Of a DNA stretch of 63,059 nt, positions 1 to 63,059 are shown one piece after another. The stretch covers positions 1 through 63,059 of the forward strand of contig MEDY01000291.1 of assembly GCA_001724265.1 (NCBI GenBank), read 5' to 3'. The stretch's first letter is position 1; the number at the start of each line of letters is the position of its first letter. The notes under the pieces were generated by a model. That model was not told the DNA's origin. It saw only the letters and a list, made by a program, of their open reading frames with translations, and ran no database searches. This DNA is from Rhizaria sp. SCN 62-66. Taxonomy: Eukaryota. The position numbers and the translations under genes are program-made.

Positions 1-520
1 GGTGAGGCACTGGGAGCCCTGAACGTCGTCAACCTTGAGCTTGAACTTGCGGAAGTCCTCGCCCTTGGGGTTGAGGTCGCCGAGGTTGGACTCGACGACG
101 CGGCCGAGGAGAGACTCGCGGGAAGTGCGCTGGCCGATGGTCTTGGTGGCAGGGGTGATGCCAACGACGCGCTTGACGAAGTAGTTGGGCGCCTTGATGG
201 TGAACCACTCCTTGCGGGTGAAGGGGTCAACACTAGACAAAGCGAAGGAGAGAGGGCAGAACAGAATTGTGGCAGAGTAGGAGGTGATGAGCTATAAGTT
301 CAAAGGACGTCGTGGAATCGGTCACGAGTGATGCGAACGGGACCAGAGATGGTGGAATGCTGGTGCAGTAAGCTGCATACGGAGTGGGTACCGCGGACTG
401 CGGTTTGGGGAGAGAGTGAGGAGGATATGGGAGAGTGGGAAGGAGTAAAACGTACATCTTCTTGTTGCCCTTCTTGCCCTTCTTGTTAGCACCGGCGCCA
501 GCCTTCTTATCGACCGCCAT
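1..520 (-). CDS. RPS3A: 40S ribosomal protein S3a (eS1), 3' part outside window
   Basis: Exon 1 is 520-456 (MAVDKKAGAGANKKGKKGNKK), intron 455-233 (GTACGT..TAG), exon 2 is 232-<1. Exon 2 reads VDPFTRKEWFTIKAPNYF...GRVVESNLGDL...EDFRKFKL...VQGSQCLT, the typical eS1 N-terminus. Confidence 0.96.
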
Positions 521-1223
521 GGTCTACTGCGATGAGGAAAGATCAAGTGGGGAGAGAAGAGGGTGAGCGAGACTCTGAGGAAGCTTGATCGCGTCTTTAC
601 GACCGATACGAAATAGCACAAATTGAAATTTAGTTAGTATACTGAGTGTTGTATAAATGAAGTATACACAAAACGACATGACATGTCAGTATAGTTGATA
701 ATTCGTTGATAAAGTTCGCGGAACTGTGATCAAACCAAGCTGGGCTGGAGGGAAATTACTTTCCGCATTTTCTGCGAACCCCTCAGATGGGGGCCGAAAA
801 ACCGACGACAAGCGCGCAGCTGTTCCCAAGATCCACCGCAGTAGTATGAAGTCCCCTGTTCATTACCTAATGTGTCTTCGCTATATATATTTAGAAAACA
901 CACGGTGTGCTATATTGAGGCTTTTATATCAATCAACTGTGCGCATGCCCAATACTCCATTTCCTCTCCCAAGACTCGACACGTCCTTTCCTGCGCGCAC
1001 TCACGTCTCTCTCTCTATGCAATTTCGTCACAAGCTTTCATCGGCACAGTCTCCACGTATTGGTCACGTTTGGACTCACAATGAGAGATTGAACGTCTAT
1101 CTGTTTTCGGAGCCCCACAATGTATTGACAAGCAGGATAGGGCCTCACCCAAAACATCTTTACCCCAAACGAAGACACATATTTTGTTTCTTACTTCATA
1201 TCGAGAGAAACCAACTAGCCCTC

Positions 1224-4200
1224 TTAAGCCACCCTCAAGATTGTGGCCAAGTGCTCGAGTTCACTTGCATCGTTGACCTCGGCAAACCCTGTCTGCAGCC
1301 CGCACACGACGGCGCCGCCGCTTTGGGTGCCCACCACAACGATCTCGCCGCCGCCCGCGCCCTGCCCAGCGCCCGGGGCGCCCGCGAACGCAATGCCGAC
1401 CACGGCGCGCTCGCTCGCCAGCGCGGCGCTCCCCGCGTTCGCGGCCAGAGCAGTGCTGCCGCTGCTGGCTACGGCCTGCGCGCGGTCGCTGGCGTTGATG
1501 ACGGCCAGCGGCGACAGCGTGCTCTTAGCGAGGTCGATCACGGCCACGCGGCCCGCGGCGTCGCCGACTACGAGCACGGACGCGCGCGTCGGAGACCACG
1601 CGACCGCCGTGAGCACCCCGGCCCCACAGTCACCGGAACCGTTGGTACCCGCGCCCGCGCCCGAGAGCGGCTGGAGGAGGACCGAGGGCTGGATGGCGCC
1701 GGTGGAGAGGTAGTGCGCCCACCGAGCGCGGTCCGCAGCAGTGTCGTCGCCGTCGCCGTCGTCACCGCCGGCGCCGCTCGCGGCCGCGGCGGCAGTGCCG
1801 TGGGTCGAGAGGCGGAGCGGGATGACCGTGAGCGCGAGTACGCCGTCGCTGCCCACAGTCGCCAGCACCCCCGCCACGCGGCCGAACGGCGACCCCGCGG
1901 CCGCGTCGCCCGCGGCCGCCGCGGCGGCGAAGTCCGCGGGGGGGACAACCGGGGTAGACTCGCCGTCAGCGGCGCCGGCAGCCGCGGCGATTTGCTGCTG
2001 CCGCTGCAGTGGCTGCTGGGGACAGAGCAGGGGCGAGAATGCGAGCGCGGTGACGGGCCCGTCGTGGCTGTACGCGCATGCCGCGGTGCGCGATGGTGCG
2101 AGCAAGGCCCACGTCGGCACGGAGAAGGAGGACAGCAAGCGCGGGGCGATGCGCAGGACCGAGAACAGCTCCAGGGGCGTGATCGGGGTCAGGTCGGCGC
2201 GCTTCGAGAGCTCGTTCTCGAGTACACGCTAGAACATATATGAATTGCAAATACGAATTGTAAAAATATCAGAGACATGAGAATAAAAAGAAAATACATG
2301 TAATCAATGCACAAATAAACAAGGAAAAACATATTTCACGATGAATATAGTTGTTTTTCATTATGTAGCGACAGTGTGCAATATCATTACTTCGTACCTT
2401 GAGTTCGCTGCGGTGTTCAGCCGGACTGGCCTCGAGCAGCGCCACGGTAGCCGGCGCCCAAGGCAGCTTCCCGCCGCACACGCTCTTAGCGAAGGCGCCG
2501 GGCCCCAGGTATGCGCCGCCGGCGACGGGCGCGACGGCGGCGGCGGCGGGCAGCGCGATGAGCAGGACGCCGCCGGCCTCGGTGCCCACGGCCGCGATGG
2601 CGCTCTGCGCGCGCAGCGTGCCCGCCACGACCGCCGCCACGCGCGCCAGCGCGCCGCCGCCGGCCGCGTGACCGCCCGAGGCGCCGGAGCCTGCGGCCGT
2701 GGTCGCGGCGAGGGCGAGCGCGGTGTCGTAGGCCGGCAGCGGGGCGAACGCGAGGGCCGTGGCGCCGAAGAAGGTCGTGCTCTTGTTCATGCCGTTGACG
2801 AAGCCGTTCCCGCCGCCGAACTGGCCGCTGCTGCCCGAGCCGCCCTCGTCAAAGTCGTCGCCGTAGCCGTCGTCATTGTCGACGCAGTTGCTCGCAAACT
2901 TAGAAGATGCGCCGCCAAACGCCTTGGGCTTGGCCGACGATGCGAACGCACTGCCACTGTCGCCGCCGAGGTCGTCATCAAGGTCGCCGAGGCCGCCGCC
3001 GTGGCCGAACGCGTCACCGCCCTCGACGCCCCAGTACCCCAGCCTGGCTCCCGCCCCCGCGCCCGCGGCGACGGCGACAGCGGGCGCGACGGCGGGGTTG
3101 GGCGCGAGGCCGGGCGTGAGCGCCGCGCCCACTGACCAAGTGCGCAGTCCCAGGGTGGCGTCCCAGAGCAGCACGCGGCCGTCGCCGCCGGTGGAAGCCA
3201 GCAGGCACGGCGACGACAGTGCGCCGCGCGCCAGCAGCGCGGGCGGCAGCGCGCGCGCGTGCGGGGCGAGTGGCGCCGCGGACGGAAGAGGCGCCCAGGC
3301 GAGCGCCGCGACGGGCTCCCGGTGCGCCAGGTCGTCTAAAGGGGAGGACAAGTCTAAAGGGGGCAAGGACGCGAAGTCGAGGAGGCGGACCTCGCCGTTG
3401 AAGAGCCCCACGGCCAGGAGCGTGGGGAACGTCGGGTGGAAAGCCAACGCCGTCGCACAACAGGGGAGCGGAAACGACACCAAGCTAGAGCTCGAGCTCG
3501 AGCTCGAGCTAGATCCTGAGCTGGAGCTAGAGCTCGTGGAGCTCAGCGCAGACTGGCTGTTAGAATCGCTGGCGTCAGCAGTGCTGTCCAGTTTGGACTC
3601 ACTCCTGTCTTTAGGACCGCTCGCGGCGGAGCTGCCGTGGATCGAAGTGACCGTGAGCAGCGACTTGTGCTCGCACCAGCCCGTGTGGTCGCAGTCGCCG
3701 TACGCGACGGCGACAAGCCCGCCCGTGGCGTTCACCGCCGTGGCCGCCACCGTGCGGCTCACCGCGGCCACGCCCACAGCCGCGGCGTCCGCATGCTTCC
3801 CGCTGACACTCTGCTGATGTTGCTGCTGTTGCGGCGCGGCTGGGAGGATCACGGCGCCCACGGTCACGGCGCCGTCGTCAACGCCACCCGCGCCGGCCAG
3901 CCCCGCGGCCGCGGCGGCCGCCCCGCGCCGCGCCGCGCGCCCGCGCTCCTGTTGCTGGAGCTCGCGCAGCACGAGCGGCCTGATCGCGGTGAGGAAGTTG
4001 CCCAGCCGACCCGAGGACGCGGCCTGCGCGGCAACCGTCGCGGCCGCGGCGACGCGAGACGGCAGTGTGTCCGCCGAGGCCGTCTGGGTGGGCGTCGTGG
4101 CGAGGACCGCGGTCTGCGTCGACGCGGTGGTCTGGGCGGCGGCGGCGGCGGAGGCGGCGGCAGCGGAGATTGCGGGGTCGGGCTGTGTGGAGGCGTCGCG

Positions 4201-4463
4201 AGATGACTGTTTGATTGGAGAAGAGCAAAGAAAAGCCGCAAAACACAACGTGATTAGGTAATTCATGTTAGCTGAAGCGTGGCGGTAGAGCGACTGCCAA
4301 TATATCATTGATTTTATCGAGATATACGATGAATTGGATGGTAGCCGTTGGAGTGTGCTGAGGCGACTAGGGAGGATGGACGTACTGTGGGGCCCTTGGT
4401 AGAGGGCAGGATTGATGCAGAAAGCAACGGGAGGTCGCCAAAATCAGCGGCAAAGTCTGCCAT
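1224..4463 (-). CDS. WDR34: WD40 protein, dynein-2 intermediate chain WDR34/DYNC2I2 (FAP133)-like, ~963 aa
   Basis: Exons 4463-4386, 4206-2398 and 2228-1224 (GTACG..AG introns, frames join). N-terminal STQ/TQT light-chain-binding-like motifs, FLxxIxPLVLREL, VAVAYGDCDHTGWC, FHPxxPTLLAVGLFNGEV and AVAWSPTRASVL match WDR34-type intermediate chains. Stop is TAA. Confidence 0.75.
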
Positions 4464-4987
4464 TGTCAATCTGCGACTGACAGCAATGCTGAGCTGATGC
4501 TGGTGTGCCGCCGAGGAGAGAGTGCTGCGTTTTTCACACAATGCAATCAGGCAACAGACAAGTAGAGATATCGTAGTGTATACAGATTGTGAGATAGTGC
4601 GACAAATGAATAATACAAAAAACAGCACAAAATATTCCTACAACGAGTGGGTGTGCTACTGACGGATAGTTGATGTCAGGCCAGATCGTGAAGATTTGCT
4701 GCATGTTCAAATTTAGAACGGGCACGAGACAGGAGCCACCCAGACCACAAGCCATATACGGTATAACATGCATTAATTCGAATTATACCAGGGTATGCTG
4801 CATTAATTTAACGCAAAATGTACGTTTCTATATTCATATCTTGACGGAGCCTTGTCTAACCCCTGTGTCACTATCCTTAATGTCTTAGTGCCTTCCCGCG
4901 CAAGCGCTCCCGTTCAGATCAGCCGTCTCTGAGTCACCCACCGCTCGCGCCAGTGCCAGCCCCGCTGCGCACGCTTGCACGCACGTA

Positions 4988-7900
4988 ATGGCAACCTCCG
5001 GCGGTAGCTCGTACCGCCGTCTGGGCCTCGGCCGGCCCGAGCAGACGGGCCGCACGCAATACGAGACGCGCGTCGCCAGCCTCCTGGGCCAGCTCGTCGA
5101 CCGCGAGCTCCCGCACCTCGTACGTCCGCAAAAACGCTGTGCATTGTGTTATACACACGCTATATTCCTTCACTTGTGTTATCCTGCTATGTGTGTGTTG
5201 CTGTATTGCTTTCTGCCTCGTTTGCCTGAGATATCCGTTCTCACACTCTGTATCACCGTCGCACCATCATCGCTTGCTTCTCGCCCCCCGACAGTCTGAC
5301 TCAGATTACCTCGCCTACGTGCACCGCGCCACCGCGCCCGTGCTCGCCGTGCCGCGCCTGTCCCTGCCACCGCTGCAGCGCGATAACGACGTCAACGTCG
5401 CCGAGGCCGCCGAGGCCATGACCCACCACGGCCGCGCCGCCGCCGCCGCCGCGCTGCGTTCACTCATCGCGCGCGCGCGCGCCAGCAACGGCGCCGCGGC
5501 CGCCCACTCCGCCGCCGCGGCCGAGTGCGGCCCCGCGAGCCGCGACGTGAAGCCTCCGGGCTCGAAGGAGGGCGTTGACGCTGCCGAGTCGCCGTCTAAG
5601 GGGCTGGAGTACTTAGAGTCGGCTCTCTCGCTGCTGTTCTCGCTGGCACTGACGTACCAGGAGGCCGGGGCGGACGGCGACCCCGCGACGGCGCCGCTGC
5701 CTGCCGTGCGGCCCGGCGCGGCGGTCGCGGCCGAGAGCTTGGGCCGGGACGACAGGTTCCCCACCGGCTTCGCGGCGCAGTCGCAGCAACCGCGGCAGCG
5801 GAACGATCACGCAGAGCACGTGCAGTCGCGGGCGGAGTCGGAGGCTCGTTTGTTGATGTCGCTGCAGGAAGAACTTAAGCAGGTTGTTCAGCAGGAGCTG
5901 GATGACGATGCTGATGAGGCCGCGGCGAATGCGAGTGAGGGCATTGAAGATGACAATGACGATGGCGATGGCAATGCGGACACAACCCGCGTTTCTGTGC
6001 AACAACATTGGCAGCAGCAATTGCATTCAGAGATGCAGCAAATGCAATGCCCAGAGTCACCGTCGCTGCCTTCAATCATGTCATATCTGTTCCCTCATTT
6101 GGCCCACGATCTCGGCCAACAACAGCAACAAAGTCAGGAGTCTCCCTCTGCTCACAGTCATCCAGACCCGACTGTCGTCGAGACGGTGACTGTGAGCGAG
6201 GTTGTAAACAACGTAGGATCAGCGCTCGGCCTCCTCTGGGGTGGCACGCCCCCGATGTACTCTCAGTCGCCGGACTCGTACTGCTCGCCATCACCACCCA
6301 GCTTGCAGTCGCGAGAGACTGCGACTGCGGACCCGTGGGCGGCAGCTGCTATTTTAGCCACGCCGCCGCCGCCGCCGCTGACACAGCTACCGCTTACGCT
6401 GCCTTCGTTGTTTCTCTCCGAGCAAACAGATGCTGATCGCGCCTGTGACGTCGTAAGTATCGAGTGGGACAGCACAACACACAAATACGCACGCGTCTCT
6501 TCTGCGACTTCGCCGGAAGGTTTGTACGCACCTGGTCGGAGTGCGTATACGATCCCGCTTGCGTCTGCGCACGGAAGCGCGATTAACGCGTTTCTGACGC
6601 TCGCGTCGCGCCGTGCCCGCATCGCCGCGATGCTCACTGCCATCACGGCCGCCGCGACGGAGCCGTCGGGGAACGATGTTGAGCTCTACACCGACGATGT
6701 CGCTGTTAACGGTGTCAACATTTCACGTTTACTGTGCGTGCCTGCGGTTGCTGCGACCGCGGCTACGCTAGCGTCCGCTCTCGCGATCGCGGACTCGGCA
6801 GTGCTCACGACCCTGTTTGCGCTGTCGCAGCGGCTGCGTCCCGAGGCTGCTGCCACGGCCACGAACAGTTCCGTCACAGACAACACGGATGAGTCAACGG
6901 CTGTTGCAGTTGCAGCCACCAAGGCAGAAGCAGCAGAGGTTGTCGCCTGTGGCTTGATCGAGGCCTGTCAGATGGTGACGCGTGTCATGAACGTCATTGA
7001 ATCTGCAACCGACGCTCTCACACACGCCGTTGCTGTCACTGATGCTACCACTGATCTTCCCGCTAACAGCAGCGGCCGCGAGAGAATCTGTGCGTGCGAG
7101 GCGTCGCTGCGGGCTGTGCGCGCTCTCTACCTGGCCACGGTTGCGATCGCGCGCGTTCACAGTACAGTGGGCAGTGATGTGAGTTCGACTAATCTTACCA
7201 ATAACGAGAGTGGAGTCGCACGTGTGCTTTACGAGGGCTTGTCGAACGCAGTAACCACCGCCGTTGCGACAGCGATGCCGATGGTTGTTGACGCCCTCTC
7301 TTCGACAAACAATGCAGCACTTAGCTCTAGTCAAGACAACACTGGCCTCGTCGCGAACAGTCACGCGGTTGTGGATGCTGTTGCTGACGTGTGCAACGTC
7401 GCCACCCGAAATGCTTGCAATGGTGACAGCGACGTGCTGCTGTCTGTGAGGTCACGTTTGCGGTCCTTCTTCGCCCGCGCCACCGCGCCAGCTTCTGCGA
7501 CTGCGGACGCTGCTGCGACGATTGCGGATGATACGGACACAGGGTTTGCTTCTGGGTGTCTTTGCTACGGACACAGTGCGCGCAGTCACGCTGAGAATAC
7601 GCTGCCGCTGTTGTTTAATGAGTCGCTTGCCCTCGCGGCCTCGGGCGCACTGAGTCGCCTAACACAGGGCGACCCGCGCCCTGATTTCGAGCTTCAGCCA
7701 TATGTCAGTGAGAGTTGTGCTCCCGACTTGTCGGTCTCGCATTCGAGCAGCGTGTTTGATTGTGACTCTGCCCGCTACGTACCGCCTTACGTCATCATGG
7801 GCACTGTGCACTCAGCTGTCGTCGCGAAACTCGCAGGAGCGCCGGCCGCTCTGCAACAGAACGTGCTACGCGGAGCCAGTGCGAGCGCGACTGCGCATGC

Positions 7901-10762
7901 GATGGGGTACCTCCAACAAGGTGGTGATTTCTTGCAATGCAACACCAATCCGCACACAGCTGGGTACTTTGACTGTGACCAGTCTGGCCATGTGCAGCAT
8001 CAACACACACATGTGAACACTGTGACAACAGCTCCGATGGCGGGTCGTCCGTTTCTGCTCCACGTGGCATCTGTCCTTGCAATCGCTCTCCCGTCTCTGT
8101 TTCCAGTCGTTTTGACGGCATCGGCGACTGGCAGCAAGAGTCATCAGGGCAGCGGCACTCACTGTGCGAGTGGCGCAAGCGATCTCGGCGTTGTCCCGAC
8201 TGTTGTTGTGAACGTCGGCACTGCTGCAAAACGTCGCTCAGTGAAGAACCGCACTGTCGGCAATCAGTTCAACGACACCGGTGATGACGACGGGAAACTC
8301 TTTTCTTACTCCGACTCTGACTCGGAGTCAGACTTTGACCTTGATACCAGCAACACCAACGCTAATATTCAGCATCCGCCCCAGCCTGTACCTGTACCTC
8401 GCGGTTGCCTTGGTGCGCTCTCCCAGACTGGCCTCGCCAAAGCGACCGTGAGCGCCGCTGTCTCCGTGGCCCGTAGCGCGGCCGGCAGCGTGGCCGCAGC
8501 GGGCACTGGGAAGGGCTCTCTCGCGGCCGCAGTGTCCGCGCTGATTGAGGCGAACGAGGCGGGCGTGCTTAAACCAGTCGGCGGGGCACTTACATCCCGT
8601 GATGACGGTGGGCAGAAGACGGGCGACTGTGACCAATGCGCTGCTCCAGTCTGCATGTGCCAGGGCCCAGTGCTATCACAAAGGGGCAACGTCGATGGTA
8701 ATGCGAGTTTGCAGTCGTACTCCGACTCTCGTGCTCCAGTGTCTCCGTTTGACCCCAGGCTGGCATCGCTCGCGCTGACACTCAATTTTCCGTCGACGGC
8801 AGTCTTCATTGACTCAAGCTCCTACGCAGCGGAGAGCAACATGGCTGCTGCAACACTGCAATCGGCAACGTGCCGCCTTGCCCCCGCTTTCGCTCACGGT
8901 CTCTTCGCCCGCCGCCCCCCGCTGCCCACGGTCGTCCTGCCCCGCGTCATCAACCCGCAGTCTCAGGACGGTAGCAGCAGCAGCGGCGGCGCGCATGTGA
9001 CCGTGGACGTGCCGCTGTCGCTATACTCGTACCGCCGGTCGCGCATGCCGCCCCCCGCTGCGGCGGCCGCCGGCGCCCCCCGTCAGGGCAGCGGCCAGAC
9101 CGCGGCCGCGGCGGCGGAGACCGACCCGGACACATCGGCCATCGCCGGCTTCGCCACCGCCTTCGGTACGCACACTGCTCGCGTCGCCGCAAACGTGAAC
9201 GCCAACAGTCGTCTGTCGAAAACGGCGACTGCGACGGCGACTGCGCCTGCGGGTGTGGTTTTGGCGACCGCGACTACGGCGGCCGTAGCTGTGATCCGCG
9301 CCCCGGCCCCCGTCGCCCCGCCGCCGACGCGCCCCGCCGTGCTCGTGCACTCGTCCAAGGCGGCGCTCACCCCGTCTAAGGGGGCCGCGGCCAGGGTCAG
9401 CGCGCCGCGGCTGGTCGCGGTGCCACCCCCGCCGGCGCCCGCGCTGCGACTGGCGACCGTGGCGGCGGCGTGGACCGCGGTCGATGGCACTGCTGCGGCG
9501 GCGATCTTAACATCACCACTCGCGTCACACGCCACGAGCGCGATCAACAACCCTGCAAGTGCGTCTGGCGATCCGCTCACGGTCACGCTTTGTCTTGCTT
9601 CCTCGCGTCAGCAGCAACGGTCACAGGCCGAATCAAGTTCGCAGCTGCCGCATCACGCCACTGCTGCGTTGACTCAGATTATGCGTCTTAACTTCTCGCT
9701 CGCACGCGCCCGACGTGCCCTGACAGCGGCAGCGCCGGAACGCGCGTTATTGCGTCTCGGCCGCGCTCGCGGCCGCACTGCGACGTCAACGGCTGCAAAC
9801 AGTTCTCGCACTGTTGGCTCTGTGGATGCAGGCGCGAAGTTCGGCTCGCCTATTGCCCACGGCCGCAAGAGCGGTGTCCAGCAACCGAAGTTAAGCCGCG
9901 GCGAGCGCCACGCCAACTCTATCACGAGCCAGTTGACGCGCACTGAGGAGCTTTTCGCCGCTCTGGCCCACGCGGCGAGCACTGTGATTAGCATCGTCGA
10001 GCAGCAGTGGCTGCCGTGGGCTGTGGCGGAGCCCGTGAGGGCGTTCCTGGCCACGGTGGCACCTGGCGGCACCGATGTAGACCCAGTGAGCTCTCAGTCC
10101 CTTCCTGGCCTGTCGGCCTTGTTTGCCCTTGCTGGCTTGGACTCCGATAACAGCAACGCCAAAAGCAGTGTTTTAATCCGTGGCGCCCCTACTGTCAGTC
10201 ACTTGCCGCAGTCTCTGTCGGAGTATCTTGCAGCCGCTGATGATCTCGTGAACGCGATTGCGCAACGCATGTTGTGCTCTGCTGAGGAAGAGGTTGTCGT
10301 GCACACACTGACTACAACAGCTGCCGACTCACATATACTGCCTCAGACCCAGCCGCCGACGCATGCTCAGTCACCTACGCCTGCGGCACCGCCGTCATTG
10401 TCTCTCTCTAGTGCCACTGCCCTCGGCCCCTCAGCCTCCGCCCGCACTCACCTGGCTACTCTCTGCAAGCTCTGCGTCGAGCTCGAGCTCCTACGCGGCC
10501 TAACTTCCGCGCTGCACCGCTACGCTTACAGTCACCGCGCGGTGTGGGCGCGGCACGACCTTGCCGTAGCCACAGCCGAGGCCGAGGCCGACGCGGAGGC
10601 CGATGCCGAGACGGCGGCGAGCGCTCGCCGCATCGCAGTTGCCGCTGCTACTACTGTGCGCAAACAGAGGCTGCAGGCGCTGCGCTCCAGCCTCTTGCAC
10701 GCGCTCACGGCTGTTGTTGGGCGCGACACTGCGGCAGCACTGCTACCTGTCACGAACGACTG

Positions 10763-10801
<39 letters not shown>

Positions 10802-11132
10802 GAAGCAGGCGAAGTCGAGAGTGGTCGCCCGTGAGCGCGAGTCCAAGCCTGAGGCCGAGACTGAGATCGTCGGTGTGTGCGCTGTCGTGCGCGCAGTGCT
10901 GCTTGACCTGCGCTGTGACTGGATCTACTCGGTGCAGGGACTCGTGCGCAACATGGAGGAGGTTGCAAATAGCGTCGTGGTGACCCTGAGCAACAATGGC
11001 GCAGACGCTTACAGTCGCGGGCACGCTCGTGGTCAGTGTCAGCAACAGCTGTCGATGACGGGACTCGCGAACTTGGCGCAGATGATCGATTTTAGTGGAT
11101 TTTATCAAGATTCCATTGTGGATATGGACTAA
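4988..11132 (+). CDS. Very divergent gamma-tubulin complex component (GCP/Spc97-Spc98 family)-like protein, ~1989 aa
   Basis: Exons 4988-5119 and 5295-11132 (intron GTACGT..CAG). GRIP2-like blocks occur in the expected order: GYLQQGGDF, LALTLNFPS, QIMRLNFSLARARRAL, SLSEYLAAADDLVNAIAQRML and C-terminal LANLAQMIDFSGFY (cf. LxxRLDFNxYY). Long Ala/Ser-rich inserts separate them. Stop is TAA. Confidence 0.55.
10766..10797 (+). repeat. (CAG)n poly-Gln tract within the GCP-like CDS
   Basis: Run of about 10 CAG units seen directly. Confidence 0.9.
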
Positions 11133-11844
11133 AAGAATGAAGTTACTCTAGGTTAAACTCTTTCTGTTATGAAGGAGTGTTACATAGCACCGCAAACCAA
11201 TACAACATACTTCCAGTTGTCATTCAGTAAATACGAGTCCTCGAGGGCCAGACTTAACATCACAACACCAATTGCATGAAAACAAACTAAGACAGACGGA
11301 AAGCAACGATACGGGAGGGTGAGGACTGGTTGGAACCACTGGGATAGGGAGGCGCAGGTCCGAGTTGGCAAACATGAAAGGGCATTAGAAGAGAAATAAC
11401 GAGTCAACTTGAAAGAACGAATGACATTACAAACCAAACACGGGACGATAATTAGTACGATCTAATTACATTGCTGTATTTCGATGGGAATACCTAAAGC
11501 TATTGATTTTCATTGTTTTGCTCAGTGGTTGGCTAACGACTGGCTCTTCCAGGTCCCCGACGCCTATATCAGACAAGCATATTCTCAATCAAAGTCCGAT
11601 AGATCGCAGCCGTGTGGGGATGTATTAATAAATGGGTAGTTTTATACCTCGTCTTCAAATTATTTGTTCAGTGGACACGTTTGTCTTGTCATATCTATCG
11701 CTTCTCAACCTGTCGTATCTCGCCGATCTCTAACAACGCGTGTCACCCTTTGCCCCCATCACAGACCCACTTCTACCGCGTGCAACTCCCTGTCATCCTA
11801 ACATCAAGAGTGTCAGTTACAGCTTGCGTCTCTTCCTGCCCCCA

Positions 11845-14800
11845 ATGAGCGCCCCCGCGTCCCAGCAAGCTCAGGCCGCCGACTCCAGCAATGGCAGCAA
11901 CAACAAGCAGCAGCCTCAGTCTCAGCCTGAGAGCAGCAGCCTCGGCGGCAACGCCGGCGCTGCGGACCCCGAGTCCGCCGAACCGGTCCCCGAGAAGGCG
12001 AGCATGTGGAGCTTTGGCGGCATGTCCACGCGCTTCAAGGGCTTCCTGCACAAGAACCAGGACAAGATCTCCCAGGTCCGTCCTCCTTAACGTCTTGCAT
12101 AGCACAGAACTGAATCGTTAGGCGTTGATGGTGTATATCGAATGAACTTAGACTTAAACTCGTGCATTGTGTTTTCATACGATATATTTATTGTAAGTCT
12201 CTTGTTATTTGAGCATCTGTGCAGATATCTTGCTGTCCTCCTATCGCCATTGCTCATCCCTCCGTTTCTCTGGCTACCTTCACTTGCTCGACCACAGGTG
12301 ACGTCGCAGCTCTCCCACGTTGGCTCCAAGCTCAACTCCGTCTCCCACTCTGTCGTTGACTTCCTTAAGACGGTGGCCTCTGACGATATCTCGCTGTCGA
12401 ACATCGACCCCGAGGCCATCGGCATCAACTACATCACCAAGCGCCTCATCATCATGCGCTACCCGTCGGACGAGGAGGACCCCTTCACGGGCCGCCCCAT
12501 CGACGTGCTCTCGCGCTTCCTCAACGCGCGCCACCCATCGCGCTACATGCTCTGGAACCTCTCGGAGCGCCAGTACGACTACACGAAGTTCAACGACCAG
12601 GTCATCGAGTTCTCCTTCCCGGGCTTCCCCGCGCCACCGCTGGACCGTCTGTTCGAGATCTGCAACTCTCTCTTCGGCTGGCTCTCGGCCGACCTGTCCA
12701 ACGTCGCCGTGCTGCACTGCCAGACGGGCACGGGCCGCTCCGTCGTCGTCGCCGCCGCCTTCCTGGCTTGGGTCGGCTACAAGACTCGCGATCCCGTCGA
12801 GGCGCTGCGCCTCGTGGCCGCCCGCATCGGCGCGCCGCGGCCCTCGGCGCTGGTGATCCCCTCGCAGGTGCGCACGCTCAGCTACGTTCGCCGGCTGCTG
12901 CGCGACGAATTACCGTCCCCCGCTCCGCTTATACTGGAGCGCGTCATCCTCAACGGCATCCCCGCCTGCGAGGACGACGGTTCCTGCCGACCCTACATCC
13001 AAATCTTCAAGAACGGCAAGCTCGTCTTCTCATCCACGCAGCCCCTCGCCTCCGCCAAGGCCCCGCTCCCGCTCCCCGCCGCCGCCGCTGACTCGGCGAA
13101 CGCCGGCGCCAGCGCCAACAACGCCGACGCCAGTGCGACTGCGGCCGAGACGGCGGACGGGACCGTGTCCGCGTCGACTAACAGCCGTCTGCGCGCTGCG
13201 ACGGCGCCCCGCGGCGGGCTGCAGTGGTACTCGCCGCACGACGAGGCCGCGCTCTTCCACGTGGGGCTCCCGCTCGAGGGCGACGTGCTGATCCGCGTGC
13301 GCCACGTCTCGCGCGACCTGCGCCGCGACACGATCCTGCGCTGTTCGCTCCACACAGGCTATCTCGAGCCAGGGCTGGTGCGTCTGCCCGTGGCCGAGCT
13401 CGACGCCGCGTGCGCGGACCCGCGCTTCCCCAAGACCTTCACGCTGGACCTCATCCTGCGCGCCGCCGTCGCCGCCGGGCCCGGCGCGACGGCCACCGAG
13501 GAGAACGAGGCCTTCTGGAAGCACATGATCCACCGCCACCGCAAGGTCAACCGCGCGCGTGCGCGGGCCGCCGCAGAGGCCAACGCCGCCGCCGCCGCCG
13601 CGTTCGCGGCCGAGAACGGCGGCGGCGGCGCTGCGGCCGGCGGCGCTGCTGGAGCGGCGGCTGCGGCCGCAGAGGACGCCGCCGCCGTGGCCGAGGGTGT
13701 CACTGCCGTGAACGCGAGCGTGAGCGTTGCACCGGACTTCAAGAAGCTCTTCAGCGCCGCCGTCGACGACGACGACGATGATGAGGACGAGGGCGTTGCT
13801 AGCAAGGCCTCCGGAGCCGGCGCAGCGAGAGCGGGGGCGAAGCCGGCGCCTGCGGCCTCTGCTCCCGCCGCGGCAGCTGGCTCCAACGTCAATGCCAGTG
13901 CCAGTGTGGGTGCGGGTGGTAAGGGCAAGAGTAAGAAGCCGTTGAGCTTCCACTTTCTCGACGACGACGAGGAAGGGGAGAACGAGGACGACGACGACGA
14001 CGAGGAGGACAGTGGTGACAAGAAGAAGGCAGCTGCTGGCTCGGGCCCCGTTCCCGCCGGCGTGCGCGTCGCCAGAGGGGGCACCAAGGCTGAGGACGAC
14101 GCCACCGGCAAGGTGAACATCCACCTCACGCAGAGCGACTCGGACGAGTCGGACGGCGACTTCTTCACCAAGATCAACAAGAGCGACGCCACCCCCGCGG
14201 CCGCCCCCGCTGCTGTGGCCAAGAAAGACGACGTCTCCGCTGCCGCCGCTCCCGCTCCCGCCGCTCCCGCTCCCGCCGCTGCTGTTGCGGTTGCCGCTGC
14301 GGCGACGGCGACTGCTGCTGCAAATAGTAGTGCGGACAAGTCCGATTTTGACGAGTTCGACCTCATCTCCGTCCCGCCGGCCGCCAAGCCCGCCGAGGCG
14401 AAGCCCGCTGAGGCCGAGGCCAAGCCCTCCGCCGCTGACGCGGCCGCGGCCAGCGCCCTGTTCGACCTCATGACGTCGAGCTCCATCCCCGCCCTCACTG
14501 CCGCACCTCCTGCCGCCGCTGCCCCCGCCCCTGCTCCGGCGGCGGCTAAGCCTGCTGCTGCGGCTACGAAGCCCGCTGCGAGTACCAGCTTGGGCAGCGA
14601 CTTCGACGACCTGGACGCCATGATGGCCGAGATGGGCATTGCCACCACCAAGCCCGCCGCGGCTGCCACTGCTCCTAACGCCGCTGCGGCCAAGGCTGCG
14701 TCGCCCAAGACTGCCGAGGCAGACCCGATGGACGACATCGACGCCTTCCTGTCATCCGCCGCAGCCCCCGCCGCCGCCCCCGCCGCCGCCGCCGCTGCGA

Positions 14801-14904
14801 AGCCCAGTGCCAAGGTCAGTGGGATTGATACCACGACCACGGACTTGAGCGAGCTTGAGGCCATGCTGGGGCTGGTGCCGTCGTCGCCGCGCGACTTGCC
14901 TTGA
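11845..14904 (+). CDS. PTEN/tensin-type phosphatase plus C2 domain protein with acidic/Ala-rich tail, ~945 aa
   Basis: Exons 11845-12075 and 12298-14904 (intron GTCCGT..CAG). Motifs YITKRLIIM, YMLWNLSERQYD, VLHCQTGTGRS (CX5R), PSQVR, CRPYIQI, GDVLIRV and FPKTFTLDL. Stop is TGA. Confidence 0.88.
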
Positions 14905-15580
14905 GCGGTGAGCGCGACCTAGTAATCAAAGAGATTAGAGTACTATTTGCTGTCAGGGGTTAGAACGACAGTTAACTGGTCAGATGTTGTATGATTTATT
15001 GAATCTTTTCTATTGATATATTTTGTTTAAACCTGCATAAAATATGTTGTTTCTTGTGTAACTACTTTGATTCAACGTTGTCTTTCTTGTCATAACGTGC
15101 ATAAATGACAATGACCACAAACGAAATGCACGCGTGTTACTCTTTCCAGCAACAAGATATGGGTTGGTTAAACGCTGCTAAATAGGGTGAAACAAGGATA
15201 TGATATGTATACAGATCTGGGCAGTGTTACAACAATTATATATCGCTATTTGCCTCGACCAGACGGCGTTATGCAAGAAAATGTGGTAGTTGCTCAAGAG
15301 AACACGTCGTACGGTGTGGCCGCTGACGAAAGTCGGGAACTCCGTTCGGAAGAATCAGGCATCTGTTGGCATTATTCCATTCGTCATTTCCGCATGTGGC
15401 TTGATGTATCGCCGGTGTATAGCAGCAGTTTCTACAATACTATTTGCGATTTCTTACACATACTCATCTGTCTCTCTGTATTGCGCTTTCTTAGACACCA
15501 CCCTCGAACCTCTATCCCACCCAACGACTCGACTCTCGTCTTGCATCACAGCCCACCCTCGCGTCCCCTCGTTCTTCCCG

Positions 15581-17791
15581 ATGATGCACCGCCTTGGTCT
15601 GGCGGTTGCGCGCTCGCACCTGCGCGCCAAGCCCGCTGCAGCCGCCCCCGCCCCGCTCGAGACGGCCTGCCGCTCCCTCACGACCGCGACCTCTGCCACC
15701 GCCTCCCTCATCTCCGCGACCGCCTCCGCCGCCGCCGCGTCGGCCCTGGTTCCCGCGACGTCCTCGCCTTTCCTCAGCACGCTCGCGCGTCGCTATGCGT
15801 CGACCTCGCGCCCCGCGCTGCGCCTCGCCGCCGCCGCGACGGGCGCGGCCGCCGCGCTGGGCCTCGGTCTCGCGTGGGCAGCCCACACAGCCTCCGCCGC
15901 CTACGCCACCGCGGCCAGCTCCGCCGCCACGGGCTCTGCGCAGGCTGTGGCCCCGCGGTCGCCGCACGCCGGCGTGCCCGCGCCTCCTGCTGCCCGTGGC
16001 GGCGGCGCTGCGGCGACGGCGACGGGCGCCACCGCGGCAGGACTCTCCTTCACCTCGCTCGGCCGGAGCAGCAACGCCGACACCGGCGCTGCTGACGGCG
16101 CCGCCGCCAGCGCCCCCGCGGCCGCGGCGAGCACCGAGGTGCCGTACCCGCCGTTTGGCACGCCCGTGCCCGGTGCACGCCCCGTGCGCTTCGCCCACGT
16201 CACGGACCTGCACTGGCTGGCACCTGCGCTGCCCAGTCCCTACTCCCTCTTCGGCAAGCGGCTCATCGGGTACACCAACCTGCACGTCTTCGGCCGCAAG
16301 AGGCAGTTCGAGAACGAAGCGAGGTACGTTCATTACTTTACAAAGTGTATAATTCACAGCTCATGTCTGTATATTCTGATATTGTATCAGTACTTCTGTT
16401 TTTATCCTCAATATCTCTCCGCTAAGTGCATATCCCGCAATTCTCTCACGCCCTATTTATTTTTTCACATCCCGCCGCTGTCGCTCGCGCCCCACAGGGA
16501 CGCGATCCTGCAGGCCCTGATCGACCAGGACCCCGACTTCGTGGTCATCACCGGCGACCTCACGTCGACGGCTCTCCCCGGCGAGTACGAGCAGGCCTCC
16601 GAAGCGCTCCTCCCGCTGACGTCGCGCTTCCCCGTGTTCCTGATCCCGGGCAACCACGATGTGTACACGCAGGGCGCGCAAAAGGGCGGGCGCATCCGCC
16701 GCTGGTTCGCGCCGCTCATGGCCAGCCGCATGATGGACCACGGCACCGCCAAGGCTATCGTCACCACCGTGTCGGAGACGGTGACCACGACGACCACCAG
16801 TCCCCCGGGCGCCTCCGGCAAGCAGCAGCAGCAGCAGCAGGGGCAGCAGCAGGGGCGGGTGACCACGGTGACGACGGTCACGCGCGAGGAGGTCGACGTG
16901 AGCGAGCCCCGTCGCAAGGGCCTCATCTGGCCCACCGCCACCAAGCAGCAGCAGCAGCAGCAACAACAACAGCAAGCCATCGCGCAGCAACAGCATATTG
17001 ACAGTGGCAACGCGGCCTCGGAGGCTCCTCGCGCCAACGCCGACGACGGCGACAGCGTCAGTGCGACCGCGGCCGCGCCTGCAAAGGCTGGGTCGGGTGG
17101 CGTCGTGCAGCCGCCGTTCGCGGTGGCGCCCGGCCTGGAGACGCTGCCGGTCTTCACCTACGGCCCCGTGACCATCCTGGGCATGGACCCCTGCGTGCCC
17201 ACGGTCATCGGCTCCCGCGGCAAGTACAACAAGGAACAGACCGACGCGCTCGCCCGCGCGCTCGGCGCCCCCACGGTCGGCCAGGGCTCCACCGCCCCCG
17301 CTGAGACAGAGGGCGCGGAGACTGTGAGCGCATCGAACCCCGACGCCGCGGCCGGGGTGAGTCCGGCCAATGTGGGCGGGCTCCGGGGCGTGCAGCTGCT
17401 GGCGCAGAACTACATCAAGGCCGCCCACCGCGACCTTAAGGCGTACATCTTCAACACGCCCGTCGGCAGCGCCGGCAGTGCGGGCAGCAGCAAGAATAGC
17501 GCGAATGTGGCGACGGAGAACGCGAGCGCCGCGGCGGCCGCTTCTGGCTCTGTCGGCAGTGGAAGCAGCACTGCCGTGAAGACCGCCGAGTTGTTCGAGG
17601 ACAAGGTGCACCGCCTGTCCCAGTCTGAGATCGCCGCCCTCGTCGCCGACACGCAGCGCGACCTTCAGCAGGACTTCTCGGCCGCCGTCGCCAGCCGCCT
17701 CGGCGGCGCCAACTACCCCGCCGTGATCAGCATCAGCAACCCCACGGCCACGGGCGCGCCTCCCGGCGCCTCGTCCTCCTCTGCTGCTCCT

Positions 17792-17834
<43 letters not shown>

Positions 17835-19238
17835 CGCCTGCGCTGGACGCTGCGACCGCGAGCGCTGGCGTGGAGAGCGTGATCACGCCGGCCGCGGCGG
17901 GCGTGGACGTCACCCCGCTCGCGCTGGAGAACCAGTTCGTGGTGCTGGCCACCCACTACCCCGTGCTGGACCGGTCGGGGCTGCCGTACCACACGGTGCA
18001 CAAGATGCACTCGGCGCGCAACAACGACACGCTGCTGCGCGTGCTCGAGACGGCCGTGCGCAAGCCGGAGCTGATCATCCACGGACACGACCACATGGGC
18101 TTCTGTGCGCCGCTCCCGCTCACCACGGCGGTGACCGTGAGCACCGCGGGTTCTGGCGCGGGCACGGTCACGAGTACAGGCGTGAGCGAGGAGATGGAGA
18201 CCGCGATGGACCGCAAGGCGGCGTACCTTCAGTCCGCCGCTGCCCACGGCCACAAGTCCGACACGCATAGCAGCACCGGCGGCAAGAAGAGCTTCGTGGC
18301 CAAGGGCAACGGCGACAAAGACGGCAACGGCTTTTGGGCCCAGCTCAAGCGCGCGGTGCTACCCGCGTCGCGCCCCGCATCTTCGCTCGTTGACAGCACT
18401 GGCGCTGACTCTGCCGTCTCTGCCGCCGCCGCTGCTGCAGCTGTCGACGGCGCGAGAGCTGACAACGCAGCCACCACGGCTCTGGCTGCCGCGGCCGGGG
18501 ACTGGGGCGCGGGCACCGAGGCCCGCGCCGCGGCCGAGGCCGAGCGCGCCGCCGCCGCGGTCGCCTGGCGCCACAGCGGCCGCCGCGGCAACAGTGGTGA
18601 GGAGATCGTTGAGGTGCCGATCCACTGCCCCGGCTCCGGCGGCCTCGCCTACAAGGTACGCTACAACTCACTGAATCGCCATGTTCATTATGATTGACAA
18701 ATGGTGTTTGCGTATAGTGACGATATACTATAATGTGTATAATGTCTGAGTGCACCTTTTTATCTTTGTTCTCACGTATGTTATCTCTTGCTTTTTCATA
18801 TTTTTTGTTTGTTTGCCTCTGCCGCCTCAGGAGCCTAAGGGCACCAAGGACTGGCACAAGTACGCCGCCTTCAACATCTACACCGTCACACCCAAGTCTG
18901 CCGCCGGCGCCGGCTCTGGCAGCGCGGCCGTGGGCCCGAACGCGGACATGCCGGTGCAGGACCTGCTCGAGACGAGCGACAAGCCCCTGGTGCAGTACTG
19001 CGACGCGCCCGTGGGCGACGTCAACCGGCGCTCGGGCTTCACGCTCGACGTCGCGCGCTTCGTGCACGACGGCAGCCGCGTGCTGCGCGAGAAGGACCTC
19101 TACACGTTCGTGGCGCCACCCACTGAGGCCATCGCGGCGGCCAACGCGGCCGCCGAGGCCAAGGCCAAGCGCGCCGCGGCCAATAACGCCAACGCGCCGG
19201 CGACGAAGAAGAACACGTTTGGCGATGACCATGCGTGA
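15581..19238 (+). CDS. Calcineurin-like metallophosphoesterase (CpdA/Icc-like) with probable mitochondrial targeting peptide, ~1102 aa
   Basis: Exons 15581-16323, 16498-18655 and 18831-19238. Motifs VTDLH, ITGDLT, PGNHD, THYP and HGHDH. Arg/Ala/Ser-rich N-terminus. Stop is TGA. Confidence 0.85.
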
Positions 19239-19552
19239 GTGAGGAATGCTGTGGCTGAGTTTGGTTAAGAAAGAAAAAGGTTTCAGTGAGATGTCGCGTA
19301 TTTTGTGTTCTGTGGCTGCTCACAGTCCAAGCTCGGCCTGTTCGCGTCGTCGCGATCGAGTTCCGACCGAGAGCTGTTTTGATTGTGATTCAAATGCTTT
19401 AGTTTCTCCGACAGGACGCATCTTGGTGTGCGTTTCGCTATTAATATACACTGCTATTTATTCCTGCTTTTTAATATTTCTCTCTGTCGTCGTCTTTTCA
19501 CTCATTTCATCTCTCGATGCGTGTTCTTCTCCGTATGCAGACCTTCGCCAGT

Positions 19553-20753
19553 ATGTCCGCTGCTTCCGAGTCCATCTACGGCATCATCTCCCCTTCCCTG
19601 CTCTCCGCTGACTTCGGCTTCCTCGCCCGCGATGCGCAGATTATGGTTGAGGCTGGTACGTCTTCTGTTTCATCTCATAACCGCGCCATCTACCGCATTT
19701 CCCGTGTAGCTTGAAGAGCTCTCTCGGACGTCGCTCACTTGCTGATCTCGAACTCGATCTATCGCTCTTTCCCCTCTCTCAGGCGCTGACACCCTCCACG
19801 TCGACGTCATGGACGGCCATTTTGTGCCTAACATCTCGTTCGGCATCCCCGCTGTCACCGGCCTGCGCAAGCACTCGAAGGCTTTCCTCGACTGCCACCT
19901 CATGGTGTCGAACCCGCGCCAGTGGCTGCCCGTCTTTGCTAAGATCGGCGTCGACGGTTTTACGTTCCACGCAGAGGCCGTTGGTACGTCTTCAAAACCA
20001 ACACGAATACTTCCCGGTTTCTCCTTTCATGTCGAATATCATCTGTTCATGCTAGATCTTGCACTCTCCTCTTGCTCACGTCTGATGCTCCCCGCGTTGG
20101 TCTATCTTGTATCTACCCCTAGACTCCGCCGAGGCCGTCGCGCTGCTGAAGGACATCAAGGCCCTGGGCATCCGCGCCGGCATTGCGCTCAAGCCTAAGA
20201 CGCCGATCGAGGGTATCGTCGAGTCCGGCGCCGCCGCCGAGGCCGACATGGTCCTCGTCATGACCGTCGAGCCCGGTACGTTCCACCCCCATGACAAAAC
20301 CACACAAAATGTGGTATATCTGGGAACGATAATGCCATATAATCACAAAATTCAGTATTGAAGTGTTATATCACTTAACTACCGAAGTTTCATGTCTTCT
20401 TCTCTCACTTCGCTCATATTGACCTTCACTCTCTTGCTCTGTTGTTTGTTTGACCGCTGCTCTCAGGCTTCGGCGGCCAGTCGTTCATGGGCGACATGAT
20501 GCCCAAGGTCTCCGCCCTGCGCGCACTCTTCCCGCACAAGATGATCCAGGTCGACGGCGGCGTCGACACGACGACCATCGCCACCGTCGCCGACGCGGGC
20601 GCCAACGTCATCGTCTCCGGCTCCGGCGTGTTCAAGGCTAAGTCGCACAAGGACGCTATGGACACGATGCGCGAGACCGTCAACACTGCGCTCAAGGCCA
20701 AGGGGCTCAACGTCGTCCCCGTCGCGCCGCTCCAGAGCACGCACGCGCAGTGA
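19553..20753 (+). CDS. RPE: Ribulose-phosphate 3-epimerase, ~247 aa
   Basis: Exons 19553-19655, 19783-19983, 20123-20275 and 20467-20753. Motifs [47 protein letters not shown] and IQVDGG. Stop is TGA. Confidence 0.97.
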
Positions 20754-21335
20754 AGCTACTCTCGCGCGTTATTCGCGAAGTTAAGCCGCCGCTCTCGCGT
20801 CACTCATGCTCTGTGAGAGTGAAGTGTGGATGCTGAGCTCGCCCGATGTTTGCTGTTGCAGTTTGTTTTTGTTTCGTGAAGATGAAGAGTGATCGTGGAA
20901 GAGTGATCGTGTAAGTCAAGATTACAATACAGGTCAGATACGTTTTATTCCGCGACTCATTTGTTTGAATGACACGATTTAGTATACGTTGCGATGAAGT
21001 GGTGCTGTTGAAGAAAATACATATTGTATTGGATTATTGTGTGTCAAGAAAGATATAAGAGCGATGCTTGGCGCATTGTTCCGACAACTTTTGATTGACT
21101 ACGACCGACTGAGAGGCTGAAACAACGCTTGTTTTCAGCTTCCGTTTGAAAGCAATTTTAAAAGGATCACAAATAGAATAAGAAATATTACATTCGGAGA
21201 CTGACGGCAACAAGACTCGAACACAGAAGGAGCACAAAAACAATTAGAATCAACAAAGAGCAAACGGCGAAGCGATTGCTCTTTCATGCGAGTTTGTTTT
21301 GCTTCGTCGCTAACTAGCTAATGAGTTTGCTTTGC

Positions 21336-22529
21336 TTACTTCTGCTTCTTGTTGCTGAAAGCGGGGACGCCAAGCTCGAGCAGCTTGCCGTACGCGGCGG
21401 AGAAGTCCTTGAAGAAGGTCTCCTCGTCCTTGGCGTAGAGGTCGACGTACTTGCGGAACTCGGGATCCCATAGGAACACCATGTCGGCCGGCAGCATCAT
21501 GAGGTCCTTGGCGCCCGCGTTCTCGTACTGCTCGGGTCCGTCCCACTTGCGCACCTGCCACTTCTCCTCCAGCAGCGTCGTGTAGAACATGTTGCTGAAC
21601 GTGGTCGGCGCGCGCGTCCAGGGCCCGTCGTAGCCCGACGCGTTGCGGTGGGTCTTGCCCAGCGCGTGGGCGCCGATCAGCGCAGTGATCTCGCGGTCGT
21701 TAAAGCCCATGCGGTAGAAGACGTCGCGCACATGGCTCGCGCCCTGTGCCGCGTCGGGCAGCAGCCCGTCGGGCAGCGGCTTGAGCAGCGGCGAGGCCGG
21801 ACTGGGGGAGGAGAGCGCGCGCACATCGGCGTCTGAGCGGCCCGCGCGCCACGGGATGGCGGGGCCGCCCGCGGACTCGATGGCCACGACGGCGGCCAGC
21901 GTCCAGAGGTCGGCGTACGAGATCTGCGGAAACTGCTTCTTGACACTCTCGAGACGGTCGCGGGCGATCTTAAGGCCGTTGTTGGCGCCCCACTTGGACT
22001 CGGGGTCGAAGCGCATCGTGGCGCCATTGGAGCCGCCGGTGCCGCTGGCGGCGTTGTACGTGCCCGACGCGTGCCACGCAAGGCGCACGTAGATGGGGCC
22101 GTAGCTGCCGTGGCCGTCGTAGTTAGCGTCGCCGCTGTCGAGAGTCTCCTCGATGGCCTCGCGGATGCGCGGCTCGAGCTCCTTGATCTGCTTCTGGTAG
22201 GCAGGGTCCTGGCCGTCGATCACCCAGAGGCCGACAGCGGCCGCCGCGGCGACGGAGGAGCCCGACAGCAGGGAGCGGAAGTCGAAGCCAGAGTTGGAGT
22301 TGTGAGAGTTGTTGTTCTGCTTCTTGTGGTCGTTGGAGCGCTGCTCCTGCTTGTACTGGTAAGTCGTAACGGGGAGGACAGCGAGATCGGCGGCGACAGG
22401 GCGAGCGGCAGCAGTCGAGATAGCGCGGGTGGTGGCCGTGGTGAGCGCAGAGGCGCGAGTGGTGAGAGCGGAAGTCGCGACAGCAGACGCGAGCGGACGC
22501 GAAATGCGGGCGACGGTGCGAGAAAGCAT
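21336..22529 (-). CDS. CCP1: Mitochondrial cytochrome c peroxidase (class I heme peroxidase), 397 aa, intronless
   Basis: Distal RLAWHASG, GGSNGATMRF, proximal GAHALG, YDGPWT (radical Trp) and LMMLPAD. N-terminal presequence MLSRTVARISR. Stop is TAA. Confidence 0.9.
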   Translation of the reverse strand: MLSRTVARISRPLASAVATSALTTRASALTTATTRAISTAAARPVAADLAVLPVTTYQYKQEQRSNDHKKQNNNSHNSNSGFDFRSLLSGSSVAAAAAVGLWVIDGQDPAYQKQIKELEPRIREAIEETLDSGDANYDGHGSYGPIYVRLAWHASGTYNAASGTGGSNGATMRFDPESKWGANNGLKIARDRLESVKKQFPQISYADLWTLAAVVAIESAGGPAIPWRAGRSDADVRALSSPSPASPLLKPLPDGLLPDAAQGASHVRDVFYRMGFNDREITALIGAHALGKTHRNASGYDGPWTRAPTTFSNMFYTTLLEEKWQVRKWDGPEQYENAGAKDLMMLPADMVFLWDPEFRKYVDLYAKDEETFFKDFSAAYGKLLELGVPAFSNKKQK

Positions 22530-23291
22530 TTTAACTTTGAATGGCGAAGGCGTGAAGAGGAACACAAAAGTGAATATATTGATGCAAGAAGCAAATTTAA
22601 TGAGATATCGTGACGTGTCGCTAAGGTGACAGCATAAACATACATTGTAATATCAAAACAATCGCATTCTAATGCGAGATCATGGGAGTGGACGATGAAA
22701 CAGCCACCAACGCGAATCGATAGGTTTCGAGCGAAGGGGAAGATATGCAAGTTGCAGGGTCCAGTTCACGATGTATATCGCGTGCCTAACGCGCAAAATT
22801 AAGTGTACAATGAGAACTTAACTCGTTGTTTTCTTTCAAATATGCATCAATACTTAGACAGTAGATCTTCCTCGTGATTTGCGAAATCCAGCATTTGCAT
22901 TCGAACCTATCTTCCGTCCTTCGTTCGCGAGCGGCTTGGCGGTCGAGTTTGGAATGCGGTTTGTGGTGAAATGTGAAATGTACGTTATACGCATGATGCA
23001 TCATGCAGGAGTGGCTAAAAGACATAAGCCCACAAGAAATTGTGTTATCTATGACAAATACGTGTTAATTCGTCTTTATAGATCGACATTGGAAAGATAT
23101 AGATCTGTCTTTGATTCTCACATTGCGCCGGTTCGCAAAAAAGCCAAGTGACTGTGGGTTCACGGTCGGTTCCAGGCGGCCTGCATTAAATCCGCAATCT
23201 GGGGAGCCGGGGACCGAGCTGTGTGTGTCTCGACCTCAGCGGCCGACTCTTTCGAGGTTGTTTTGCGAGGTATTGCATTCCAGGTAACAGA

Positions 23292-24161
23292 ATGGTACGT
23301 TTCTAGACAATTCATGAGCCTTTCAAATCTATTGGTTCTATTCATTTCTCTTGTGGAGCCGACTGTCTGGCACACCAATGTCTTTTCAATCGGCTCTTGG
23401 CCCAGCCGCTGGTTGCTCCTACTGCTCTTCTCCAACGTTCCCGCTGCCGCGCCCCGCGCCCGGGCTGCGTCTCGCTTCCTTCCCTCGACATACCTCACAC
23501 TCCACTCTTTCCCCTGACGACTATGTCTTTATCCGCTGCCCCTTCCCCCCTGCACACACAGGCTCTTATCGTCGAGGACGCTGACTTCAAGCACATCCTC
23601 CGTATTCTCAACACCAACATCCACGGCAAGGAGAAGGTCGTCTATGCCCTCACCGAGATCCGTGGTGTCGGCCGCCGCTTCGCTGACATCGCTTGCAAGC
23701 GCGCCAACGTCGACTCCAAGAAGCGGTACGTCTACGCCTACAACGCTTTTCCCAGTCAGCAGCGAAGCAACCTCTCGCTCTGGTCCTGCCGCGCTCCTGT
23801 AGATGAATGTCGCTGCTCTCTCTACGCTCCTCAACGCATCAGTCTCACTCACTTTTCTCCCATTGTTCTTCCGCCTTTCTTTTGTCCCCTTGTTTTCCCT
23901 CCCCCGCAGCGCTGGTGAGCTGACTGAGGCCGAGCTCGAGTCCATCAAGACCGTCCTCGAGTCCCCCGAGAACTTCAACATCCCCGCCTGGTTCCTCAAC
24001 CGTCAGCGCGACCGCGACACCGGCAAGACCTTCCAGCTCATCGGCTCCACCGTTGACACTTGCCTCCGTAACGACCTCGAGCGCACATCCGTGTCCGTGG
24101 CCAGCACACCAAGAGCAACGGCCGTCACCGTGGCACCACCTCCCTCATTGCTGGCAAGTAA
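23292..24161 (+). CDS. RPS18: 40S ribosomal protein S18 (uS13); as assembled it has an internal deletion and frameshift at ~24084-24086
   Basis: Exon 1 is ATG only (23292-23294, followed by GTACGT), exon 2 is 23562-23725 (ALIVEDADFKHILRILNTNI...GVGRRFA), exon 3 starts at 23910 (RAGEL...NIPAWFLNRQRD...LRNDLER). The C-terminal IRVRGQHTKSNGR...K* lies in another frame and ends at TAA 24159-24161. Confidence 0.92.
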
Positions 24162-24579
24162 ATTTGTCAACATGAGCGCTAACCGTCGATAACTTGGAAT
24201 ACACAAATCCCTCTCTACAATCAACCATGCTATCTCGTCTCTCTCTCTTGTCCTGCTCTTTCTTTCATCTCCTCCACGAAGGCCGCTTGACTGACCCTCC
24301 CGTCGGTCGACGCGGCAGTTTGCGATGCAGTTCATTTCTCCGCAGCACAGTCGTGTATATGCAGTTTGACCTTCTTTCAGGCGCTTTTACGGGTGCTAAT
24401 TTTCTTGTCATGTTTTAGAATCTCCTGTAATGACCTGTATTGTCTTGAAACATATCCCTGACCCAAGGAGCGGTGTTGTCTGACCCCCTCCATTCATGTC
24501 GCTACACTCACACCTTTTCCCGACTTGTCTCACGCTTCAAACCACCTTGCTCGAATCCGGCATCTGCTTTTGTATCTAG

Positions 24580-25956
24580 ATGTCCAAGGTTGCTTACATT
24601 GTCGACTGCGTGCGCACCGCTGGCGGCAAGCGCAAGGGTTCCCTCGCGGAGCGCCACCCGGCCGACCTCGGCGCCGAGGTGCTCAACGCGCTGATCGACC
24701 GCACCAAGCTCGACGGCGCCCTCATCGACGACGTTATCTTCGGCTGCGTGAGCCAGGTTGGCGCCCAGGCCACCAACGTCGCCCGCAACGCCGTGCTGGC
24801 GTCGAAGCTGCCCATCTCCGTCCCCGCGACGACGATCGACCGCCAGTGCGGCTCGGCGCAGCAGGCGATCCACTTCGCCGCGCAGGCCGTCATGTCGGGC
24901 ACGCAGGACATCGTCGTTGCGGGTGGCGTCGAGCTCATGTCGCTCATCAACATCGGCGCCAACGCCGTCGTCGGCCTCAAGGCTGGGCTGGGCGCGCCCC
25001 TGAGCGAGCAGATCACGGACAAGTACCCCGCCGCGGCCGGGCTCCCTGTCTTCTCGCAGTTCGTCGGCGCCGAGCTCGTCGCCAAGGAGTTCGGCCTCTC
25101 GCGCGCTGAGATGGACGCCTTTGCTGCCGAGTCCCACGCGCGCGCCGCCGCGGCCACCAAGGCCGGCAAGTTTAAGGGCGAGATCGTGCCCGTTGCCGGC
25201 AAGGACGCCAAGACCGGCGAGGCCGTCACGCTGGCCGTCGACGAGGGCATCCGCGCTGGTGTCACCTCCGAGGCGCTCGGCAAGCTCAAGGTGCTGCTGC
25301 CCGACGGCCTCCTTACCGCGGGCTCCGCCTCGCAGGTCACTGATGGTGCCGCCGCCGTGCTCATTATGAACGAGGAGGGCCTCCGCAAGTCCGGCCTCAA
25401 GCCCCGCGCCAAGTACGTGCTGGCTTCAACATCTGGATGAAAATGTGTTCATAATTCACAGAATTACGCTTCCTGATATGTTGCTGTATTTTTTATGTTA
25501 TAATGCAACCTTAAGATGGTCTGAGCTCACTTTGTGGCTTTATTCAACTCTGCTATATATTGCTTGTTCAGGATCGTTGCTCTCGCGCTCGCTGGCGACG
25601 ACCCGGTCGTGATGCTCCGCGCCCCGATCCCCGCCACGGTCTCCGCCCTTAAGAAGGCCGGCCTGACCGTGAACGACATCGACCGCTGGGAGATCAACGA
25701 GGCCTTCGCCTCGGTCCCCATGGCACTCATGAAGGCGCTGAAGGTGCCCCACAACAAGGTCAACGTCAACGGCGGCGCCATCGCGCTCGGCCACCCTCTC
25801 GGCGCCACGGGCGCGAAACTCATGACCACGCTCGTCAACGAGCTGGAGAGCTCCAAGACGCGCTACGGGCTGCTGACGATGTGCGAGGGCGGCGGCATGG
25901 CCAACGCCACCATCGTCGAGCGCGTCGACGCCGCCAAGCTCAGCGCCAAGCTCTAA
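24580..25956 (+). CDS. Acetyl-CoA C-acyltransferase (thiolase), ~405 aa, C-terminal PTS1-like AKL
   Basis: Exons 24580-25412 and 25572-25956. Motifs DRQCGS (catalytic Cys), [21 protein letters not shown] and CEGGG. Ends SAKL*. Stop is TAA. Confidence 0.95.
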
Positions 25957-26451
25957 GTCTAACCAAGTTCCTTTTGGGATACCCTTGCGTGGTTAGGGTC
26001 TAAATTTAAGTTCGTAAGATAATACAGTAATTATTGTTCAGTAAATCGAGTTGTTTTTACTTGAATTCGGTCATCTCCGTTTGTGTCGTGACTGTTTTTC
26101 AGTCTCACCACACACTGCAGCAGCGTGCATGTCGACGGACAGGACACGGCATGCTCGTGTTTCGCGACAGGCAAAAAAAGCATGTGTCGAATCTGCAATT
26201 GCAAAGTGAAGTAGACGTCGTCAAAAGTACAAATTGTCTCATCAAGACATATTTAACTTGCGTATCTATATTCTCATAAAAGCATCACTGTGTAACACTG
26301 CGGCTTATATGTGGATATCTTGTGTCGAAAGTTACGCTTTCGTCACCACTCGACTGTCGCTCTTTTCCCACGCCCATCGACACCCGTACCTCGCACATGT
26401 CTTAATCTCACGCAACCTCACATCATCTCGCTTACCTTGTTCTTTCTTTAG

Positions 26452-28689
26452 ATGACGGACAAGTACCCCAACTACAAGCCCCTCCTGAACGTTCAGGCGA
26501 ACGTTCCCTCTGACATCGACATCGCCCACTCCGTGCAGCCCCTGCTGATCAAGGACATCGCGGCCAAGCTGGGCCTTGCGTACGAGGACCTCGACCCCTA
26601 TGGCCACTACATGGCAAAGGTTAACATCGACCGCACGTGGAACAAGATCAAGGAGAACGCGAGCGGCAACTACGTCGTCGTGACGGGCATCACCCCAACC
26701 CCTCTCGGCGAGGGCAAGTCCACCTCGCTCGTCGGCCTCTCCCAGGCCATCGGCCACGTCCTCGGCAAGAACGTCATGACCTGTATTCGCCAGCCCTCGC
26801 AGGGCCCCACGTTCGGCATTAAGGGCGGTGCCGCTGGTGGCGGTTACGCGCAGTGCGTGCCCATGGAGAGCTTCAACACGCACTTGACTGGCGATATCCA
26901 TGCCATCACGGCCGCCAACAACCTCGTCGCGGCCCAGCTCGACACGCGCATCCTCCACGAGGGCCAGCAGGCCGACGCTGCGTTGTTCAACCGCCTTGTT
27001 GCCGTCAAGGGCAACAAGCAGGCCTTCTCTGACATCCAGCGCCGCCGCCTCGCCAAGCTCGGCATCACCAAGACCGAACCTGCCGACCTGACCGACGAGG
27101 AGAAGCGCCGTTTCGCGCGCCTCGACATCGACCCCGCGACTATCACCTGGCGCCGCGTCGTTGACACCAACGACCGCTTCCTGCGCACCATCACGGTTGG
27201 CCAGGGCGCGGCCGAGGCCAAGTACGCGCGCGAGACGGGCTTCGACATCACCGTCGCGAGCGAGATCATGGCCGTGCTCGCGCTCGCCAACGACCTTAAG
27301 GACCTCCGCGAGCGCCTCGGCCGCATGGTCGTCGCCTTCTCCCGCGCGGGCGAGCCCGTGACGGCGGAGGACCTCGGCGTTGCGGGCGCGTGCGCGGTGC
27401 TTATGAAGGACGCCATCCACCCGACGCTGATGCAGACGCTGGAGCAGACCCCCGTGTTCGTGCACGCGGGCCCCTTCGCCAACATCGCGCACGGCAACTC
27501 GTCCATTATTGCCGACAAGCTCGCGCTCAAGCTCGTCGGCGAGGACGGCTACGTCCTCACTGAGGCCGGCTTCGGCTCGGACATCGGCATGGAGAAGTTC
27601 ATGAACATCAAGTGCCGTCAGTCGGGCCTCAAGCCCAACGCCGTCGTCCTCGTCTGCACGGCCCGCGCGCTTAAGATGCACGGTGGCGGCCCCGCCGTCG
27701 TCGCCGGCGCCCCGCTCCCCGCCGCCTACAGCACCGAGCAGGTACGTCACAAAACTCTTTCCTGTATTACACTCGTAACAACTCACTTGTGTGATCCAAA
27801 GTGTTTTTTTAGATCGCATATCAATGAACGTGAACAATTAATCCGTGTTTCTTACTTGATAATCAAATCACATCTCATATTGACAATATTTGTTGTTTTA
27901 CCCCGCTTAGCTCGAGCTCGTAGCTGAGGGCGCCGCCAACCTGCAGCACCACATCCGCACCTCCGCCGCCTACGGCCTCCCCGTCGTCGTGTGCATCAAC
28001 CGCATCACCGGCGACACCGACGCCGAGCTCAAGATTATTGAGCAGAAGTCCCTCGAAGCCGGCGCCTTCGGTGCTGTCGTCTGCAACTCCTGGGCTGAGG
28101 GTGGTATCGTACGTTACTTGTTTATATGTCTTCGCCAAATGTGAATCAAACCTAAATATGTTTTGATAACTGCAAAATTACTCCTAAAGACATGTCCTAA
28201 GCTTAATAATTTTCTCTTGTTTCATGTGTATTTCTTTGTCATCAATAGGGCGCTGCTCCTCTGGCCGAGAAGGTCCTCGAGGCCTGCGCCTCGGTCCGCG
28301 CCCTCCCCGAGAACCCCTTCAAGTTCCTGTACCCGCTCGACCTCTCGATTGAGGAGAAGATCACCGCGATTGCGAAGAAGACCTACGGCGCTGCCGAGGT
28401 GACCTTCTCGGACGCCGCCAAGGAGCAGATCGAGCGCTACACCAAGAATGGCTTCGACAAGCTGCCGATCTGCATGGCCAAGACTCACCTCTCGCTGTCA
28501 ACGGACCCCGAGAAGAAGAACGTGCCCACGGGCTTCACCATCCACGTCCGCGAGGTCCGCGCCTCGCTGGGCGCCGGGTTCATTTTCCCGCTGCTCGGCC
28601 CCATGCCCACGATCCCAGGCCTGCCGACGCGCCCCGTCATCTACGACATCGACATCGACGAGAATGGCAACGTTGTCGGCCTCATGTAA
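26452..28689 (+). CDS. FTHFS: Formate--tetrahydrofolate ligase (monofunctional FTHFS), ~642 aa
   Basis: Exons 26452-27741, 27911-28108 and 28249-28689. Motifs [52 protein letters not shown] and [11 protein letters not shown]. Stop is TAA. Confidence 0.97.
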
Positions 28690-29001
28690 GCGATCACAAG
28701 CTCCTGGAAGATGAGTATGTGAGTGTGTTGGGTTGGACTTAGACGCTTTCGCGGTGATAACATACGCACTAGTGTCTGTTTGCTGGTGTACACAACATGT
28801 GACCACAATGATGTTGGTTCAACATGTTGTTTTGTCTGTCATTTATGTATACAAGGTCATATTAACGAAAAAATAAAAACATGACAATAAAAAAACCTTC
28901 AATGTGTATTACTTCGTTTAATCTGGAATACTATCTAACATGTCTATATAAATTACAAGCAGGCAGTGAACATTCGACTTCACGATCACGTGTGGCATTC
29001 A

Positions 29002-31833
29002 TTAATCGTCCTTACCAGCGGCGCCCGTGCCCGCGTAGCGCTTGCGCGCCTGCACCTGCACAAACTGCGGCCGCAAGACGTGGTGAGACCTCAGCTGTAA
29101 GTCGCTGTTCGGGTTGCTCGGAATCGCCCCCGACTCTCCGCTCTCAGTCAAGCCCCTGCCCACGGTCACCGCGTCGACGTCAGTCAGCGCGTTGGAGGCG
29201 TCGAACACCTGAGTCGCGACCATCGGCGGGGTCACTGTCCCGTGGGAGCTCTGGCCTGCGCTGTTGCCGGCTGTGGTGCTCGTGACAGGAACGGGTGCGA
29301 ACGAGAGCTCGAATCGGCTCTTCTTGTGCTTCCTCTCCGTCTCACTCTCGCTCTCGCTCTTGGTGCTGCTAGTCGACGTCTTGGTGTCGTGGCCGTCACC
29401 ATCGCCGCCTTTGTCGCCGCTGCCCTGGCCCTTGCCTTCATTAATGTCGGTATCGACGCTGAGGTAACTGCGCGCGACTCCGCCCGCCACCGGCACCGTC
29501 AGACCCAGCGCCTGTGGGCTCACGTACGCAGACGACTGCGAGTCACTCAAGTTAAGTGTCCGTGAGTCGCCCGCAAGCGCATGTGCCCAGAGCCGCTCCT
29601 TCTCGTCGCGCGCGGCCCGCAACACCCGCGGCCACTGAGCGCGCGGCGGGAAAACCAACGCGGTGAGCCGCTTGCCGTAACAACACCCGGTATCGAGCCC
29701 CGTGGCGTAGGGAAACGCCTGCAGGCCCTGGATCGCATCGTGGCCGAAGATGAGGTGTGGGCGCGCAACGCCGCCCAGGCGCGCCACGTAGCTCGCGCTC
29801 GCGCTCGCACTCGAAGCGTCTTCGTTACCACTATCCTGAGCGCCACGGCCACTGCTGTTGTTCACAGGGCTTGTGGCGAGAGGGTTGTGGGTCGACTGAG
29901 GCTGCAAGGGGGTGATGGTGGAGATCTCGGGGTCTGAGTTGGCGCGCGCGAACGGAATTAAAGCCGCCTGTTGGTCGCTCACAGTCACCAGGGGGTGAGT
30001 GCCACAGATGCTGGTGCCGCTCGCGTTATGAGGGCAAGAAGGGATAGAACCTAGGCTGGAGTTGGAGCTCCCGCTAGAGCTTGCATGAGCGCTGTTGTCG
30101 ACGGGAGTCTCAGAGCTCGATTCGGGCAACTCGGGGGCGGGGATCGTGGTCGAGGAGACGGCGACCTTCTCGGGAACAGGCACGGGGTGCAAAGTGGCCA
30201 AAATACCGGAGATCGTACCAGTCATCAGGCTAGAACTCGGCTTCTCAGCAGTGGGAACTGCAAACGACAGCATAGCGTCAGTGTCACTGCCTGCGTTGTT
30301 GTTGTTGCCCGCTGCCTTATCAGAGCCCTTGCTGGTGTTGCTGAGCAGAGGGGTCGGCAGGAGAGGGACTGAGTCCAAAAGAGAGATGGCCGACCGCTTA
30401 AAGACACTCAGATACTCGTCTAAGTGCCCAGCTGCATCGCTCGACGCCTCGTCTAAGGGGGTGTTGTCGGCGTCTGAGTAACCCGTCCAGTGGGGCGGAG
30501 CCTCAGGGATAACATAGGACTCAGCATGCCCGCGGTCACTGCGGCCGTGCGAGTCGTTCATGCTGCTGTCAGGACCGTGGCCACCGTGCTCACGGTCACT
30601 TGCGCCGTTCGCAGCACTGCGCAGCTTGCTCAGCAGCGCTGTCAGAATCACGCGCCCCTCACTCTCGTCGCCCACACGCGCGCTCTTGCAGCCATTGTTC
30701 TTGGCTGCATTGTCACTTTGCGTGTGCTGATTGCTGATGTTGTTCAGAAGAGCCTTCATGTCTTTCTGGACGGGCACTTCCACGCCGCTGTATACGCTGG
30801 CCCACAGAGCGCCGCCTTTGCGCTTCGCCTCGTACAAACTCGCCCCCAAATCACCCACAACATCCACTGAGTCAGCGTCACCAGAGTCGGACTCGGAGTC
30901 TGAGCCCTGCTTACCGCCCTCGCTGCCGCCGCGGGCACGCGCCGTGGCTGCGGCCGTAAGCCCGACGCTGCGGACGTTGATGACGCTGCGGGGCGCCGTC
31001 TGCCACAGCGAGTTGCCCGTGGGGACGACGCCGCCGTGCACTGCGACCACGTTAATATCGGGGAAATGTAAGAAAAGGGGAAGCGAGCCGACCCAGCCCC
31101 AGTCCTCGGGGGACAGCGCCAGCGCGCAGTCGCGGTGGGTGGCGACCGAGGCGGGCATGTCCGAGAGCGAGAGCGGGGACGACGGGGACGTGGCGGCGTG
31201 CTGCCAGTCAAGGATCACCTGCAGATGCGAAACAAGAACAAAGATATAAAGCCTAAGATGTCAAATCTAAGAAACAGGACTCAGATTTTAGACAGCATAG
31301 TTTAACCCACATAATATATCGCGATATTTTTGCTATGTGATGAGATAAAAGCGTACCTGGTCGTGGTTTCCTCGAAGGGCGACGCACTGAGGCCCGAGAG
31401 CGCGGGCGAGCTTAATGACGCCCTCGGAGTCGGGTCCTTTGCCGATCAAGTCGCCGACCAGCACGAGCAGGTCGTCCTCTGTAAAATCTACTGCGTTCAT
31501 GAGGTCGATGAGCTCCTGCGCGCAGCCGTGGACATCGCCGACGAAGATGGCGCGGCCGTGCGGTGGGTAGCTCACAGACAGCCCCGTCACCTCGAGCGGG
31601 GCCTGTGGGAACGACTCCTTGCCGCCTGCCGCCTGAGACGCGAGCGTCGACAGCGCCGCGGCGGAACCAAGCGCGAGGAGCGGAGGCAGGAGCTGGCGCA
31701 GAAGACTCGGCCGCGCCGGGCCCGCGAGGGCGGCGATTGTCGAGCCAGTGCTGTTTGTGACGTTCGCGAGGACGCGCCCGGAGCCCAGAGACAGCATCCG
31801 ACCGCCGAGCGAGAATAAGGCGCGAGATAACAT
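29002..31833 (-). CDS. ApaH/PrpE/Ppn2-like metallophosphoesterase (PPP superfamily), ~897 aa
   Basis: Exons 31833-31357 and 31218-29002. Motifs VGDVHGC, VGDLIGKGPDS, LRGNHD, VHGG, FGHDA and GLDTGCCYGKRLTA. Stop is TAA. Confidence 0.85.
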
Positions 31834-32295
31834 TGCGTGTTTTCACGTTTAGCAAGACGTTGAAAGTACAGACGGAAAGATCACGCCGCGGGGCGTTGGG
31901 CTTTGCAACGAGGGTCGAACCGAAATGCCATTTTCAGTTTGGTTCGCGAAAAAGCTTCGATTCGCGCTCGATTCGAAATGGAAGCTTGCCTCTCTTTCGA
32001 GAGCAATAAGTCGTCCAACTCAACGTTGAATTGGCTGTTTTAGGAATGATACGATTAAAATTTGAGATATCTATTCATCAATTTGATATTGATTCTTGTA
32101 GTTTCGTTTTATCCCTGTTTCGAACCCGTCCTCGATAGCACCTTTCCCGCCCACTCTAACCACGTTCGCGCCTCCTCCTCCCACGACCGATATGTTCGTT
32201 TAACGCCCACTTGCTGAACCACCGCTCTCCAGCTAGCTTTTTCCACTTGTGCACAGCGCGCCTGCCTTGCGCTGCCGTCTCTTCTGACACACACG

Positions 32296-33339
32296 ATGTC
32301 GTACTTTAACATCGACGACATTCTGTCTGATACGCGCCGTATCCCGTGCACCTTCGCCGTCAACGCGCGCGGTCTCGCTGAGCTCGACACTTCGGGCGAC
32401 AACACACGCACCTCGGTACGCTTCATGCTCTGTATCTTGCTTAGCTTTTGCCCATGCTACTCTAATTGTCGCCTGTGCTTAGTTAGCCGTCCTTCCTGAC
32501 TCGGCTCACTTTTCGCGCCTTCCTACCCTTCTTTCCCATTTTTCTCCACTTCGCGTCTTCCAACCCCTAACGCAGCTTCCTTCGGGCTCCAATGTTGACC
32601 TCCCGGTCTGGCTTGCTATGGGCATTATGGAGCGCAGCGAGCGCAACCGCCGCCGCCTTCTCCTGCCGCACCTGCCGACAATGCTGCTGACCTCGCGCCG
32701 CATCAACCTCCAGGCCAACGCGACGGGCGTCAACCTTCACGCCATCGACCCCCACTTCTATAACCTTGCCATCCGTCTTATCCAGCTCTTCACCATTGTT
32801 GGCCGCGTCGCCGTGCACTTTAACAACCCGTTCCCGTCGCACGCGGCCGAGCTGCGCGACTTCATCCGGTACATGCTGCACCGCCGCTTCGCGCTCTCGC
32901 TCATCCCGCGCGCGCCAGAGCACATCGCGCGGCTCGGGCCCGTCTCCACGACTGAGTTCGCGGAGGCGCTTGACACGCTGGAGCGCAGCAGTACGTTTTG
33001 CTTTTCAATTATGCTCGCAATGTTACCTTTCTTCAAAGCTCCTACTTGCACTGTGTGTCCCGAGACTTCCGCTTCTCGACGTACTTCAACTAAATATACG
33101 TTCTAAGACTCAAGCTCACCGTTTTACGCTGTTGTACTTCTCTTTTTCTTGTACTCTTTGTTTTCGCTTTGTTTCTCCCTGCTTTGCGCGCGTGCACCGC
33201 AGTCTACTCGAAGAAGGAGCGCGCCTACGCCGAGTCGCTGACGTGGCGCCAGGGCCGACTGCACACGCTGTCGGCGTGCCCCCTCGTCACCAAGGAGACG
33301 AGCAGCCGCACCAAGCGCACCTACAGCGAACTCAAGTGA
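32296..33339 (+). CDS. GINS3: GINS complex subunit Psf3, ~223 aa
   Basis: Exons 32296-32415, 32576-32990 and 33203-33339. Motifs YFNIDDILS...IPCTF, GSNVDLPVWLA, LQANATGVNL...PHFY and LDTLER. Stop is TGA. Confidence 0.88.
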
Positions 33340-34192
33340 ACTCGGATGTGCACGTTAAATGACGTCGTAAGTGTTCGTATGTCGCGAGCCGTATGTCGGC
33401 GGAAAAGTGACGAATGAAAAAAATGTGTGCTCATTTAAAGCTGTGAAACAGGGCCACGTACGGGCCCTTGTCCTTAGAGAGAGTGATCGTGTCAGGGGCA
33501 GTGAAACAAATCAAGACGAGTTCCTTGAGACAGATCTAAACTGCCTCTAACCTCTTGAGTTGTTCATTGCTTCGCCTTGTTCGGCATCTCGCTTCACCTA
33601 AACAACCTCATAGTATTGTTACCTAGCGTTCTCAGCACTATAGCTGTACAAACTGTGCGTGTATCAACGCGCAATTGCCGTGTAGTGCCATTTATACAGA
33701 CCAATTTTAATTCTATCGGCGTTTGCATTGTGACCTGTAACGTGACTGACGTTCTTTGACATTGCTTAATAAGAGTATATGTTCACTTCTGCCAAATATT
33801 ATTTTCTCCTTCGACCCAATATGATTAGTATTTCTTATTTCCCTCGTTTTTTCGAGGACTCACTCTTACTTCAAGTTGTCACCTGCAATCAGACGATCTA
33901 TTAATGTCAACCTCAAAAAACTTTGAACAGGGCATGGAAATAATCACCTGGCTGAGGCAGATTCTACCGAACTTAAACATACTCCCACGCGATACAGAGT
34001 CCGTGGTTTAGGCTGCATCACGGGGGTCATAAATGATTATATTTACACATGTTTGCCCACAATTTTCTTTATTCTCAAGCATTGATATGACCTCAAATTC
34101 CCACCTTTCCTACACCCCTTCTCGTCCATCCGTTGCGACCTGTCTCTTCGCCCAACGTTGCCACTCCCTTGCGTCACAGCTCACGGTCTGGC

Positions 34193-35188
34193 ATGGGTGA
34201 CACTTCGAGCAAGCCCGCGCAGGACCCTTCCACGTCCCAGCAGCAGCAAGCTCCCGGTCTCTCTGATGACGCTGCTTTTCTCGCCGCCGCCTCAGCACCC
34301 GACAACTCGTCGTCCTCGTCAGCAACCTACAACAGCGACGGCGGACAACTGTCCACCGCAACCGGCGGCACTGGGCGACCACACGCGAGTACCATGGAGG
34401 TTATCACACTTAACCCAGCCCCAGGCAGCAGCGGGCTGCAACAGCCGGGGCCGCAACAGGGTCAGAACATTAAGACCCGTTTGTCCAACGAGACCGTGAC
34501 GCCGCTGCTGTCCGTCGGCGCCTGCAACGCCGTCTGCGCGCAGCTCCAGCGCCACATCACCGCTGGTGACGCCGAGTGCTACGCTGTGCAGAGCCAGCTG
34601 CAGAACCGCATGAAACGCATTGACGCGCTCAGCAGCGAGGCGCTGTCCGCGGTGCTCACCGCGCACACCCAGCTCGACGGGCTCAAACAGGCACTGCCGG
34701 GGCTCAAGACGCTGGCGTCCAGCGCGGGCCAGCTCGAGGCTGCGATGTCGAGACTGACCGTGAGCACGAGCGCGCTGTACAGTATCATTGCGACCGAGAC
34801 GCTCTCGCGGCAGACCAATGCTGAAGGAGGCAGCCCAAGTCACAACAGCGAGGCCTCGCAGACTGAGCCTGTTCCTGTTGCTGCGAATGTTGCTGCTGCT
34901 GCTGTGGGTAGTGCTGTGGCTAGTGCTGCTGCTGTGGGTGGTGCTGCTGCTTCCGGTGATGCGCCCGTGACGCTTGCAATCCCGGTGACTTTCGAGGAGT
35001 TCCACGCCAAGCGGCTTGCTGCGGTCAAGGCCAAGGCTGAGGCAGACGCCAAGGCTGCGGAAGAGGCTAAGGCTGCGGCAGAGGCCAAAGCGGCGGCAGA
35101 TGCAGAGGCTAAGGCTGCTGCAGCGACTGCACCTGAAACTGAGGCTGCCGATATCAAGGCGAATGCTGAGACCGCGACTCCCGAATGA
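34193..35188 (+). CDS. BORC subunit 5 (myrlysin/BORCS5)-like coiled-coil protein, 331 aa
   Basis: N-myristoylation-type start MGDTSSK. The central helix VCAQLQRHI...QSQLQNRMKRID resembles BORCS5 LCxRYQxHL...QxxLxxRIKxxD. Stop is TGA. Confidence 0.55.
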   Translation: MGDTSSKPAQDPSTSQQQQAPGLSDDAAFLAAASAPDNSSSSSATYNSDGGQLSTATGGTGRPHASTMEVITLNPAPGSSGLQQPGPQQGQNIKTRLSNETVTPLLSVGACNAVCAQLQRHITAGDAECYAVQSQLQNRMKRIDALSSEALSAVLTAHTQLDGLKQALPGLKTLASSAGQLEAAMSRLTVSTSALYSIIATETLSRQTNAEGGSPSHNSEASQTEPVPVAANVAAAAVGSAVASAAAVGGAAASGDAPVTLAIPVTFEEFHAKRLAAVKAKAEADAKAAEEAKAAAEAKAAADAEAKAAAATAPETEAADIKANAETATPE

Positions 35189-35546
35189 GCTTGAGATACC
35201 GAAGGACGGACTCGTGGAAGCAACAGTTGATTATTCTTTCAGATGCAAACATGCGTTTTGTTTGAAGAATAACTACATCGTTCTTAACTACACCATTCTT
35301 TATTGTTTCAGTTTCTGTCGACCCTCAGGCCACAATGGTACTTATATTGCAGGCCTTAAATAGGCGACGACTTGCATCGCGTACACACCAAACGATACCT
35401 ACACACGATACTTAGCTTAACAATACACTCCGTTCATATTTTGATTCCACAATACAACGAAACTCCGATGAAACCTGCTGTTCTTGGCCGATATCGTTCG
35501 TCTCATCCGGGCGAGTTGCAGTTGCGGTTGCAGGATCGCAATTTGA

Positions 35547-37908
35547 TCAAACGCCACTCTTCGTGAGCGCCGCGGCATACGCCTCCCTCACCATCGCCTC
35601 CGTCCACTGCACCGCGCCGCCGTCAGCAGCCTCGGCCACTCCGGCCTCGGGGCAGACGGCGCGCTTCGCGTTGAAGGCAGAGGCGACGGACTCGAACTGA
35701 AAGAAAGCCGCGTTGACGGCGTTGATGACGTCAGCAGGAGTGAGCACGGCCACAGCAGCAAGGCTGGCAGTCTTCACAGGAGCAGCAGGGGCCGCGACAG
35801 CAGCAGCAGCAGCCGGTTGACTGTCAGTCCCAGCCTCAGTCTCAGTCTTCGTGTTCGTGCTGCCGGTGTTAGTCACGATGAAGTCGTCGTCGTCGTCGCC
35901 GTCGCTGTTGTGCGCACTCGCACTCTGCATGAAGCCTTTGGCGTTCCCAGTGCCGCTGCCGTTGGCGCCGAGCACAAGGCCAATCATCGACTGCGTGTAG
36001 GGCTTGGACGAGGCGTGGTACTTGCGGGTCTCCTCCGGCGTGAGGACCGAGTACGCGACGCTGTTGCCGCCGCTTGCAGTCGTAGCCGCGCCACCACCAC
36101 CCGCCCCCGTGGCGGCGCCCGGGGCTGCAAGCGCGGCCGCGGTGGTGACGGGGAGGGTGAAAATGTTGCGGCTCACGATCGCGTCGAGGTCCTCGTCCTC
36201 CTCGTCTTCCACAGCAGGGTTACTCTTGGAGGGATCAACAACAGCAACTGCATTGCTCTCGTCATCATCGTCGTCGATGATCTCAATCAACGCACCACCA
36301 CTCTTCTTCCCCTTGCTGACACCAACGCTGCTGCTGCTGTTGCTGACTCCCAGTTGCTGGCGACCCGCACCCGCACTCGCCCCAGCCTCCGGCGACGCGC
36401 CAGCGCCAGAGTCGCTCTCCGTGGTCTCCGGGAGGCCCTGGGCCTTGCGCCGCATCTGCGCCCAGCGGCTCATCCCACGGTCGTGGTCGCGCTTCTCCTG
36501 GGCCGCAATGGCGGCGCGCTCGGCGATCTCGGCTGCGCCGCCGCCAGTGAGCCACGCTGTGACGATGCGGCGCTCCTGTGGGAGAAGAAAACACGGAAAT
36601 CAAGGGTATATCGCAGAGATTGATGAGCAAGCGTGAATAGCTTTAAAACAACACTACATGTCCAAACTAATGATTATGATGACTACAATTAGCACGTCTT
36701 CAAACTCGATGAGTGCCGATATCACGACTATTCATGCATCCGTTCATTCAAGTTTCATGTCAGCCCAACAGGCAAGTTTACGTACATCCTTGCTGACGGG
36801 GCGGTCATCCAGGTAGACAAGCCCGCGCAGCAGCGCCACCGTCGCGCGGCGGTAGTTGGCCTCGACCTCCACCGTCTTCACCGCCGCACTGCTGCGGTCT
36901 GCGGCCGCCCCAGGGCCAGTATGAGTGATGGCGTTTTTGTTGTCGTACGCAAGCTCAACAGCAATGGCGGCGGCCATCGCAGCAGCACTGTCGCCAGCCG
37001 TCGACGCGTCGAGGTCCGCGCTCGCGCTCGCGGCAGTGCTATCAGTGAGGGTGCTGAACGTGACCTTGAGGGGGATGCTGTTGTCGGAGACGAGCCCCTC
37101 GTTGCCCTTGAGCGTGAGCGCGCGCAACGACGTGAGCGCGGCCAGCGGCGCTAGCGCGGTGCCCGAGGCGAGAAAGTTGTCGGCCAGCGTCAGAGTGCTG
37201 TTAGGACCGGCCGAGAGAGTGGTGCAACAAGATAGACAGAGTTAGTCATAAGAATGAGAATGAGCAAACCGAAATGAATACAGTGGACGTTCTTCAAGAC
37301 TAGACTTAATTATTGCTTGGCGTACGTAAGGTTGGCAGCGTCGACGATGCCGTCAATGTTGCTGAGGCGGTTGGCACTGACGTCGAGCGACTTGAGCGCC
37401 GTCATCCCCTCGAGGTCACGCGGCTTGATCTCCGCGATGTTGTTGCGCGAAACGTCGAGAATGACGAGCGAGGGCAGCGCGGCGACGCCAGTAAGCGCGG
37501 TAAGGCAGTTGTTGCTGAGGTAGAGCGCGGTGAGGTTCTTGAGCGGCGCGACGTTGGTGATGGCGGAGATAGAGTTGTAGTCGAGCCAGAGCGTGTGGAT
37601 GTGGGACAACAGCTGCATGTTCTCGATCTCCGTGAAGGAGCCGTACTGGAGAAACATCTTGTCGTTCAGGGACACCGTATCATAGCTGTGGTGGCAAAAC
37701 GCGGGTGCATGGAAACATTGTGATGATTGTGAGCAATGAGCAACAGTGCAATGGTGAGTTGAGAGAAACGGTTCAACAAGGAGTAGTGACATTCGAGGGC
37801 AGCTTATCGCGGATGTTGAACGTACAGGTCATCGCGAGTGCGGCAAATCTTCTTAATCACTTCCTCAGTGATGTGTGGGCGCACCACAGAATCGTCAGCA
37901 GTCGCCAT
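35547..37908 (-). CDS. DNAAF1: Dynein axonemal assembly factor 1 (LRRC50/ODA7)-like LRR protein, ~627 aa
   Basis: Exons 37908-37826, 37685-37326, 37197-36786 and 36575-35547. Reads ITEEVIKKIC...LYDTVSLNDKMFLQYGSFTEIEN, then LRRs, then NYRR...LVYLDDRPVSKDERRIVTAWLTGG. Stop is TGA. Confidence 0.85.
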
Positions 37909-38617
37909 CGGCAGCGGTAGCAGCGGAGGCGAAAGGTCGAGGCGCGGCGCAAAGGTCGGCGCTGATGGGGGTCTGGAGGACGTGATTTAAGGGAATATAC
38001 GAAGGTTGGTGAGATATAATTACAAAGGCAAGCAGATGCGTACCTGATAATGCACATATCAACGACAGTTTCTATAATGACGATACGATGACGGAGTGCT
38101 ACACCGTTTCTGAAAGTTGCGTTTGAACCTTTGGGTCAGCGACGGCCAACGGCTGGCTCGAGAGGAGCTGCGACAGTTGATTTTTTGCTGTTCAACCCTA
38201 GCGCTATGGCCGTAATTACACGGCGAATCTGACGCTTTAGTATAGAAATCTATCTTGAAATGTAGTTTCCTTGTTTGTATCTCGAAGGGAACTTGTTGCT
38301 GCGGTATATTTCGAGTCTTTCCGGTATTGACCCTGTCCTTACGTCACTCTCCTCTTCTCGTTCTCTTCCATCCTCCTTGCCGCCCCTCCACGCGACTGCT
38401 CCTTTGTGCGACTAGTTCTGCACCGAACTTCGACGCTTGGCGGGCTTATATTGCGACTCTTTGGCTTTGGTTAACGCAGTAGTCACTCCCTGCAGAGCGT
38501 TCCGTCTGTCGGCCCGAACTATCTTGTTCCCACCCCACTCCACGCCCACACCGAACACCCACACACAGCAGCCCGCGAGCCGCCCCTGAAGCGCTCTCCT
38601 TGCCCGGCCCGCGTCCC

Positions 38618-38875
38618 ATGGGCAACGTTATTGGTCGCAGCGACCGCGTGCGGCAGACCAAGGTCTTCCTGGAGCTGATTGCGATCGTGTACATCATCCG
38701 CAAGTGGCGCACCGCGGACCCCGACACGTGGGTCGGCAAGCTCGACGCCGCGCTCTTCGGCTGGAGGCCCTGGCAGGTACGCGACACGCCGCGAAGCAAG
38801 CCTCCATCTTGTACATGTATTTCTTGCTTCTTCATCTATATCCGATGTTCAAGCTCTATTATCACTAAAAACACA

Positions 38876-38942
<67 letters not shown>

Positions 38943-41663
38943 TTTTGCATTGTTCTAACTCTTGTTCGTTTGCTCCTCGCTCACAGATCGTGCTCGCGTC
39001 CCTGGGTGTGTCTCACCTGATGAACAACATTTCCGTGGTGCTGGGCCTCAACGCGCCGCACCGCTCCCTCCGCTCCGGCCCCGAACTGCGGTACTCGCCG
39101 TCCTTTTCGCGCGTGCGCTGGCTGTTCACGGCGCTCGACGCGGGCGTGTTGTCGGCCGCGCGCATCCGTTGGCCGCTGCTGCGCGACACCGTGTCTATCG
39201 CGCTGGGCGCCTACTACATGCTCTTCTCCAGCAAGGCCGAGACCAAGGTGCAGCAGTTCCAGTCGCAGATCACGCCCGCTCTCGTCAAGCGCATGTGGGA
39301 GAAGGGCGCACACCCGCTGTTGCGCGCTGTGACGGCGCTGCAGACGCCGCGGATCGGCATCCCGGGCAAGGAGCTCACGCTGCCGCGCGCCGACGGGACG
39401 GGCATCCGCTGCGTGCTCTATTACCACGGCACCGAGGCCGAGCTCGCAAAGGAAGACAAGTACGTGTCGCTGAACAATTACGTTCACACAATGCTCGATA
39501 TCTCGGACGTATTAAGCTGTTTCAACAATATGCTTTATTTTATTATTGAATATTAAAACAACAACGTATTCGAGTTGAACTAATGATCTCATGCGTTTAT
39601 CTTTCCTGCTTATATCCTTTTTGCTTTAGGTTGACGCTCAACTTTCCCGGCGGCGGCTTCATCGCGATGCCGCCCCAGTTCCACACGGACTACCTCACGC
39701 TTATTGCGCTGCGCACCAGGACGCCCATCCTGTCGGTGGACTACCGCAAGGCGATCCACCACCCCTACCCGGCGCAGCTGCTGGACTGTTTCGACGTCTA
39801 CAAGGCCATCACCGACACGGCCGGCGCGGCCGTAGGCGTCAACCTCGTCCAATCCGAGACCTCGCCTACGTCCGCGCCAGCGCCCGCGAGTGCGACTGCG
39901 CCAGCGCCCGCGACAGCGAAGCCGCTGAAGCTGGTGGTGTTCGGCGACTCGGCGGGCGGCAACCTGTCATGCGCGGTGGTGCTCCGCGCCGTGATCCTGG
40001 GCATGCCGCTGCCGTGCGGCCTGCATTTGATCTACCCCATCCTTGACATGACGTCGCGGTTCTGGAAGCCCCAGACGCACATCAAGCTCCAGCCAAGCAA
40101 TACCAATAACAAGAACAACAACAACAACACCGCTAGCAGTAGCAGTAAGACTGACAGTGGTAACGGCAGCACTTACGTGGTGATCCCCCCCGCGCCTCCC
40201 GGCTCCGCTAGTGACACCTTTGCCACTGCCCTCGCCGCGAACGGCGCTAGTAGCGACCCGATCACGACGCTGCGGCCGCCCGAGATGACCTCGCGCGCGC
40301 GCTTCAGCGGCGACGCCGTGCTGCCGTTCCGCTACCTCCTCGTCATCGGGCAGTCGCTCTTCCGCGGCGGCGGCGACCCCACGGGCGACATGTACTGCTC
40401 GCCGCTGCTTGCGCCCGACGCGCTGCTCGCGCGCTTCCCGCCCACCTTTATGCACGTGGGCGGCGTCGACCCACTGTGCGACGACGCCGTCAACCTCGGC
40501 GAGCGGCTCAAGCGCGCCAACCCGGCCATCCCGGTCAAGGTCGACGTCATTCCGGGCGTGTCGCACGCGTACATGAACGTGGCGTCGCTCTTGCCAGAGG
40601 TGCGTGACTTGGTCTCTTGCTTGAAGCAAGACTCGTAATATTGTGTTGTCAAACTTGTAGAGGATATATCTTACATGGATCACATTACATTTAGCAGCTA
40701 TTTTATTATCTAACACAATTCGACTTACACACGTATATTCGTCGTTTTGTAATCTTTCACACTCATATTCATGCTATATTCATATCTTCTATCTTTTGCT
40801 ATCATTTCATGCCATAGGGCCAGTACGCTCTGGGCCGTACTGTCGAGTGGATCCAAGAGTTCCAGAACCTCGCCACCACCCGCACCAGTGAGTACTCCGC
40901 TCTCACAGGCAATGGCGATGCCGCTGGCGTCTCTGCAGGCGGGATCCTTCCGCTGCTCACCACCAGCTCCGCCGCGAACGCCATCAGCAGCGGCGCAAAC
41001 GCTCTCACCCACGGCCTCGGCCACAACGGCAGCGGCAGCGGCAGCGGCGCACTGCCGAGCGCTTACCTCGGCGCGCCCCCTGCTGCGACAACTGCGGCGG
41101 CGTCTGCGGGCTCGGCGGGCGCGCGGCTGACGGCGCTGCGGCAGCTGCAGCGGGAGAACGTGAGTGCGCTGACTCAGTGGCCGGGCATGGACGACTGGCA
41201 AGCGTATCAGCACCACTTGAAGACGCAGAACTACGTCAACGCACAGCAACAGCAGCAGCAGCACAGCCCGAGCGACGCGAGGCTGGTGACCGCGGTGCGC
41301 AGCGGGGTGAGCCATGGGAATTACAGCAGCGGTAGCAGTGGCAACCACAGTGTTGGCGTGAGCGGCTGCAGTGGCAGTGTGAGCGGCTGCAGTGCCAGTG
41401 TGAACGGCTGCAGTGGCAGTGGCTGTGATGGGAGGGCTACAACTCACAGTGCGAGTGCGGCTGTCACGGCGGCTGCCGCGGCGGTGGCTGCGACGGAGCG
41501 ACAGACCACTGCGGCGGCGGTGCTGGCCGCGAAGGCCGAGATTGAGGCCGAGACCAACGCTGGGGCTGATGCGGAGAATGTGATCGAGACCTCAGATACA
41601 GCGACGGCGATCGAGACTACTGACGAGGTCACTGGCTCGCTCATCACTGCCGCGAAGCTCTAA
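38618..41663 (+). CDS. Hormone-sensitive-lipase-like alpha/beta hydrolase, ~815 aa, C-terminal AKL
   Basis: Exons 38618-38776, 38987-39459, 39630-40599 and 40818-41663. Motifs FPGGGF (oxyanion hole), SVDYRK, GDSAGGN, YCSPL, DPLCDD and SHAYM. Stop is TAA. Confidence 0.88.
38871..38943 (+). repeat. Compound (TC)n(CA)n microsatellite in lipase intron 1
   Basis: About 22 TC units followed by about 10 CA units, seen directly. Confidence 0.95.
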
Positions 41664-42253
41664 GCCACGTCTATAGCTGTTACAACAAGTACATATTTGG
41701 GCCTTTGTTAGTTTGGAGGATTGTTGGTGTTTTTAGCGCACTGCTATGAAGCAGGTGCGCATCGTTACCTATTATTTTAAAGTATATATTTCGAGTTTTA
41801 AGTTGGTGCCCGCGAGTTTTCGCGAATATATTTAACTGCCAGAAATTACACAGTTGCTGTAGTCGTCTGATTTATACACATACATGTTGCTTTACCACCG
41901 ATTTTTGCATCATTTGCGCATTTCACAGGGCTTTTTGTTACCGTTGAGATTGACAAGTCTTTCGACGTCGAGTGAGGTTCAACTTCATCCAAACAGAGTT
42001 CAATGCAGTATCCGTTAATTGTAGTGTGCGAGATAAATCCAATATTAATTAAGCACAATTCGCATGATATTCTTAATTCATTCTCATTGTACTTGATTGT
42101 TCCCTCCCATTCCCACTTTTCATTTCTACCGCCCCAACTTGGCTACCCAGCACGCTCCTGGCGCGCTCCCCCTTCAGTACCTCATTACAACAAGACTTCA
42201 AGCGCACAGAGAAGCACACACAGAGAGCCCCGCGGGCTTATTTTGAACCACAC

Positions 42254-42666
42254 ATGGCGAACCCTCTGACGGGTCTCGTGTGGACCGTGCTGCGGTGGCT
42301 GGCGCTGTGGCTGGGCATCCCGCTCGTCCTCATCGCCATCATCGGCTACTTCGTTCGCCTTAAGGGACTCACGGTCATGCGCTCGCTCCAACACGAAATT
42401 ATCAAGTCATCCCACGATGCCCCGCGGTTTGCCTTGCTTGCGGACCTAAACGCAGAGCTCAACCTCGACTCGGACGACCCCTCCATGTCCACAACGGGCT
42501 CTGCCTCATCTGCTGGTGGCGCCAACGGTTCCCACGGCCCACCAGTCTCGTTCTTCGCGTCATTGCGCGCGTTCATTGTCTCTGTGCTGTCGATGCTTGC
42601 GTTTCCCTGTCTTAGATACCGCCAGCGGCGCCAGCTCGCAGCGTCCGCGGCCGCCACGGCCGTCGC

Positions 42667-42701
<35 letters not shown>

Positions 42702-42856
42702 CCGCTGCTGCCGCCGCCGCCGCCGCCGCAGCCGCCGCCAGCCCCGCCGCGCTGGCGCACCGCATCGACGCCGTGGATCTGTCCGGCGCGCACTTGCTGT
42801 CGCGCCCGCAGTCGCTGTTCCTGCTGTCGGCGCTCACCGCCACGGCGCCCTCCGCT

Positions 42857-42897
<41 letters not shown>

Positions 42898-45800
42898 TGG
42901 AGCACCTGCAAGTGCGACTGCTCCCGGCGCCACTGCCGGCGCCGCTGCTGCGGCTGCTGCTGCTGCTGCGGGCAAGACCGCTGCGACCAGGGGGTCCAGG
43001 GAAACAACGACCGCTGTGAACGCCCTCACGGCGATGTACGCTCGCGACCCCACCGCCAACGCCAGCAACAGCCACGCCCTCGTGGTGGTGGGGCGCGGTT
43101 TGCGCGCAAATCAAGCTAAGGCCACGGGCGTCGCGAGCTACAGCCAGCCCAGAGACGCGGCCGCGGCGTGCGACGACCTCGACGACTTAACTTCCGCGGA
43201 GCTGCTGACGTCAGCGCTCGCCTGGGCCGCGGCCGCCGCCACCACGACGTCGACCGACATCTCAGCGGCCGATGCGGCGGCGACCGGCGCGGCGGCGGCC
43301 CCGGGCGCGGCCCAGGGCGTAGACGGCGTTGACGCCACTGATGCGTCAGTTGCTGCAGGCGCAGCTACGTCTAGTAAGCCTGTGCGGTCACTGCAGTCGA
43401 TGTTTGCGTTTTCCTACTTGTGCCAACAGCAACAACAGCAGCAGCAGTAGTCGCAGGCGCAGCCCGTGTCGCTGCCGTCGATGCCTCTGCTGTCGACGGC
43501 GGCCGCGGTTGCGGCTGCAACGACGGCCAACGCCACCGCGGCAGTGGCCGCCGCCACGGCCACCGCGGCCGCTGCTGCCTCTGCCGCCGCCTCGAGCTCT
43601 AGTTCTGCTGGCGCATTGAACTCTGCCAGTAAGATCAACATGGGAAGCTCAACCACTGGCTCTGGCGCGTCGAGCACAAGCTCCGCATCGATTGGCTTTG
43701 GTTCCGCTGCAGTCTCTAGCTCCTGCTCGGTGCAGTTCCTCGTTGCAGCCTCGACCGCAGCAGCAGCCACCGCTGCAGCCGCCGCTTCCGCTGCAGCCCC
43801 CGCTCAACCTACCGCTGCCGTCGCCCCTGTCGCGGTCGCCGCCGCCGCCGCTGCGACCGCCGCGTCCGCCGCCGCCGTCATTTCAGCCGCCTCCAGCGCC
43901 GCCGCCACCGCGAGCTCGAACACCAGTCTCAGTCTAAGTATCCCCGGCGCGGGTGTAAGTGCCCTGGACGAGTCGCGCGCGTTTGCGCTGGCGTGGGCCG
44001 GCGTGCCCGCGCGGCAGCGGCGGCGCTTGCTGCACCTGGCGGCGTGCGAACTTGCGCGGCGCTCCCGCCGCAGGGCCGCCTGCGCCGCCGTCGCCGCGCT
44101 CGTCGCGGCCGCGTCCCCACAGACAGCGGCGGCGGCAGGGTCTGCCAGCAGCACCGGGGGCCGCGCGGGCAAGCCCGGCGCCGCTGTTGCTGGGACTGCT
44201 GTTGCGCTCCCCAATGCCACGCACACCGCAGGCGGTGTAAACGCCGTGAACGCACACGGGCACGCGCACGGCGCGCACGGCGCGCACGGACACGCGGGCG
44301 CTGGTGCAACTGCAGCGACGACGGCCGCCGCGGCCGCGGCCGCCGCTGCGAACGTCGCGGCCGCGGCCGCTGCCGCTGCCGCTGCGGCTGCGGCGCGCGC
44401 CGTGCCCACGAGCTCGGGGCTCGGAGTGCTGCAGTCGCTCGCCACCGTGAGCCTGAGCGATTGCGAGTCGATGGACGAGTGTTCTGACAGCGACGACGAC
44501 GACGGGGCGCGCGCGGGCTCGGACGACGCTTTGGACAACAGTCGCAACTGGGGGAGCGAGGTGATGAGCGCGAGCAGGTCGACCAGCAGCTACGGCACCG
44601 CTATGCCGGGTTTCGGCCCGCGCCAGCGGAGTGTTCCGACCGCGAGCAGCGGCGCAGCAAGCGCAGGGCAGCCGCAGCACGGAGGCGGGGTGAACCGCGT
44701 GCGCAGCTCAGACCTCGCGTGGGCGCTCACTCTCGCGGCGCGCTTGCACTCTCAGGCGAACGCAAGCTCGAGTAGCACGAGTTCGCCGGCGCAGCCGTTT
44801 GGAGACAGCGAACAGCAGAGGCTGCGGCGCGCTCGCCGTGCGCGCAACGCGGTCACTAACAATAACATCAATTCGACTCCTTACACCGAGAATGGTGCCG
44901 TTGAGAATCAGCGCAACAGCAGTGACGCGCTCTCAGCGCGCGCAGCCACCGCGGCCGCACTTCTGTCCCTGTCTGCGTCTCTGCCCGAGGAGACGTTTGC
45001 AGCACTTGCAGCGGCGCTCGCTACAAGCTCTGCGCAACCGTTTAGTCTCAGCCCAAATGCTGATGACGGCGACAGCTATTCGACGGAATTGAGCTACTCG
45101 ACCGCCAGCGCGAGCAATGACGCCGCGGATACCTGTGTTGCTGGTGCTGGAGCTGTTGGCGCCAATGGTAGTATTGTCTCGCACTGGAGTCTGCTTCACC
45201 GGCTCGCCTATGCGAACTCGTACGCACTTTATACCGGCAACACCAACGCCACCGACATGATGACCAACAGCATTGACAGTAGCCTCGGCGTGAACTCCGG
45301 ATTTGTCAGTTCTATCCCCACAGTGACACATACGATGCCGCAGTTCCCACTCCCTGTTCCTGTCACTGCTGCTACTGTTGGTGCGGGCAACCCTGCTGCT
45401 AAGGACCGATACACCGCGGCCATCTCCGCCGCCCGCGCCCTTGCGCTTGGTTCTCTGGGCGCAACTACCGCCGGCGCTGTGCTGTCCGCTGTGGATCCGC
45501 ACAACACCGCTGGGACAAGCGCCACCGAGCAAGGCATTGTGAGCATGACCGGCGCGGGCTCAGCGGTCTCCGGCGCGTTCCCCTCCCTGCTGTCGTTGGT
45601 TGATCTCTGCTGCAACGCGCCTCCCGCTGCTGCGCTGAACGCCGACTCAGCAGACGCGAGCGCAAGTGCCTCTGGAACTCACGGCGGCGCGTCCCCGATG
45701 CAGGCCGCGTTGCTGGCGCTGATCATCGCCGAGGCGCAGAGCACGGGCGCGATCAGCAGCATCGAACGCAGTCTGTTGATTCGCAGGCTCAAGCTCCTCG

Positions 45801-48277
45801 CGACTTCCGCTGCGACGAACGCCAGCACGAGCTCGACGATCGCGACTAACGCGAGGAGCAGCGCTGGCTCCATGGGCGCTGACGTTGCGTACACGCAGGT
45901 TCATCTGCACTCACAGTTGCCGCTGCAGTCGCAGTTGCCGTTGGGCTCAGGTGTTCTGTCCAGTAACACCACCGTCAGCAGCGACAGCCTTCACCACGGT
46001 GTGAATACGAGCGCTGCATACGCGAACACTGCTCACAGTCTCCCCGCCTCTGCTGCTTTGGCTGCTTCACAAGATTCGAAGCCGTTCTACGACATTATCT
46101 TGTCCTTGATCGACACACAAGATGCTGTTTCTGCTGCGCAGGGCCGTGCCCGCGGCATGACTTTCCTGCAGGAGCGGCTTAACTTTCACCAGCGCGCATA
46201 CGAGGCCGACATGGCGCGCGCACGCCGCGAAGGCCGCCGCGCCCGCACCCGCGGGGGTCGCAAGGGCGCGAACGCGAGCTCCGCCGCGAGTCCGAGTCGC
46301 CCCAACCGCAGTCGCGCGGCCAGCAGTTCTGCTGTCGGTGCGGGTACTTACACCAATGGTGCGGGTACTTATACCGGTGTAAGCGGCCGGGTTGACACGC
46401 GTGGCCTCGGCGCCGTTGACGCGTTCGCGCTGGTGTTGGCCGACGTGGGCGTCGCGCCCCCGCGGCCGCCACTGCTGCCGCCGCCATCTGCAGGCGTTTC
46501 CCAGCCGCGCTCGACCTTCGCAGTGTCCGGGCCCAACGCCGATTACGGCAGTGGTGGTTCTGCCTGTGCTGGTGGCGATGCTTCGTTGGCACGGCCGTTC
46601 GTGTATCCGCACTCGGATTCCGACTTCCAGTCACAGTCCAAGTCGAGCCCGCAGTCGCTTGCGGTCACGTGTCCCTGCTGCGCGCACATCTTCCCTGTTG
46701 CGCCCGCCTCTGCCGCTGCGGTTTCCTCTCTTGCTGGCGCCAACGCCCGCGTGATTGCGAGGACCAACAGTCGCCGCCAGCGCCGCGGTCGCAGTTTGTT
46801 CAGGGGGTTTGCGCTTAAGACCAGCCCGATCTCTTCACTGAACAGTGCCACCTCGTCTCACGGCAACACACCGAACTTCAAGAGTGTCTACCGCGCTCTG
46901 GCAGTAAAGAGTAACAATAAGACTGTGTCAACTGCTCTGCGCGCTCTGCTGATGGGGGCCACTGTGGGATGCCCTGTCCCGCTGTGGAAGCGCTCTCTCA
47001 GCGGCCTAGCTTCTGACCTCAGCGGCGTAGCGCACAGTCGCTGTCGCGAGTGCGGGTGCGCTGGGGGCACGAGCGGTGGCGCGGCTGCGAGCGCGAGCGC
47101 CCTTGCGAGCGCAAGTTCACGCACAGTTGCCCGCGCGACTCCAAACAAGCCCCCCGCAGTGACCGCTGCCGACTGCGTCGGCAACACAAGCGCGGCTGCG
47201 GCCGACGCACGCGATCTTGTTCGCGTCGATAACGGGCTGAGCTTGCGCGAGCTGAGCGCGAAGTACCTGCGCACGCTGCCCGTCTCCGCGGTCCCACAGG
47301 AGAGCGCGTACACGCACGAGCTGGCGCAGTGGTACCGGCGCTCGCTGGCTAACGTGACCCGGCTCGTGCGTGTCATGCTCACGCGCAAAGAGAGGCTGGC
47401 GAAGCGCCAACCGCCGCCGCAGCAGGTCGAGGAGGACGGCACCCGCGAGGGCAGTGGCAAGATGAATACCAGCATCAAGCGGCGCGCTTTGACAGCAACA
47501 GCCCTGTCGCCCTCACATTCTCGGCGGAAGAGTAATGCGACGCAAAGCGCTGGCAGCACTGCGCCCGCCAGCCCTGTGAGTGCTGCGGCTGGCGCCACGG
47601 TGAACAAGAACAAGAAGGGCCTGAAGGCGCGGAGCAACAGCCACATGAGCAGCAGTGATGACGTGAACTCCGACACCGGCGGCTTCATTGCCAGCTTGAA
47701 TGGCAACTTGAACGGCAACCTAAACGGCAACACAGACGCGGGCGTCGCACTGGCGCACACGCGCAGCTACAGCACCCACAGCCACAGCCAGAGCCACATT
47801 CCGAGTCCGAGTCCGAGCGAGAGCGTCAGCCGCAGCCTCCGCCACGGCCACAGCCACGGCCTGAGCCGCCCCAGCAGCAGTAGTCGCAGCCTCACCGCGA
47901 CCCACAGCCGCAGCCCCAGCCAGACGCATCTCTACCCAGTCACTGGCGCTGGCGCTGGCACTGGCGCTGGCGCTGGCACTGCTGGTGCGAGGAAGGGGCT
48001 TGGCAGCGACAGCGAGGAGAGCTATGAGATCAAGAGCTCGAGCCGCAGGGGCCGTGGGAGCGGCAGTCGCACCAGTAAGGACTATGATGGCGCCGACTCC
48101 GACGCGGACGATAATGACGACAACGATGACTATGATGATGAGGAGGAGTACGACGACGCTGGCGATCACAGCGATGGCCGTGGCTCTGACGAAGATGATT
48201 CTGCGCTGGACGAGGATGAGGACGAGGACGAAGAGGGCGAGGCTGAGATGCTTGCCAGGAGTCTCTATTATCCTTAA
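42254..48277 (+). CDS. Large Ala/Ser-rich protein of unknown function with N-terminal TM helix; 2007 aa if the in-frame TAG at 43448 is decoded
   Basis: ORFs 42254-43450 and 43466-48277 share a frame and are separated only by a TAG ending a poly-Gln run. There is no AT-rich intergenic or intron-like gap. Hydrophobic N-terminus (LVWTVLRWLALWLGIPLVLIAIIGYFV) and acidic C-terminus. Stop is TAA. Confidence 0.7.
42663..42897 (+). repeat. Two (GCC)n poly-Ala tracts
   Basis: GCC-rich runs at ~42663-42739 and ~42859-42897. Confidence 0.9.
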
Positions 48278-48813
48278 ACACGCTGTGCACAGCGCAAATT
48301 TCGTGTGACTGCGAACTTGTCAATGTGAACACTGCTGATTGATCTCTCATTAAACAAGATTAACACGATTGTCGACAGGCAAGACGTGTATATTTAGCTA
48401 TATAGACACAGACTACAACTGATCTCAATGAATACACAGCTTATCTGATTCTCTCTATCCCGACATAGACTGTATTGAGTAAAGCCTTAACAATAAGTAT
48501 GGGAATCCCAAAGTCACACAATAATTCAGTATGTCTTGTCAATATCAAACAAAATAGCGCATAAACAGCACAAGACCATTCATAAACTCACTAGTCAACT
48601 AGAAATAATGACAACCACAACAACACCAAAAGCAACACCACAAAACAGCACCTAAATCAACCAGTTCAAGCAGACCCACAGCCGAGACAAGGCTCACGCA
48701 GTCCGCACGCAGTCCGCACGGAGCTGCAAGTCTATCAGCCTATGCGATTAGTGCTTATTCTAGCTTGCGCATACGAGTATCTCGATCAGGATACCTACAT
48801 ATTGGCGAGGTAC

Positions 48814-49674
48814 TTACGCGGACTTGAGGCCCACGGTCTCCCAGGGCGCGGCGCCGGTGCGGGGCGCGGGCACCATCGCAACGGCGCCGCCGTTGCTGCC
48901 AGCGGCGGCGTTGGCGGCGGCCCAGCGGCGCGAGCGGCAGCCGAAGAGGAACATGTGCGCGAGCCATCCGGCGACGAAGCCGCCGACGGCGATGAGGATG
49001 CTGATGTTCTTGCGGAGGCGCCACACCTCGTCGGCGTCCTTCTTGAGCGCCGTGAACATCTCCGTGAAGGCCCAGACGGACTCGGCCTGCGCAAAGGCCG
49101 GCAGCGGGCGCGTGGGCGCCAGCGCAAAGGCCGAGGAGCGCAGCGCGGCGGCGTCGCGCGCGCCCTCGTGCGCTGCGAAGAGCCCCGTCGCCGAGTAGCC
49201 GGTCGCCTCGCTCGCTACGCCAGACGGCGGGAGGAAAGTCAGGCCGCCCGAGGGGGAGTCCGCTGCGGCGCCCGCGGCGGGGTAGAGGTGCGAGCCGGTG
49301 CCGGGGGCCTGGAGCATCATGAGCGTGGGGTAGCCCTTGACGCCCATGAGCTTGCACGTGACGGCGTTAGTGGTGCAGTCCAGGGAAGCGAGCGTGGGCG
49401 GGACAGGCGTGCTGCCGCCTGCAGGCACCGCCGGGAGCGGGTTCGCGTGCAGGTCAATGGCAAGACGCTCCCAGGTCGGCGCCAGGGACTTGCAATGACC
49501 GCACCAGGGCGCGTAGAACTTGACGAAGAGGCGGCCGTGGGTGGCCAGCTCGGCCGCGATGTTGTAGTCGGTCAGCGTCAGGGAGCCGGTGCGCGGGCCG
49601 GGGGGCGTAAAGTCGGCCGCGGCAGCCAGCGCGAGAGCGGACAGGACGGCCAGGAGGACGCGGGAAGCGAGCAT
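48814..49674 (-). CDS. Single-domain thioredoxin/PDI-family membrane protein (TMX-like), 286 aa
   Basis: Signal peptide, FVKFYAPWCGHCKSLAPTW, GVKGYPTL and a C-terminal TM segment (ISILIAVGGFVAGWLAHMFLF). Stop is TAA. Confidence 0.88.
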   Translation of the reverse strand: MLASRVLLAVLSALALAAAADFTPPGPRTGSLTLTDYNIAAELATHGRLFVKFYAPWCGHCKSLAPTWERLAIDLHANPLPAVPAGGSTPVPPTLASLDCTTNAVTCKLMGVKGYPTLMMLQAPGTGSHLYPAAGAAADSPSGGLTFLPPSGVASEATGYSATGLFAAHEGARDAAALRSSAFALAPTRPLPAFAQAESVWAFTEMFTALKKDADEVWRLRKNISILIAVGGFVAGWLAHMFLFGCRSRRWAAANAAAGSNGGAVAMVPAPRTGAAPWETVGLKSA

Positions 49675-50202
49675 CGAGGCTGAAACAGAAAGAGCGTGGG
49701 CGAGGCAGAGGCGGCGTGGGAGGAGATTTGTGGATGGTGGTGGGCGTAGGCGAAAATTGGATATCAGAGATAAGAACCTAACGCAGCAGATTTTAATTGA
49801 ATAGAAGTGCCTATTATACTAGTTCGGGATTTAAGGACTTTTCATGTGTCTGTCAACGGTCACTACGTTGCAAACAAGATTGTTCAAATCATAGTCCAGT
49901 ACTGCCTCCAGCCTTTGCGGACCTTCAGCTAATCCACATTTCAAGCAGTACACATATAAGGACACATGCTATGAAAATGATGTTATCAATATATCGTTTT
50001 GCGTGCATGATTTATTGCTGTCCTTGTGATTTCATACTATCTAATGAGATATACCCCGGTCTGTGGCGAATCTCCGATCTGACCACGTGCTTCTCACATC
50101 GCCCATCACTGCTCTTGTTATGCGCTCCCTTGTTGTATAGTCTTCCTCTCTCCTTCCAGCCATCTATCTTACACCCCAAAGTGCGCCCTTACGGAAGCCA
50201 TT

Positions 50203-53200
50203 ATGCTTAGCGCTCGACACGCCGTCCGCGCGTCGCTGCGCGCGTGCGTGCGCCCCCTATCAACCAGTAGCGCCGCTGCAGCCACTTCTGGTGCGACTGC
50301 GTCCGCGGCTGCGTCCGCGGCTGCCACTGATGCTGCGAGCTTAAACAAGTGTCGCCCTGTCCGTGTCATTGTTCTTGGTGGCGGCGTTAGTGGCTTAACT
50401 TTCGCCCACTCGTTTGTGCGCGCCGCAGTCCAGGAGAGCCCTTCACTTACTCAGAATGCTCCGAAGGCTGCTGCTGCGCGTGCGGGTGCGACCGCGTCAG
50501 GCTCCGACTCGAGCTCCGAGGCGTTGTCGCCGGCCATGGCGGCGCTGGCGGCCGAGGTGGGCGCGGGCCGCGACATCCACATCACCGTCGTCGAAGCAAG
50601 TGACAAGTACGTCGTAACTTGAAAATGTGTTACTGACCTTGCAATCACACAAGCACCACGATTCGGTCACAGTATCGAGGCAGCACACGTTGAACAAGAG
50701 ATTTCACCAATTAATATTTGGATATTTCAGCTAATTGATCTTTCTGGTGTTGTCTTTTTGTTTATTTTGTTTCTTTCTCCTCTAAGACTCGGCGGCTGGA
50801 TCCAGTCCGACACGCACTCGCTGCCCGCCAACCCTTCTCTTCCCCGCGCAAGCACCGCCACCTCCGTCTCCGCCGGCACAGGCTCCAGCACCTCCGCGTC
50901 CTCGTCCGCGCTTACGGTTACCACAGAGCGCGGTCCGCGCGCGTTGTCGACCCACGGCGGCCCCTCCGGCTCGCGCGGCGACGCGGCGCAGGCGCTGGCG
51001 CTGCTGCTCGAGCTGGGGCTGGAGCGGCACGTGCTCGAGGCCGACGACGCCGCCAAGCACCGGTTCATCTACGCCACCGACGAGGGCGCGCTGCGGGAAG
51101 TTACTCCGCTGGGCGTGGTGGCTAAGTACGGCTGGGGCGCGGTGGGCGAGCCCTTCCGCCCGCCGCTGAAGCGCATCGTCGACCTCACGACCGACAGCAG
51201 CGAGAAAAGCGATATCCTTAGCAACAACAGCAACATCGACGGCAGCAGGGGCAGGAGCATGGCGCTGACGGAGCACGGGTACGCGGACGAGACCATCTGC
51301 GAGTTCATCACGCGCCGCTTCAGCCGCCGCATCGCGCTCGAGCTGGCGGACCCGGGCGTCGCGGGCGTCCATGCGGGCCGCATCGACCGGCTCTCGCTGC
51401 GCGCAGCCATGCCCAAGCTCTACTTCCTCGAACGGCTCAACGGCAGCGTGGCGTTCCCGCTGCCGCTGCTGCGCCAGACCCCCGACGACGAGTCCACCGA
51501 GGCGCTGTACCGGCTCCCACTCCGCAGCCGCTCCGGTTGGCTGGGGGCCGCGGCGGCGGAGGCGGCGCAGGGCCACCCGCTCGCCTTCTCGCTGCCGGCG
51601 CCGCCACTCGCGGGCGCGCCGCCGACGCCAGCGCCCAGCTTCAGCGCCACGCGTCATCACTCTTCTGAGAACAAGGACGGCGCTGACGAGTATGACGATG
51701 ACGGCGACGACGAGATCGATGACTACGACCTTGAGGCCGAGATAGATTACGCTTTCCGCGTCCAGGTCCGCACGCCGCCGTACTTTTTTGGAACCCGCGG
51801 CGCGTCGCGCGCGCCCCTCAGCGCCGCGCCGCTGCCCGGCTCGGTCGCGGCAGTGCCCTTCTTCGCCCCCTTCGAGATCCCCCCGACCACGGCGGTTGCG
51901 CTGGTCGCGACGGCTGACGCGGACAGCAAGACGGGAAATGACGATGAGATGAGCACCGCGCTCGCCGCGATTGCTGCCGCAAACGCCGCTGGTAATGCGG
52001 CGGCCAGGGGGGGCAAGCCCCGGTCCGGCGGCGCGGGCGGTGCGACAATAAACAAGGCCGGCGGCGCCGCGAGTGCACCCGCGCAGACCGGCCCTGCCCC
52101 ACTGGCGCCGGTCGGGGACATCGACTGGTATGAGGGCGCGTCTCCCGTGCTGATGCAGCGCCTCCGGCACCCGAGTGATCTCGCCAAGCTGCGGTACGTT
52201 GCACACTGTCTTAACATAATATTTCTCACAATATACCTTCCCAGGATCTATCATATTTCAAATTAAACTTTCTTACAACATCAATGATTTTATTCACGCA
52301 TTATATTCATTATATCTATAAATCTCTCCGTTTTAATTGTTTTTTTTCGCCCTGTAATCGCAGAAAGTGGCGCAAGTCGGGCCTCGTGTCGCTGACGCCC
52401 GGCATGCACGCGATCCCTCAGTCGCTCGCCGCGGCCCTCTGCGCCCCCACCGCGGGCTCGCTGCCGCGGCCGGCGCACGCGTCCCCGGTCCCCGCGCCGC
52501 GCACGCGGCTGGCGGCGTCGTTCGCGCGCACCGCGCCCGCGGTCGACCCGCTCTGGCGCCTGCTAGCCGCCGCGACGCACGGCCACGCGAACAACACCAC
52601 GAGGAGCACCGCCGCGCACAGTCAAACTGACGCCACTGCTCCTGCCTCTGCGGCCCCCGCGCGGTCCATCCTGCCCCCGTCCATGCACCGCCCCGCGTCC
52701 TCCGCGTCCTCTGCGTCCTTCACCGCTGCGACAGCTGTGGTCGCGGCGGCGCGGGCCGGGTCCGTCACGGTCGACGTGTGCACGGACACCACCGCGCTCG
52801 CCATGACGCTGCGCGGGGCTGAGGACAACAGCAACAGCAACAGCAACAACAACGGCGACATCGGCGGTACAAGCAGCGCGAAGGAGGGGATCACGGTGAC
52901 ACTTGCGCCGAGCGAGAAGTTAGGCCGCCCCGCGAGTGGCGCGGCTGCGAGTCTCGTCGTTGACAGCGTCGACGTTGAGTGCGACTACGTCGTGTCCACG
53001 CTGCCCGCGCATGCGCTGGCGAAGCTCCTTTCTGCTTCCGCCACCGCGACCGCGACCGCCACTGCAAGCTCGGACACGACCGCGACTACGAGTGCCACGA
53101 CTGCGATGTCGTCTGCGGCCGCAGCGTTTGCCTCGGTCCGCCACACCACCGTGTGGGTCGTCACCGCCCTCTTCACACCGCAACAGCTCGAGGCCGCGCT

Positions 53201-54620
53201 CGCGCTCGCGTCGGCGAGCAGCGTCGCCCCCAGGAGCGCGAACCTGAGTCTGAGCAGCGGCAGCGGCGTCAAGAGCCTCTACCACAGCGTCAGCAAGACC
53301 ACTGAGACGCCCGTCAGTGGGGACGCTGTTGCACTGCCACAGACATCTGCTGCCAACAGCGTGCAGCCCTCGTCTTCGGCGGCCCCACCCCTGTTCCTGT
53401 CCCGCTGCTCGCAGGCCGACGTGGCGATGGTTGCCGCGTTCGGCGCCGCGCTGCGGGCCCGCCTCCCGGGCTTCGGCGCGCTGCTGCCCACCGCGGCCGT
53501 GCCTGCAGTCAGCAGCAGCAGCAGCAGCAACAAGGCCGTTGACAACAGGGACAACGCCGAACTTGACAGCGAGGGCCGGAGCCCGAGCCACCCGTTCTAC
53601 GGGCTGCTGGGCGCCGTGTTCGATAGCGACACGTTTCCCAGCATGACCAAGGGCGCGCTCGTTGTCACCATGATGGTCGGCGGCGACCGCTTCCCCGAGA
53701 TGGGCAACGTCAGCAGCATCAGTAGCGCCGCTTCGAGCTCAGGGCCTCATGTGTGGACCGAGGAGCGCGTCAGGGCCAAGGCGGCGGGTTACTTGCACGC
53801 CCTGTTCGGCTTCCCCGTCCCTGTTGACGCTGAGCCACAGCAAACCCACACTGGCGTCCCTGATAGCACTGCGAATGTGGCGCATCAGGTGCTGGCTCCG
53901 ACGATTTTTTCGGTCCGCCCCGCGCAGCAGTGCATTCCGCAGCCGGCCCCCGGCCACACGCGCGCGATGCAGGGCGCCACCTCCGCGCTCGCCTCGGCCT
54001 TCGGCTACCGCGACCTCTCCTGCATGAGCCGCGCTTACACGGGCAGCGACAACGCCCCCGCAGCATTCTCAGCAGCAGCGGCGGCGGAGTGGAGCCACGG
54101 GCACTGGGGCGCGGGCCCGGTCCCGGCGCTCTCGTCGCAGCTGCCGCCGTCTGCGCCACTGTCTCTCAACCACGTCTTCATTCCCACTTTCGACAGCACC
54201 GCTGCCAGCTCGTCGAGCGTGGATGCTGTTGACGTCGACGCTGACGCTGACTCTGACGCTGGCTCGCGCGGTCTCGTCGTGCCCCAGGGCGCCCCGCTGG
54301 CGCCGATGGCGGGCAACTTGCTGACGTCAGCAGGCCTCGTGCACCCGCGGCTCGCTGTGCTGGGCACCGCGGTAACTGGCCCCGCGGTCAAGGACCTGAT
54401 CAAGGAGGCGCGCTTCGCGGCTGTTCGGCTGGCGCGGCACATCAGGGCCGGGGAGTACGTCGCCGAGCTCGCGCTGAACAAGAGTGTCGACGGCAAAAAT
54501 GGAGGGACAAGCTCTGACTCTCGAGTCAAGAGCAGCGGGCTGGTGACTGGGACTGCGGCGGCTGCAGCCGCACCGACCGTGGTTACGACACGCAAGGGTA
54601 GGAACTCTGTTCTTGGCTAA
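50203..54620 (+). CDS. PPOX: Protoporphyrinogen oxidase (HemY/PPOX type), ~1355 aa with long inserts
   Basis: Exons 50203-50606, 50787-52193 and 52364-54620. Motifs VIVLGGGVSGL, EASDKLGGWIQS, ERGPR, DETICEFITRRF, GVHAG..LSLR, GFGALLP, LLGAVFDS..FP and CIPQ. Mitochondrial-type presequence. Stop is TAA. Confidence 0.88.
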
Positions 54621-54814
54621 GTCATTGTGAGGACACAAGTAATGTGTTCATTTTTTGACAAAATCAGATAACTGGTTCAATCAAATCATATTTATTTATT
54701 TGACTGTATTCGTTTCAATGGGTGGAAAATATCAATACATCATATTCGTGGCACATGCGTAGTTAATTGAAGCTTGACAATCAATGATTAACTTCTGCCG
54801 TCCTCATTTCGACA

Positions 54815-57800
54815 TCATTGCTTCTCAACCGACTCCACCGCCGCCCTGACCGCGACGAGCTCGTCCGCGTGCGCCATGCCGCTGCGCAGCGCGCGCAGCA
54901 GAGTCACCAGACAGGTCTTGTTGGCCATATCGCGGCAGACGCGGTGCACGAGGTTGAGCTGGCCAATGACGCCCTTCGTGGCCCCAGTCCCGCTCTCGCT
55001 CTGCGCAGCTTCAGTGTCGTCCGGAGCCTCTGCGAGAGCAAGTGTGTACCCGTCAAACTGCTCGACGGGCCCGCTGATCGCGCGCAGCACTTGCTTCTCC
55101 ACCGCAGCCACACTGCGCACGGCGTCATTGCACCTCATCCGCGATGCAAGCGGCTTGTCGCTGTTGTCGCCGCCGCTGTTGCTGTTAGCGTTGCTCCCGC
55201 TGCTGTCGTTGCCCTTGCTCCCAGGCTAGGAGACCCAGCGCCAAAGCCCGAGGCGCAGCAGCGGCGCCAGCAGCAGCGCGAGCAGCGGCGACGGCCGGCT
55301 GGGCCGACCGGGACCGCTGGCGCACGCAATGGTGGAGATGCAGGGACTGTGCGGCGGGTGCAGCGTGAAGTTCAGCCGCACGAGGTGCTTCGCGCGCAGA
55401 CGAAGTGCTTCAGACAGAGGGACAACAGCCCCGTCATCGGTGGTAATGGAATCATCACTCGTGCTCTTCTTACACTCATCCTCACCGCCATCGCCGTTGC
55501 TAACGCGCTCAGTGTGGCGCTTCACTAGCTCCACGACCGCCATCGCCTTGTCCGCCGTCATATTTTTCTCCCGCCGCAAGTACGCCTCAAAGCCGCACGC
55601 GTCAGCCAGCGCGGCCACGGTCTGCGCCGCCTGCTCCGCGCGCGCCGTCAGCATGAGCGCGGCCGACTCGGCCACGGCCGTCAGCAGCGGGTTTTCTGCG
55701 TAGCCCATGCCCGTCTTGGTGTGCGCGTAGAAGTCGCGCACCGACTGCAGCGCGTCGATCTCCTCGTCGCTCAGGCCGCGCAAACTCTGCAGCGCGGCGG
55801 CGTTGGGCGGGACGCAGGTGTTAGGCGTGCCTGAGAACTTGTGCGTGGCCTGAATGCGGGCGTACTCGACGACGGCGGCCGCGGAGAGGCCCGCAAGCCG
55901 CTTCCGCAGCGTGAGCGAGCGCGGGTTCAGCAGCGCTGTCGCGCCCAGCGCCAGCATAAGCCGGCACAGCGCCGGGTCGGGCCCGCTGGCCGAGAGCAGC
56001 AGCAGCGCCTGGCGGACCGCGGGCCACTCGCGCGGGTGTCTGCGCTCAAGTGCGGCCGCCAGCGCGCTGTCGCTCCTACTACTGGGAGCGTGAGCGTTAT
56101 AGCTACAGACAGGGCCGTCAGGCTCGTCGTTGCTCTCCGCGAGTGCTTGCAGGAGGCCGCGCACGCACGCCGCCGTGGCACCGGGCGCCCAGGCGCCGCG
56201 CGGGCCGCGCAGCGCGCCGGCCGTGGCCACCAGCACCACGTCGAGCAGCGTCGGCGGGGCGTCCGGCGACGAGCCCTGCTTCGCCACGAACGGAGCGTTG
56301 TTGCGCGTGGCGGCAAGCGCCGCGGTCACAATGCGGCTGCGCGCGCGCAAAACGGCACTGGAGCTCTCCGCCTCACGCTGCCGGTTGATAGAGCGTTCGC
56401 GCGCAGACTCGAGGCGCTGCTGCGCAACGCTGACGTGTGCCGCGAGCGCGAGGTCGAGCGCGGGCGAGACGGGCAGCGAGAACACACCCTCGTTGTCGTC
56501 GCAGTCGCTGTCATCGTTAAACTCAGCGTTGTTGCACTCAACGGACTCTTTGTCGAGGCCTCGGTACTCGCTCAGGTCAATGGCATGGGAAATTTCTTTC
56601 TTGGACTCCTCCTTGGGAGTGTTGCGCACGAGATACTCAAAAATCACCTTCGACGTATGCGGCAAACGCGCATTCACAGCAGGAAAGAGATAGTTCGTGA
56701 CGCGACGACGCTGATCCACGCTCAAACCCACGTTGCCCGTCGCGGGGCCGTGGCCCAGGTCGTCGAGCACGCGCATCAGCAGCCCCGCCAACGCAATGTC
56801 GTTTGCGTTACCCGCCGCGCTGCAGTGCGGAAAGCACGGGAACTGCGCGCTCGGCACGGCGTGACACTGCGGGCAGGGCGGCTTGACTTCCTTCGCGCCG
56901 ACGGCGGGCGGGAGACTTAGCGCGAGGTTGCGGCGGCGGACGCGCGCGCCGTGCACCGCCGGGGCGGGGCGCGGGGGCAGCGCGGGCAGCGCAGCAGCGC
57001 GCACACTGGCGACGGGGTCGTTGTCGTCGTTCGCGGCGGCCGAGTTGCCGGAAAGCGACGATGACTCGCCCGCCGTGTGGTTGTCTTGGCTCCGAGCGCG
57101 CACCGGCCAGAGCGAAAAGGCCGTGGTGATCGCGTCGTGGTCATTCCACGAGTACGTGTCCTCCCGGGTGTACGCGCTGCCCCTCTCCGCTGCCGCAGCC
57201 GCCGCAGCGTCGTCCCCGCCGTCGCCGTCGCCGTCGTCGTCGAGGTCTAAAGCGCCGCCGCCGCCTGCACCGCCCAGCACGGGCTGCGGGCCGTAGCAGC
57301 TCTTGCTCGCCCATTCGAGCAGCAGCCCCACGCACGTGAGCGCGGGGTCCATGCGCAGCGCGAAGGCGTCGGGCTGCAGCAGCGCGTGCAGCTCCCAGTG
57401 CGCGAGCGAGCCCGCCGAGTAGGACACGTGGAGCCGTGCCTGATCGTGGCACTGCCCCGCTAGGAGCGGCAGCGCGCCGACGCTGCGTGGACGCGGGGAG
57501 AGCTTCTTCAGGGGCACCGAGTCCGCACTCGCCTTACTGTCGGTCGCATCATAACTAGAGATGGAGTTGGAGACGGCACTCGGCGCAGTGTTGCTGGGCC
57601 TAACGGTGAGCGTCGGCGGCGCCCCCCCCGGAGTGACAACAGCGTCAAACCCCACGTACATGCTGGGAGCGTACCGCACACTGACCCCGTGCTGATATCG
57701 CGAGCTCCCGCTCCCGGCCGCGCTTGCACTCGCTTGCGCACGCGCAGCGCTACCCGGGCCGCCGGACTGCGCGCCGTGCTAGCCCGCCTCCGCCAGCTCG

Positions 57801-59731
57801 CTGAGATTAACCCGCCCGGTCAGCACGTCGTCAAACAGGACGTCGCGGTCGTCCTCGTCGGCGGCCGCGAACAGCAGGTCGCGCACCACGGCGCGCGTGT
57901 CCCCGTCCAGCGCGCGCATCTGGTCCAGCGACGGCAGCTCCAGCCGCTCAAGCAGCAAGTTCACGCTCGCGTACGCGTCGCGACAACGCTGGGAGCCGAA
58001 GTAAGTGTAGTAGCCATTGAGCGCGGGCGGCGCCGCCAACAGCCGCCGAGCCTCCCGGTCCCCCGCGTGCCGTTCCCAGTCGAACCCCGTGCCCGCGCCC
58101 GCCTCGTCATTATGGCGCTGCGGTGGGTGCACGAGCCGCGCGGCGCCCTGCCACGCGGCGCGCCTGCCGTCCCAGGCGACGGCGACGGCGAGCAGCGCGC
58201 GCTCGCCGAACGCCAGCGCGGTCTGCCGGCACCCCACAGCAGGCTCCGCGGCCGCGTACGGGTACGAGCTGCGGTTGTACGGGTCCAGCGGGTCGCCATG
58301 GCCGTAGCGCCCCACCGCGGGCCGCGCGAGACTGGACGCGGAGGAGGCGCCGGGCGCGGGGCGCGTGACGGGCGCGGTGGGCGGCCCCGTGCCGCAGTCG
58401 GCCGCCAGCGCGGGCGGGAGGTGCGCCAGGATCATGCTCTCGTAGCACGAGACCACGGCGTCGCGCGCGACCGAGGGCTCTGACGCGCGGTGGCCGGCTG
58501 CGACCTCGGCAAACAGCCGCGACAGCGCAGCCGCGGCGGGAGACGGCGCCGCGGAGGCCGCGGCGGACGCGTTGGGCAGTTGGGGGTCGGCGCTGTCGTG
58601 GACGCGGCGTAGTTCAGTCGCGTCAGGTTGGGGGGCGTTTTGGTTTCCAGCGCTAGTGCCCGCGTTGCCGTTGCCGTTGTTGCTGTTGCTGTTGCTGTTG
58701 TTGTTGCTGTTGAAGTTGCTGGCGGCCTTGCGCGCGGCGTCGTCGTGGTGCATCTTGAGGAGGTCGGCGACGGCGTCGGCCGCCATGAGCGAGCACAGGT
58801 AGGGAAAGCAGGCGCCGCCCGTGCCGCCGGCGGCGTTGGCAAGGATGAGCAGGCGCGCCACGTGCGGCGGCTGCTGGTAGTGGGCGAAAAGCAGCGCAGG
58901 CACCTCGGCGTCGTCCACGCTCGCCGCGACGAGCTCCTCGCCAGAGAGGGCGTGTGCGCTCACCGCGACGTCTCCGCCGCTGCCACTGCTGCTGCTGCTA
59001 ATGCTGCTGCCAGCAAGGCCGGCGGGGGCAGGGAGGAGCGCGAGCACGTGTTTGAGCAGCGCGGGGTCGCCGTTGGTGACGACGCACTTGACGAGCTGCT
59101 TGACGTGCACGGGCAGCGAGTGTGCCGTACCGCTGCGCACGCCCGCCGCCGCCGCCGGGTCCGCGGCAAGAAAGCGTACGACGGGGGCGTGGAACTCGGT
59201 CGCCGCGACGAAGAGCGGCGACGCAGGGTAGCTGGAGACCTTGTTGGGGCAGAGGTTGAGCGCGGCCCAGAGCTGCGGCGAGAGCGCCTGCTTCAGCATG
59301 CGCACGGCGGCCAGGTTGCCCAGCTGCGCGGCGCACGAGACCGGCAAGCGGTGCAGCGTCGTAACGGCGTCACCGCAGCGGGCGAGGATGAACCTGAGCG
59401 CGTTGTAGTAGTGGCGGCCGATGCAGAGCGAGAGGATGTCTGAGATCTCGGTGCTCTCGACGGTGCTTGTCACCAGCACCAGGCACGCGGCGAACCCGGC
59501 GGCCTCCGACGGACTCAGTGTGGCCCGACCATAAGTGCCGGTCGCCACCGGCTGCTGCTGTGCGTCACCGCCGTCGCCGCTGTCGGTCTGCGGGACGTTG
59601 AACGGGACGTTGAGGAAGGCGGCGTGGACAGCGCGCAGTCCCGCGAGCATGGCGTCGTCGGAGCTGACGTCCAGCGTGGCGCGGAAGTTGCGCGCGCCGC
59701 GCACAAAGATAACGTCCTCGTTCAGACTCAT
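54815..59731 (-). CDS. Large protein with degenerate N-terminal ankyrin-like repeats; 1638 aa if the in-frame TAGs at 57779 and 55226 are decoded
   Basis: ORFs 59731-57779, 57679-55226 and 55138-54815 all share one frame. Each junction is a single TAG with GC-rich open coding sequence on both sides. Ankyrin-like segments PVSCAAQLGNLAAVRML and SPLFVAATEFHAPVVRFL. Final stop is TGA, followed by AT-rich sequence. Confidence 0.7.
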
Positions 59732-60391
59732 GACCGACGTTGAGTGGCGTTTTAGCAGATCAGCAGATGGGTGCGGCGTGGTAAGGTGCGAAGTGCGTTT
59801 GCGAAAGTGATGCAGAAAGCTCCAGTCGAGTCTAGACTTAAATCGAGAATACCGAGTTGTAAATAACTGTTAGGCAATTTACTGTTTAATAGTCATACCG
59901 ATTACAAAGTTAAACGCGCAAAAACCAAGTATTATCACGATTCACGTTGTAAACAACACGTACAACATGAAGATAGTTTGCCGAAAGCGGGGGCTATGAC
60001 TCTCCACCACAAACGCGTTATGTTGCACAACAGTCTGCTTTAGTCAACATTAGAGCGATAAATAAGTCGGTAAAGGTTTAAACTAAAGGCATTTAGAAAA
60101 AGCGGCGGATATTATACGATATGCATGGTTGTTTTGATCTTAAAAATGATTGTTTATGTATGTTTTGTTGTTTTCGCGCGGCACAGCCCGTCTCTCCTCT
60201 CTTGGCTCAGTCACTGCAACACAGCACCGGCACGATGATATTCACAGAATGCAATATCACGCCACAGAAGAGTTTCCAAGCCTATGGACTATACCATGCA
60301 CATGCTGCAAGGGTGCGACACTCACACTCTATGAACGCAGAGCGCACTCCCACGTCGAGAGTGCGTAACTGGCGGTTTGGGGGCGTCGGCC

Positions 60392-60607
60392 TTACTCGGC
60401 CTTGGCGGGCTCAGCAGCAGCCTCGGGGGCCTCAGTGGAGGGGAAGACGCCAAGGACCGCGGAGTTGGTGTTGGTGGGGGCATCGTTGGGGGCGCCGGAC
60501 CAGGTGTAGGGGCTGTGGCCGAAGGGGGTGATGGGGGCCCACGCCTTGTCGGAGCCAGCGGTCACAGGCTCGAACACGCCGGGGAACTTGGTGGACACGG
60601 TGGACAT
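60392..60607 (-). CDS. Small hypothetical protein, 71 aa
   Basis: GC-rich island in AT-rich flanks, with strongly C/G-ending codons. The ATG is preceded by polyY-CAG-ACCAGC. Stop is TAA. Confidence 0.7.
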   Translation of the reverse strand: MSTVSTKFPGVFEPVTAGSDKAWAPITPFGHSPYTWSGAPNDAPTNTNSAVLGVFPSTEAPEAAAEPAKAE

Positions 60608-61155
60608 GCTGGTCTGCAAAAAAACAAGGCGAAGAGATAGATAAGATATGCGACTATAAGCTCCCGTCATTTTCAGTCTAGAATATGGGTGATTAATGGG
60701 ATGCCGAAGGGGACTTCCTGCCACGCAACTCCAGCCGCAGTGGCCAAGCTAGCCTTGGAGGAAGAGAGCATAGACAAGCTTTACAAAACAGATAATTTGC
60801 AAATTAGGCAGAAATCGCAGTTTAATTAGGCGTATGCATTACCGCATTACGTTCTGATGGTTTATTGCGGCGGTATATGAACTTCTTTTACCGAAGCGAT
60901 GCCACTTGTTTCGGACCCCCGACGAGCCGCCACCGCCGCTGCTCTCGGACCGTAACAGAGCAGAGCAAGTGAAAACAAAAATATTAAGCACCCTCAAATG
61001 TTCCATATAAAAAGATTTTAACTCAAATTCTTGAGTTTATTACTATATTCAACTCTATATAACTTGAATGAAAAACGATCAGCTTACAATCTCTTGATTG
61101 CCGCGATCTATCTTGCGTTTTGTGGTAGTACGGCTTCTCAGCAGGTGCCAACTTC

Positions 61156-62205
61156 TCAGTGTCCATGCCTGGCCTCCCCGGCCGCGCCCGCGCCGCCGTG
61201 CGCGGCCTCCTCGGCGGCCTTCTTCGCCCGAACGCCCTTAAGCGCGGGGGAGATGACGAGATCGAACTGCCCCTCTGCGGACCCGGCCGAGTTGTAGTCG
61301 ACGGCCGAGCGCACAGAGTCCAGCTCCTCCTTGTCTTCCTCGGTCAGCTTCGCCGCGAAGCCCCACTTGTAGCGCGTCAACGTGGCCGGGTCCACGGCCG
61401 TGCGCGCGACGCCGCGGTAGAAGCTATCGGCCAGCTCGCCTCGGTTCCACGCGCGCGCGAACTTGGCGAAGAGCGCGCGCGCCTGGTCGGAAGTTAAGTC
61501 GCTAAAGTAGACGCGCTTGTGCTGCTCGAGCCAGAGCGAGAACTCGACGTTGCGGGTGAAGAAGTCGTCCGCGGTCAGGCGCGGAAACGGCACACCGCCA
61601 GGGGACACGCCGGTGGTGTAGCCGTCGGCGTCGTCCTTCTTGTCCTTCTTGTCCTTTTTGTCCTTCTTGTCGTGCTTATCGCGCTTGCTGCTGTCACGGT
61701 CCCGGTCACGGTCACTGCGGTCGCGCTCACGGTCGCGCTCACGGTCGCGGCCGCGGTCGCGGTCGCCGTGAGAGCGGTGCTCACGGTCACGATCAGTGCG
61801 GTCACGATCACGGTCACGGTCACGGTCGCGCTCACGGTCATGATCGCGGTCGCCCTCCCGGTCACGGTCGCTACGGTCGCGGTCAGATCGGTCACGGCCA
61901 CTGCGATGCTCGCGGTCGCGGTCGCGATTGCTGTCGCGGTGACGCTCACTACTGTGACGCTCATTACTGTGACTACTGCTGCTGCTGCTGCTGCTGCCGC
62001 GGCCACGGCCGTGCTCACGGTCACGGTCACCATCGCGATGAGAACGATCAGAGTCGCGGTCGCGGTGGCGGTCGCTGTCGCGATCACGGTTACGGTCAGT
62101 ACGGTCGCTGCGGTCGCCGCCCCTGGCGTCATCACGCGGGCGGTTGTCGCCGCTGCGACCGCTGTGGGCGCGGTGTGCGTCGCTGCTGCGGGCGTCTGTG
62201 CTCAT
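61156..62205 (-). CDS. RD/RS-repeat nuclear protein with SCI1 (style cell-cycle inhibitor 1)-like domain, 349 aa
   Basis: An Arg-Asp dipeptide repeat region is followed by DDFFTRNVEFSLWL...YFSDLTSDQARALFAKFARAWNRGEL...FY. Stop is TGA. Confidence 0.72.
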   Translation of the reverse strand: MSTDARSSDAHRAHSGRSGDNRPRDDARGGDRSDRTDRNRDRDSDRHRDRDSDRSHRDGDRDREHGRGRGSSSSSSSSHSNERHSSERHRDSNRDRDREHRSGRDRSDRDRSDRDREGDRDHDRERDRDRDRDRDRTDRDREHRSHGDRDRGRDRERDRERDRSDRDRDRDSSKRDKHDKKDKKDKKDKKDDADGYTTGVSPGGVPFPRLTADDFFTRNVEFSLWLEQHKRVYFSDLTSDQARALFAKFARAWNRGELADSFYRGVARTAVDPATLTRYKWGFAAKLTEEDKEELDSVRSAVDYNSAGSAEGQFDLVISPALKGVRAKKAAEEAAHGGAGAAGEARHGH

Positions 62206-62534
62206 GCGGTGCGTCGTCTCTATTTGATGCTGTTGGGTTTCAGGTTGCAGAGGTTCAACGGGTGAGTTCTACAGAGTGGGAGAGAAAGGGATACAAAGGC
62301 GCATGGATGAGCAAAACATGGGTTTCCGAATAAACCATAAAGGTATGGTATAAAAAGCTATCGCAAAGTTCTATTGGTACTACACCGACTCGCTCTGACG
62401 GACTCTGCAAGGCATTCGTATTGATGTTGAATCTTGTGGTTGGCAGCAAGCTTCGAGGCTGTCGTCGAGCGTCTTGATAAGCCATCTTCTGTGTCACATA
62501 GTCTGATCGACAGTCACATTTTGCGCATCACAAC

Positions 62535-63059
62535 ATGTCTTCAGGTGCCGGGGTACGTATGATATCTTAATTGACACAGCTAAATATACTGTCTGTTATG
62601 TGATCCAGCTCCTCCTTATTCAATGACCCAAAGTTCAATCGCACGCTTGTGGTCACAATACTTCCTCACCTCACAGCTCTCGATACATCGCTATATACTT
62701 CGCAGTATGACTATTCAGTCATGAGTTTCTCACCTGATGGTCGCGTCTATCAGGTCGAGTATGCCGAGAAGGCCGTTGAGAAGGCTGGGTACGTCCTCAA
62801 CAACTACTAACACTGATACCCTGGTTCTATATTAATGTATCTCTTGTCAGTTTGCTTGTTTCTACGTTCTTTGCTTCTCATCATTCAGTGTAACTGTGCA
62901 TATACTGCTTGTATGGATTTATACAGTACTTCGATTGGTATCAAGTGCGTGGACGGCGTCGTGCTGGGCGTGGAGAAGGCCATCTTCTCGCGCCTGCTCA
63001 AGGCCGACGCCAACAACATCATCCACCCGCTCGACACCTACTCGGCCATGGCGTGCTCG
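62535..63059 (+). CDS. PSMA3: 20S proteasome subunit alpha-7 (PSMA3), 3' part outside window
   Basis: Exons 62535-62552, 62706-62788 and 62927->63059, reading [51 protein letters not shown]. Confidence 0.92.

Follow-up and report, generated by a model that had tools for sequence, protein, structure and literature searches.

Three in-frame TAG codons in two long genes suggest UAG as a rare sense codon in a GC-rich microbial eukaryote

In nuclear genomes a change in the meaning of UAG is almost always accompanied by one in UAA, and codes in which UAG alone has changed are few (PMC5304391, PMC11687900). A UAG-only change is a rare, already known kind of genetic-code change, with TAG-only nuclear codes described in at least five lineages in the literature cited here. 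In the fornicate Iotanema spirale, UAG is read as glutamine and both UAA and UGA stop translation, with a predicted tRNA-Gln(CUA) arising from tRNA-Gln(CUG), and in the rhizarian exLh (Sainouroidea) UAG is leucine, genes end in 56 UAA and 15 UGA, and UAG is scarcer in highly expressed genes (PMC5304391). UAG-only codes are further given for ciliates, both phyllopharyngeans (glutamine twice, leucine) and Protocruzia (glutamine), and for the green alga Scotinosphaera, where UAG is serine and UAA still a stop (PMC11687900). The aphelid Amoeboaphelidium protococcarum reads UAG and UAA alike as glutamine (PMC6299283, PMC11687900).

Here we analyzed a stretch of 63,059 nucleotides (the window), which comes from a microbial eukaryote whose exons are GC-rich and whose sequences turn up repeatedly in metagenomes from wastewater and bioreactors. 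Two long genes of the window, genes A and B, are interrupted by three in-frame TAG codons, which we confirmed at the positions reported in a preliminary description of this DNA (Table 1). The open frame of gene A, whose Ala/Ser/Gln-rich protein has an N-terminal membrane anchor, comprises 457 and 1608 codons with the TAG as the sole stop between them, and that of gene B comprises 696, 850 and 136 codons separated by TAGs as the only stops. TAG occurs three times among the 12,318 codons that we could assign confidently, and TAA and TGA not once, in agreement with the reported lack of internal TAA and TGA in the gene models; were UAG to encode glutamine, it would make up 0.8% of the glutamine codons. 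All three are confined to low-complexity linkers of fast-evolving genes, and the conserved genes are free of in-frame TAG as had been described, no gene of the window with a Pfam family carrying one. On these three TAGs in one contig, we think it probable that UAG is a rare sense codon, most likely for glutamine, with UAA and UGA terminating. The amino acid would then be inserted at UAG by a tRNA bearing a CUA anticodon, the simplest candidate being a mutated tRNA-Gln(CUG), and eRF1 would have lost or weakened its recognition of this codon. The low frequency of TAG and its restriction to low-complexity linkers suggest a codon-capture type of reassignment that is either recent or inefficient.

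Table 1. Coordinates of the two interrupted genes, their TAG codons and the surrounding spacers within the window.
Feature	Position	Strand	Description
Gene A	42254-48277	+	single exon without intron, 2007 codons, then TAA
Poly-Gln tract, gene A	43424-43447	+	8 codons, prolonged by TAG
Gene A in-frame TAG	43448-43450	+	one in the gene
Gene B	54815-59731	-	single exon, 1638 codons; TGA stop at 54815-54817
Gene B in-frame TAG 1	57779-57781	-	codon 651, context GGC TAG CAC
Gene B in-frame TAG 2	55226-55228	-	codon 1502, context TCC TAG CCT
AT-rich spacer	41673-42109		GC 0.38; from upstream same-strand gene (TAA at 41661-41663) to gene A
AT-rich spacer	48277-48654		GC 0.38; beyond gene A TAA
AT-rich spacer	54618-54810		GC 0.33; beyond gene B TGA and the convergent neighbour's TAA

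Compared with the described systems, the window combines in-frame UAG within coding sequence with UAG at none of 21 gene ends, and with UAA and UGA that are terminal and never in frame. UAG alone made sense, UAA kept as a stop and glutamine as the likely residue recall Iotanema spirale, whose UAGs, however, lie in conserved genes and had their residue assigned by likelihood on alignments (PMC5304391), whereas here they amount to 3 of 12,318 codons and sit in orphan genes only. The cytochrome-c-peroxidase-type enzyme and PTS1-like protein ends that had been noted in the window are indeed present, so this is not an anaerobic fornicate like Iotanema. The usage resembles that of exLh in that UAG is sense, UAA the main stop, UGA the second and UAG the end of no gene (14, 7 and 0 here), but in-frame UAGs number 384 over 71 genes in exLh, where they are read as leucine (PMC5304391), and here they are far rarer and the lone context clue points to glutamine. 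Should the residue be glutamine, the code table would be the same as that of the ciliates with UAG as glutamine. NCBI table 15 gives TAG this meaning. Set against the general appearance of ciliate genomes, the genes here do not appear ciliate-like in structure: exon GC3 is 0.8-0.9, and the introns, AT-rich and 127-168 nt long, start GTACGT. Scotinosphaera shares a UAG-only change outside the ciliates but differs in the residue, serine, and the ribosomal-protein fragments here are nearer to fungal or animal than to plant chains. Amoeboaphelidium protococcarum offers a stop-to-glutamine change in a fungus-related lineage, and fungal or opisthokont affinities are also suggested here by the ribosomal proteins and the peroxidase, but the aphelid code differs from that of the window, where TAA is the commonest stop (14 of 21).

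Genes A and B are each one unbroken coding exon running through their TAGs. GC3 is maintained at 0.7-0.9 across every site, GC is 0.65-0.69 within 250 nt on each side, and a codon-usage score, for which 15 other exon sets served as training data, prefers the same frame directly 3' of each TAG, the margin being 0.45-1.05 bits per codon against -0.14 and 0.22 in two spacer controls. TAG 2 is followed by 136 further coding-like codons (GC3 of about 0.86) and then by the TGA, which adjoins an AT-rich spacer. Gene B contains no AT-rich segment and gene A a single one of 35 nt, and a scan for GTAHGT donors found none within 250 nt upstream of the three TAGs. GC content, codon score and donor scan thus bear out the preliminary description, which had the same frame continuing without an AT-rich UTR or intron. 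A real gene end in this genome is exemplified by the spacer between gene B and its convergent neighbour, and the same-strand gene junctions that we modelled all have AT-rich spacers of at least about 150 nt, which the TAG sites lack. Because the window has introns (GTACGT starts were read for five, and a sixth was assigned by the same signals), several simple ORF ends previously taken as gene ends are in fact exon ends. Two further candidates for in-frame TAGs, at 2229-2231 and at 31.3 kb, both on the minus strand, were rejected as lying within AT-rich introns, and a TAG at 60507 on the plus strand is antisense to a small minus-strand ORF.

It is hardly credible, given this continuity, that the gene models are wrong and the TAGs end adjacent separate genes, fall in small introns or represent sequence errors. 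ATGs do lie 31 nt, 118 nt and about 29 codons downstream of the TAGs, and TAG 2 sits in a pyrimidine-rich, acceptor-like ...CTCCTAG, but the frame is kept at all three junctions (chance (1/3)^3 = 0.04), there is neither an AT-rich spacer nor a GTAHGT donor nearby, the coding signal is continuous, and identical contigs come from at least three studies, one of these contigs being from an RNA library and reaching across TAG 1, and the JGI contig L001 is identical too. Frame, coding signal and contig identity together largely refute all three versions of this explanation.

All three TAGs recur in other public assemblies. Contigs of runs X2 and X3 spanning 42978-43852 show no difference at the gene A TAG; TAG 1 is identical in X2/X3 contigs over 57004-57873, in L001 and in a contig of the polyA RNA library X5 (57675-58057), which bridges it by 104 and 276 nt with no gap; and TAG 2 is identical in X2/X3 contigs over 53648-56372, in an X4 contig over 54527-55460 and in L001. 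The TAGs are also identical between the independent assemblies of studies P1/P2 and P3 and stable over samples about ten years apart, but because these samples are near-clonal (3 substitutions and 1 indel in 18 kb), such persistence says little on long-term maintenance. Confirmation in reads and mRNA had been proposed; the assembled contigs agree at all three sites, and the RNA-library cover reaches TAG 1 only, the one of the three that the listed polyA-library pieces overlie, the lack of such cover at the other two carrying no weight either way. The same library also contributed a contig (50530-50830) in which a predicted intron is unspliced, meaning that pre-mRNA or DNA may be the source of this library's contigs. 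The CAG repeat next to the gene A TAG draws contigs from other organisms. Runs X6-X11 had 5-10% of words present. The sole match to P0001 in the metagenome scan was a contig of 4.1 kb that shows no difference from the window, and neither viral contigs scanned with P0001 nor genome contigs scanned with the peroxidase gave a match.

Evaluating the gene ends, we modelled 21 (two of them, at 33104 and 60392, weakly), which comprise 14 TAA, 7 TGA and no TAG; an earlier tally of 12 TAA, 8 TGA and no TAG among 20 was right in its zero and is replaced in its counts. Homology anchors five of these ends, TAA in thiolase, FTHFS, peroxidase and uS13 and TGA in ribulose-P epimerase. The probability of finding no TAG among 21 ends is 0.0006 if TAG ends a share of 0.30 of the genes, 0.009 at 20% and 0.11 at 10%, such that the previously given 0.002-0.006 hinges on the TAG share that is assumed. 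Across 50 eukaryotes, TAG use goes up and TAA use down as GC3 rises (PMC9348620), and TAA-rich, TAG-free ends in GC-rich exons are the opposite of this trend.

The same gene ends bear on whether UAG is leaky rather than reassigned, with a near-cognate tRNA-Gln reading through in some contexts, full-length and truncated products being made, and UAG perhaps still ending other genes. Ambiguous codes are in print for Condylostoma, karyorelicts and Blastocrithidia, and the extreme rarity of in-frame TAG would suit such an ambiguity, as would the base after the codon: C in this position is the leakiest eukaryotic context, and it follows two of the three TAGs, with T after the other (TAG TCG CAG in gene A, TAG CAC GGC at TAG 1 and TAG CCT GGG at TAG 2). 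We nonetheless consider this distinctly improbable. TAG is not seen as both sense codon and terminator in the manner of Condylostoma or Blastocrithidia, since it ends 0 of 21 genes, a small sample that leaves room for rare use. Motifs of the CAR-YYA type are a stimulatory context for readthrough, and none of the three contexts matches; the extensions, at 1608 or 986 (850+136) codons, stand against the short ones of known programmed readthrough. Neither the stimulatory context nor the short C-terminal extension of that process was found here.

Under a standard code, the TAGs would truly be premature stops, in two genes that are dispensable, fast-evolving and of low complexity (truncated alleles or young pseudogenes), and the TAG-free ends would be sampling in a strong TAA-preferrer. 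We hold this to be unlikely, on evidence that points both ways. Under local codon usage about 0.68 of random nonsense mutations yield TAG, making TAG the expected nonsense codon, and three of three would be TAG with a probability of about 0.31; the observation that only TAG interrupts genes stands, but it is a weak argument for a changed code. Premature stops are also favored by the lack of a homologue of gene B among 1.84 billion representatives and of a Pfam family for gene A, by the P of 0.11 if TAG ends 10% of genes, by the near-clonality of the samples and by the adjacent uS13 gene (23523-24161), which is visibly broken, with about 14 conserved codons missing and a frame change. Gene damage or assembly faults thus do occur in the window, and the earlier view that decay is unlikely is not quite right for this neighbor, though neutral decay accounts poorly for genes A and B. 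Against premature stops, the 3,645 codons of genes A and B contain no TAA, no TGA and no frameshift, and codon usage is not reduced after any TAG. With assumed indel:substitution ratios of 0.05-0.2, neutral decay would give three nonsense lesions and no frameshift, as observed over 11 kb, with a probability of about 0.001-0.04, and three of three disabling lesions that are nonsense and all TAG with about 0.0003-0.01. Further points against are that, out of some 21 genes, two of the TAGs share one and the third lies in a second, that an in-frame 9-nt insertion is the sole length polymorphism seen beyond TAG 1, and that the TAA-rich, TAG-free ends run contrary to the eukaryotic GC3 trend. The frameshifts, mixed stops and loss of codon bias 3' of the lesion that mark pseudogenes are absent from both genes. 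All that could be examined in the window agrees with TAG as sense and TAA and TGA as stops; adjacent genes, introns, assembly error and long-term decay, as simple rivals of a sense UAG, are each disfavored and do less well.

If UAG is sense, glutamine is most likely its residue, given the precedents and the one TAG that closes a run of eight CAA/CAG codons (CAA CAG CAA CAA CAG CAG CAG CAG TAG TCG CAG in gene A); this poly-Gln tract is the only sequence hint to the residue. Pfam has no family for gene A or gene B; the orphan status of gene A is by Pfam only, the homologue searches having covered gene B. These searches revealed no homologue among proteins of 900-2867 aa for the full-length translation with TAG as Q. 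A 1199-aa piece spanning both TAGs matched, of all 1.84 billion representatives, the three ORFs of the window itself and nothing else, and the middle ORF, compared with proteins of 467-1488 aa, matched only itself; a returned protein, P0002, was 100% identical to the window. As orphans, genes A and B provide no alignment that names the TAG residue or shows selection on the downstream parts. Rfam and ARAGORN run over the window returned nothing and no tRNA, and eRF1 is not among the genes of the window. Standard gene callers cut such genes at TAG, and gene B stands in the public protein collection as three separate ORFs.

More broadly, it is possible, though we put it forward tentatively, that a GC-rich, aerobic eukaryote living in activated sludge, perhaps related to fungi, has captured UAG as a sense codon independently and is still in an early phase of this change, with the codon gone from gene ends, almost absent from coding sequence and present at unconstrained sites only, an origin beyond ciliates, fornicates, rhizarians and green algae. 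If true, this would be an independent origin of a UAG-only code in an aerobic, GC-rich, wastewater-recurrent organism, and, if the early capture is true as well, a natural snapshot of the codon-capture route. The rarity of TAG bears on how reassignment begins, be it with stops lost before sense use or through an ambiguous intermediate. As for the lineage, two short ribosomal-protein fragments score best in the PDB against what we take to be fungal and animal chains, not plant ones, and in the Atlas the peroxidase falls with fungal clusters and FTHFS with bacterial clusters. A putative PPOX gene named in the preliminary description did not hold up, Pfam finding no family for it. For a PTEN-like protein, identities to its relatives are 54%, 41% and 39%.

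Three in-frame TAG codons interrupt two long, putatively orphan genes of the window and were found where the preliminary description had placed them, one (43448-50, +) in gene A (42254-48277, +) and two in gene B (59731-54815, -), here termed TAG 1 (57779-81, -) and TAG 2 (55226-28, -). Apart from these codons, gene A is open for 2007 codons and stops at TAA, and gene B is open for 1638 codons and stops at TGA, which lies 136 codons beyond TAG 2 and adjoins a spacer of GC 0.33. High GC3 was maintained across all three sites, and a codon-usage score trained on 15 other exon sets (genes A and B left out) favoured the same frame directly after each TAG by 0.45, 0.78 and 1.05 bits/codon in the first downstream stretch; the same-frame advantage was 0.87-0.90 bits/codon in long ORFs, and -0.14 and 0.22 bits/codon in two spacer controls with much lower absolute scores. 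The only AT-rich segment within the two genes is 35 nt long and lies in gene A, and no GTAHGT donor was found ≤250 nt upstream of any TAG (local GC 0.62-0.73), as expected from the initial observation that neither an intron nor an AT-rich UTR accompanies the TAGs. Were the TAGs instead to close separate adjacent genes, the chance that three junctions all keep frame would be 0.04; lower-GC sequence follows every modelled gene end, and same-strand neighbour genes are separated by AT-rich spacers of ~150 nt or more. Counts over 12,318 confident codons revealed 3 in-frame TAG, 0 TAA and 0 TGA, with all three TAGs in low-complexity linkers of the orphan genes and none in the window's conserved genes, so that the earlier claims that TAG is very rare and absent from conserved genes, and that no gene model contains an internal TAA or TGA, both stand.

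Re-modelling of gene ends with introns allowed (n = 21, two of them weak models at 33104 and 60392) revealed 14 TAA, 7 TGA and no TAG, which retains the zero of the preliminary description and revises its other counts (12 TAA and 8 TGA of 20). Five ends are anchored by homology, the match running out to the terminus of the family profile or of chains with solved structures, and these are TAA for thiolase, formate-tetrahydrofolate ligase (FTHFS), peroxidase and uS13, and TGA for ribulose-phosphate epimerase. None of 11 sense-like ORF tails ending in TAG ran into AT-rich sequence; all lie within GC-rich sequence, and two are the gene B sites. At assumed TAG shares of 10, 15, 20, 25 and 30%, the probability of 0 of 21 would be 0.11, 0.033, 0.009, 0.002 and 0.0006. 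Because TAG use goes up and TAA use down with higher GC3 across 50 eukaryote genomes (PMC9348620), TAA-rich, TAG-free ends at a GC3 of 0.8-0.9 are contrary to the eukaryote trend.

Sequence error is excluded as the source of the TAGs. Public runs bearing the window come from bioreactor, wastewater and activated-sludge metagenomes (studies of 2015-2017 and 2025), and half or more of its words are present in 4 of the 13 runs listed. Comparison with such data, a check proposed at the outset, revealed zero differences at all three TAGs in the contigs of other runs (here X2 to X5), these being assembled contigs, in which minor variants are lost, and X2 and X3 being apparently closely related data sets. 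The samples are nearly one clone, with 3 substitutions and one insertion across the 18 kb compared, a stretch that leaves out the uS13 region; the insertion, the sole indel there, adds 9 nt in frame in X4 at 57649, in gene B downstream of TAG 1. The match in X5, a polyA RNA library from activated sludge, suggests that TAG 1 may be present in mature mRNA; one contiguous X5 piece (50530-50830) runs unbroken over a predicted intron, so that pre-mRNA or DNA is a possible source of the X5 contigs. In the public protein collection gene B is filed as three proteins of 650, 811 and 101 aa (P0001-P0003), because the gene caller halted at each TAG, and searches there for homologues of gene B returned only these three ORFs of the window itself. 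In one public assembly gene B lies on a contig of 114 kb.

Coordinates of features in the window and of contigs from other data sets that cover the TAGs
Feature	Source	Position	Strand	Remark
Introns with GTACGT start		25413, 27742, 28109, 39460, 52194, 16324, and others	+	AT-rich, 127-168 nt
uS13 (S18) ribosomal protein gene		23523-24161	+	looks broken
AKL-preceded TAA stops		25954-25956, 41661-41663	+	PTS1-like ends
FTHFS		26452-28689	+	monofunctional
Gene initially termed PPOX		50083-54620	+	two introns, three exons
Gene A TAG	X2, X3 contigs	42978-43852		identical to window
TAG 2	X2, X3 contigs	53648-56372		identical to window
TAG 2	X4 contig	54527-55460		identical; separate study, 2025
TAG 1	X2, X3 contigs	57004-57873		identical to window
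TAG 1	X5 contig	57675-58057		identical; polyA RNA-Seq library, 2025 study
Contig	JGI metagenome	53737-57873		identical to window

That the TAGs are premature stops in dispensable genes appears unlikely to us, even with a low-complexity placement that would likewise be expected of tolerated premature stops and a damaged gene, uS13, in the same window. TAG is also expected among random nonsense changes anyway: given how codons are used in the window, a single-base change to a stop would yield TAG in 0.67-0.68 of cases, and 3 TAG with 0 TAA and 0 TGA is less telling than apparent because three of three has P ~0.31 by chance. The missing frameshifts are the stronger argument. Only ~2% of substitutions in genes A and B create a stop, and with assumed indel:substitution ratios of 0.05-0.2, nonsense changes would be 10-35% of the disabling lesions expected under decay, giving P = 0.001-0.04 that all three are nonsense and 0.0003-0.01 that all three are TAG. 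Both genes are without a frameshift, the one length difference observed downstream of TAG 1 preserves the frame, and the uS13 lesion is an indel rather than a TAG. In uS13, exon 2 aligns with positions 56-113 of the chain and the C-terminal 24 residues with approximately positions 128-152 in a different frame, ~14 highly conserved codons (positions 114-127) being absent and the frame shifting at ~24084, so that the gene is a pseudogene copy or else was misassembled. Damaged genes do occur, in either the assembly or the genome, and the initial dismissal of decay, which probably holds for genes A and B, is not quite true of the window as a whole.

We consider it probable, with some reserve, that UAG is a rare sense codon and that UAA and UGA terminate. 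This sense reading, first put forward in the preliminary description, is the best available given the in-frame TAGs and TAG-free gene ends, and its choice of residue draws on a single context. The gene A TAG directly extends CAA CAG CAA CAA CAG CAG CAG CAG, and CAG becomes TAG by a single C-to-T change; the contexts of TAG 1 and TAG 2 hold no residue clue. With X for the TAG, the flanks translate as ...QQQQ-X-SQAQ... in gene A, ...AEAG-X-HGAQ... at TAG 1 and ...RWVS-X-PGSK... at TAG 2. Because of this run, and because Gln is the commonest outcome reported for such codes (PMC5304391, PMC11687900), Gln is our best guess, in which case TAG would supply 3 of 396 Gln codons. A codon that is young or poorly decoded would be expected at sites such as these low-complexity linkers. 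UAG would be read by a tRNA with anticodon CUA and eRF1 would act inefficiently on it, as is predicted for known UAG-sense cases (PMC5304391), where the eRF1 position corresponding to human Leu69 is considered for exLh; Rfam and ARAGORN found no tRNA in the window. That UAG decoding is leaky or ambiguous strikes us as improbable.

TAG-only nuclear codes have been reported from several lineages, with UAG as Gln in the fornicate Iotanema, Leu in the rhizarian exLh (stops 56 UAA, 15 UGA) and Ser in Scotinosphaera, and with further cases in Protocruzia and several phyllopharyngean ciliates (PMC5304391, PMC11687900); in the aphelid Amoeboaphelidium UAA and UAG are both Gln (PMC6299283, PMC11687900). 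The window resembles exLh in its stop profile and Iotanema in its likely residue, and differs from the known cases in its extremely rare TAG, its GC-rich, intron-bearing genes and a gene complement that is aerobic and includes proteins with peroxisomal-type termini. If true, our interpretation would add one more case of an already known code type; literature searches on the topic listed no wastewater organism with such a code, and one may still be in print.

The window is eukaryotic, with GC-rich exons (GC3 ~0.8-0.9) and AT-rich spacers and introns (GC 0.28-0.45). AT-rich interruptions of ~140-165 nt each in the thiolase and FTHFS genes are real introns, since the Pfam domains pick up again beyond them and reach the profile ends. 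All five intron starts read are GTACGT, with YAG-type 3' ends, and a sixth intron (16324) was called from GTACGT adjoining an AT-rich segment; the hexamer occurs 22 times on + and 12 on -, and GTAAGT or GTATGT only 6-8 times. This near-invariant start is a possible lineage marker.

Individual genes gave mixed lineage signals. The peroxidase scored best against ascorbate/cytochrome-c peroxidase chains, consistent with its initial designation as a putative CCP, and against fungal Atlas clusters. For two ribosomal-protein fragments, one top-scoring entry is tied to C. elegans by a published listing, and the other chains we take to be fungal. FTHFS begins at profile position 2 with the dehydrogenase/cyclohydrolase domain absent upstream; a trifunctional enzyme is usual in fungi and animals, and the monofunctional form sits oddly with the fungal-looking ribosomal proteins and peroxidase. 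AKL, a PTS1-like tripeptide, precedes TAA in thiolase and in an unassigned 281-aa protein, in agreement with the predicted PTS1 ends. The gene termed PPOX has an N-terminus of dinucleotide-binding type (VIVLGGGVSGL), and its name was not borne out, none of its three exons matching any Pfam family at E ≤ 0.01. A PTEN-like protein (gene 12232-14904) has relatives at 54%, 41% and 39% identity (P0005, P0008, P0009); public metagenomes contain the 54% relative, its contig measuring up to 314 kb, and its genome would be the natural comparison for the code question. Lastly, a CT/CA microsatellite at ~38800-38970 (+), read SLSLSL...HTHTHT, lies inside the AT-rich stretch of an alpha/beta-hydrolase gene's first exon or intron region.

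Follow-up and report, generated by a model that had tools for sequence, protein, structure and literature searches.

An in-frame TAG in a poly-Gln run: a probable instance of a nuclear code variant with UAG read as Glu, or as Glu and Gln

Introduction

A TAG codon that closes a run of Gln codons may end a gene or may be read as an amino acid, and if it is read, the identity of the inserted residue has to be found. This question is raised by position 43448 of the window, by which we mean the whole stretch of 63,059 nucleotides analysed here. The window corresponds to contig C291 in a eukaryotic assembly (34.9 Mb, 714 contigs, GT-AG introns). A sequence-only reading of this DNA had taken the TAG as a sense codon and had preferred Gln to Leu for it. 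We examined the focal gene, the use of stop codons in the rest of the genome, the release factor eRF1, the tRNA genes and the residues that homologues carry opposite in-frame TAGs. The features of the window to which we refer are the following.

42254..48277, forward strand: single long ORF, about 2007 codons counting from the first ATG, terminated by TAA
43424..43447, forward strand: eight Gln codons (CAA/CAG), read directly from the sequence
43448..43450, forward strand: the focal in-frame TAG, read as sense (Glu likeliest; Gln or a mix possible)
48275..48277, forward strand: TAA, the true stop, with AT-richer non-coding sequence downstream
54815..59869, reverse strand: second long ORF, 1684 codons from stop to stop, with two in-frame TAGs and no Pfam family
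57779..57781, reverse strand: in-frame TAG, crossed by an X2 contig and an X5 contig with no difference or gap
55226..55228, reverse strand: in-frame TAG, crossed by X2 and X4 contigs with no difference

Results

The focal TAG is real and lies inside one long reading frame

Between 43424 and 43462 the codons are CAA, CAG, two CAA and four CAG, followed by the TAG and by TCG, CAG, GCG and CAG; the letters given by the sequence-only reading and its placement of the TAG (43448-43450) within the poly-Gln stretch are thus correct. Readthrough of the TAG fuses a frame of 457 codons (42077-43450) with one of 1608 codons (43451-48277) in the same phase, the latter being the stretch of about 1600 further codons that had been described before. 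The product of the ORF at 42254..48277 has an N-terminal hydrophobic segment and Ala/Ser-rich low-complexity sequence, and searches for this protein gave no Pfam family and no usable match in the Atlas.

The focal TAG is not an assembly error, because an independent contig from run X2 covers 42978-43852 with 0 differences; X2 belongs to another study than X1, the possible source run. All three TAGs of the window were matched without difference by X2 contigs. The TAG at 57779 also lies inside a contig (57675-58057) of the poly(A) RNA run X5, a run that may hold DNA. That the focal TAG is more than a chance event follows from the second window gene (54815-59869), which holds two further in-frame TAGs.

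Splicing or a split gene at the focal site

The focal TAG alone could be untranslated, either because an intron removes it or because a gene of 398 residues ends there and a second gene begins 30 bases further on. Three observations are in keeping with this explanation: the sequence at 43401-43423, upstream of the Gln run, is T-rich; an ATG is found downstream at 43481, as a split gene would need; and among the matches listed there was no RNA contig across 43448. An intron removing 43448-43450 had been named by the sequence-only reading as counter-evidence. An HMM trained on the own genome gave a posterior of at least 0.99 for the focal frame across 43201-43620. The introns inferred from the fetched loci (n = 112), which are of the GT-AG type, are 116-211 nt long (5-95%) with a GC content of 0.29-0.50, whereas the most intron-like, that is lowest-GC, of the 160 GT..AG pairs whose excision would take out the focal TAG and keep the frame is 69 nt long with a GC content of 0.52. 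The acceptor of this candidate would be the focal TAG itself, preceded by a row of CAGs. At 43374 there is a GTAAGC, but its phase is wrong, and a split gene is further opposed by the absence of TAG from called gene ends (0/53, see below). Donor and AG-exclusion statistics are partly circular with the picking of introns and were left out of the evidence. Splicing out of the TAG at 43448 is unlikely, and the explanation as a whole, split gene included, is very improbable. The focal TAG is almost certainly translated as a sense codon, and a genome-wide reassignment of UAG would hold even if this one TAG were untranslated.

TAG is found inside genes and not at their ends

The use of stop codons was determined with a symmetric HMM, which put the same penalty on all three stops, in own-genome loci amounting to about 1 Mb of the 34.9 Mb. 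Across all own loci fetched, internal stops were TAG in 52 cases and TAA or TGA in 0 cases each, many of these loci having been chosen for carrying a TAG. The ends of genes in the same loci were TAA 43 times, TGA 32 times and TAG twice, both of the latter being doubtful by eye. In the loci not chosen for a TAG, a set which takes in the window with its three TAGs, we counted seven internal TAGs and no internal TAA or TGA, and the gene ends were TAA (29), TGA (24) and TAG (0 of 53). UAA and UGA still terminate genes, and UAG does not stand at called gene ends. The claim that TAG is a sense codon is thereby supported beyond the focal site.

TAG is at the same time very scarce. It accounts for 7 of 114,302 codons (0.06 per 1000) and, of the sense codons that were counted, none is rarer (ATA 23, AGA 34, GAA 584, CAG 4246, GAG 5666). 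In-frame UAG was found within intact conserved genes, namely those for eRF1, kinases, PDI, ASCC3, an AAA protein and a Cdc25-like protein. Inspection by eye of 10 dynein genes showed no in-frame TAG in their coding exons, and family searches with dynein heavy chain (10 genes), kinesin, AAA, ABC and DEAD gave no usable in-frame TAG within the domains; the TAGs that these searches flagged were intron acceptors by eye, as were four of the nine kinase matches carrying TAG only. A search for TAG in runs of CAR codons returned 555 matches, mostly out-of-frame poly-Ser, and as one of the 30 loci cut was a poly-Gln TAG in frame, the pattern yields no rate. Many CTAG-pattern matches that seemed in frame were antisense or shifted; only scored in-frame sites were retained from these patterns, and 12 regions were accepted by hand for the origin models described below.

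Under the standard code the in-frame TAGs would be nonsense mutations, marks of pseudogenes or sites of programmed low-level readthrough. The great rarity of TAG in coding sequence and its clustering in some genes would fit such an explanation. It is opposed by the 52 internal TAGs against no internal TAA or TGA, by the identity of TAGs in independent data, by the presence of a cognate CUA tRNA gene and by the only eRF1 found, whose N-domain would be broken by a TAG; we regard it as scarcely credible. One database protein from the same organism, P0281, stops at a TAG, and it serves as an example of how gene callers that use the standard code truncate such genes.

The only eRF1 found carries an in-frame TAG and changes near its stop-recognition motifs

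Matches to PF03463 comprised an eRF1 gene on contig C63 and a gene on contig C34 that is Pelota-like by eye. The eRF1 gene, the only one found, has an in-frame TAG in the N-domain at human position 107, and the same TAG is present in an independent metagenome contig (L167). If this is the sole copy, the cell must read UAG in order to make its release factor. Among 117 homologues, column 107 is Glu 106 times, Asp 10 times and Val once, with no Gln (0/117). The column appears to be relaxed in the own lineage, because the Val belongs to the closest relative, P0006, which is 84% identical. A metagenome scan for the eRF1 locus of a sister species found none, the matches being the identical contig and homologues of at most 71% identity.

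Two substitutions in this eRF1, T32S and G57S (human numbering), are unlike all 117 homologues, and a third, T58K, is unlike 116 of the 117, the exception being again P0006, which together with P0123 stands for a sister lineage sharing T58K. T32 is reported to touch the G of UAG and to be altered in Iotanema (PMC5304391). T32S, G57S and T58K lie near the stop-recognition motifs and would probably weaken the recognition of UAG.

The only CUA tRNA found resembles tRNA-Glu

A pattern search detected one tRNA with a CUA anticodon (G000:C84:76008-76080), which a DNA search showed to be single copy; CUA copies that contain an intron or are unassembled would escape the pattern. Contig C84 also bears ordinary kinase and kinesin genes. 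The tRNA is 73 nt long, scores 58 bits with RF00005 and has a T run downstream. Its variable loop has 4 nt and does not match the long variable arm expected of a code with UAG as Leu. When set against 16 own tRNAs, it is most similar to Glu(CUC), with 47 of 73 positions identical (64%), followed by Glu(UUC) and His (59% each), Gln(CUG) (45%, 33 matches) and Gln(UUG) (39%). Acceptor pairs 1-5 are those of both own Glu tRNAs; Glu(CUC) has the same T stem, and Glu(UUC) also has G73. The tRNA also has U11-A24, U13-G22 and A46 and is without base 47, features reported as Glu determinants in Escherichia coli (PMC9976931). By sequence, its body evidently derives from tRNA-Glu and not from tRNA-Gln, which counts against the Gln assignment of the sequence-only reading. 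The label tRNA-Pyl given by ARAGORN was rejected, since it comes from the anticodon alone and the body is Glu-like. Two of the tRNA-Glu patterns had no match and a third recovered Glu(UUC). At least four distinct genes for tRNA-Gln(CUG) were found, against the one CUA gene.

The effect of such an anticodon on a tRNA-Glu body has been reported for engineered tRNAs: a human tRNA-Glu changed to CUA inserted about 95% Glu, and an E. coli tRNA-Glu suppressor inserted 59% Glu and 17% Gln (PMC12204705).

Homologues point away from Leu and are divided between Glu and Gln

When seven homologue columns were summed, the scores were +3.9 for Glu, +2.0 for Gln and -17.0 for Leu, and Leu can be considered excluded on these comparative grounds. 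The earlier preference for Gln over Leu therefore holds in its rejection of Leu and fails in the argument from poly-Gln. In the own genome 103 of 473 QQQ.Q centres are non-Gln codons, and because these interruptions are non-synonymous, a TAG inside a Gln run is not diagnostic of Gln; the Gln-run inference is weakened further by the Glu-like nature of the only CUA tRNA found.

The sequence-only reading had also held that TAGs aligned genome-wide with a residue other than Gln would speak against it, and the columns proved to be split, Glu sites (eRF1, AAA, Cdc25) standing beside Gln sites. In the AAA domain the position is E in three of the four distinct domains that cover it (+2.7 bits for E over Q), in Cdc25B/C the TAG aligns to Glu, and in PDI the clearly aligned domains have D, E or N. 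One of two GAR-run matches genome-wide was an in-frame TAG in a poly-Glu run, and several in-frame TAGs lie inside Asp/Glu-rich stretches. On the Gln side, the TAG of kinase L038 corresponds to Gln in an 81% identical orthologue (column: Q 29, K 26, E 7 among 120, the two nearest having Q), a TAG aligns to Gln in NEK1, and a DUF445 protein has Gln opposite the TAG in a 63% identical relative (column: R 42, E 30, K 17, V 13, Q 10 of 148). Two TAGs of a ubiquitin-like gene stand against Gln in its own paralogue or repeat copies. TAGs occur also in Gln-rich runs, including poly-Gln at the focal site and at L118. The sites with Gln in the closest homologues number five, and none of them is an invariant column. 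ASCC3, for which Brr2 had suggested Glu, was rejected as a Glu site, the column being variable (N 35, K 18, Q 13, E 11 of 120). Eight Pfam comparisons of Glu with Gln gave -0.1 to +0.7 bits, three further TAG regions had no Pfam match, and PDB searches for L292 and the CIMR-like L311 returned nothing informative.

We also compared the residues around the TAGs with those expected around Glu and Gln codons. For 52 TAGs the neighbour context gave an E-Q value of -4.4, against expectations of +17 ± 5.5 for Glu and -46 ± 13 for Gln; this model rejects both pure Glu and pure Gln. Origin-mixture models that allow for fresh mutation assume mutation and acceptance rates and use many sites drawn from TAG-containing patterns. 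Limited to one site per locus (48), they put Glu ahead of Gln by 0.8 to 6.3 log units; for the full set of 68 sites the margin was -1.2 to +4.2. In these models a mix and pure Glu were inseparable (-3.4 to +4.3 log units). The best two-class fit gave a Glu-like share of 0.50 with 52 sites, 0.59 with 68 sites and 0.73 with 48 loci. The likelihood of a 'pure equilibrium' (-228) was driven by a density tail and was set aside.

Origin of the assembly

The runs that hold at least half of the window are labelled as bioreactor or wastewater metagenomes, with one unlabelled; runs X6-X9, which have small shares of words, were left out of the evidence on habitat. Dyneins of the flagellar type are present. 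The best named kinase match is to Plasmodiophora (58%), and we take the placement in Rhizaria as a lead. A quick kinase tree gave no resolved placement, and the search for a polyubiquitin junction found none assembled. The 18S gene is very divergent. The genome of Rosculus vilicus has a GC content of 37.7%.

Discussion

The focal site is probably one instance of a new nuclear code variant in which UAG is Glu (or Glu and Gln) and UAA and UGA are stops. We see an even chance for the specific form in which UAG is Glu while UAA and UGA terminate genes. Under this model UAG alone would have been reassigned in the nuclear code. The single-copy CUA tRNA on a tRNA-Glu body would be expressed, charged mainly with Glu and decode UAG, and the changes T32S, G57S and T58K in eRF1 would be what weakens its recognition of UAG. 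If decoding is costly or the change is incomplete, UAG would be kept very rare and at exchangeable surface positions. The TAGs at former Gln positions, the focal one included, would then be CAG-to-TAG changes, tolerated as Gln-to-Glu substitutions.

UAG may instead be ambiguous and yield both Glu and Gln, either because the CUA tRNA competes with a near-cognate tRNA-Gln(CUG) or because the CUA tRNA is charged by both synthetases. In that case eRF1 might still terminate at some UAGs, and the codon would be kept rare and at positions that accept either residue. A mixed reading of this kind is in keeping with the nearly even division of homologue evidence between Glu and Gln sites, with the Glu-like share of 0.50-0.73 in the two-class fits and with the excess of tRNA-Gln(CUG) genes (at least four) over the one CUA gene. 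The CUA tRNA, at 64% and 59% identity to the own Glu tRNAs, looks like a long-separated gene, and this speaks against a state that is recent and not yet at equilibrium. A cognate tRNA normally beats near-cognate ones, and this counts against mixed decoding, as does the finding of only one CUA tRNA. The origin models do not separate the mix from pure Glu, and the Gln sites can be explained without ambiguity as recent CAG-to-TAG mutations within young repeats and duplicated copies. Near-cognate reading of UAG in yeast is reported to insert Gln, Tyr or Lys (PMC4150775), which speaks for mixed decoding, as do the Glu and Gln inserted by the E. coli suppressor (PMC12204705). The rarity of TAG (7/114,302; none in 10 dynein genes by eye) resembles that of the dual-coded CUG of Ascoidea asiatica (PMC6041473). 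We regard mixed decoding as possible.

A more speculative form of the same idea, to which we attach slightly less belief, is that UAG is stably ambiguous, with Glu from tRNA-Glu(CUA) and Gln from a near-cognate or mischarged tRNA set against a weakened eRF1 under UAG-dependent feedback. The UAG in the eRF1 N-domain might act as negative feedback, the level of readthrough setting the level of release factor. An autoregulatory eRF1 circuit that works through readthrough has been reported in plants (PMC5397192).

That UAG is Gln only appears unlikely. The Glu-derived tRNA would have had to switch identity, or a Gln-derived CUA tRNA would have to be absent from the assembly. An assembly of 714 contigs may miss genes, codes that reassign UAG alone to Gln exist (PMC5304391, PMC11687900), and the TAGs within poly-Gln at the focal site and L118 and the five sites with Gln in close homologues would be accounted for directly. 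Against this explanation stand the Glu-like CUA tRNA, the eRF1 column with no Gln among 117 homologues and the TAGs in acidic runs. The neighbour context rejects pure Gln, the models with one site per locus favour Glu, and the CUA pattern, by which a copy of the own tRNA-Gln(CUG) with a CUA anticodon and no intron should also have been caught, found none.

Nuclear codes that split UAG from UAA are known from few lineages. UAG alone is reported as Leu in exLh and TARA ciliates and as Gln in Iotanema, Hartmannula and Trochilia (PMC5304391, PMC11687900). As in the exLh, Iotanema and phyllopharyngean type, UAG is sense here and UAA is a stop (UGA is a stop also in exLh), and a tRNA with a CUA anticodon has been predicted or found; the same eRF1 position is altered, to T32G in Iotanema and to T32S here. 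Those codes give Leu or Gln, whereas the present one would give Glu or Glu/Gln with a tRNA from tRNA-Glu. The exLh data contain 384 UAGs in 71 genes and ciliates use UAG widely, in contrast to 0.06 per 1000 codons here, and the coding sequence here is GC-rich, unlike that of this type.

Glu is reported for UAG, with Lys for UAA, in Oligohymenophorea sp. PL0344 (PMC10553269); UAR is Glu in peritrich ciliates. In Blastocrithidia UAR is likewise Glu, UGA is Trp and the reassigned codons are reportedly avoided in highly expressed genes (PMC12153298). The CUA tRNA in these organisms derives from tRNA-Glu, as it appears to do here. They also read UAA as an amino acid, whereas UAA is the commonest stop here and has no internal occurrence. 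Within the literature searched, UAG as Glu is otherwise known solely where UAA is reassigned as well. A search that covered few subscription papers found no nuclear code with UAG alone as Glu and no rhizarian or wastewater case, and a term search of the text of two recent rhizarian papers (PMC12930898, PMC13746701) returned no variant nuclear code. If true, a code that reads UAG as Glu and keeps both UAA and UGA for termination would be a new entry in the table of codes, from a GC-rich protist that is not a ciliate.

TAG is about a hundred times rarer here than other disfavoured synonymous codons, and its tRNA and eRF1 are both known; with the codon so rare and these two components in hand, the reassignment may have been caught part-way. 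If so, the question of codon capture against an ambiguous intermediate would be directly testable. Like the CUG codon of Ascoidea asiatica, TAG is rare and kept off most of the conserved positions, and the evidence from homologues is split (PMC6041473). Proteomics is reported to show that in A. asiatica a sense codon is contested by two tRNAs of identical anticodon (PMC6041473). In the present genome the codon was formerly a stop, we found only one CUA tRNA, and dual decoding is hypothetical. If the reading here is ambiguous, it would represent a natural and long-lived 'ambiguous intermediate' of stop-codon reassignment.

Genes of the translation apparatus

The only eRF1 gene that we found in the assembly carries an in-frame TAG within the region encoding its N-domain:

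G000:C63:103463-103465 (L034:1594-1596), minus strand: in-frame TAG, eRF1 N-domain

It is possible that this codon serves as a feedback device. Alignment with homologues demonstrated that the NIKS and YxCxxxF motifs of eRF1 are both unaltered, and that T32S, G57S, T58K and K130Q (human numbering) depart from almost every homologue. The two isoacceptors of tRNA-Gln are strongly diverged from each other, as are those of tRNA-Glu. The 18S rRNA gene is strongly divergent and AT-rich, and is interrupted by several big insertions which, judged by eye from the sequence, look like group I introns.

L019:1501-1573 and L020:1190-1261: two tRNA-Gln isoacceptors
G000:C706:4459-8903 (L088:1501-5945): 18S rRNA gene, 4.4 kb

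Distribution of in-frame TAG codons

In-frame TAGs were clustered at loci L288, L264, L307 and L354: some genes, including one that is Cdc25-like, hold 3-4 of them at a single locus. None was observed in dynein or kinesin domains. Taken together, this distribution suggests a connection between in-frame TAGs and low expression. Two were also present in a fusion gene whose repeated unknown domain occurs in L282 as well:

L165:826-2085 (G000:C681): fused ubiquitin-like domain, Peptidase_S74 domain and repeated unknown domain

Ubiquitin itself (L163, L166, L371, L373, L374) showed a divergence out of the ordinary. Its N-terminus reads Met-Ser-Met, and in some of the stand-alone copies three extra residues form a C-terminal tail. 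No polyubiquitin junction was detected in the assembly; several ubiquitin copies are located at contig ends.

A Pfam scan of 20 ORFs of the window gave no family for 13; the genes identified include:

12103-49818: PTEN_C2-domain protein, metallophosphoesterase, heme peroxidase, thiolase, formate-tetrahydrofolate ligase, alpha/beta hydrolase, thioredoxin

Related database proteins

The database proteins P0006 (the closest eRF1 relative), P0123 and P0380 are 84%, 81% and 63% identical to their counterparts here, and these sequence matches point to the existence of sister lineages. P0006 shares T58K with our eRF1 and lacks T32S, and has Val at the site of the eRF1 TAG.
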